Virus record (IMG/VR): IMGVR_UViG_3300045988_172914 | Span: 1-36,696 of that record | DNA: 36,696 nt | Origin: a virus | Reading direction: 5' to 3' (one strand) | Shown: positions 1 to 36,696 of the stretch, in pieces | Numbering within the stretch: position 1 is the first letter of the stretch | Layout of the letters: every line of letters begins with the position of its first letter | The notes under the pieces: generated by a model | Databases searched by the model: none | Told to the model about the DNA's origin: nothing | The model's input: only the letters and a program-made list of their open reading frames with translations | Translations under genes and position numbers: made by a program

Positions 1-51
1 TCTCGCTGGACGAAGTTACCGCAAAACAGCCCCTCTCGCTGGACGAAGTTA
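1..51. repeat. Terminal direct redundancy: nt 1-51 are identical to nt 36646-36696 (contig ends overlap -> circular/terminally redundant phage genome)
   Basis: Direct string comparison of first and last 51 nt of the window. Confidence 0.9.
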
Positions 52-63
52 CCGCCGCAATGA
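1..63 (+). CDS. 3' end of the repeat-protein gene that begins at 35290 (reads ...SRWTKLPQNSPSRWTKLPPQ then TGA at 61-63); in frame whether the 51-nt overlap is collapsed or not
   Basis: Frame continuity with ORF 35290..36696, which has no stop inside the window; stop codon tga at 61-63. Confidence 0.55.
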   Translation, partial: SRWTKLPQNSPSRWTKLPPQ

Positions 64-100
64 GCATCAAATGTGCTTGTAAGTGAGATATAATATCACC

Positions 101-991
101 ATGAAAACATTCACCTCGCTTAAACAGGCGGCTGCTGATTATTGTGGACTAAACTACGACGACCGAGCCATGACGAAAATAGCTGATGATATCAATCAGG
201 GATTAAAGCTGTTTGCCAGCGACGGCGACCGATACTGGACAGAGCAGACGAGGCGAACCGACCTGGTATCCAATCAGGCAAGCTATCAGTTTCCCACGGA
301 CATGAACCGAGTGATTTCAATCAGGGCTGGTGCGGATGGGCATAATCTTACCCTGCAGGAGATCACCGACCGAGACGACTGGGCTAGGCTAGTTTCGTCC
401 GGAGCGTTAGGCGATCCAATATATTACCGAGTGCTATCTCGAAACAGCATCGCCTTGCACCCCACGCCGAATGTTGATAAACCCGGTGCGCTTATTGTCG
501 ATTTCGAACCGAGGATGCTCGACCTGACCTTAGAGGACAGAGAACTGAAAGGATCTTTTACGAAGGGGCGCAACACGATAGTTTTAGCTGAGTCACTGGA
601 CACTCCAGCCAAGTACCTTCACGATTGCTACATTTCTCTGCGTAGCGGTTATGACGACAACTGGTATCCAGTGGTTGCCTTTATGGACAACAAGACACTG
701 GTCATTGAGAATGAATATTTAGGCGAACAGGTCTCGAGCGCCAACTTCGTGCTTGGGCAATGCCCGCCTATTCCCGAGGAGTATCACACGGCGCTAGTTT
801 ATTATGCTTGCCAACAGTTCTTCTTGTTGCGCAAAGACCTAAGTGTCGCACAATATTATCAGCGACTGTTTGAGAATGCGATAGATCAGTATCGCAGTTC
901 TTATTCCTCGCGAACGAACAAGCCATATCGAGAAGCTAATCGAGGTGTCGTCTATGGCGCAAAGATTGCATTTCCCTGGAGGATAGGTTAG
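101..991 (+). CDS. Virion structural protein, 296 aa (alt GTG start 83); candidate tail tubular/adaptor protein by position
   Basis: Long ORF in structural arm; ATG 101 preceded by TATAAT at 89-94; no recognisable motif. Confidence 0.5.
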   Translation: MKTFTSLKQAAADYCGLNYDDRAMTKIADDINQGLKLFASDGDRYWTEQTRRTDLVSNQASYQFPTDMNRVISIRAGADGHNLTLQEITDRDDWARLVSSGALGDPIYYRVLSRNSIALHPTPNVDKPGALIVDFEPRMLDLTLEDRELKGSFTKGRNTIVLAESLDTPAKYLHDCYISLRSGYDDNWYPVVAFMDNKTLVIENEYLGEQVSSANFVLGQCPPIPEEYHTALVYYACQQFFLLRKDLSVAQYYQRLFENAIDQYRSSYSSRTNKPYREANRGVVYGAKIAFPWRIG

Positions 992-992
992 C

Positions 993-3002
993 GTGGCAAC
1001 CAATCGCGACTCGACAGACACCATCATCTCCCAGACCGAGTTTTACGGCGGCATGGGCACGGACAACAAAGTTGGCATCCAGCACAGCTACGCCGATAGT
1101 GAAGGCTTAGACACGCGAAAGAGCCCCGGAGCGATGACGTCTCTTCCGAGGCTAACTAAAATGAGCGGAAGTGATCTCAATGGGATTATTACCGCTATCA
1201 CCCAGTCGCCGGATGGCATTCGCTGGGCGATCACGGATCGAGGAACGATGTACGCCATCAATAAAGATGACACGCTGAGTCGATATTTCTCTGCACCAGG
1301 GTGGGGCGATCCCGCCAACGGCGACATAATCTACTGGTCGCCGAAGGATTCACTCTACGTCACCGGCGCAGAGCGAGTGTACTGCATGAACCACATCACT
1401 AAAGACGTCAATAAACGAAGTTTCTTTGAAGTCACAGGCTCACGAAGCACCTATCCAACAGTGGACACCATCTTGCAGAGAGACCGGGACGACAAGTGGA
1501 TCGGTAGTACAGTCAAGCGGCTGTCTTTTAAGAACGGGAACGATACCTATACAACCAAGAGCGAGCTATCTGAGGCGGATGTCGATAAGTGTATCTTTCT
1601 GCCCGACCAATCGCCGATGACAAGGGTCGGCGTACAGATAAAGAATAAACCCGTCGACAGTACTCTTACTCTAATCGTTCACGATGCCGGCGACAATGAA
1701 ATGGCTCAAGCCAGCGTTACGGACAAGACTGAGCTTTCCGGTAACGTAGCCTACTTTGACTTTGCCCCGTCGGTTTACCTGGAGGACTACGCCAATCACG
1801 GTAGCGAATACCACTTCCATTTAATTTCAGATAAGCCGTGGGAGGTATACGTCTACGAAGCTGGACGAATGTATGGACTACACTTTGAGTACTACGCCTC
1901 AATGCTGATGCGAACCAGCAGTAGGTCGCATCCGATTATCGGATTTTCTAATCGCAAACTGCTGATTGGCAATGGGTGCTACATAGCCGACTGGCTGCCG
2001 TCAGGAAAAGCTGAGGTCGACTACACTGAGCTGTCTCGTCACCGAGTTATGGTGGAAAGAGACACCGAAGTAACTAGTTTGACGACCAACGACGAGTATG
2101 CCGTGGCCGGTTGCGAACGGGTCGGTGAGGATAAAATGCGCTCGCCGCAAGGAGGGTCGATTGTTTTCTGGGACGGTGACTCTGCTTTCCTGAACTTCAA
2201 AATTGACACACCGATGGGTGCGCCCAAGAGCTTGTACACCTACCAAAACATGACTTACGTCATTATTGACGGCGCATTGTACGTCTATACAGGTAATAAG
2301 GCCTTGACTAAAATTAGAACCATTCGAGATAGCCAGAGCGAGTTTAGCGGCAAAGTAGACAACACTAACGTCTACAGCCATATGATGACCATTAGACGAG
2401 GCATCCTTTTGATGGGGTACCCATCCAAAACCACAATAGACAATATGCGTCATGGTGTGTATAGTTATGGTTCGATAGACAAGAACTACCCCAACAGCTT
2501 CTACTTTTCGTACTCATTACCCGACGGTAAAAAGTACAACACCGCCGACGAGCGGTTGTCTATCGGTGGTGTGTGGAACTTCAATGACACGCTGTATGTC
2601 TCATACTCGGTAACGACCGGTGAAAAGACTACCAGTTACCTCGGCAAGGTGGACAATTCGTCCCTGCCGGCGCCCGAATCTAAGTACGAGAGTTTAGAAT
2701 ACGACGCCTCTATGCCATGGAAGGCAAAAGAGCTCATGCGACTAGTGGCTACGTTCGATGCTCTGCCGAAGGGGTATACCGTTAGGCTTAAATACAAACT
2801 AGATGGCAAGGAGTGGCAGTATTGTACACACAGCGCCGGCGCCGGCGACACCATCTTGTCGGGAGACGTTAATAAGCGTTTCAGGACGGCTCAGTTCGGC
2901 GTCGATGTGTCATATAATGGCAATGAGCTAGTCCCTATTCGAATAACCTCTGTCGGAGCGGACGTCCGACCGCTGCAGTTTGAAGGAAAGATGCATATAT
3001 AA
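993..3002 (+). CDS. Large tail protein, 669 aa (GTG start, GGAGGA SD 10 nt upstream)
   Basis: Long ORF with SD; position after 101..991; beta-rich composition. Confidence 0.55.
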   Translation: MATNRDSTDTIISQTEFYGGMGTDNKVGIQHSYADSEGLDTRKSPGAMTSLPRLTKMSGSDLNGIITAITQSPDGIRWAITDRGTMYAINKDDTLSRYFSAPGWGDPANGDIIYWSPKDSLYVTGAERVYCMNHITKDVNKRSFFEVTGSRSTYPTVDTILQRDRDDKWIGSTVKRLSFKNGNDTYTTKSELSEADVDKCIFLPDQSPMTRVGVQIKNKPVDSTLTLIVHDAGDNEMAQASVTDKTELSGNVAYFDFAPSVYLEDYANHGSEYHFHLISDKPWEVYVYEAGRMYGLHFEYYASMLMRTSSRSHPIIGFSNRKLLIGNGCYIADWLPSGKAEVDYTELSRHRVMVERDTEVTSLTTNDEYAVAGCERVGEDKMRSPQGGSIVFWDGDSAFLNFKIDTPMGAPKSLYTYQNMTYVIIDGALYVYTGNKALTKIRTIRDSQSEFSGKVDNTNVYSHMMTIRRGILLMGYPSKTTIDNMRHGVYSYGSIDKNYPNSFYFSYSLPDGKKYNTADERLSIGGVWNFNDTLYVSYSVTTGEKTTSYLGKVDNSSLPAPESKYESLEYDASMPWKAKELMRLVATFDALPKGYTVRLKYKLDGKEWQYCTHSAGAGDTILSGDVNKRFRTAQFGVDVSYNGNELVPIRITSVGADVRPLQFEGKMHI

Positions 3003-3005
3003 AAC

Positions 3006-3275
3006 ATGGTGAATAGACAACCGTCAGTTTACGACCCAAACACCGGAGATTTAGTCCCATCGGTGACTAAATTGGTGCCGGCGTCAATGACTCAGGACTT
3101 TAAGTCGATTAACAACGTCGATGAAGCGTCTATGTCGAAGCAGGGGCAAATAGCTCCCCGGCAGACAAGAACTGGTGTTACTAGAGGTGAGCAAACTATC
3201 AAGGGGTGTATAAAAATTAAAGATGACACCGGCAAGGTGGTTGTCATCTTAGGATATCAGCCGGGGGCTTTTTAG
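3006..3275 (+). CDS. Small virion-associated protein, 89 aa
   Basis: ORF tightly packed between tail genes. Confidence 0.4.
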   Translation: MVNRQPSVYDPNTGDLVPSVTKLVPASMTQDFKSINNVDEASMSKQGQIAPRQTRTGVTRGEQTIKGCIKIKDDTGKVVVILGYQPGAF

Positions 3276-4147
3276 TGGCGGAGATAACACTTCCCAGTAC
3301 GATGCGGAGTCGACTCGACTACGGGCTCAAAATTGCAAAAAAGGGTTTTGACGTCAGGACGGCAGGCGACAACCAGTTGCTTTATAATTCCGGCTTTCCG
3401 TCGTTGCAAATAGCCGGGGCTGTGCGCTGGAGCAATTGGGAAATCACGCAAAACGGCAAAGTGCCCCGGTGGAACCAACGCGACGGCTCTATTACAGATA
3501 TGTGGAGGTTTAAGGCTCAAGTCAGACATGGACTGGGCTACCCGCCCATGCTGATTTGCGTCAGCTCTGGTGATGCCCGGGACATTGGAGTAACGCTTAA
3601 ATGGAACAGTAACTACATATATGCAGATACGGACATTGCTAAAAAATTAGATTCACTTAAGCAGTTAACGATTCTAATCTGCCCGATAGACATCAGCTAC
3701 GACATTGAGTACCCATACCTAGATAGCCCGGCTGAAGCTGAGTGGGGGCAATCTTATGATTATGGGCTAAAGCACACTTTGTCGGGCGATATCGACACTA
3801 AATTGGCTGACGACTTGGGGCTAAATCCGACAATCCAATCATCAATGGCCGTAGCGGTAAAAGTCGCCAACGGGAACGACGGCATTAGTGATAACCTCTA
3901 TTCATATACACCGCCCCTGCCCGTGTCCGATTTAGCTGTCCACCCATACTACCAAGGAAATGACGATCTGTGGTACATGGGCGACGTATCGATGCGGCAG
4001 GGCGGCATGGGGTATCGAACTATGACTAGCAACGGAATTGATAGATATGTTATCGACGCTGTTCTCGGTAATAAGAAGGCGTCGCTAGTAATAATTCGAC
4101 AGCCGATGGTAGCACCGACTAAGACTAGATTGACTATGGGGATGTAG
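3275..4147 (+). CDS. Tail fibre/spike-associated protein, 290 aa (GTG start)
   Basis: ORF with overlapping stop/start with upstream gene. Confidence 0.45.
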   Translation: MAEITLPSTMRSRLDYGLKIAKKGFDVRTAGDNQLLYNSGFPSLQIAGAVRWSNWEITQNGKVPRWNQRDGSITDMWRFKAQVRHGLGYPPMLICVSSGDARDIGVTLKWNSNYIYADTDIAKKLDSLKQLTILICPIDISYDIEYPYLDSPAEAEWGQSYDYGLKHTLSGDIDTKLADDLGLNPTIQSSMAVAVKVANGNDGISDNLYSYTPPLPVSDLAVHPYYQGNDDLWYMGDVSMRQGGMGYRTMTSNGIDRYVIDAVLGNKKASLVIIRQPMVAPTKTRLTMGM

Positions 4148-4149
4148 TA

Positions 4150-5544
4150 ATGAGATGGCTTAGGCTTGGCGGCGTAAAAGGCAATCTACAGAGCATTGAC
4201 AGCAACTGTCATGTTCAGCAAGGCGACACTCTAGATATGACCGTTCGCACCAAGAATAGCATTGGTGACGGATGGATATGTGGTTGCAGAACAGCCTGGA
4301 ACGGCATTGATAAGTTCGGCGTCTACATTAAGTATGGTCGATTCCGGTTTGGTTATGGCGCAGTGGAAAAGGCAATGGATTACGATATGGGCTGGAATGC
4401 CGATAACGATATTAGAATCTACAACATCCACTTAGAGCCAAGTTATGGGTCGGTCAACGGCAGGAGAGTAGATCTGAACGGCACGATTATCAATCCGACC
4501 AGGTCGTTCTTTGTCGGTTCAATAAACACAGGCGGTGAGATAGAGCCATTTTGCCCAAGGGTAGATATCGGTGAGATTATTATTAAGAACAGCGCTGGTG
4601 TAGAAAAGCTACACCTAGCGCCCGTCAAGCAAGGTAGTACTGAATACAGCGTCACCCCAGCCCCCAGCGATTGCCTGTTTGATTTAGTTAGTAAAACATA
4701 CAAGGTCAAGTATGCCGGCCCGGGCATGCCTCATTACGAGGATGATAGCGAGGATGAAAATAGTTCAGTCGGTGGAGCGAGCGTCATTCCAACTCGCAAT
4801 TATGGACTAAAGGTCGTCGCCAACGATGATAGCAAGATCGTTTATATGAATAGCGCCTATAAATTGATTGGAGCGGACATCGCCTGTTCTACGCCACAGA
4901 TCAAGTCGTACACCATCGATATTATCGGTGACGCCCCTGAGCCGCCGGTCAATCCACCGCCTCATATTTTCGATAACGTCTACCGCTCTGGCGAGGGCTT
5001 TCATCGCCGTCGTATTGGGACAATCGACACTGGCTATAGTGATAGAAATCTACGAATAATGTCGCTTGGCTGGGGACAAATCCAGCCATCCGTGGTCAAG
5101 GGTAGGGCTCATGAGTATTGGTGGAGTACTCAGAACGATATGTTTAATGTGTTCCTGCCGCCCAACAGCACATCATGTCAGCTGACCTACACTAATTGGA
5201 GTAGATTTCTTTACAGGTATACCAACGGCGAAGACGGCGCCAGCGTGGCCTTCTTTGTGTCGCACGTCAACGGCGAGTTTCCGGCAGTGGGCAACACTAA
5301 TGGGACACAGAAGACGTTGCCTGGTACACTAATGGGACTAGTTTCGGCTAGTATCGAATTTGTTGTTGAGCCTGGTGGAAAAATAGGTGTGTTCTCCGGA
5401 GTGCCGTACGGGTGGATGCAACGAGCTTATGATGACTGGCATGGCTTTCGCTTCGAGTCTAGAGCTTGGGTCTGGATGTGGCTGAGCGGATTTAGCTTAA
5501 CGCTAAGCGTTTTACACACGCCGTACGACTTGAACAAACTATAA
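4150..5544 (+). CDS. Putative tail spike/receptor-binding protein, 464 aa
   Basis: Long ORF, Trp/Gly/Asn-rich beta-type composition. Confidence 0.45.
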   Translation: MRWLRLGGVKGNLQSIDSNCHVQQGDTLDMTVRTKNSIGDGWICGCRTAWNGIDKFGVYIKYGRFRFGYGAVEKAMDYDMGWNADNDIRIYNIHLEPSYGSVNGRRVDLNGTIINPTRSFFVGSINTGGEIEPFCPRVDIGEIIIKNSAGVEKLHLAPVKQGSTEYSVTPAPSDCLFDLVSKTYKVKYAGPGMPHYEDDSEDENSSVGGASVIPTRNYGLKVVANDDSKIVYMNSAYKLIGADIACSTPQIKSYTIDIIGDAPEPPVNPPPHIFDNVYRSGEGFHRRRIGTIDTGYSDRNLRIMSLGWGQIQPSVVKGRAHEYWWSTQNDMFNVFLPPNSTSCQLTYTNWSRFLYRYTNGEDGASVAFFVSHVNGEFPAVGNTNGTQKTLPGTLMGLVSASIEFVVEPGGKIGVFSGVPYGWMQRAYDDWHGFRFESRAWVWMWLSGFSLTLSVLHTPYDLNKL

Positions 5545-5552
5545 TATGAGAT

Positions 5553-6377
5553 ATGGACGTTTATCAGAGAGTTCAAGAAGCGCAGGCTTACGCTGACCGG
5601 ACAAAGGCACGGGCGGAGCAAGAACGGCGGCTGGCCGATGACGCCAAAGGACAGTACGAGCGCAGTCTGAGGCTGGCGCCGGATATGACAACGCTGTACG
5701 AGCAATCGAAGGCTAAGTATCTAAATACGCCGGAGCTTGAGGCTGAACGCCGGGATGTGGAAAAAATGCGGGGATTGTCCGACAATGCCAAAACCGCTTT
5801 AGATAAGGTCAGTCAATCAATTAGATGGCAGTTTGCCGGCACGGGCATGAGCCAGGATAAAGCAGACGAGCTCGAAGAGGCACAGACTAAGGAATTGAGT
5901 TCTCAATTTAACACCTATCAGGCAAACTATCAGCAAGCGCAAACCGGCTACGAAAAACGTGTAGAAAAAGCATTCAACACGTCAATAGATGTTGCTAACA
6001 AAGATTACGATGTGGCGTGGCAGAAGATACGCAACAGGGCGAACGTCTGGTCTAGCTTGATTGATAGTAGTCGTTACTGGGGTGAAATGTCTTCCGGCGC
6101 ACAAACTCAGCTTTTCCAAGCACAGGCCGCCCGAGATGCTTGGGAATTGAGGCAGCGGGCTATGCGGCTAGAACGTGAGCTTCAGGAGATTGCTAACCGC
6201 AATGCCAGACGTGACGCTCAGCGGGCGATAGACGAGGTGATAGACAGACAGGGCGCCGGCATGATGTCAATGATGGACGACGCCCTTGGCTCGCTATTTG
6301 ACGCCCTCGCAGGGCGAGGCCGCTCTCGAGCGGTTGCTGGCGGTGGTGTTGGCGGCGGTGGTGGCGGTGACTGGTAG
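5553..6377 (+). CDS. Internal virion/ejection-type protein, 274 aa; coiled-coil with C-terminal GGGVGGGGGGDW tail; paralog of 6437..7375
   Basis: Shared blocks with the next ORF (TLYEQSKAKYLNT / TLYDEARAKYGNT; GTGMS / GTGMT; Gly-run + W at C-terminus). Confidence 0.5.
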   Translation: MDVYQRVQEAQAYADRTKARAEQERRLADDAKGQYERSLRLAPDMTTLYEQSKAKYLNTPELEAERRDVEKMRGLSDNAKTALDKVSQSIRWQFAGTGMSQDKADELEEAQTKELSSQFNTYQANYQQAQTGYEKRVEKAFNTSIDVANKDYDVAWQKIRNRANVWSSLIDSSRYWGEMSSGAQTQLFQAQAARDAWELRQRAMRLERELQEIANRNARRDAQRAIDEVIDRQGAGMMSMMDDALGSLFDALAGRGRSRAVAGGGVGGGGGGDW

Positions 6378-6436
6378 CGACTCAAGCGTTCTCCGCCCGC
6401 TCGTCGAGCAAGATTGATGCTATTATAACAACAGCT

Positions 6437-7375
6437 ATGTATGACTTTCCGAACCGAATAAACGAAGCAAAACGAGCCGTCGAGCGTAGTTACAACACTT
6501 ATAACAAGTACGAGGGCGACGCCGCTCAAGCTAAGCAGAGCCTGGATGCCAATATGGGGCAGACCAAGGACTATTCGACGCTATACGATGAGGCTCGAGC
6601 TAAATACGGCAATACTGACGAAATACAGAGGGCGTTTAATAGCTTAAAGAACGCTCGTGGCGTTGTTGATGAGCTAAATACAACAATATCCAAGATGCCC
6701 GAGTCAATTAGGCAACAGTATTCCGGCACCGGTATGACCGAAGCTCAAAGACAACGGGCGCTCGGAGCTCAAATAAACGCTCAGCAGCCTATCCTGCAAA
6801 ACGCCACCACCACCTATCAGAACGCCAGCAACGACTACAACAGCTTAATCGAGCGAGCCTTGAGAGAGGCGCAGCAGGTTGCCGGTGGAAACATGTCTTA
6901 CCAAACGAACACAACGAATAACCTGATGAACATCTGGTCGACCCTTCTCGGACAGCGCAATACTGCATATAACGAGAACCTGCAAGACCGAGGACTGTTG
7001 GCTAATCAATACGGCGCTAAGGATAAATGGGACTTAGCGCAACAGCAAGATGCGTTAGATAGGTGGAAAGCACAACAGGAGAACTACCGCGCTAAGTTAG
7101 CCGCTGATGCTCGAATAGAAGCAGCCAGAATAGGTAGTTACCTGCCTCAGCGTCAGCCCAGCAGAAGCAACAACGGCAAGCCTAAAAATAATAACATCTA
7201 CACACCAAGAGAACGTCAAGAGCCGATTTATGCTACCAAGGCTAATAATCTTTGGGATGCCATCAAGATGTATGGACCGCTAGCGGCACTTGGCGGTGGT
7301 ACGTTTTGGGCTAACAAGGGCATAGAGGATCGCTGGGGCGGTTCATCTGGCGGTAATGGCGGAGGGAGCTGGTAA
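6437..7375 (+). CDS. Internal virion/ejection-type protein, 312 aa; Q/N-rich; C-terminal GGSSGGNGGGSW tail; paralog of 5553..6377
   Basis: See paralogy above. Confidence 0.5.
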   Translation: MYDFPNRINEAKRAVERSYNTYNKYEGDAAQAKQSLDANMGQTKDYSTLYDEARAKYGNTDEIQRAFNSLKNARGVVDELNTTISKMPESIRQQYSGTGMTEAQRQRALGAQINAQQPILQNATTTYQNASNDYNSLIERALREAQQVAGGNMSYQTNTTNNLMNIWSTLLGQRNTAYNENLQDRGLLANQYGAKDKWDLAQQQDALDRWKAQQENYRAKLAADARIEAARIGSYLPQRQPSRSNNGKPKNNNIYTPRERQEPIYATKANNLWDAIKMYGPLAALGGGTFWANKGIEDRWGGSSGGNGGGSW

Positions 7376-7377
7376 AT

Positions 7378-8208
7378 ATGGATATTCTAGGTAACTTAGG
7401 CAAGATACTGTTTGGAACAGGTCGGCAATATGACCGTGATACGGTTAATAAGCAGATAGACCAAGCTAATGCTTTGAACCAGCAAGCTAATGACTATTAT
7501 GCTAAAAATATCGAGGGCGTCGACTGGGGTAGTCTTAGCCCCGATGAGCAGGCTAGACGTTCAGCAATCATGGACTCTTACAACAATGCCAGGGCTCAAA
7601 ACAAGAGCGGATTGGATACGCTTGGCAAAGCTTATGAGCAAGAGGAGAAAGACTGGCGATACAAGCCTTTTGGTAACGGGATAATCGGCGGTATCGTCAA
7701 TCCGATGTACCAGGCTGGAACAGCGGCGGTCGATTTAATGGGCGGTACTTACAGGCAGAACAATCGTGACCCCGTCTCAGATATTGGAGCTGGTGTCGAG
7801 AGCCTCATGAATATCATACCGGGAGCGTCAGGCGTCAAAGCTTTAATCTCAGATGGCAAGATTAGTAGGAGCGCACTAATTAGGAACGCCCTCTCAGGCG
7901 CAGCGAGTAGTGTAGCTAATGCTTATCGTGAGGGTGGACAGAATACGAAGCTCAGCGATGCTTTTAGTGGGGCTCCCCTGGGAGCCGCTATTGGTGCGCT
8001 TGCGCCGATTGGACTAGAGAAAGCTCAATCGTTCATGGGCTCACATCCGATTACCTTGAATAATTTCAGAAAACTGGCTCGGCCGCGAAACCTGGCGCTC
8101 GCCGGGGGGGCTTATGGACTCAGTCGGCTACTGGGTGGTGGACAGCCTCAGCCGGCACAACAGCAAGACGAAGATAGTTATGAACAGCTACTGGGAGGAG
8201 GTTACTAA
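7378..8208 (+). CDS. Internal virion protein, 276 aa; N-terminus MDILGNLGKILFGTG; C-terminal LLGGGY tail
   Basis: GGAGGGA SD; N-terminal motif shared with the next gene. Confidence 0.5.
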   Translation: MDILGNLGKILFGTGRQYDRDTVNKQIDQANALNQQANDYYAKNIEGVDWGSLSPDEQARRSAIMDSYNNARAQNKSGLDTLGKAYEQEEKDWRYKPFGNGIIGGIVNPMYQAGTAAVDLMGGTYRQNNRDPVSDIGAGVESLMNIIPGASGVKALISDGKISRSALIRNALSGAASSVANAYREGGQNTKLSDAFSGAPLGAAIGALAPIGLEKAQSFMGSHPITLNNFRKLARPRNLALAGGAYGLSRLLGGGQPQPAQQQDEDSYEQLLGGGY

Positions 8209-10088
8209 TGTCAATTTTTGGTTCGTTATTTAGCAGACTGTTTGGCGGTGGCGGTCGTGAGGTGGCCGAAAGAGCTGTCTCGGGGTTGGCTCGAAGCGCC
8301 ATCAACAATTATGGTGACGACGTCGCCAGAACGGCGCTGTCCGGCATTGGACGAAAGCTGGTGTCTGATTACGGCGACGACGCCGCTAGGGCTGTTGTAA
8401 GTAAGGCAGCGCCCGCAGTGACAGATGACATTGCCCGCAATGTTGTGGGTAGCACAACGAAAGGTGGCGGCAAGATTGCCAATAAAATTGCCGATGCGCT
8501 GGACGCTGGCGTAAATGACGCACTAAACGTAGGCAATAATTTGACCAGGTACGATTTGCAGGCCTTAGGTGACAATGCTCTCGATAACGCCGGTAAGCTG
8601 TATCGACGAACGGGGTTATCAGACACGGCCGACCAAGTGGCTTTCGGAAAAACTCTAACGGGGGGAGCTCAGAATAAGGGTAACGGCATGATTAAAGGGG
8701 AGGAAAAGCTGCTTGATAAATACACAAATAAGCTCAGATACGATAAGGGCACTCTAAATAACCTCGACCTATCCGACCTGGCGGAAGATATTGACGGTCT
8801 GTTGAGCACCGGAAACAAGTATGTAGCAGGCAAAGTGCGAGAGATGTCTGCCCCGGAAATGGCCGACTTCTTCGCCGGCGAAGCCAAGAATATGTCCAAG
8901 GTCAAGGATCCGTCGGAATGGGCTAAGTTTAGACAGGACAAGATGAATGAGATATCTCACGCCATCAACGAGCGGATTGAGGCCGGCATTCCTAAGGAAA
9001 CGGTACAGTCTGCTTGGAGTGACATGATTGATGAACTAGATAGCGCCGCAGTTCAGGCGCGCCAGGCCGGCAATACAAAATATATGAAAGCTTACGATAG
9101 GCTGGCGCGAGAAGCTGAAAGCGTGCCGATAGACGACCGCACGCTGGCAGGAATGCGCAACTTTAAGAGCGACTTCGTTCTTGCAAACAAGATTGCCAAG
9201 AAAAATGCCGTAGCGATGGGCGGCGGAACTCTTGAGGGGGCAGGTGGGTTAGCTGGCTCAATCATTCCTCGGCCACTCCGACGGGCTGCTAACGCTGTTG
9301 TTAATAAGCCCATTGAAGCCGGGGTTCGCAAGGCGGCCGAGGCGGCCGACTACCTATCCAAAAAGGTCAGAAGTGGTGAGGCCAGCGATTTACTAAAGAA
9401 CGCTGCTGTTGTCGGCGGGGCGGTGGCTGGGTTAAATGCTTTAGGTGGCAGTAACGCCCAGGCGCAGAGCGACGCCCGGGCACAGGGATACTCGGCGCCG
9501 GGCGCACAACCCCAAGGCAATTACCCGCCAGATACATCATCGTTGGCGCCGGTAACCGGGGTGCAGCAAAATACAATACCTAGTGCCACAGAACCGACAC
9601 TCAACGGCTACTCGATGGGCGATTTGGAGGACGGTTACGCTAAGGCGCTTATGGCTGGAGACAGCGCCTCGGCCAAAGCGATATCCTCGATGATTGACGT
9701 TCTGGACAACAGGATAACTCGCCAGTCCAGGGCGCAGACGGCTGCAACGAAGACAAGAAGTGGTACGGGCAGTAGTAGTTCGCCCGGCTCCGTAAACGCC
9801 ATTCTGGGGCTGTATCGACAGGCTGGCGGCGGTAGAGGTGCAGGGGGCGTCCTGACCAACCTCCTGAACAAGCTGACCTTTGGCGCATACAATCCTCAGG
9901 CAGCAGCATATGAAGCTCAAGCGCCGTCCATGGCAACAGCTCTGGCTAGGCTTAGTGGCGAAAAGGGCGTCTTGTCCGACCTGGACATTCGTAACTATGG
10001 TCGAATGGTGCCAAGTACCTCGGACAGCGACGCTGCCGCCCAGGCCAAGATTAGAGCAATCTACGACAGGCTGCGGGCGTCTGGCTAA
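8208..10088 (+). CDS. Large Ala/Gly-rich internal virion protein, 626 aa; N-terminus MSIFGSLFSRLFGGGG
   Basis: GGAGGAGG SD; ATGA-type overlap with the upstream gene. Confidence 0.5.
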   Translation: MSIFGSLFSRLFGGGGREVAERAVSGLARSAINNYGDDVARTALSGIGRKLVSDYGDDAARAVVSKAAPAVTDDIARNVVGSTTKGGGKIANKIADALDAGVNDALNVGNNLTRYDLQALGDNALDNAGKLYRRTGLSDTADQVAFGKTLTGGAQNKGNGMIKGEEKLLDKYTNKLRYDKGTLNNLDLSDLAEDIDGLLSTGNKYVAGKVREMSAPEMADFFAGEAKNMSKVKDPSEWAKFRQDKMNEISHAINERIEAGIPKETVQSAWSDMIDELDSAAVQARQAGNTKYMKAYDRLAREAESVPIDDRTLAGMRNFKSDFVLANKIAKKNAVAMGGGTLEGAGGLAGSIIPRPLRRAANAVVNKPIEAGVRKAAEAADYLSKKVRSGEASDLLKNAAVVGGAVAGLNALGGSNAQAQSDARAQGYSAPGAQPQGNYPPDTSSLAPVTGVQQNTIPSATEPTLNGYSMGDLEDGYAKALMAGDSASAKAISSMIDVLDNRITRQSRAQTAATKTRSGTGSSSSPGSVNAILGLYRQAGGGRGAGGVLTNLLNKLTFGAYNPQAAAYEAQAPSMATALARLSGEKGVLSDLDIRNYGRMVPSTSDSDAAAQAKIRAIYDRLRASG

Positions 10089-10184
10089 AGTGGCAGTCAA
10101 AAAACGTTGTACACTTTGCTACATTTGAGATAAATCAATGCTATAACAGTAGTATAAATATTTTAAGAAAGGAACTGTAGAATT

Positions 10185-11282
10185 ATGGCATTTTCCGAGA
10201 GGGTCACCTCCGTCACCTACGACAAGATTATTCCGAAAGTTGTTGATGGCGTTAACAACAGCAACATATTCACCGCTCGAACTGCGGCTATGGCGAAACG
10301 GTGGCACGGCGCATCGATTAAACAGCCGATCCGAATCGCTAACTCAACCTCCGGGGGGTCGTTTTCCGGCATGGACACTTTTAATGTGTCCCAGACCGAC
10401 AACACCCGGTCGATGACTTGGTATCCAAAGTCTTACGCCCAATCAGTCGTTGTGTCCGGTATTGAGCGGGCGGTAAACAGCGGATCGGACGCTCAAGCGA
10501 TCAGACTGCTTGGCAACTTGATGGACGAGGCAAAGACATCGATGGCTGAGGGCGTCGGTACAGCCTTGTACGGCGACGGCACCGGTAATTCAGGTAAGGA
10601 TTTTGACGGGCTGAAGTTAATCGTCGACGACGGCACCGGATCGGCCAGCTACGCAGGTTTGACCCGTGCCACTTATCCGGCCACCAAGGGCAACGTGATC
10701 GCAGCCACCGGCGGTACACTTTCTCTTGATCTGATCACGGGAGCCTTCGACGTGGCTAGCGCTGCCGGCTCGGGCCAAGAGTCGCCCAACATCATCTATA
10801 CCACCAAGGCGGCTTGGAGCTTGGTCGAGAAGCTGATGATCGCAGCTAGCGCTATTCAAGCGCAGTACACTGCAACTGCCATTCAGGGCTACAACCGAGT
10901 GAGTGGCAAGACTCCGACTGGGACTTCAGTATCAGCAAGCGAGATCAAGGGCGTGATCGGATTCAACGCCATTAACGTGCGTGGCATCCCGTGTGTCGCC
11001 GACGACAAGTGTCCAAGCGGCCACATGTACTTCCTGAACGAACACTATCTCGAGTTCGACTCGTTGCAAGATCCGGAACTGCGACAGGTTAAGTCGTCTC
11101 TCGAGGTTACAGACGGAGCCTACTCCGATAACTCCAGCCAGGTGCCATCGTTTATCCAGATGCGAGAGTTCCTGAAGCCTACTAATCAGTACGGCGAAAT
11201 CGGCGCCCTATTCGTCCTTGGCAATCTAATTTGTCGACAGCCTCGACGCAACTCTGTTATCACCGGCATAACTAAGGTATAA
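10185..11282 (+). CDS. Putative major capsid protein, 365 aa (T7-like/HK97-fold by size and N-terminal pattern)
   Basis: Last gene of the structural operon, own upstream AT-rich region, followed by a strong bidirectional terminator; size typical of an MCP. Confidence 0.5.
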   Translation: MAFSERVTSVTYDKIIPKVVDGVNNSNIFTARTAAMAKRWHGASIKQPIRIANSTSGGSFSGMDTFNVSQTDNTRSMTWYPKSYAQSVVVSGIERAVNSGSDAQAIRLLGNLMDEAKTSMAEGVGTALYGDGTGNSGKDFDGLKLIVDDGTGSASYAGLTRATYPATKGNVIAATGGTLSLDLITGAFDVASAAGSGQESPNIIYTTKAAWSLVEKLMIAASAIQAQYTATAIQGYNRVSGKTPTGTSVSASEIKGVIGFNAINVRGIPCVADDKCPSGHMYFLNEHYLEFDSLQDPELRQVKSSLEVTDGAYSDNSSQVPSFIQMREFLKPTNQYGEIGALFVLGNLICRQPRRNSVITGITKV

Positions 11283-11360
11283 TAGAAGCGTGAGAGATAA
11301 TGATGCCTTCTCTTTAATGAGTTATGTTACCTCCTAAGTAATAGTGTCATTATCGAACAC

Positions 11361-11389
11361 AAAAAGACCCCTGCGGAGGGGGCTTTTTT
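11361..11389. terminator. Bidirectional rho-independent terminator between the convergent + and - operons (aaaaag-CCCCT-gcgg-AGGGG-cttttttag)
   Basis: GC hairpin flanked by an A-tract and a T-tract. Confidence 0.7.
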
Positions 11390-11446
11390 AGTTACATCAA
11401 TGGTAGACAATATTGTGCGACATTAGAAATGTCTGGTGAGAGATAA

Positions 11447-11881
11447 CTATTTAGCCGTCTTAATTTGGTCGATGACTCGCCTTGTTTCCCGACTGGCCAT
11501 TGAGTCGCCAATATAAAAAGCAATCCCACCTATAATCGCCGCTGCGACAAGCCCGACGATAATCATCGCCGTGTAGTCCATAGCCTTCTCCTTGACTCGC
11601 CCCAGCAATCCAGCTCGACGCCGTTGACTCTCTTCGTCTCGGGCTCTAATCCAGGCATCGTGTCGGTTGGACAGCCCCTCCACCGCGTCGAGGCGGTCGA
11701 TTACCAGCTCAATGTCGTGGCGTGTAGCCATCTGATTGAGTCCATCCTCGATATTTGCGATACGATTATCAATGAGGTTTATCTTCGAAACTAAAACGGT
11801 CAACAATTCGCTGTTGTCTAAGCTATCTAACTCTACCTTTCCGTCACTAGTAATTCTCGGCGTTACACTCATATCAACCAT
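11447..11881 (-). CDS. Coiled-coil protein with C-terminal transmembrane helix, 144 aa (XhlA-like architecture?)
   Basis: Heptad-rich N-terminal region; TM segment MIIVGLVAAAIIGGIAFYIG. Confidence 0.4.
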   Translation of the reverse strand: MVDMSVTPRITSDGKVELDSLDNSELLTVLVSKINLIDNRIANIEDGLNQMATRHDIELVIDRLDAVEGLSNRHDAWIRARDEESQRRRAGLLGRVKEKAMDYTAMIIVGLVAAAIIGGIAFYIGDSMASRETRRVIDQIKTAK

Positions 11882-11882
11882 A

Positions 11883-12179
11883 TTATACCCTATGACATCG
11901 GCTATTTGCGGGGCGGCCGGTCTTTATCTTATCGTCCCGCTCCTCAATCATGCCGTAGCGCTTTGCGTCAGCCGGGCGGTGCTTGATAAAGTCCGGATTG
12001 ACGGCGCCGGTCGGCAGGTACGGCTGGATAAGGTCTCTGGCGTGTTTGAAATACTGTCGACGTAACTGGCCGTTATGGGATATCTCCCTGACGTCAACAG
12101 ACGGGCGCTTATCGTTTGACAGGCCATCTACCGACACCAAGCGCCCATTGACAATGGCCATGATTGGCTCAGTTGCCAC
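11883..12179 (-). CDS. Hypothetical protein, 98 aa
   Basis: ORF packed 1 nt from the downstream gene. Confidence 0.35.
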   Translation of the reverse strand: MATEPIMAIVNGRLVSVDGLSNDKRPSVDVREISHNGQLRRQYFKHARDLIQPYLPTGAVNPDFIKHRPADAKRYGMIEERDDKIKTGRPANSRCHRV

Positions 12180-12242
12180 GGCGAGTTTTTCTCCCGTACC
12201 ACAAAGTTCTGATTAGTGCCATAACAAAGATCTTAAGATAAA

Positions 12243-13676
12243 TCATCGCTCTTCAGCCTCCTCGTTGGCGAACGGCAGCGCCAACTCGATCGAGACAAGC
12301 TGCTTAATTGCGCTATGAGCATTGACGATCGCCCGCTCTATTGCATAGGCACTATCGACAACTCCGTCCGCCAGGCTAAGTTTGCCTGGCGACAACAAGT
12401 CATACGATGCGTCGGCTAGATACTTATAGTCGACCAGCTCAGTCGAAATGTCTTTCATAGCAGCGCCCCCGCCAACGATAACGCCGTGCGTTGAGGCCGT
12501 TTCAACGGCGCAAACGCCGTCATCGACCCTCAGCCTCAGTTCTCGTCGCTCAGCTTCGGTTGGTGCGCCGACCTCAATTTTGGCAGTCACCCCAAGCAAA
12601 CGCTTACGTCTAGCTTCGTCGGTTACGCTCTCGGCGTAGTTGGCCAGGTCGGGGTTGTGACTACCGTTTAGGGTGGCGCTGCGCACTGTAATGTGAGCTT
12701 CGTCGACCGATCCGACGTATTCATTTATGTCGAAATTAGCCACGTCGCCGCTGAATACACGAGTGTCGGAATACACGGCGATGTCGTTTAGAAACTCATC
12801 ACGGCCAATCGCCGGCGGAGCTATCACCGCTATACGCAATTTACCGCTAATCTTGTTTGCAATTACTGACTCCAAGGCCTCGCCTCGCACGTCGCCAATC
12901 AATACGATTGGCGCATGGCTGCTTTTTGCGACAATAGACAAGATAGGCATAATATCGTCGTTCTTAGCACACGGCTTGGCCATAACGATCACCGCCGGGT
13001 TTCTAAAATCGGACTTAAGAGACTGCATGTCATCGGCTAGCGCCACTACACTAAATCCATTATCGTAGCTAAAGCCGTCTACTCGAGATAGCACTGTGTT
13101 TTCATCTGTTGTCTCGACTACGACGATGGATCCATTGTCTCCGGCGATTTTCTTTGCCTCAAAAATGATTTGTGCCAGAGGCCCGCTCCCAGTGGCCGTC
13201 TCGGCAACGTTTAAGAGAACCCCTTCATCTTCAGGTCTCAGTTCGGTCTCTATCTTTCTTAGCCTTGAGACGATCCTGTCGGTCGCTATATCAATAGCAG
13301 ATTGAACCTCTCTTATTGAGCGTCCTCCAGCAATCTTCTTAGACCAATAATCGTAGCCAAAGCAAGTCAGTAGCACTGAAAATGTAGTAGCGTCACCCGC
13401 TTCTTGATCGGTTTTGTCCGACGCCTGACGGACGATCGAAATAGCCGCACTTTCGACTGGATCGGATACTATGAGGTTGGCCACATTTGTTATGCCGTCG
13501 TGAGAGATCACCGGCTCGCCGTATCTATTCTCAATCAGAACGTTTCCAGATCGATTACCATACGAACTCTTAGCCACATCTCTAATACTTTCAATTCCGG
13601 CATTTATTCTATCTCGCAGTGCACTGCCTCGCACAATGCTCCGCACTAAATCCGCTCGTTTCATTTTATGCCTCAA
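12243..13676 (-). CDS. groEL: GroEL-like chaperonin (Cpn60), 477 aa
   Basis: Alignable to E. coli GroEL over the full length. [10 protein letters not shown] matches [31 protein letters not shown] matches [29 protein letters not shown] matches VVAGGGVAL. Confidence 0.85.
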   Translation of the reverse strand: [477 protein letters not shown]

Positions 13677-13972
13677 TCTCCTTTCTGCTCAATCGAGTTT
13701 AATGCTGCCATTCCCGCTATCTTGTCATTAGGAATAATAGTGTATGTTCCGCCACGATGTCGAATGTCACCTGCATCACTATAGGGAACGAAGAATACCT
13801 CAGCCCCACCGTGAATACGCACGAACTCTTTTAGGATAGGCTCAGTTGTCTCTACGACCACGCCGTGGTTCAAATCTCTCCTCGTAGAAACAGATAACAA
13901 TGGACGCTCGTCTCGTCCGCCGATGTCCAACAGAGTAAACCCCTCCGCAGGACGAATAGCGCTTCCGCTCAT
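13673..13972 (-). CDS. groES: GroES-like co-chaperonin (Cpn10), 99 aa; translationally coupled (ATGA overlap) to the GroEL-like gene
   Basis: N-terminal IRP motif; GVVV / G..V.F / GG.Y.I..D.I pattern of Cpn10; immediately upstream of the cpn60 homologue. Confidence 0.6.
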   Translation of the reverse strand: MSGSAIRPAEGFTLLDIGGRDERPLLSVSTRRDLNHGVVVETTEPILKEFVRIHGGAEVFFVPYSDAGDIRHRGGTYTIIPNDKIAGMAALNSIEQKGD

Positions 13973-14054
13973 TTACACTCTCTCCTTTCATCTTTCAACA
14001 AACATTCTATCCTCTGACCTATGCTGGTTGCAATACCCCCCATTCTTCTCCTCT

Positions 14055-14339
14055 CTACTCTGAGTTTAACAACTCAAATCCACTATTACTACAACCACAG
14101 CAGTCTTTGTCCCAGTTCACGACCCCGTAATGCCAATATCCATCCCCATCCTCACACGCAATTAGACTATCGCTAGCGTATTCACCAGGCTCAGTAATAC
14201 AAATTACTTTCCGTAAACCATCTACACTACCAAGAATACTATCATGCAACAGAGACTCCTGTGTAATCGTCAACTGACTGCCGAAGACATGCCATTGTTT
14301 AACATTATTTAGCGTTGTTTTGTGACCCCCCTCACTCAT
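14055..14339 (-). CDS. Hypothetical protein, ~95 aa (alt start 14360; the track ORF extends to 14459)
   Basis: Start chosen to avoid overlap with 14344..14559. Confidence 0.35.
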   Translation of the reverse strand: MSEGGHKTTLNNVKQWHVFGSQLTITQESLLHDSILGSVDGLRKVICITEPGEYASDSLIACEDGDGYWHYGVVNWDKDCCGCSNSGFELLNSE

Positions 14340-14343
14340 TGCG

Positions 14344-14559
14344 TTATTTATCCGTTTCATCTTGGCTACGGCGGTGATTAGCCAGATAGTTCTTGTAGCA
14401 CTCTCTATTACAAAACGTCTTGCCGTTCGCAAATATAACGCTACCACCGACGAATTCACGCTCAGCAGCTAGTGCCTCTTTTACCGATGAACGCTCCCAG
14501 TAGTTCATCACATCGCCACAGTGGTCACATATCAAGCAGTACCATTTCTGTACCATCAA
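14344..14559 (-). CDS. Small zinc-ribbon protein, 71 aa (CxxC...CxxxC)
   Basis: CLICDHCG ... CNRECY cysteine pairs. Confidence 0.45.
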   Translation of the reverse strand: MMVQKWYCLICDHCGDVMNYWERSSVKEALAAEREFVGGSVIFANGKTFCNRECYKNYLANHRRSQDETDK

Positions 14560-14909
14560 GTTGTCTCCTTCTTTCTCTCATCATTTATCTTGACACATTT
14601 ACTCATTACTTCTAAATACTCGCTTGGCTTATCCATAATCCTACCGTACACGCCAGTCCTCAGCATTATCCTAACTAATACGTCACCTAGCTTATTTATC
14701 GTCTTGGTGTGACCGACAGCAAATGACTTACACACCTCATCGGATATGTCTAAATACGCTCCACCGGCATTGTCTAAATCTGTAGGGTCTAGTCCTGCAT
14801 CAATGATAACGTGAGCCATTCTGGCGTATATCTTGAGCATCCTAGCGTTGTCTAGCCAGACACATATTTCGCCAAGTAGGTCTTTAGCTTGCTCGTTTAG
14901 GTTCGGCAT
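14556..14909 (-). CDS. Hypothetical early protein, 117 aa
   Basis: ORF with ATGA-type coupling to the downstream gene. Confidence 0.4.
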   Translation of the reverse strand: MPNLNEQAKDLLGEICVWLDNARMLKIYARMAHVIIDAGLDPTDLDNAGGAYLDISDEVCKSFAVGHTKTINKLGDVLVRIMLRTGVYGRIMDKPSEYLEVMSKCVKINDERKKETT

Positions 14910-15129
14910 TCTTCTCTAACTCCTTATGATATCGGTTTAAGTCGTCAACGTCGTTACGCACTCTGTCAATTGACCGCTTTAATATGTCGATAGTCCGATA
15001 TAGTCTTTCCACATCGATACAATCACCTGACTCCTTAACTATGTCTTCTATCGTGTCGGCACATGTATGTAGAAAGTCCACCTCTTCATTCAGGTTGAGA
15101 CGCATTTTGTGCGCACGCTCGTCACACAT
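14884..15129 (-). CDS. Hypothetical early protein, 81 aa
   Basis: ORF directly downstream of pnk. Confidence 0.35.
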   Translation of the reverse strand: MCDERAHKMRLNLNEEVDFLHTCADTIEDIVKESGDCIDVERLYRTIDILKRSIDRVRNDVDDLNRYHKELEKNAEPKRAS

Positions 15130-15130
15130 A

Positions 15131-15973
15131 CTAAAAATCTCCTTCCGCTACTTGCAAGCATTTTAATCCTAATTGACGCCACATATCAACTACCTTGTTT
15201 CGGTCATCCAAGACAAATCTGACGTTATAGTTTTCTCTGATATTCTCGTTAAATATCTCCTCTTTGACCACTTCGTCGGGTCGATTGTCTCCCTCCTTTC
15301 GCGTAATCAACTTGGTGTAACAGATACCATTCTTAGCTAGCCAATCTTGAGTTTCCTTGTGACAGCTTGCGTCTCTGCCCGATACCAAAATGACGCTAAC
15401 GCTTCTAAATAAGATGCTGGTGAGCCAAGCAATGGGTATATCCACCTTGTCATTGCCCACTTTGCTCCAGTCGTATGGCGACCTGTCGTGCATGTGCGCC
15501 AGTGTGCCATCGATATCACAAACGATAGCGGGCTGTAGCATCGGGTCAGGCGTGTATTTAGCAGGTGCGGGTTTAAGGTACTGATTGTACATCTTTCGTA
15601 TCACCGTCTCACCGACGCCGTTAGGGCGGGCATTGTCACGCTTAATGCATTCCTCTAATGGTGTATCAAACTCCTTTATCTCAAAGTCGGCGTTATGGCT
15701 TTCAGCCAGCCCCTTAAAGTATCGTTCGTGAGTTGGGTTCAGATTAGTATCGTCCACTACCACGTTCTTTTTTCGATCTAGCGATAATTCGACAAGCAGT
15801 CGCTCACACGCAACTGTCTTCTTTTCACGGCTGGATGACCACTTACCGCCATTTAGCATGTTTCGTAAATCATCCTTATTTACCCGTACCCAATTGCCGT
15901 CATTTCTGACAAGCTCCTTGGCAAAGGTGGTTTTACCTGAGGCTGGTAGCCCCTTCAGTAGCAAGAGTTTCAT
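15131..15973 (-). CDS. pnk: Polynucleotide 5'-kinase/3'-phosphatase (T4 Pnk-like), 280 aa
   Basis: N-terminal P-loop GLPASGKTT as in T4 Pnk; C-terminal HAD phosphatase motif CDIDGT; same domain order as T4 Pnk. Confidence 0.85.
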   Translation of the reverse strand: MKLLLLKGLPASGKTTFAKELVRNDGNWVRVNKDDLRNMLNGGKWSSSREKKTVACERLLVELSLDRKKNVVVDDTNLNPTHERYFKGLAESHNADFEIKEFDTPLEECIKRDNARPNGVGETVIRKMYNQYLKPAPAKYTPDPMLQPAIVCDIDGTLAHMHDRSPYDWSKVGNDKVDIPIAWLTSILFRSVSVILVSGRDASCHKETQDWLAKNGICYTKLITRKEGDNRPDEVVKEEIFNENIRENYNVRFVLDDRNKVVDMWRQLGLKCLQVAEGDF

Positions 15974-16995
15974 TTCACTCCCCCTTTCGGTTTAATCGCT
16001 TGCCACATCATATGAGAGACGTCTTTACCTGAACGATAAGCTAAAACGTAACTCTTATGGTTTCTAACAAATGGGTTCGGGCAGGTAACCACCTCCTTGT
16101 TAGTCATATCCTTACAATAGAGGATAGCCATGCTCACATCAGCTGACAGTTCGTTATACTTATTCTTCAGACTATTTTCCGTTCTATTCAGCCAGTTGAT
16201 GAACTCTTCAGGCATGCTGAGACGGTCGGTCTTGCGCCCACTAGACAAGTCCTCCCAGACACGCTTAGCGGTGTAGTTAGTGACGACACGATGTAGTCTG
16301 ATGTATTCATCCGTCTTATACTTCAGCCGATAAACACCATAATTGACCACCACGCCTTCATGTAAGCCTTTCCTGTTTATGGTGTTAATATCGTTGAGCA
16401 CGCCGCTTGAATACTTAGCCGGCCGTCTGAACGGGCTATCTTCAGGCTCAATCTCAAGTCCAGTTTCGTTATCGATGATACATAACAACACCAAATCGGT
16501 GTCTGCGTAGTTGATAACAATCTTATTCCGAGGTGAGATTAGCTCAAAGTGATATGTTAGCCCTGGCGTAAAATTAAACGACTTGTATTTATCGTCCAGC
16601 AACTGCTTTGCCATCTTAGCTTGGTCGCTCTGAAAACTACCTTTAGAGGTAATTACCAAACCATATTCAGGGTCATTGGTCACTTTAATCAGTGAGCCGT
16701 CCAGCTTTTCAGTGACTTCGTTACGACCTGGGCTAACACGGTATAATTCTCTCACTCTAATGCCGTCAGGCTCATCGTGATTGAAAAACTTGGGCAAGCA
16801 CCGTTGGATAAGTCTACTTTTATCGTCATAAACGATACCCCTAGCATTTAGAGTGACATAGTTCCATAATCGCTCTTTCTGAGTGAATATCGTATAAACA
16901 TAGATATTCAGCCCACGCTCTTTGTCTGTACGCTTGTCGACCAGTCCAACTTTCTTATAACGGTCAAGTACTTCTTTAGTCGGTATCTCGTTCAT
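15970..16995 (-). CDS. ATP-dependent RNA ligase (T4 Rnl1-like), 341 aa
   Basis: Nucleotidyltransferase motif I EKLDGSL (K-x-D-G); size and position next to pnk as in the T4 tRNA-repair pair. Confidence 0.7.
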   Translation of the reverse strand: MNEIPTKEVLDRYKKVGLVDKRTDKERGLNIYVYTIFTQKERLWNYVTLNARGIVYDDKSRLIQRCLPKFFNHDEPDGIRVRELYRVSPGRNEVTEKLDGSLIKVTNDPEYGLVITSKGSFQSDQAKMAKQLLDDKYKSFNFTPGLTYHFELISPRNKIVINYADTDLVLLCIIDNETGLEIEPEDSPFRRPAKYSSGVLNDINTINRKGLHEGVVVNYGVYRLKYKTDEYIRLHRVVTNYTAKRVWEDLSSGRKTDRLSMPEEFINWLNRTENSLKNKYNELSADVSMAILYCKDMTNKEVVTCPNPFVRNHKSYVLAYRSGKDVSHMMWQAIKPKGGVK

Positions 16996-17473
16996 GATAT
17001 TTTACACTCCAAACAGCTTCTGCTATATAAAAACACTTATTAAGATGCGACGATATTTTACACCTCACATCGCCTCCTCTAGCGAGCACCTCGTCGAGAC
17101 ACTTCTTGTGTCCCGCCCAATCCGCCATGTTAATTCGCCCATCGCCACCCTCGATAATTGCACGCATAATGTTTACATGAACCTTTTTTATGGCCTCTCT
17201 GTCGAAGGAAACGGTAGACACCTTTGTCGTTTCTTTTAGGGCTGACACTAGTGCCATAATAAGTGCTACACTGAACTCATGTTCATCATCATACTGACCT
17301 GGCTTAAAGCTCACTCGCTCTCCACTCCGCTTCCTGTCAGACAGCTCGTTGCACAGATTGTTAAAGTGGTACATGTTTAGCTCGTATTTAGGCGAGTAAT
17401 TACTGCAAATGTCGCCATAGGGTGCTCTTTCCTTTACGTAGAACCCCTTAGCCCCAGTCGAATGTATTATCAT
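16976..17473 (-). CDS. Hypothetical protein, 165 aa
   Basis: ORF upstream of and co-directional with rnl. Confidence 0.4.
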   Translation of the reverse strand: MIIHSTGAKGFYVKERAPYGDICSNYSPKYELNMYHFNNLCNELSDRKRSGERVSFKPGQYDDEHEFSVALIMALVSALKETTKVSTVSFDREAIKKVHVNIMRAIIEGGDGRINMADWAGHKKCLDEVLARGGDVRCKISSHLNKCFYIAEAVWSVKYHERDTD

Positions 17474-17734
17474 TTAACGACTCTCCCTCAAGCTCTCCTT
17501 CAGCTTCTTAATAGTTGTCGGTTCACCCGCGTTATAACACTGGTGATTGACCGACCACTTGCCACCTAGGCTTTCACATCTGGCTTGGTTTTCGTCGGGC
17601 AGGGTAGCACTATGAATAACAGTCCTTCCAACACACGCTACAAGCGCAACAATGCACGCAACCATGATCAGACAGATAGCTAGTGCCCACACAAAATCAC
17701 TCAAGCTATAAAGCTTTCCACCGTATTTAATCAT
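17474..17734 (-). CDS. Small membrane protein, 86 aa
   Basis: TM helix VWALAICLIMVACIVALVACV. Confidence 0.4.
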   Translation of the reverse strand: MIKYGGKLYSLSDFVWALAICLIMVACIVALVACVGRTVIHSATLPDENQARCESLGGKWSVNHQCYNAGEPTTIKKLKESLRESR

Positions 17735-17767
17735 TACTCCTTCTCTCCCTTCTTCTTACTTAAGTCT

Positions 17768-17938
17768 TTACATTGAGCACAACAACCGTCTATCTTCTTT
17801 TGTCTCTCTCTTAACGCATCGTCGGTTATGAAGAAAGGCATAGGCAACTAGCCCGTAAATGAGTCCCAATGCAAGCGTAATCATACAGGCATTACCCATG
17901 AACTCCATGAGGTCAAATTGTCTTTTAGTCTTGGTCAT
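17768..17938 (-). CDS. Unannotated 56-aa membrane miniprotein (MTKTKRQFDLMEFMGNACMITLALGLIYGLVAYAFLHNRRCVKRETKEDRRLLCSM)
   Basis: Found by hand translation, below the track's 60-aa cutoff. Its ATG overlaps the TGA of the methyltransferase gene (ATGA). It has one TM helix. Confidence 0.4.
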   Translation of the reverse strand: MTKTKRQFDLMEFMGNACMITLALGLIYGLVAYAFLHNRRCVKRETKEDRRLLCSM

Positions 17939-18420
17939 CGCTTTTCTCCTTTCTTAATAAAAAACAACCATCGCTTCTTGCCCTGTTTATCGCCGAAGGC
18001 TGGGCTATAGGGCAATACCCTTAGAAGTTCAGACGTCGATATGTCACCTTCGCTCCATTTCATCGCCACAGCACACCCAGGTTTGACGACTCGCACACAC
18101 TCAGACAGCCCCTTTGCTAAAATCTCTCGCCAATTCGCTTTATCTAGTCGGCCGTATTTCTTAGCCAGCCAGCTTTTCTCGCCGCAACTCATAAGATGAG
18201 GTGGGTCAAAGACGACAAAGTTAAAGCTATTGTCCGAGAAAGTCATTTTGGTAAAGTCAATAGTCATGTCTGGGTCGATGGTCAAGGATCTGGTCTCACC
18301 ACGGTCAGTCATTTCAACAACTGTTCGACGACTATCAGCGTATAAAATATCTGGATGATATTTATCAAAGTAGAACATCTTGCCACCGCAACACGGATCA
18401 AGAATCGACTTTTTACTCAC
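17935..18420 (-). CDS. Small DNA methyltransferase (N6-adenine/N4-cytosine type), 161 aa
   Basis: SAM-binding motif I-like ILDPCCGG near the N-terminus and catalytic motif IV FDPPH. Confidence 0.5.
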   Translation of the reverse strand: MSKKSILDPCCGGKMFYFDKYHPDILYADSRRTVVEMTDRGETRSLTIDPDMTIDFTKMTFSDNSFNFVVFDPPHLMSCGEKSWLAKKYGRLDKANWREILAKGLSECVRVVKPGCAVAMKWSEGDISTSELLRVLPYSPAFGDKQGKKRWLFFIKKGEKR

Positions 18421-18647
18421 TCCCCTCCTTTCTCGCTCGGCGCAGTCTCATCGACGTATCGCCATAAGTCTTTATACATATCTCTAGTGGCAATTACATA
18501 ACTTTCCAGCTTCTCGGCGATATCGGTGACTGCGCCCTCACTTAAGCCACCGTTATGCAATACTCCCATAAGCGTAAAGATACCCTCCATACCTAAGTCG
18601 AAGTTTTGCTTCGACTCTAGAAGTTTTTCATGTGCCAGCTTACTCAT
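18417..18647 (-). CDS. Small acidic protein, 76 aa
   Basis: ORF with ATGA coupling to the methyltransferase gene. Confidence 0.4.
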   Translation of the reverse strand: MSKLAHEKLLESKQNFDLGMEGIFTLMGVLHNGGLSEGAVTDIAEKLESYVIATRDMYKDLWRYVDETAPSEKGGE

Positions 18648-18667
18648 TATTACCTCCTTAAGTTAAA

Positions 18668-18952
18668 TTACTTTTTCTCATACTCGTCTCGCATAAAGTT
18701 TTCAAACTCCAGCGCCCTGATCAAGTCGTCCATATCGTCATGAGGGCGAGTGTCGTCAAAGACCTTATGACGACGCTCAATCTCCCGCTTTGTCCGACGG
18801 GACTTCCCTTTATATCGCTTCAAAGTAAATCTTGAACCGAGATAGCCGACTACCTGTGACAGCCAACTTGGCTTGGGTAGCTTGGCTAACCTTCTTGTCG
18901 CTTTTACTCGTAAGCCCTCCTTTTCAATCATTACTTCGCTCTCTCGACTCAA
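18668..18952 (-). CDS. Small basic protein, 94 aa
   Basis: ORF. Confidence 0.4.
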   Translation of the reverse strand: MSRESEVMIEKEGLRVKATRRLAKLPKPSWLSQVVGYLGSRFTLKRYKGKSRRTKREIERRHKVFDDTRPHDDMDDLIRALEFENFMRDEYEKK

Positions 18953-19241
18953 GGAAATTTTTATACTTGTCGATAGCCTTGCTCAAATCATTAGCAGCCA
19001 TGGACATCGAGCCGATGCTTGTATCTTCCGACTCTGTGCGTATGAGCTCGATTATCATCTCGGCGTGAAGCTTTAGCTCCTCGGCGATAGACAGCAACCC
19101 CTGTTCCAGCCTGCGGTCGAAAGCGGAGTCGCCGTCACACATAGCTAGCAGCATTCCGGCTGCCGCGTAAAGTGCCGTTATTAATCGTTCTTCTCCGACA
19201 CACACAAAGACGCTTCGATCGCCACATTTGCACTTTTTCAT
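18924..19241 (-). CDS. Hypothetical protein, ~106 aa (start MKKCKCG; the track ORF extends to 19367 but would overlap recT)
   Basis: ORF; start chosen 10 nt after the recT stop. Confidence 0.35.
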   Translation of the reverse strand: MKKCKCGDRSVFVCVGEERLITALYAAAGMLLAMCDGDSAFDRRLEQGLLSIAEELKLHAEMIIELIRTESEDTSIGSMSMAANDLSKAIDKYKNFLESRERSND

Positions 19242-19251
19242 ATACCATCCC

Positions 19252-20205
19252 CTATTCAATAGCATCCAACGTCGCTTGCATTTCAGCCATCGTAACAGGC
19301 TCGCCGTAGTTATCTTCGACCAATTCACCGTCAATAATCGGTTTCGGCGAAGATGCGCCATTACCATCGTCCGTCTTAACTTCGCTCACAGACAAATCAA
19401 CGCTAGTGCTCTCGTTGTCTACGTATTCTCTGTCAGCAGACTGGTCAGAAACCAGCGCTGTTTCGAGTTGGAAGCTCATCACCCCGTATCGTCCAAGCAA
19501 TAGCTTCAGTACAGTCTTCTTCGCCATGGCCTCGAAATTGGTTTTCCAAACACTGTCCGACCGAGAATAGCTCTTGCTGTATTTCTGAGCATGGCGTTCA
19601 AGTTCTTCGATGGTCATAAACAGTCGTTTTCTGAAGCCATTTTTCATCACCAGATAAGCCATCGCCCCAATCGGACGTCGCCCCTCCGCCTCTCGGTCTA
19701 TCGAAAAATCGAACTCCGGTTCACCCGACCAGGCATCCACCCCAACCAACTCACCTTCGTAGACGATCCGAGCGCCAATGTCTTCGTATTGACCGGTGCG
19801 CATTGCCAATTGGAAAAAGCCCCGCCAACCCATCTGGAATTGCGCTTTTTTACCATACGGAATTATATATGCGAATCCGAGCCCGTTATTTATTGGCAGA
19901 TCCAAAGCCGCCGCAGTCAAACACGCTGTCAGAATTGAGAACGGGGCGACGTCGCCCAAACGGTTGTTACTATCCTGAGCTAGCGATAGTACGCTGGCGA
20001 TGAATTGAGACGACTTACCTCTAAGCAGACCCTCAATATGCTTCTGTGTCGCTTTGTTATGCATCAATTCAGATATGTTTAGCTCACTTGCCTTGCGAGG
20101 TTGCCGTGTGCCACTCTCGGAGTTTGCAATTTCCTTTTTTATAGCGCCAACCTCAGACACATTTTTATCGATTACAGGGTTGCCACTTATTTTGTTGCTT
20201 GCCAT
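19252..20205 (-). CDS. recT: RecT-family single-strand annealing protein, 317 aa
   Basis: LPINNGLGFAYIIPYGKKAQFQMGWRGFFQLAMRTGQ block typical of RecT. Confidence 0.8.
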   Translation of the reverse strand: MASNKISGNPVIDKNVSEVGAIKKEIANSESGTRQPRKASELNISELMHNKATQKHIEGLLRGKSSQFIASVLSLAQDSNNRLGDVAPFSILTACLTAAALDLPINNGLGFAYIIPYGKKAQFQMGWRGFFQLAMRTGQYEDIGARIVYEGELVGVDAWSGEPEFDFSIDREAEGRRPIGAMAYLVMKNGFRKRLFMTIEELERHAQKYSKSYSRSDSVWKTNFEAMAKKTVLKLLLGRYGVMSFQLETALVSDQSADREYVDNESTSVDLSVSEVKTDDGNGASSPKPIIDGELVEDNYGEPVTMAEMQATLDAIE

Positions 20206-20221
20206 TTCAAAATCTCCTTAT

Positions 20222-21025
20222 TTAATTATTAATCATCCATGATGGCGGATAAACTAGACTAATTTCATCGTAAACCTGGTTGTCGAGAAAACTCAGGCGC
20301 TCGGCGTCGGTCTTGCCACTCCTGAGCTTGAAAGCATTGTATTCGGAGATACACTTGCCAACCTCGTCGACTCCCACCTTTACTAGCTCGGGCGCTGCCT
20401 GAAAGACCCCGACTCGAAATGGAGCTACCGTTTCCACGACGAGCCACCTGAACGGGATATTTAATCCCTTATTCAGCATCAGCAGATAACAGCCGACTTG
20501 TAGCTCGTAATGCAGCTTAGTTGCCTGCTGCTTGAAACTGTCAAAGCTAGATGTGGTCTTTATGTCAACCAATCCGGTGACATTGTCTTTATCGTCGACA
20601 CACATCGCATCTATGCGCCCTGTCCACTCTGAGCCGTTGATGGTTGCGTCGATCTTCACTTCGTGTTTAGCGTTAACCAGCAAGTCTTTGTATAGGGCAT
20701 GACGTCTCACTTGATCGGTGCACTTCGTAATAACGTCGAATTGTTCATCGTTGATGATCGGCTTGACCTGAACGTCTCGCCATTCTCGAGCCTCTTTCTT
20801 TCGAAAATCAGCGTACGGGTTGACAACAAAATTCTGTTCGCCGCCAATCAGACACTCGTGAACGAGAGTTCCAACGTCGACAGCTCCGGTGTAGCTAATC
20901 TCGAGCAATCCAAGCCGTTGAGCCACTGCATAATCGATCCCATGATCTAAGATTAGCTTGGCTGAACTATAGCTCCAATGATCCACATTGTCGCGCTTAC
21001 AAGCCTCATTCATTACTACTGTCAT
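20222..21025 (-). CDS. YqaJ/RecE-like PD-(D/E)xK exonuclease, 267 aa
   Basis: GLVDIKTT (D-x-K) catalytic motif; adjacent to recT as in RecET/Red-type modules. Confidence 0.65.
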   Translation of the reverse strand: MTVVMNEACKRDNVDHWSYSSAKLILDHGIDYAVAQRLGLLEISYTGAVDVGTLVHECLIGGEQNFVVNPYADFRKKEAREWRDVQVKPIINDEQFDVITKCTDQVRRHALYKDLLVNAKHEVKIDATINGSEWTGRIDAMCVDDKDNVTGLVDIKTTSSFDSFKQQATKLHYELQVGCYLLMLNKGLNIPFRWLVVETVAPFRVGVFQAAPELVKVGVDEVGKCISEYNAFKLRSGKTDAERLSFLDNQVYDEISLVYPPSWMINN

Positions 21026-21306
21026 TTATACATCTCTTCAAATTCTTTAGCAGTTAATGTTATTCTGTCCACTACTTCGTTACGCCGAAGCCTAAACAAC
21101 TTAAACTTAAACGCACCGGTAAACTTCAAATGTCGCACGGACGTCTCACCTTCGCCAATCTGAACCAGCTCAGTCGGATATTCATACCTGTACAACCGAT
21201 ATTTACTGCGAGTCGGACAAGCGATCGTCGTCATATTCATATCGTGTCTCAGGATACGACTCGCCGGTATTTCAACCATATGCCATTTACGCCTAGTCCC
21301 AAGCAT
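21022..21306 (-). CDS. Hypothetical protein, 94 aa
   Basis: ORF, coupled. Confidence 0.35.
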   Translation of the reverse strand: MLGTRRKWHMVEIPASRILRHDMNMTTIACPTRSKYRLYRYEYPTELVQIGEGETSVRHLKFTGAFKFKLFRLRRNEVVDRITLTAKEFEEMYK

Positions 21307-21589
21307 CGTCGCCGTCCAGATTCTGCGCTCGAAAACACTCGGTTAAGTCAGCGCTGTTAATAAATCTTAGTGGGCACGACTTAGCCCAAATGGACTCCAG
21401 TTCGCTCATGTCATATATCTTGTAGCCGAGCCTAGACATGGCGTCGATGTCGTCTTGAGTCTCACACACATAGATTTTATGACAGCCGTCCCAGGCAACA
21501 CCAACCCCCTCAATTTTATCTAGCGGCAGATCGGTATAGTCGCCCTTACTTCGATGCTTAGCTTTGTCTATTGTTTTACGCTTGGTCAT
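21293..21589 (-). CDS. Hypothetical protein, 98 aa, first gene of a transcription unit (AAGGAGG SD)
   Basis: ORF with a strong SD. Confidence 0.45.
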   Translation of the reverse strand: MTKRKTIDKAKHRSKGDYTDLPLDKIEGVGVAWDGCHKIYVCETQDDIDAMSRLGYKIYDMSELESIWAKSCPLRFINSADLTECFRAQNLDGDDAWD

Positions 21590-21626
21590 ATTACCTCCTT
21601 AAGCTTATGACATTATTAGTCTCTCA

Positions 21627-21649
21627 CAATTGACGATAAAAGTCAATTG
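21627..21649. promoter_or_regulatory. Perfect 8-bp inverted repeat CAATTGAC-N7-GTCAATTG (operator-like) in the promoter region of the 21589 unit
   Basis: Palindrome read directly; located between the upstream motif site and the SD. Confidence 0.45.
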
Positions 21650-21685
21650 TCAGAATAGTTATATTGTTGTAATTATTGCAACGAA

Positions 21686-21695
21686 CTGTGGAAAA
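21686..21695 (-). promoter_or_regulatory. Motif site A: TTTTCCACAG (sense = minus strand), ~100 nt upstream of gene 21589
   Basis: One of four orientation-consistent copies. Confidence 0.5.
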
Positions 21696-21758
21696 CTACG
21701 GGACTTATCAGTGGCGAGCCACCGTCGCGCCGTAGGTCTGACTAGCCTATCCTCTCAG

Positions 21759-21795
21759 AAAACAAAACCCCGCTGAAGTAAGCGGGGCTAAGTTT
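21759..21795 (-). terminator. Rho-independent terminator for the leftward transcript (CCCCGCT-tacttc-AGCGGGG + TTTTGTTTT on the minus strand)
   Basis: Hairpin plus T-tract directly after the stop of 21809..22537. Confidence 0.7.
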
Positions 21796-21808
21796 GGGCG
21801 GACTTACC

Positions 21809-22537
21809 TTATCTGAAATACTCGTAATCGGGCCTACCGATTAACACTTCATTGGCGTGGTGCTCGACGATTTTCAACGCAGCACGATATAGCGCCATTT
21901 TAGTCGTATGCTCGACGTGTCCGAACCAATCTGAGTCGACGTGCTCTAAAACCAAGTCGTCGTCATACAATCCTAACTGTCTCAGTACGGCGTCGACGAT
22001 GTCTCGAGCCAACTCCTCTTGAGCCTCGTGGTCTCTCGTAGCATGCCGCACTATATTGTCGAGGACTTGCTGCCGCTTATGATACATGATGTGGTTGTAG
22101 AATAAACATTTAAGCCCCTCGGCTATTCTCTCGTCACGGACAGTCTCGTAATCTTTATAAGACATCGACATAGGGTGGTAATAAGTCAGATAGAACACCA
22201 TGTCGATTATTTCAGGATTGTCGGTCACGAAATCCAGATGATTCCGCTTTAGCCATAACTTGTGAGCAATCTTACGCTTGTCGAGATGGTCTATCAGCTC
22301 ATTACAGAACTTGTACATGCAGCAATTGTTGCCAACGGCTCCGTATATAGCTTTGACGTCGCTATCTTTTAACATAAACTTTTCGATGATGTCCTCATCA
22401 CAAACATATCGTCGCTCTCTGTTTAGGTAGAAGCGAACGATGTTGCCTTCGATTCGAGCTTTCTGCTCACGATTGTGGTCGAGGTATGTGTCAATTCGCT
22501 CTGCCAGTTCGACGTTCTCGTTGATCTTGTTATCCAT
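21809..22537 (-). CDS. Hypothetical early protein, 242 aa (His-rich blocks; own promoter cassette and terminator)
   Basis: AGGAGG SD in the 44-bp cassette; terminator immediately downstream. Confidence 0.5.
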   Translation of the reverse strand: MDNKINENVELAERIDTYLDHNREQKARIEGNIVRFYLNRERRYVCDEDIIEKFMLKDSDVKAIYGAVGNNCCMYKFCNELIDHLDKRKIAHKLWLKRNHLDFVTDNPEIIDMVFYLTYYHPMSMSYKDYETVRDERIAEGLKCLFYNHIMYHKRQQVLDNIVRHATRDHEAQEELARDIVDAVLRQLGLYDDDLVLEHVDSDWFGHVEHTTKMALYRAALKIVEHHANEVLIGRPDYEYFR

Positions 22538-22580
22538 AATTACCTCCTACGTAATATTATGTTGACGCCATTATGGTAGC
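22537..22580. repeat. Copy 1 of a 44-bp exact repeat (taattacctcctacgtaatattatgttgacgccattatggtagc) carrying AGGAGG SD and leader for gene 22537
   Basis: Identical to 23661..23704. Confidence 0.85.
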
Positions 22581-22626
22581 GCAGCCGAGGCAGAGATGCA
22601 ATACTCCTGGTGTTGTAAAAAATGCA

Positions 22627-23118
22627 TCACTGTGTGGAAAATTGTCGTTTCCTCAAAATCTCAATCCGCTCAGCTATTCTTCGCCGGGCGTCACGTCTGC
22701 GGTTGTAAAGCAGATAGTCATCAACAGCCTCCATTGCAGCATCAAGCCCCAGCGCCATCGTCGCTGCGTAGCCGGCGTCAGCGAGTTTCAATAGAACGTC
22801 GCCCTGTTCCTTTAAGTGCTCGTTAGCCCAGCCACCGCCCCGCCTGGTAACCATGATATTCTTTCGCTTAAGTTCAATGAATAGACCATAGTATTTCTTT
22901 CCCTTCGACAGAGTGATCGGTTTAGCGACAAACATGTCCGGCCAACCTCGCCTGAACCCGTTCTGTCTGGCATTGACCTGCGCCTGAAAACGAGTTAGGT
23001 ATGCACCGGATCCAAAATCGGAGTGAAAAATAACGTCAGGAAAGCGCCGGCAGATATATTCCGCCAGCGCAACTTGGATAGTGCTCTCACTGACCGGCAG
23101 GCTTTGACAGTGCATCAT
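22627..23118 (-). CDS. VRR-NUC family nuclease, 163 aa
   Basis: GWPDMFV ... GLFIELK (PD-(D/E)xK; VRR-NUC signature G-x-PD ... IE-x-K). Confidence 0.65.
   Translation of the reverse strand: MMHCQSLPVSESTIQVALAEYICRRFPDVIFHSDFGSGAYLTRFQAQVNARQNGFRRGWPDMFVAKPITLSKGKKYYGLFIELKRKNIMVTRRGGGWANEHLKEQGDVLLKLADAGYAATMALGLDAAMEAVDDYLLYNRRRDARRRIAERIEILRKRQFSTQ
22629..22641 (-). promoter_or_regulatory. Motif site B: TTTTCCACACAG (variant with a CA insertion), ~50 nt upstream of the 44-bp cassette
   Basis: Motif comparison. Confidence 0.4.
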
Positions 23119-23354
23119 ATTGCTGTAAATAATAGCATGAGTTTGCCAAGGATGCCTACCCCTAGAGCGACAACCGCCAAAGCTACAGTTAGATGAATAT
23201 CGATCTGACGCTGCAGAGAGCGGTTTTCCCTGATTTTAGTTAGCCTGGGCGACGTAATCGATACTGGTTGATGCAATCGAGCGTAGCAACCGGCTAAAGC
23301 CCTTCCCCTGTAACTGTTTGTAGTGCTGTTGTTGTTATTATTATTCATGTCCAT
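23115..23354 (-). CDS. Small membrane protein, ~79 aa (poly-Asn N-terminus MDMNNNNNN; C-terminal TM)
   Basis: AGGAGG just upstream of the ATG pair; TM segment LTVALAVVALGVGILGKLMLLF. Confidence 0.4.
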   Translation of the reverse strand: MDMNNNNNNSTTNSYRGRALAGCYARLHQPVSITSPRLTKIRENRSLQRQIDIHLTVALAVVALGVGILGKLMLLFTAI

Positions 23355-23361
23355 ATTCCTC

Positions 23362-23658
23362 CTAAGCGTAAAGCTCCTTAAATTCACTAGTCGATAGCGT
23401 AGCCTCAGCAACAACGTCCTTGAAGTTGTATCGACCTTGACCTTTTTTCTCGAGGTGAAAATCGAAGTTGTCAGTGAAGCTCAAGCTGTATTCAGACCGA
23501 TTGCGATAGTTCTGTCTAATTAGCTTAGCCGGATGCCAAAAGCAATAGCCGGCATAGCTACTACCGTTCGGGCATTTGACTAAAATCGCTCTACCTGTGT
23601 TGTATTGGATCTGATTAGAGTGAATCGTTACGCTCTGCCATTCACTGTTGCTTGCCAT
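23362..23658 (-). CDS. First early gene of the leftward arm, 98 aa, unknown function
   Basis: AGGAGG SD in copy 2 of the 44-bp cassette. Confidence 0.5.
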   Translation of the reverse strand: MASNSEWQSVTIHSNQIQYNTGRAILVKCPNGSSYAGYCFWHPAKLIRQNYRNRSEYSLSFTDNFDFHLEKKGQGRYNFKDVVAEATLSTSEFKELYA

Positions 23659-24090
23659 TTTAATTACCTCCTACGTAATATTATGTTGACGCCATTATGG
23701 TAGCAAGATTAGACTTTGAAAGCAATAGATTCGTCTGGTCACAATGTAGTATTTTTACCACCAAACTGTGGAAAAGTCGCCCGTGCCAAGATCTGCCCCC
23801 TCTAGAAAGAAAAAGAAGCAAAAAGAAAGAAAAGAGAATATTCTATATAAAGAATATTCTATATATGAAAATAAAAACTTTAGAAGTTCTGCGCCCGAGC
23901 GTTACAGGCAAAAGCGGTTGCAAATAGTGAATTGACAAGCATAGGAGTTTATATTGCAGTAACGACATTTTCTCTATCTGTTGGAGCGTGATTCCACTGG
24001 TGTTGGAAAATAGAGTTTTCCACAGGCATGATGTAAATATTACACCATTAAAAACAGCACATTTTCGGAAAAATATGTTTATATAGGTGT
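23659..24090. promoter_or_regulatory. 430-bp divergent control region between the leftward early and rightward arms. It contains a candidate TTGCTA-N17-TAATAT leftward promoter, two motif sites (23766-23775, 24016-24025) and a 35-nt polypurine tract (23804-23838). It also holds a tandem palindromic 16-mer (23835-23866) and a near-palindrome (23998-24025), making it an origin and early-promoter candidate.
   Basis: Largest non-coding stretch, AT-rich, with repeats read directly. Confidence 0.55.
23661..23704. repeat. Copy 2 of the 44-bp exact repeat (SD/leader of gene 23658)
   Basis: Identical to 22537..22580. Confidence 0.85.
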
Positions 24091-24567
24091 ATGAAAAGTA
24101 ATGAAATTGACGGTTGGCGACAAAAACGCAAGGCTAATCGCATCGCCACCCTAAGAAAGCGAGTAAACCTGCCCCCAGAGGTGGTTGATGATAACTACCT
24201 ACCCCTAGCCAGATCTGTTCAACTAAAGGTCACTAAAAAAGAGTTCGACTCCATCGTGCGCTTGGCGAAGCAAAACGCATCGTCTAGTCTATCTCATTAT
24301 TTCGTGTCGCTAATCTTGCCTAAAAATATTGAAAAAACGCTAGATTATGTTCGTCGACTACTGAAGAGATCGCCGCAAATCATCTTGAACGTCGCAAAGC
24401 ACTTCAAAGGAGCTACTAAGCGTTTTATCGGTTACTTCGCTGACCAAGTAGGCATCCAGGCTCTTTCGATGGCTGATGTCATCGACATCTGCGAGAGGTC
24501 AGCAAACAAGCACAGTCCTGAGCAATATGCCGTTGGGATTTTGCGAGCGGGGTACGAGAGATGGTGA
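24091..24567 (+). CDS. Hypothetical basic protein, 158 aa (first gene of the rightward arm)
   Basis: ORF. Confidence 0.45.
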   Translation: MKSNEIDGWRQKRKANRIATLRKRVNLPPEVVDDNYLPLARSVQLKVTKKEFDSIVRLAKQNASSSLSHYFVSLILPKNIEKTLDYVRRLLKRSPQIILNVAKHFKGATKRFIGYFADQVGIQALSMADVIDICERSANKHSPEQYAVGILRAGYERW

Positions 24568-24932
24568 AAAATGACCGCTTTAAGTTCCTTGTGGCGTGGA
24601 AAAAGGCAGACGGCACGGCAAAACACCGGCTGTACAACACTAAAGATGAAGCCGATCGAGCCTATCTCATGCTGGTTTGCGCCGGTATATCTAAAGTCGC
24701 ACAACCGTTATTGTACGACACTAAATCGGGCAATAAATATAAAACAGACGAGGTTTTTGTCGACAGATCCGGTCCTCGCCTAAAATTGCGAAAAAATAAA
24801 ACGACAGCTTCGACGTCGCCCCTGCCCGACTCTGACGACAGATGGTCAAACGATTTTATTGAAGATTGTCGCAGGCGAGCAAAGCTAGGTAATCACTTGC
24901 GCTCGGTGCCAAAACAGATATCATTGTTGTAG
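24561..24932 (+). CDS. Hypothetical protein, 123 aa
   Basis: ORF overlapping the upstream stop. Confidence 0.4.
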   Translation: MVKNDRFKFLVAWKKADGTAKHRLYNTKDEADRAYLMLVCAGISKVAQPLLYDTKSGNKYKTDEVFVDRSGPRLKLRKNKTTASTSPLPDSDDRWSNDFIEDCRRRAKLGNHLRSVPKQISLL

Positions 24933-24933
24933 A

Positions 24934-25341
24934 ATGTACGACGATGATTTACACTTGTCTCGCAATCGAGCCGAACTGAGACGTAATCAACGAGCTCTGC
25001 TGGAGGAGATGTTGGAGATGACGGCTTTTGAGCTGTCGGCGATCGTTGATGATGACGAGGCGCCGTCTTTTCGGCGTGGTATGGCCAAAATGATCATGGC
25101 TTTTCAGGACAAGCACGAGCCGATGACCATGATCGGCATTTTAGACCAGATCTACGGCAAGCCAACTGAGCGAGTCGAAGTGAAACACTCCGAGATAATC
25201 GAAGGATTTGTAATTCCGACCCTATCGCAAGACGATATCCTGGCGCTTCAAAGTGGCGGTGGCGACAGTATCGGCGCGGTCGCTAATGATGAGGTTAACG
25301 GTAAAAATGACAACAAAGACGAAGTTGTGGACAAGCGATAG
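24934..25341 (+). CDS. Candidate terminase small subunit, 135 aa (by position only)
   Basis: Immediately upstream of and overlapping terL. Confidence 0.3.
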   Translation: MYDDDLHLSRNRAELRRNQRALLEEMLEMTAFELSAIVDDDEAPSFRRGMAKMIMAFQDKHEPMTMIGILDQIYGKPTERVEVKHSEIIEGFVIPTLSQDDILALQSGGGDSIGAVANDEVNGKNDNKDEVVDKR

Positions 25342-26896
25342 TGCAAAAGAGCTGACTGAATCAATGAAATCTTGGGCGCCCAACCCAGGTCCGCAGACAC
25401 TGGTTTTAGCGCTACTAATGTCCGGCGTATATCGGATTTTACTCTATGGTGGCGCTCGAGGCGGCGGAAAAACCGAGGCGTCTTTAATTAGTACGATCGA
25501 ACGAGTTAACAAAACGTTGTCAAAACAACTTATCATTCGAAAAAACGCTAAAGATTTACAAGATTACTGGCTGCGGTTGGAACAGCTGGGACAGGGTATT
25601 GAGGGTCTGAAATTTAGTCAATCGAAGTATACGGCAATCAGGCGCCTGCCGGGTGTCTTGTCTACGATATTTGGCGGACACCTCAAAGACGATCAGAGCT
25701 ACATGCAGTATCAGGGGCAACAGTTCGATCGCATCTGCATTGAGGAGTTAACTCAAATACCGACCGAACGTCGATTCAACATGCTTATATCAAGTTGTCG
25801 TTCAAGCAATAGGCTGCTCAAGCCTGTTGTGTTTTGTACAGCGAACCCCGGCGGCCCGGGTCATTCGTGGGTGAAGAGTCGGTTTGTCGAACCTGACTCA
25901 AAAATCTACGACACGACGAAAAAGAAGTATACCTACATTAATGGATCCGGCGAGGTTAAGGTAATTAACTGGCTGGACGTTGAGAATAAGTTTACAGGCG
26001 AGCGATCGGCATACATTCCTGCCACTGTTGACGATAATCCTGTCCTGCTCAAAAACGACCCCGAATATGTCAGAACGCTCGACTCGTTGGAGCAATCAGA
26101 TCCGGAATTGTATCGAGCCTGGAGGCACGGTGACTGGAATGTGGCTTTCGGAGCTGTTTTCGAGGAGTGGCGCAATGAATTGCACACCTTTAGTACTTTT
26201 GACAACATTACCAAGGACGACTTTGACAACGGCTACAAGCTAGCCGGCATGGACTGGGGATACAACGATGAGTGCGTTATGCTATGGGCTTTTCTCGACG
26301 AAGTGACCGAAAAACATTATCGTAATTACATTTACCGAGAGGTGCACGGCAATCATCAGCCGCCCTCTTATCACGCCAAGAAATTCGCCGAAATCCAGAA
26401 AATCGATCCTGTCTCGGTCTTTGCCATGCCGCACGACGCTTATTCGCACTTAGGCGGCTGGGACAAAATCGTTGATGTTTTTAAGGCGGAGACGGACAAA
26501 CTGCCGGTGGATAAGCGCCCAATGTATATCAGAGCTGATAAACTGTCGGTTGCGAAAAGACTCAACGCAATTGCTAACCTGCATCAGTTAATGCAGGTAT
26601 TCAGTGATGGTAGACCGTTGTTGAGGGTACACCGAAGTTGTGATTATACTATCAAAACACTACCAACCATTACGTACGCTGATGACAGCTTTGGCGAAAG
26701 AATTGCTAACAACTGCGCCGATCACGCCCTCGACGCCCTCTGTTATACCCTGATGGTCGGCTGGCAGATGGCCGGGTCGGTCACTTACAAGGATATTAGG
26801 TGTGAGCAAAAAAATAATTCCTATTACGAAGATGGCAACGGCGTGCCGGCTTCACTCATGCCTAATCTGGGGGATCTGGCCGCTCAGTCGTTGTAA
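25307..26896 (+). CDS. terL: Terminase large subunit, ~529 aa (track ORF starts at 25253)
   Basis: Walker A YGGARGGGKTEASL near the N-terminus; size; position before the portal. Confidence 0.85.
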   Translation: MTTKTKLWTSDSAKELTESMKSWAPNPGPQTLVLALLMSGVYRILLYGGARGGGKTEASLISTIERVNKTLSKQLIIRKNAKDLQDYWLRLEQLGQGIEGLKFSQSKYTAIRRLPGVLSTIFGGHLKDDQSYMQYQGQQFDRICIEELTQIPTERRFNMLISSCRSSNRLLKPVVFCTANPGGPGHSWVKSRFVEPDSKIYDTTKKKYTYINGSGEVKVINWLDVENKFTGERSAYIPATVDDNPVLLKNDPEYVRTLDSLEQSDPELYRAWRHGDWNVAFGAVFEEWRNELHTFSTFDNITKDDFDNGYKLAGMDWGYNDECVMLWAFLDEVTEKHYRNYIYREVHGNHQPPSYHAKKFAEIQKIDPVSVFAMPHDAYSHLGGWDKIVDVFKAETDKLPVDKRPMYIRADKLSVAKRLNAIANLHQLMQVFSDGRPLLRVHRSCDYTIKTLPTITYADDSFGERIANNCADHALDALCYTLMVGWQMAGSVTYKDIRCEQKNNSYYEDGNGVPASLMPNLGDLAAQSL

Positions 26897-26915
26897 TTTG
26901 GGCTATAATCTTAAT

Positions 26916-29024
26916 ATGAACTATTACGACGAAACTGAAACCGAGCAACAGGCCATTGCTGAGAGTGCCGGCAACACTACCGACGAGCCGACGCTTGACC
27001 TAAATCTGGAGGACGGTGGCGAAACTTTAATTGCGAAGTTGGAGCTGATGATATCTCACTCTAGAGCTCAATGGGAGCGAGCCGACGTCGATAGCTTTAA
27101 CTTGACGTCGCAACGAGCTCTTAACAACCGGTACTATAGAGGGGAGCAGTCGGGCGCAATGGCGGGGCTGTACAACTCCGATTATGTCGACAACGAGCTG
27201 TTCATTGGTGTACAGTCAATAATCGCCTACGTTACATCTTCTACTCCGTCCTGCGAAATAGCGCCGATGGACAGCGAAACGCCGTCTGAGGTGATGGCTG
27301 AGCAGCTGGAGTTAGCAATATCCAGTCATTCAGAAAAATGGCGATTGCGTAAACTGCTTAAGGTAGCGGTTCGTAATATGTATATCAACAAGGTAGGTGT
27401 CTTGAAACTGAGCTACGACCCAAGCCTCAACGACATCAAGCCAACTGCAGTCGATCCCAACAGACTCATTCTCGACTACAACTGTCGTCAACTTGACAAC
27501 CCCCGCGTTATCTGCGAGGTGTGTGACTGTCGCCGTAGCGAGCTGATACGCCGCTTTCCGAAGAAGCGAGCCGAAATTGAACAAAGAATTGGTTCAGGTG
27601 GAATTGTTCACTATAAAGAAGTTTGGTACACCGATGATAACGGCGATGAGTGCGTTGCCTGGTACTACGGCGGATTATTGCTTGATGCGATAAAAAATCC
27701 GAACTTTCTATACGACGGCGAGGGTTTGAATGTTGTGAATGTTGCTGATCGTCCGCCAAAACCGTACGTATTCTTCAATTACATCAACGACGGCAACCAT
27801 CTGATCGACTACACCACGCCGCTAGAGCAAGCGATCCCGCTGCAGGACGACCTCAATCGCCGAGGACGACAAATCACCGACAACACCGATACTGCTAACA
27901 GCATCCTGGCTGTCAACGCCAGGGCTGTTACCGACGAGATGGACAAGCGCATACAGAGGCGAGCCCCTAACACAGTCATCAGATTGAACCATATTGACGA
28001 TGGCGTGCCTATCGGGAACTTAATCACAGAGATACCGCCGCATACTTTGCCCAACTACGTGGTTAACGATCGCCAAGACTTAAGGCGGGCAATTCATGAT
28101 GTTTTGGGAACGCCCAGTCAATTTAGGGGTAGCGATAGTGATAAGGCCAACACGTTGGGCGAAGCTCAAATGCTGAAGAGCCAAGCTAGCGGACGTCAGG
28201 ACGAGGTCGTTCAGGCTGTAGAAGACGGAATGTCGGACTATTTCAAGTTGTTAGTTCAAATGATGAAAGTGTATTTCAACGACGATACTAAATATGTCGC
28301 AAAAGACAATGACGGCAAATTTGTTCGAATTGAGCTAAACCGCACCACCATCCCCGATGTGGCCTCGATTGCCGTCGAAAGTGGATCTACCCTGAAACAC
28401 GACAAGCGTCGCCGTGAAGAAGTGGCAGTCAGCATGGCTAAGATGGGGTTGATTGACCCGTATAACTTCTATCGTGATCTGGACTTAAAGGACGCCGACA
28501 AGCGCTACGAGACGTTGGTGAAGTTCAAGGCCGACCCAATGAGCTTGGTTGACGACGTCAAGAGTGAGGTGGCAGACAGGAATGCCTATGTCGACTTTGC
28601 CGTGCTCATCGGAGGCGGCGACGCTAAGCCACGCCCCGATATCCAACCGAGCTACATCCTGGGTATGCGTAAACTTTTGATGTCCGATCAATTCTTGCTG
28701 GCGAGCAAGGAGCGACAAGCCAAGGTGCTGGATTACGTGAGGGGTTGTGTATTAGACATTAGTAACCGGGCTAAGTTGGATACTGACGACAAGCAGGGGC
28801 TACTAGTTGATCCTAATATTCCCATTACTCCCGAGCCACCCGAGCCAGAACCGGAACAACCGAGCCAACAGCCAAGTATCCAGGACGGGGTGCAGCCGGG
28901 AATGCTAGACCGATTGGGACAAGCGTTGTCAAACCAACAACAAGCTAATGGGGTGGGTGACTTGCCAATGCCCCAGAACGTCGGTGTGGAAGGAATGGGG
29001 CTAGGCAATGAGCAAACTGAGTGA
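26916..29024 (+). CDS. Portal protein, ~702 aa (alt GTG start 26802)
   Basis: Large ORF directly after terL; acidic Pro/Glu-rich C-terminus. Confidence 0.6.
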   Translation: MNYYDETETEQQAIAESAGNTTDEPTLDLNLEDGGETLIAKLELMISHSRAQWERADVDSFNLTSQRALNNRYYRGEQSGAMAGLYNSDYVDNELFIGVQSIIAYVTSSTPSCEIAPMDSETPSEVMAEQLELAISSHSEKWRLRKLLKVAVRNMYINKVGVLKLSYDPSLNDIKPTAVDPNRLILDYNCRQLDNPRVICEVCDCRRSELIRRFPKKRAEIEQRIGSGGIVHYKEVWYTDDNGDECVAWYYGGLLLDAIKNPNFLYDGEGLNVVNVADRPPKPYVFFNYINDGNHLIDYTTPLEQAIPLQDDLNRRGRQITDNTDTANSILAVNARAVTDEMDKRIQRRAPNTVIRLNHIDDGVPIGNLITEIPPHTLPNYVVNDRQDLRRAIHDVLGTPSQFRGSDSDKANTLGEAQMLKSQASGRQDEVVQAVEDGMSDYFKLLVQMMKVYFNDDTKYVAKDNDGKFVRIELNRTTIPDVASIAVESGSTLKHDKRRREEVAVSMAKMGLIDPYNFYRDLDLKDADKRYETLVKFKADPMSLVDDVKSEVADRNAYVDFAVLIGGGDAKPRPDIQPSYILGMRKLLMSDQFLLASKERQAKVLDYVRGCVLDISNRAKLDTDDKQGLLVDPNIPITPEPPEPEPEQPSQQPSIQDGVQPGMLDRLGQALSNQQQANGVGDLPMPQNVGVEGMGLGNEQTE

Positions 29025-30462
29025 TATTTTTAAGAAACTTCTCGATGGTGGCCAATTTACCGAGTGGGCTGACGATATTATCAAGCGTGTCTCTAATAAT
29101 TACACTGACGACGCCGTGAGAGCCGCTGCTAAGTCCAAGGATGCTTTAGTCGGCGTACATCGTACGTTTTCGTCTAAACTCGCCAATGCCGCCGATCTGG
29201 GCGGATTTCCGGCGATGTCCGTCGGCATCTATAATCCGGCGAAGAACAGGATATCGAAGGAGCTTGGAGATCGATTCGGCGACGTAACGCTGTTGATGAA
29301 CGCTGATAAAATCAGGCCGGAGAGCAGTTCAGCTTTTGTTGGTAATCGGGATATTTGGAGCCCAAGGGTGTACGAATATGCCGTTCCAACGCTAAATAGC
29401 GACGACGAGATAGCCCGGCTACTAAAGCGCCGTCCATCTTTAACTAAACGAGGAATAACGGTCGACGACGTTAAACACATAGCTCGACATTTCACGCCCA
29501 GTCAAGACGCCGTCCCCGAGCAGATACTGTCTGACTTGAACGACATATATCAGAAGTTTAATCCGGGTGGAGTTGTAAAGGATAACTTTGTGAGCAAGAC
29601 TGCGACACCGGCCCTTATAAACAATCCATACGCCGGATACAAGAAGCTAAACGACTTTATTGAGAACTTGGAGTGGATCGGTACATCTAAAAACGGCATC
29701 ACGCTCAACGGCGAAGTCGTACCTCGCAACGTCGTCAATGTGAACAAATCCTCGTACAGCGACGGCAAGGGTGGGCTACTGAATGTTATTGGCGGTGGCA
29801 AGGACATCAAGAACGGCGACAAGGCGCATTGGTTGGGGACGGCCAAGCGGTTTACCAACACCGACGACATGTATAAGAGTCGCAATCTGCTGACCACCCG
29901 TGATGACTATGGCGTAACACGGTCGCTACTCGGCAACGCCAGGGGGCGTGTCCTAGCCGGACAACCAGAGCTGAGTGAGCATGGAAGCAGGACGTTTTTC
30001 GAGCTCGGCAAAGACGATTTCGCCTCGGCGGATAACCTACTCAAGAGAGCCATCGCCAGTGGCGACCCGGCGAAAATACAGCGATTTGTACCCGGCGTTA
30101 AGAGTAGCGATATAGCAGACCTTAGGCAGGCTTATCTCAACGCCCCTACTGCCTACTTTGAGTCAAAACAATTAGAACCTATTTACGGGACTGATATAGC
30201 TGAAGCTTTTGTGCCGAAAACGCCGAGACACGCCGACAGGTATGGCTACGACACGCCGCTTTCAGCCGAAGAAACCGCCGCTCGGCTTAAGCACATGGGG
30301 GTGAACAAAATTACTCAGTACGACACTTTTGACGAGTTAGACAACTTGCTTGCAGATCGGGCTAGAGTGCGGAATAGGGCGCTGCCGTACATTCTTGGGC
30401 TGGGCGGGGTCAGCGCACTGCCGGCGTTTTTGAGCGGCTACAATAACCAATCTGAAGTCTAA
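29008..30462 (+). CDS. Post-portal minor head/morphogenesis protein, 484 aa (MuF-like by position)
   Basis: Position between portal and scaffold. Confidence 0.4.
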   Translation: MSKLSDIFKKLLDGGQFTEWADDIIKRVSNNYTDDAVRAAAKSKDALVGVHRTFSSKLANAADLGGFPAMSVGIYNPAKNRISKELGDRFGDVTLLMNADKIRPESSSAFVGNRDIWSPRVYEYAVPTLNSDDEIARLLKRRPSLTKRGITVDDVKHIARHFTPSQDAVPEQILSDLNDIYQKFNPGGVVKDNFVSKTATPALINNPYAGYKKLNDFIENLEWIGTSKNGITLNGEVVPRNVVNVNKSSYSDGKGGLLNVIGGGKDIKNGDKAHWLGTAKRFTNTDDMYKSRNLLTTRDDYGVTRSLLGNARGRVLAGQPELSEHGSRTFFELGKDDFASADNLLKRAIASGDPAKIQRFVPGVKSSDIADLRQAYLNAPTAYFESKQLEPIYGTDIAEAFVPKTPRHADRYGYDTPLSAEETAARLKHMGVNKITQYDTFDELDNLLADRARVRNRALPYILGLGGVSALPAFLSGYNNQSEV

Positions 30463-30469
30463 CCAATCC

Positions 30470-30498
30470 TTGACCTGTTGCAAAAAAGACGCTTAAAT
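30470..30498 (+). promoter_or_regulatory. Sigma70-type promoter TTGACC-N17-TTAAAT upstream of the scaffold gene
   Basis: Hexamers and 17-nt spacing read directly. Confidence 0.45.
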
Positions 30499-30530
30499 AT
30501 AACTACTAAAGCAAGGAGGCTATATTGAAT

Positions 30531-31655
30531 ATGAACGATCTGGCAGACGTTGTTGAAGCAGAGGCCCGGAAGATCGAGGTGGAATACGCTTCGTCCGATG
30601 AGCAAGACAAGGGCGATGACGCCAATATTGACAGCTCTACCAATACAAACACCGAAGAGCAATCGCAGAAGTCTGAGGACAGCGAGAAGTCGGACAGCAC
30701 CAGCGCCGATAAACCCGCTGAGACAGACGAGCAGGAGTCTGAAGACAGCGAGAAAAGGGAAGACGAATCAGACGCCAAGTCCGAGGCAAAAGACAAGCCG
30801 GCCGAAGAGAAAGACAAGCCGGAGGGTATACCCGACGACGTTTTGCGGCGAGAGCTGGAGCGTCGTGGACTAGCGGTGTCAAATAAACAACAGGACGAGC
30901 AGAAGCGAATACAATCAGAGCGAGACGCAGCTGCAGATAGACTGTTAGCTAAACCACCCGAAGTAGACGAGGCGGGATGGCAAAGATTGTCTCAAGAAGA
31001 GCGCTATATCTATAATCAGCTACCCTACATTGAGGCTCGAGGTAAAGATGGTAGTGTTATAAGAGTTAAAACGCCCGAACAGCTACCGCAGGGCTTTGAG
31101 TTCGCCAGCGACCATGAACGACAGCGGTTCTTCAGTATTGAACTGCCGAGCCTTAGCTATAAGGCTGAACAGCTCGGACAGTATGTGGAGCAGGTGAAAC
31201 GTGACTATGCCGAGAAGCAAGCCCAAGCCGAGCGAGACGATGCGATCGTTCGAGATATCAAGCGAGCGCAAGACGCCGGCATCATAGCTCAATTTGAAGG
31301 AAAGGACGCTGATACGTCAGCAGACAGCCCTGTCACCAAGCAAATTGCCGAAGTTCTCGACTATCAAGCAAAAATGGAGAAACAGGGCGACCCGGTTAGC
31401 TTTATGGTCGCCGCCAGGTTGTGGCACGCAGACAAGGCGTCAGCTGAGGCGAAGGCTCGGACTGAGTCTGCTAAGAAGGAGTCGCCCTTAGACAAGCAAC
31501 GTAAAGAGGCGGCGGCTCATGTCGGCAAAGACGGGGCCAATAAGCCCGGTAGGGGGGCAATGAAGGATGACGGCGTTCGCTTCAGTGTCAACGATAGCCC
31601 GAGCGATGTCGGCAACTATTACGCCGATTTAATTGAAAGGGGGAGCAATGGCTAA
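30531..31655 (+). CDS. Scaffolding protein, ~374 aa (very acidic Ser/Asp/Glu-rich N-terminal region, coiled-coil)
   Basis: AAGGAGG SD 10 nt upstream; composition; position. Confidence 0.5.
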   Translation: MNDLADVVEAEARKIEVEYASSDEQDKGDDANIDSSTNTNTEEQSQKSEDSEKSDSTSADKPAETDEQESEDSEKREDESDAKSEAKDKPAEEKDKPEGIPDDVLRRELERRGLAVSNKQQDEQKRIQSERDAAADRLLAKPPEVDEAGWQRLSQEERYIYNQLPYIEARGKDGSVIRVKTPEQLPQGFEFASDHERQRFFSIELPSLSYKAEQLGQYVEQVKRDYAEKQAQAERDDAIVRDIKRAQDAGIIAQFEGKDADTSADSPVTKQIAEVLDYQAKMEKQGDPVSFMVAARLWHADKASAEAKARTESAKKESPLDKQRKEAAAHVGKDGANKPGRGAMKDDGVRFSVNDSPSDVGNYYADLIERGSNG

Positions 31656-32244
31656 AAAGGCAACTAAAATTGCCGATATCACACAACGGCTTGAATCTGA
31701 AATCGGAAGTACGGCTCCGGACAAGCAAGCTTATGGCCGGGTAATGGATCGACTGCGAGACAAGTTCGAGCCCGAAGCATACGTAACAATCTCTAATCCG
31801 TTTGGGGAGCCAACCGGCTGGATTTACACCGACCCCGCGGACGAGAACACCGTCTTCGATGGAAAAGAGCGTCGCACTATGAAAATTAGGCCACCTCGAA
31901 TGAGAATACTTCAATCGTCAGAACTGAAGGTGGTCTCCGGGGCAGAGGCTTACGTAGCGCTAAATCGAATGTTCAATGACTACGCTCAGCGAAAGAAACA
32001 GCTGAGCATAATGCTTGGCTCAGTAGAGGCTTTAGACCAGTTCTTAAGTAAGGTCGTGGTGGACATTAAACATCCGGGTGATGTGACCAACTTACTGAGC
32101 GAGGCAACCAGAAAGTCTTCAGGTGAGAAAACGGGCGACAATACCACTGGGGACGAGGACGTACCTAGCGCTGAGAGCGTTAGTAAAGAGATTGAGTCAA
32201 TGTTCAGCGATGAAGATAGTGGTAAAAATAACAACGCTAAGTGA
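31648..32244 (+). CDS. Hypothetical head-associated protein, ~198 aa (alt start 31633)
   Basis: ORF overlapping the scaffold stop. Confidence 0.4.
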   Translation: MAKKATKIADITQRLESEIGSTAPDKQAYGRVMDRLRDKFEPEAYVTISNPFGEPTGWIYTDPADENTVFDGKERRTMKIRPPRMRILQSSELKVVSGAEAYVALNRMFNDYAQRKKQLSIMLGSVEALDQFLSKVVVDIKHPGDVTNLLSEATRKSSGEKTGDNTTGDEDVPSAESVSKEIESMFSDEDSGKNNNAK

Positions 32245-32252
32245 GGTAATAT

Positions 32253-32372
32253 ATGGAGCAACTAGACAATACGCCGCAAGTAATCACGCCAATCCACGAA
32301 GATGAGATTGCCGGCATGGGGGCGGGTGAATCCGAACCAAAGGATGACACCGGCGGAAACGGAGAGCAATAA
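32253..32372 (+). CDS. Unannotated 39-aa acidic miniprotein (MEQLDNTPQVITPIHEDEIAGMGAGESEPKDDTGGNGEQ)
   Basis: GAGGT SD 6 nt upstream; its stop abuts the endolysin ATG. Confidence 0.35.
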   Translation: MEQLDNTPQVITPIHEDEIAGMGAGESEPKDDTGGNGEQ

Positions 32373-33416
32373 ATGTATACGCTATCTAGGTGGATATCCC
32401 CCAATTACACAAATGGTCGGTCGGGACGCAATATCGAAAAGATAGTACTGCACCACGCTGCTACAACTAGTTTTGTAGGAATTGGGGCAACTTTCCAAAA
32501 TCGGTCGCTTGGAGTTAGCGCTCATTTTGGCGTTGCTCCCGGGCAAGTCTGTCAATACGTCGATATCAACGACACAGCCTGGCATTGCGGCAACTGGGAC
32601 ATGAATTGCAAGACTATCGGCATTGAGCATGTCAACAGCACCGGGGCGCCGGAATGGCAGATAGCCGATGAGACAATCAAGACCAGCGCAGAATTGCTAA
32701 CCAACCTAGCTCGTCGGCTGGGTTGGAGCAGCCTGCGTTACGGGCAAAACGTCATCTATCACGACGACGTCGTAAAAACATATTGCCCGGGCATGATTCG
32801 ACGGGCGAATGCCGGTTCGAGGATAATTGACCTGGCTAATCAAATGCTGTCGGGTGGCAGCGTCACGGACGTGCGAAGACAAGAGTATACTCCACCAAAA
32901 CTAGCCGGTCAGCACCCTGACGGATTGTGGCTCTATCACGATTATGTCGGTAACTGGCGCAGCGCTCCGTCCCGGAACGGTGCCGTAATGGCTACCTATC
33001 CGACCGGGACTTGGGTTAAAATGGCCGGGTACGTCCATGGCGAGAAAATTGATGGAGACGACCGATGGCTAGTGTCGAGCCGAAGCCACTGGTATGCTCA
33101 CGTATCCATTTTTGGCGACGTGTATGGATTGCCCGGGTTGGATAGCCAGCCTTCCAGCCGTGCTCAAACCGCAGAGAGCGGATTGGTCGCGCAGCAGGGC
33201 ACATATAAGGCGACCGATAAAATGAACATTCGTCGGTCACCCAGCCTCGACGGAGAGGTGGTGGCAACGCTAAACCCCGGTGAGTCAGTGCAATATGACG
33301 GCTATGTCGATACTAACGGCTATCGTTGGATTAGCTATATCGGATATTCGGGCAAGCGCAACTATATAGCACGTCGTAATTTTAACAACGGAGATATTTA
33401 CGGAATTTGTTCGTAA
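32373..33416 (+). CDS. Endolysin: N-acetylmuramoyl-L-alanine amidase (Amidase_2/PGRP) with C-terminal SH3b cell-wall-binding domain, 347 aa
   Basis: Zn ligands IVLHHAAT ... IGIEHV ... YHDDVVKTYCPGM; C-terminal GYRWISYIG SH3b-like block. Confidence 0.85.
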   Translation: MYTLSRWISPNYTNGRSGRNIEKIVLHHAATTSFVGIGATFQNRSLGVSAHFGVAPGQVCQYVDINDTAWHCGNWDMNCKTIGIEHVNSTGAPEWQIADETIKTSAELLTNLARRLGWSSLRYGQNVIYHDDVVKTYCPGMIRRANAGSRIIDLANQMLSGGSVTDVRRQEYTPPKLAGQHPDGLWLYHDYVGNWRSAPSRNGAVMATYPTGTWVKMAGYVHGEKIDGDDRWLVSSRSHWYAHVSIFGDVYGLPGLDSQPSSRAQTAESGLVAQQGTYKATDKMNIRRSPSLDGEVVATLNPGESVQYDGYVDTNGYRWISYIGYSGKRNYIARRNFNNGDIYGICS

Positions 33417-33432
33417 ATTAAAGGAGGAGACA

Positions 33433-33651
33433 ATGATTCTAAAAGACAATTTATATAAGTCTCTTAAGTGGGTTGTTATGGTTATCCTGCCGGCAATTGC
33501 CACACTATATACAGCGTTAGCCGGTCTATGGGGTCTTCCCATGGCCGACGCAGTCGCTCAGACTATTTGCGCCGTCGCCACATTTTTGGGCGTAGTGTTA
33601 GGGATATCGAGTAAGAATTACTACAACAGCAACGACAACAACAAGGGGTAG
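33433..33651 (+). CDS. Holin, 72 aa (two TM helices, charged C-terminus)
   Basis: AAGGAGGAG SD; TM helices; adjacent to the endolysin. Confidence 0.7.
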   Translation: MILKDNLYKSLKWVVMVILPAIATLYTALAGLWGLPMADAVAQTICAVATFLGVVLGISSKNYYNSNDNNKG

Positions 33652-33652
33652 G

Positions 33653-34075
33653 ATGAGTAATGGTAAGTGGGGGGCTATTTTTCAGAATAGTCAATTAAGA
33701 ACCGGTGTTTGCTCCAAGGAGAGCGCCGAAGAGATTGTCCGCTACGTTAATGGCACCGGAAGCAGGCGGTCTAGACACCGCCTAGCCCGTTTTGTGGTTA
33801 CCACCCCCTTGCCCTATCGTATCGACTTCGATTATGACGGCGACGCTTACTTAGTTAAACCGGACGGCTCGATAATGATGACTGACCGAAAGTTGCGCCT
33901 GGCCAAGTTGCTTTTTGGCGTACTCTCTCGATCGGGGGTGAACGCCTATCTGCTTGGTTTTTACGGCAAGACTAATTCGACGGGGCAATCCGGTGTTGCG
34001 CTGTACATAGATGACTCGGGGCATGTGTCCAAAAGCGTCAGGTTTTCACATCTTAGTGGTACAATTGAGCTATGA
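33653..34075 (+). CDS. Hypothetical protein, 140 aa
   Basis: ORF. Confidence 0.4.
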   Translation: MSNGKWGAIFQNSQLRTGVCSKESAEEIVRYVNGTGSRRSRHRLARFVVTTPLPYRIDFDYDGDAYLVKPDGSIMMTDRKLRLAKLLFGVLSRSGVNAYLLGFYGKTNSTGQSGVALYIDDSGHVSKSVRFSHLSGTIEL

Positions 34076-34096
34076 ATAAAATGTTTAAGGAGATGT

Positions 34097-34615
34097 ATGG
34101 CAGTATCTGTTGAATGGTATCGAGACACCGGCGCTAAAACCGGCACGCCCGCTAAAGGCGCTAAGAGAGAAAAAATAGAGTCCATCAGCTGGTCGGCGGT
34201 CGATAATGCCACCGCCGCCAGCACTGGTGCGCCGGTTTTAGCCGGGGGCAATAGCTGCTCGTGCTACATCTGCGCTAAGTTCGGCGGCACGTTTACTCGA
34301 GTGAGCTCGGTTAAGATTAGCCACGAAGACGGAGCGCTCCCTGCCAACACTAAGTTGGTTGGAAAGGTTACCTCGTCTTACGAAACCCCTGTTACCACCG
34401 CTCTGCCCGGAGCTGAAGACATGTCTCAGCTGAAGTCCGTAGCTAATGGTACGTCGATGAAACTGGGTGCTGATCCGTCCACCGCAAACGCCGATGTTAT
34501 AACCTCGCCGGGTTATACACAATGGCTGGCCACGCAGATTCAGACAACATCAGACGCAGCGTCGGGTGTGTCACCTGCTCTAAAATTGGTGCTATCGTGG
34601 ATCGAAGTAGCGTGA
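34097..34615 (+). CDS. Hypothetical virion protein, 172 aa
   Basis: AAGGAG SD. Confidence 0.45.
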   Translation: MAVSVEWYRDTGAKTGTPAKGAKREKIESISWSAVDNATAASTGAPVLAGGNSCSCYICAKFGGTFTRVSSVKISHEDGALPANTKLVGKVTSSYETPVTTALPGAEDMSQLKSVANGTSMKLGADPSTANADVITSPGYTQWLATQIQTTSDAASGVSPALKLVLSWIEVA

Positions 34616-35052
34616 GTTTTGGCAATCGACTCGCTTGGGTGGCAGAAGCTGTCTCGGGTACTGCTGTTGTTCACGAGGTGTCCAGCAGTTTGGAGGACGG
34701 CTCCTTGAAGGTGATCACCGACGAAAATCGAAGAGACCCGGTCGTCCAATGGGGACTATGCTTAATTGATAAGAACGGTGAAGTAGTGAGACCTTTAGCC
34801 GATATTAATTTACAGACCGGGGAGTTTTATGTATTCGATCGCAACCTGATTCGCATCCTAGAAGAGAGTCCGACATTCGCAAAGATGACACTCGAGCCCC
34901 GGACGCCCGTACTGGGAATAATGCGCCAGGTTCCACTGAGCGAAGATGAGAGTGTTGACAATTCTACAATAGAAACAACCGGATATGCTATTGGCTATAA
35001 AGAAAATGGCGGTATAATTAGATATGTAGCCAGTGTTCAATCTGAGCGGTGA
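34612..35052 (+). CDS. Hypothetical protein, ~146 aa from GTG 34612 (the track ORF opens at 34522 in the -1 frame relative to the upstream gene)
   Basis: GTGA stop/start overlap; 94-nt ORF overlap compatible with a -1 frameshift product, but no canonical slippery heptamer. Confidence 0.35.
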   Translation: MSFGNRLAWVAEAVSGTAVVHEVSSSLEDGSLKVITDENRRDPVVQWGLCLIDKNGEVVRPLADINLQTGEFYVFDRNLIRILEESPTFAKMTLEPRTPVLGIMRQVPLSEDESVDNSTIETTGYAIGYKENGGIIRYVASVQSER

Positions 35053-35235
35053 CTAGGTACATAATCCATTTTGGTATCCGACGGGCAAGAACACCAATAT
35101 ATGTGCGTGGTTGTTTATTAGTTAACGTTTGTTGCCTATCTGGACACTAAATGCCCGTTGGAGCCTTTCATCGCTGTCGCCGCCCACTCTTTTTCCTGCA
35201 AAAGTCGACCTCACGCAGGTTTTTGGTGACAGCTG

Positions 35236-35268
35236 GAGGGAGCCAGAGAGCCCCCTCTTTTTGTTTTT
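35236..35268 (+). terminator. Rho-independent terminator (GAGGGAGC-cagaga-GCCCCCTC + TTTTTGTTTTT)
   Basis: Hairpin plus T-tract. Confidence 0.7.
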
Positions 35269-35289
35269 AAGCTACAATAAAACGTAACT

Positions 35290-36696
35290 ATGGCTATATT
35301 TTGGACTGATTTTAAGGACGAAACAGACGGGGCTCCCGACAAGACTTCGTTCAACAACTGGGAGAGAGTGGTACAGAGCGGCGGCACAAGGGTGGCTGTA
35401 TTCAATGACGGTACTTCGTCTAACGAGCGTTGTCTTCAGATTGAGCAGAATCCAAGCGCTCAAGTCTTTGTTCGGTGTAAAGCCCTGCCCGCAGAAAATA
35501 GCGGCACCGTCGAGCTGTACACAAAATTCCGCTCCTGGGTGGTGACGAGTCAAAATCCTGGTAGCTTCGGCATTTTCTGCATGAGATACACCGCCCAATC
35601 CCCGGGCGTATCTCTAGCGCTAATTCCTGCATACAACAGGCTGTCTCTATTCCTAAATGACGACGCTCGCAACGAGGGCATCGCTTACTACTGGTTTAAT
35701 TGGGCAAACGGCGAGCAGCTCCACTGTCGCTGTCGCAATGAAGGCAATCGTTACTTGGCCAAGATTTGGAGGGTCGGCGAGGCTGAACCGCCGGGATGGC
35801 AGATCGACGCTCTGCGAAGAGGCGAGCCCGGTTGGGGATATTACGGAGTGGGTAATTATTCTCGAGCATGGACTAAGTTCTATTTGTTCGGCATAGGGAC
35901 TGACGGCAGCGAGGCTCCAAAAACCGACCCGAGCCGACAAGTCATTACCTCTTTCGATGGCAACTTTGCGATTTGTCGAGACAGCAGCTCTAGTATCGGC
36001 GGCAATTTTGCCGTCGGACGAACGAGTCGGCTCGCACTACCCGGACGGTTCGCTGTGACACGCACCGAGTACGCTTCCCTCCTAGGGTCGTTTGCGATGT
36101 CGACAGAGAAGCGCTCTGGCGTCGTCGGCCGTTTCGCTGTGAGCCGAAAGAGGTATGGCAGCGTACCCGGTAGGTTTTCTGTTGCAAAAATGCAATCTGC
36201 GAAGATATCGGGGCGGTTTGCGGTTGCAAAGTCGCAGCACGTCGGGTTATCGGGCAATTTTGCGGTCAAGAGAGCTGTTTTGCCGGGAGAGCACCACGCC
36301 GGGCTAGTCGGCCGTTTCGCTGTGAGCCGAAAGAGGTATGGCAAGATACAAGGCGAGTTTACTATCGGTCGACGCAATACATCAAACGCAAAGGGGGTAT
36401 TTACTGTCGCTGTGGCCGACAAATCGTCGATATCCGGGGTGTTCACTATTTCGAGGAGCGCCATAGCTAATATTGCGGGCAATTTTGCAGTCGGTAAAGG
36501 CGGAAAATCCGACCTGGTCGGACAGTTTGTCGTCGGAGCTGTCGAGAGTTCTTCGGTGGGCGGCCGCTTTGCCATCTCAAGACAAAGTCGGTCGTCGATG
36601 GTTGGCAGATTCAGAGTGGTGTTGCCTAACAATGGGCTGTACCCCTCTCGCTGGACGAAGTTACCGCAAAACAGCCCCTCTCGCTGGACGAAGTTA
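35290..36696 (+). CDS. Repeat protein, 469 codons to the window edge, continuing into nt 1-63. It has a ~215-aa non-repetitive N-terminal domain and sixteen 14-residue G-(R/N)-F-A-V-x-(R/K) repeats. The C-terminus carries a tandem PSRWTKLPQNS x2.
   Basis: Hand translation of frame 1 with no stop to the end of the window. Strict 42-nt periodicity and two identical 37-bp internal DNA segments at 36123 and 36306. The gene follows a strong terminator and has its own 235-nt upstream region. Confidence 0.7.
   Translation, partial: MAIFWTDFKDETDGAPDKTSFNNWERVVQSGGTRVAVFNDGTSSNERCLQIEQNPSAQVFVRCKALPAENSGTVELYTKFRSWVVTSQNPGSFGIFCMRYTAQSPGVSLALIPAYNRLSLFLNDDARNEGIAYYWFNWANGEQLHCRCRNEGNRYLAKIWRVGEAEPPGWQIDALRRGEPGWGYYGVGNYSRAWTKFYLFGIGTDGSEAPKTDPSRQVITSFDGNFAICRDSSSSIGGNFAVGRTSRLALPGRFAVTRTEYASLLGSFAMSTEKRSGVVGRFAVSRKRYGSVPGRFSVAKMQSAKISGRFAVAKSQHVGLSGNFAVKRAVLPGEHHAGLVGRFAVSRKRYGKIQGEFTIGRRNTSNAKGVFTVAVADKSSISGVFTISRSAIANIAGNFAVGKGGKSDLVGQFVVGAVESSSVGGRFAISRQSRSSMVGRFRVVLPNNGLYPSRWTKLPQNSPSRWTKL
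36643..36696 (+). repeat. Tandem 33-bp coding repeat (cccctctcgctggacgaagttaccgcaaaacag) x ~1.6 at the contig edge, continued at nt 1-51
   Basis: Read directly. Confidence 0.85.

Follow-up and report, generated by a model that had tools for sequence, protein, structure and literature searches.

The window analyzed here, a stretch of 36,696 nucleotides representing a circular phage genome of 36,645 bp with a terminal overlap of 51 nt, carries across its ends a gene for a modular protein of 472 residues, which combines a head of a sugar-binding type with sixteen 14-residue repeats and a C-terminal tail of tryptophan repeats and is most likely a surface adhesion fiber of an uncultured mouth phage. 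Put more specifically, we consider the case about evenly balanced that it is a carbohydrate-binding adhesion fiber displayed on the virion and anchored by its C-terminus, in a short-tailed phage of ~36.6 kb from the predicted TM7 clade, the larger share of that probability falling to an anchor on the tail or neck in preference to the capsid. The features on which the argument draws are collected in Table 1.

Table 1. Features of the 472-aa gene and its surroundings, in coordinates of the window
Feature	Position	Strand	Basis or remark
CDS, codons 1-469 of the 472-aa protein	35290..36696	+	translation; continues at 52-63 after trimming of the 51-nt overlap
CDS end	1..63	+	1-51 duplicate 36646-36696; 52-60 = PPQ; stop TGA at 61-63
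N-terminal domain, residues 1-216, modeled as ConA-like lectin/CBM beta-sandwich	35290..35937	+	
Sixteen 14-aa units, residues 224-450, pI 11.8	35959..36639	+	unit table, position counts
Irregular 19-aa unit, residues 322-340, GNFAVKRAVLPGEHHAGLV	36253..36309	+	kept in all close relatives
Exact 37-nt duplication, copy 1 (unit 5, GRFAVSRKRYG)	36124..36160	+	
Exact 37-nt duplication, copy 2 (unit 9)	36307..36343	+	
Trp-repeat tail, PSRWTKLPQNS, then PSRWTKL (ends PPQ at 52-60)	36643..36696	+	33-nt direct repeat
Antisense 250-aa shadow ORF, not a gene	35880..36632	-	ORF list; open solely in close relatives
Intrinsic-terminator-like hairpin (GGAGGGaGC/GCcCCCTC(T)) with T5GT5	35235..35268	+	fold; 21 nt before ATG
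-10-like TACAAT, putative promoter	35273..35278	+	11 nt before ATG; segment invariant in relatives
Partner gene 1, 172-aa protein, function unassigned	34097..34615	+	37-49% identical, four phage lineages
Partner gene 2, 146-aa protein, directly upstream	34612..35052	+	homologue in L007, L137, L139
SU10-type head-to-tail adaptor gene, 296 aa	101..991	+	37 nt after stop; PF24175 SU10_adaptor on L001, L002, L140 genes

Translation of frame 1 from the ATG meets no stop up to the last base of the window, and the earlier note had proposed that the ORF continues through the junction to a stop just beyond it. The ends of the window share two exact suffix-prefix overlaps, one of 51 nt and one of 18 nt. 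Trimming of the longer one yields 472 aa with two PSRWTKLP units; joining by the 18-nt overlap (483 aa, three units) is contradicted by the sequence of the ENA contig k119_130515, and a plain wrap of the ends (489 aa) duplicates sequence and breaks the repeat register. On this independent contig (L140; 36,764 bp, that is 36,645 + 119) an identical 472-aa protein (P0197) is encoded internally, and a 7,419-nt stretch of the contig occurs without a mismatch in the circle made by trimming 51 nt but not in that made by trimming 18 nt, so two 11-aa units is the correct number. The junction-spanning ORF is thereby borne out, while the accompanying suspicion that the assembler had been unable to resolve the copy number is not, as the k=119 contig spans the repeat with exactly two copies. 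That the gene escaped the ORF listing is due solely to the cut of the circular genome inside it.

The 472-aa gene is real and is under purifying selection. It is found intact and internal on five independent contigs, six homologues with 84-93% identity all begin with MAIFWTDF, and its dN/dS in the plus frame is 0.12-0.51, with substitutions biased to the third position; the core tail genes, at 0.03-0.10, evolve more slowly, and the values of 0.33-0.51 in the repeat array reflect relaxed constraint. The ORF list contains, as had been remarked before, an antisense ORF in place of this gene. Only close relatives keep that frame open (237-286 aa); in the homologues of L007 and L011 it is no longer than 87 aa, and the 31%-identical L007 lineage has it closed, which, together with the third-position bias and the dN/dS below 1 of the plus frame, upholds its reading as a mere shadow.

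The N-terminal 216 residues are modeled as a ConA-like lectin/carbohydrate-binding-module sandwich. The AF2 prediction with an alignment of 60 sequences solved this domain only (with 7 sequences the pLDDT was 33), and it displays the curved, two-sheet beta-sandwich or jelly-roll of ~200 residues that characterizes the ConA-like lectin/glucanase superfamily. In the target, as in 55 representatives of the family, the lectin-type domain starts at residue 1-3, and the first strand of the target runs from residue 3. The earlier note had overlooked this domain, the best pointer to function that the protein offers. No Pfam model covers it, and the ~210-aa ConA-like module recurs in numerous phage proteins and at over 100 loci of bacterial genomes; the same domain is also found as an accessory part of secreted bacterial proteins of glycosidase and peptidase type. 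Because the fold is common also to the PL7, GH16 and GH131 enzymes, the domain may, by analogy, be catalytic.

Residues 224-450 consist of sixteen 14-aa beta-strand units, an array that was modeled at a pLDDT of 26-60 only (60-sequence alignment). The count of sixteen G-x-F units and the pI of 11.8 agree with what had been said of the number of repeats and of their basic character. The consensus is G-[RN]-F-A-[VI]-[SGA]-[RK]-x3-[SAG]-[SG]-[ILV]-x, in which the G and F of G-x-F are invariant in 16/16 units, hydrophobic residues are confined to positions 3, 5 and 13, and position 11 is occupied by a small residue; unit starts run from residue 224 to residue 439 with a spacing of 14 aa save for the one 19-aa unit. 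The low confidence of the monomer model is compatible with an obligate oligomer and is no proof of one. At the DNA level Tandem Repeats Finder reported nothing, which indicates that the 42-nt units are old and diverged. The pair of identical 37-nt segments that the earlier note had described does exist, one base downstream of where it had been placed, and is likewise identical in the relatives L001 and L004. A related array is present in at least 75 of 155 proteins (150 matches listed plus the close relatives).

This repeat lies, as had been supposed, outside the described families: neither Pfam, PHROGs, NCBIfam nor PDB sequences contain a relative of the array, and PDB profile searches with it gave chance matches only (nanobody, She3, SBDHga1). 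For the target as a whole, a Pfam scan returned 0 families at E<=1 and a PHROGs scan two chance-level matches (E 0.06 and 0.11), neither to a tail family, so the known tail-fiber and tailspike families of Pfam and the PHROGs tail categories do not include it. The target did not match the DUF4097/LiaG-type beta-solenoid either, for which a single relative (P0035) scored 25.8 bits against a cut-off of 285.

In the last 22 residues a tryptophan recurs every 11 residues, confirming the tandem 33-nt repeat reported earlier, and tails with a tryptophan every 10-11 residues are found in at least 12 divergent family representatives, the number of units being 1-3 in close relatives and 3-6 in other relatives. 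Repeats of the choline- or cell-wall-binding kind (CW_binding_1 type, ~20 residues) are a different matter, the unit here being of 11 residues with a single tryptophan and without a Pfam match. Close relatives differ by whole units both of 14 aa (15-16, with one tandem duplication) and of 11 aa (1-3), hence the copy-number variation that had been predicted from the repeats is real for both types. The exact 37-nt duplication had been named as a source of such variation, which was not substantiated: no relative shows an indel at that site or the 183-nt change expected from recombination between the two copies.

Together with its two upstream partners, the gene forms a block that is conserved in four divergent phage lineages. 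Partner gene 1 always lies two genes upstream of the family member, and homologues of partner 2 (147-161 aa) occupy the same position in L007, L137 and L139; searches of PHROGs and the PDB with the 172-aa and 146-aa families gave nothing. In the window the 472-aa gene comes just after the endolysin-holin cassette and precedes the adaptor gene, which has 34% identity to CQ476_44 of L003 and whose counterparts in L001, L002 and L140 match PF24175. The order in L137 and L139 is capsid gene, 174-aa gene, 147-150-aa gene, family member and SU10_adaptor gene, with no intergenic gap, and in the L007 lineage the family member abuts the capsid gene, the adaptor block being inverted and not adjacent.

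The nearest annotated phage is the TM7 phage DolZOral124_53_65 (MG269973.1, L003), with a major capsid protein 57% identical and with terminase, portal, adaptor and eight tail genes collinear at 27-50% identity; in the window the capsid protein is encoded at 10185-11282. The capsid identity, the collinear virion module and the genome size of 36,645 bp place the window in the predicted Saccharibacteria (TM7) phage clade. A near-identical relative derives from a sample labeled ZHAN15-1_SAMEA2737886, which we take to belong to a human metagenome cohort. The OVD holds 344 such predicted TM7-phage vOTUs, with an average length of 35.5 kb (PMC9160773). MG269973 differs, however, in lacking the 472-aa gene and both partner genes by HMM search, and carries at the same locus Polysacc_deac_1, Mtd_N plus pectate-lyase-like, Mtd_N and Beta_helix genes, a deacetylase followed by three genes of tailspike or fiber type of which two encode pectate-lyase-like beta-helix proteins. 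The exchange of the block for Mtd_N-bearing tailspike or fiber genes speaks for an equivalence in function with receptor binders carried on the tail, and the position at which the earlier note expected a receptor-binding or appendage protein is indeed the host-recognition slot of this phage.

No close relative was found in a scan of GTDB genomes, tblastn of the target against 50,697 phage records gave no match, and the same search with three relatives gave one partial match only, between a relative with 22-aa repeats and the Microcystis phage Mae-JY22. Distant relatives were reached solely by exhaustive HMM search, a word-indexed search with the family alignment returning almost nothing. Sequence searches of the PDB with the other large tail proteins (669, 626 and 464 aa) for receptor-binding candidates also gave nothing.

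As to expression, the gene had been described as standing behind a strong terminator with a 235-nt leader of its own. The terminator-like hairpin stands, with stem pairing kept through compensatory changes in L001, L002 and L004, although by itself its fold z-score is weak and a consensus terminator scan did not call it; the L007 lineage has an analogous terminator ~25 nt ahead of its ATG. The leader finds no support: the hairpin is just 21 nt from the start codon, and a spacer with a terminator at its 3' end rather resembles the tail end of the transcription unit that precedes the gene. The 237-nt spacer matches no Rfam family and could be aligned neither to the L007 lineage nor to L003. Comparison of the upstream sequences of all genes revealed no Shine-Dalgarno sequence before the 472-aa gene, which, together with the -10-like TACAAT 11 nt upstream, suggests a near-leaderless mRNA made from a putative promoter of its own, with a predicted start at about 35285 and predicted termination of the preceding transcript at 35268.

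In the model that we favor, the protein would be anchored near the head-tail junction by the C-terminal Trp tail, possibly via the 172-aa and 146-aa partners, while the N-terminal lectin-like domain would lie distal and bind a cell-surface or matrix glycan in a first, reversible step of adsorption. The basic array would make up a stiff stalk rich in beta structure, each 14-aa unit supplying one structural layer, a proposal that would account for the tolerated gain or loss of single units; we infer the stalk, as the array itself could not be modeled. Recombination between units would then alter stalk length and tail valency. Counted in favor of the adhesin are the accessory role of the same domain in secreted bacterial proteins of glycosidase and peptidase type, the synteny with MG269973 and the exchange of the block there, the structural-operon context in L137 and L139, the periodic tryptophans of the tails, the variation in unit number and the faster evolution of the protein; its absence from cultured phages, save for the partial Microcystis phage match, counts against it.

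Of the alternatives, the one with the best, if still modest, chance of being right is a capsid decoration or head fiber of the Hoc or phi29 gp8.5 type, with the C-terminal tail seated on capsomers and the lectin domain projecting from the head, which would promote adherence to plaque or mucosal glycans and would not be the receptor binder of infection. It differs from the adhesion fiber only in anchor site and dispensability. A globular lectin domain from residue 1 with the sole candidate anchor at the C-terminus suits it well, and this polarity, the reverse of that of T7- and SU10-type tail fibers, weighs against the adhesin. The relaxed constraint and free unit-number variation of the array and the contact with the capsid gene in the L007 lineage point the same way, as does the location in L137 and L139 between the capsid block and the SU10-type adaptor. 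In SU10, the gene before the adaptor encodes gp10, a putative minor capsid or head-fiber-like surface-decoration protein and not a tail fiber (PMC9509320), which also counts against the adhesin. It has to be noted, however, that gp10 has an Ig-like and not a ConA-like fold and was not seen on the capsid (PMC9509320), and that MG269973 exchanges the block for tailspike or fiber genes.

Rather unlikely, in our view, is a non-virion, "moron"-like accessory protein expressed from its own promoter, secreted or wall-associated, which would bind or cleave glycans and act in superinfection exclusion by blocking the receptor, or help lysis and release through its attachment to polysaccharide of the wall or matrix or through its cleavage. 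The terminator directly upstream with a separate -10-like box, an arrangement typical of accessory genes and present in the window and L007 lineages, speaks for it and against the adhesin, as do the enzymes that share the ConA-like fold; the neighboring lysis cassette in the window and the occurrence of the domain in secreted bacterial enzymes also speak for it. Yet the N-terminus does not resemble a signal peptide, the domain opening with MAIFWTDF as its first strand; L137 and L139 have the gene without a gap among capsid-to-adaptor structural genes, far from any lysis gene; and the two partners are conserved across lineages like core virion genes, in a block that L003 exchanges for tailspikes.

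A classical trimeric tail fiber, which would dock N-terminally to the tail, use the repeats as its shaft and bind the receptor with a C-terminal tip, appears quite improbable. The adjoining adaptor gene in the window and the repetitive, shaft-like region are what such a fiber would lead one to expect, and short Trp-rich C-terminal repeats could bind cell-wall polymers in place of the virion, a point that also counts against the adhesin. Nonetheless, residues 1-216 make up a complete globular domain devoid of a docking segment like that of SU10 gp12 or T7 gp17, the C-terminus is a 22-residue repeat peptide too short for a tip domain, the adaptor is not a neighbor in the L007 lineage, and no Pfam or PHROGs tail-fiber family matches. 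The weakest reading, that the contig ends were misjoined or the minus-strand ORF is the true gene, draws on the cut falling within a tandem repeat and on the length of that ORF and is practically negligible, being refuted by the exact match of k119_130515 to the window circularized by 51 nt, the intact gene on five contigs, the plus-frame bias and dN/dS, the closed antisense frame in L007 and the architecture shared with distant homologues.

Returning to the adhesion fiber, a more far-reaching version of it, in which we place little confidence as a whole, would join a new fibrous 14-residue beta-fold, an uncatalogued CBM-like domain and a virion-docking "Trp-ladder" in a recombination-tuned adhesin. 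Each G-x-F-x-V unit would contribute one layer to a beta-roll or solenoid-like, possibly oligomeric fold, which would be widespread in uncultivated phages and giant surface proteins with no solved or curated relative. A symmetric partner in the virion would receive the ladder (Trp every 10-11 residues, 1-6 copies) of a single chain, in the manner of the three-Trp dock loop of SU10, and recombination of whole units would adjust how far the adhesin reaches and with what valency it is anchored; with this adhesin Saccharibacteria phages would locate their epibiont hosts in dental plaque, the ligand perhaps being a fructan or wall glycan.

In the human mouth, predicted Saccharibacteria phages rank with the most prevalent phages; none has been cultured, and their host-recognition proteins are unidentified (PMC9160773, PMC10746230). 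The 472-aa gene offers a concrete candidate adhesin for one common predicted lineage of them. It also brings to light two uncurated families, the ~210-aa ConA-like module and the 14-aa beta repeat, neither of which has a representative in Pfam, PHROG, NCBIfam or the PDB, and the natural variants with 15-16 units of 14 aa and 1-3 units of 11 aa are a ready series for structure-function work. For annotation the lesson is that a structural gene of 472 aa can be hidden from an ORF listing by the cut of a circular genome inside it.

Among known systems, the head repeats of YadA form the left-handed parallel beta-roll of trimeric autotransporter adhesins, also with a 14-residue period. The phage array resembles them in this period, in a similar core of the form phi-A-phi-[G/S] (F-A-V-[S/G/A] in the phage) with the small residue at position 11 after it, and in tolerating single-unit indels, as would follow if each unit made one coil. 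The invariant G1 and F3 and the strong basic charge are, in contrast, not YadA features; there was no Hep_Hag or other Pfam match at E<=1 and no TAA among the PDB profile matches at E<=10. The triple beta-spiral shafts of adenovirus and reovirus fibers, with a period of ~15 residues, are likewise short periodic all-beta repeats with a conserved glycine and alternating hydrophobics in a viral attachment protein. The array differs in its period of 14 and in the single hydrophobic position (13) in the second half of the unit, and has no PDB sequence match.

The N-terminal domain may be compared with CBM66, the C-terminal module of the Bacillus subtilis levanase SacC (PDB 4B1L, 4B1M, 4AZZ), at 15% identity; unlike CBM66 it is larger (216 aa), N-terminal and marked by its own conserved motif K-[IV]-W-x-D-G-x-x-E-P-x-x-W. 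ConA-like glycan-binding domains are also known from receptor-binding and baseplate proteins of phages, namely TM4 gp23 (C-terminal RBD, 9N6A), Douge gp23 (baseplate upper protein, 8ZDO) and the Dit of Lactobacillus phage J-1 (CBM2, 5LY8). In these siphophage tail proteins, whose sequence similarity to the target is undetectable, the domain is C-terminal or inserted, and there is neither a 14-aa repeat array nor a Trp-repeat tail.

For the tail itself the closest parallel is the "fiber dock loop" of the SU10 nozzle, in which three tryptophans of one chain (Trp839, Trp847, Trp857), spaced 8-10 residues apart, dock a trimeric fiber (PMC9509320). The likeness extends to the portal and adaptor of the present phage, which are of SU10 type, and to the recurrence of Trp every 11 residues; there is, however, no sequence similarity, and the number of tryptophans, variable here, is fixed at three in SU10. 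The SU10 loop sets a precedent for a docking element built from Trp repeats, and by analogy the Trp tail of the 472-aa protein may dock in a similar manner, a role that we put forward as a lead only.

Frame 1 is open from ATG 35290 to the last base of the window, 36696 (469 codons). The first 51 nt of the window equal its last 51 nt, and a second end overlap of 18 nt is also present, which is due to an internal 33-nt repeat. Untrimmed joining of the ends gave an out-of-register product of 489 aa, and an 18-nt trim (483 aa, three 11-aa units) a circle that does not contain a 7,419-nt stretch of the independent public contig k119_130515 (ENA ERZ27262785; 36,764 bp, i.e. 36,645 + 119). With a 51-nt trim the protein has 472 aa, includes two PSRWTKLP units and closes at a stop at 61-63, and the resulting circle contains the same 7,419-nt stretch exactly; the genome therefore has 36,645 bp, as a circle or circularly permuted, and the target two 11-aa units. 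The junction-spanning gene of about 472 aa proposed in the earlier note is thus real: the interior of k119_130515 encodes exactly this protein, and the gene is internal in four further close-relative contigs linearised at different points.

The target is a gene on the plus strand. Six homologues share 84-93% identity with it (the cluster-level examination covered 21 proteins), and across four genomes third codon positions of its frame take about twice as many substitutions. Its dN/dS is 0.12-0.28 in the N-terminal domain and 0.33-0.51 in the repeat array, compared with 0.03 for the adaptor gene and 0.10 for a 669-aa tail gene. The antisense ORF of 250 aa, regarded earlier as a shadow, is open in close relatives only, and antisense ORFs in homologues of a 31%-identical lineage do not exceed 87 aa, which, with the plus-frame third-position bias, agrees with that view.

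A strong terminator had been placed upstream of the gene, and a hairpin with a T-run is indeed found 21 nt before the ATG, its stem covarying between relatives (GGGAGC/GCcCCC, GGGGAC/GTCCCC, GGGGGG/CCCCCC); in the divergent L007 phage lineage, too, a comparable terminator precedes the ATG, at a distance of about 25 nt. The target start has no Shine-Dalgarno sequence and a TACAAT box 11 nt upstream; many genes of the window carry AGGAGG, and several besides the target have TATAAT 5-12 nt ahead of the ATG. TATAAT-like boxes lie 0-12 nt before the ATG, without Shine-Dalgarno sequence, at starts 101, 3006, 5553, 6437 and 35290 on the plus strand and 11881 on the minus strand, and leaderless and canonical translation starts may coexist in this genome. 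Judged from these signals, the upstream unit likely terminates before a putative near-leaderless target transcript begins. The 180-nt spacer between the 146-aa gene and the terminator is almost invariant in four relatives, more so than the flanking coding DNA; it matched no Rfam family and might act as a regulatory leader or give rise to a 3'UTR-derived small RNA. Elsewhere, a 44-nt exact direct repeat, which includes a common upstream segment (...caacataatattacgtaggaggtaatt...) with a Shine-Dalgarno sequence, resembles an early promoter and ribosome-binding cassette that has been duplicated.

The array, residues 224-450, comprises sixteen units, as had been counted before, one of them of 19 aa (residues 322-340), with starts otherwise spaced by 14 aa from residue 224 to 439 and the consensus G-[RN]-F-A-[VI]-[SGA]-[RK]-x3-[small]-[small]-[ILV]-x, of which G1 and F3 are invariant. 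It is basic (pI 11.8; 35 K+R vs 9 D+E), as are the arrays of phage-type relatives, some others being acidic; of the 155 proteins examined, 75 carry related 14-aa arrays (e.g. QTGKFRVRKTxDxx, LLGEFxVRHxxSxD). No match was found among Pfam, PHROG and NCBIfam models or PDB sequences, and the AF2 prediction, of low confidence (pLDDT 26-60), is all-beta. Tandem Repeats Finder reported nothing for the 42-nt units, since these are old and diverged at the DNA level. The identical 37-bp segments described earlier do exist, one base downstream of the positions then assigned.

Length differences between relatives amount to whole units in every case, so the predicted copy-number variation is borne out for both the 14-aa and the 11-aa units. 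Unit 4 is absent from three homologues (P0002, P0003 and P0004, the last from contig L002), P0005 lacks a different one, and L002 carries unit 1 in tandem duplicate; with one, two or three 11-aa copies, protein lengths are 458, 461, 472 and 483 aa, and the C-terminal tails of two other lineages vary likewise (397 vs 376 aa, 513 vs 491 aa). None of these indel events used the exact 37-nt pair. That single units are gained or lost at several positions suggests that each 14-aa unit may correspond to one structural layer. The target tail has one Trp per 11 residues, and tails with 3-6 Trp, one every 10-11 residues, occur in at least 12 divergent representatives, often ending in W-x-x-x-Y-Y-D.

An exhaustive HMM search recovered 195 relatives (E<=1e-3). 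The ConA-like N-domain (residues 1-216) forms a self-contained unit of about 210 aa, which 103 of the 155 proteins contain; it stands alone at the N-terminus in some and is repeated 2-6 times in tandem in giant proteins. AF2 modelled it at pLDDT 80-95 (60-sequence alignment), its family profile matches CBM66 at the sequence level (E=2.6e-4), and among its neighbours in BFVD are uncharacterised 'Podoviridae sp.' proteins and minor tail proteins of actinophages. The motif [KR]-[IV]-W-x-D-G-x-x-E-P-x-x-W occurs at >120 loci in GTDB genomes, e.g. in Paenibacillus sp. CF384 and Sporosarcina sp.; the HMM confirms 107 of 120, in large multi-domain secreted-type proteins, for instance a GH141-like beta-helix protein and an M14 peptidase. 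Because Pfam does not cover the region in the bacterial proteins either, this family, widespread in bacteria, is a candidate new CBM-like family. A 520-aa CPR protein (ORF at 1148 of a Candidatus Levyibacteriota MAG locus) joins the domain to an 18-aa repeat (...SDSGSxxEALSxLxxx...), and the domain thus pairs with several unrelated short-repeat stalks (14, 18, 22, 28 aa).

Features of the window and their coordinates
Feature	Coordinates	Remarks
SU10-type adaptor	101-991	followed by eight tail-region genes
Adjacent paralogues	5553-6377, 6437-7375	both phrog_37153 (unknown function); ~25% mutual identity
Capsid gene	10185-11282	
44-nt direct repeat	22537-22580, 23661-23704	each copy heads a minus-strand early gene (starts 22537, 23658)
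Large terminase	25253-26896	
Portal	26802-29024	SU10_portal, faint match
484-aa protein	29008-30462	directly after portal gene; PBECR5 domain, residues 42-121, E=1e-7
Endolysin	32373-33416	Amidase_2+SH3_5
Dp1-type holin		followed by three small ORFs, then target
172-aa partner gene	34097-34615	
146-aa partner gene	34612-35052	
Spacer	35053-35234	
Hairpin and T-run	35235-35268	
37-nt duplication	36124-36160, 36307-36343	within target

The genome is of the short-tailed-phage type. Its major capsid gene lies, in an unusual order, at the far end of the tail block, distant from terminase and portal (25253-29024). The nearest annotated phage is the TM7 phage DolZOral124_53_65 (capsid protein 57% identical, virion module collinear); size and relatedness fit the predicted Saccharibacteria phages of the oral virome (344 vOTUs, mean 35.5 kb; PMC9160773), the host being assigned by relatedness only. 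A sample labelled ZHAN15-1_SAMEA2737886 yielded a relative that is nearly identical. The phrog_37153 pair is conserved in the TM7 phage and the L007 lineage; the TM7 phage lacks a counterpart of the protein with PBECR5, a Barnase-EndoU-ColicinE5/D-RelE-like nuclease domain.

The same pair of small genes precedes the target or its homologue in four lineages, which are at 20-31% identity (window, L007, L137/138, L139). The product of the first (172-175 aa), always two genes upstream of the repeat protein, is 37-49% identical between the lineages, one of them a 50-kb farmland phage, and has no relatives in Pfam, PHROG or PDB; the second has 146-161 aa. L137 and L139 have the trio in a structural operon, with the capsid gene block on one side, the SU10-type adaptor gene on the other and no intergenic gaps. 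Compared with the window, the L007 lineage (capsid 11239-12330) has its entire adaptor-to-capsid block inverted, so the trio goes with the upstream operon. An HMM search found all three genes absent from the TM7 phage, which has Polysacc_deac_1, Mtd_N+pectate-lyase-like, Mtd_N and Beta_helix proteins in their place, a set typical of tailspikes and fibres; the case for the trio as a host-recognition module rests chiefly on this exchange.

The target is most likely a phage adhesion fibre, known in kind, and is made of two uncurated sequence families; the earlier note was right in its observation and only partly supported in its interpretation. There is about an even chance that it is a virion-displayed adhesin, whose C-terminus would anchor it to the virion, whose 14-aa-repeat array would form the stalk and whose ConA-like domain would bind glycan at the distal end, with tail or neck preferred over capsid as the attachment site. 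A head fibre is a less probable alternative, one that draws on SU10, where gp10, encoded before the adaptor gene as the target is, is a putative minor capsid or head-fibre-like protein (PMC9509320), which speaks against a tail location. A non-virion accessory protein, to be set against the structural operon of L137 and L139, is unlikely, and slightly more so is a classical fibre docked by its N-terminus; adaptor-docked fibres have the reverse polarity to the target (globular N-terminus, short C-terminal peptide), which likewise argues against the tail. An artefact is scarcely conceivable for a gene found intact in k119_130515. For the preferred C-terminally anchored adhesin, SU10 also offers a precedent, in that a three-Trp loop docks a trimeric fibre (PMC9509320), much as the Trp tail of the target might serve as its anchor.
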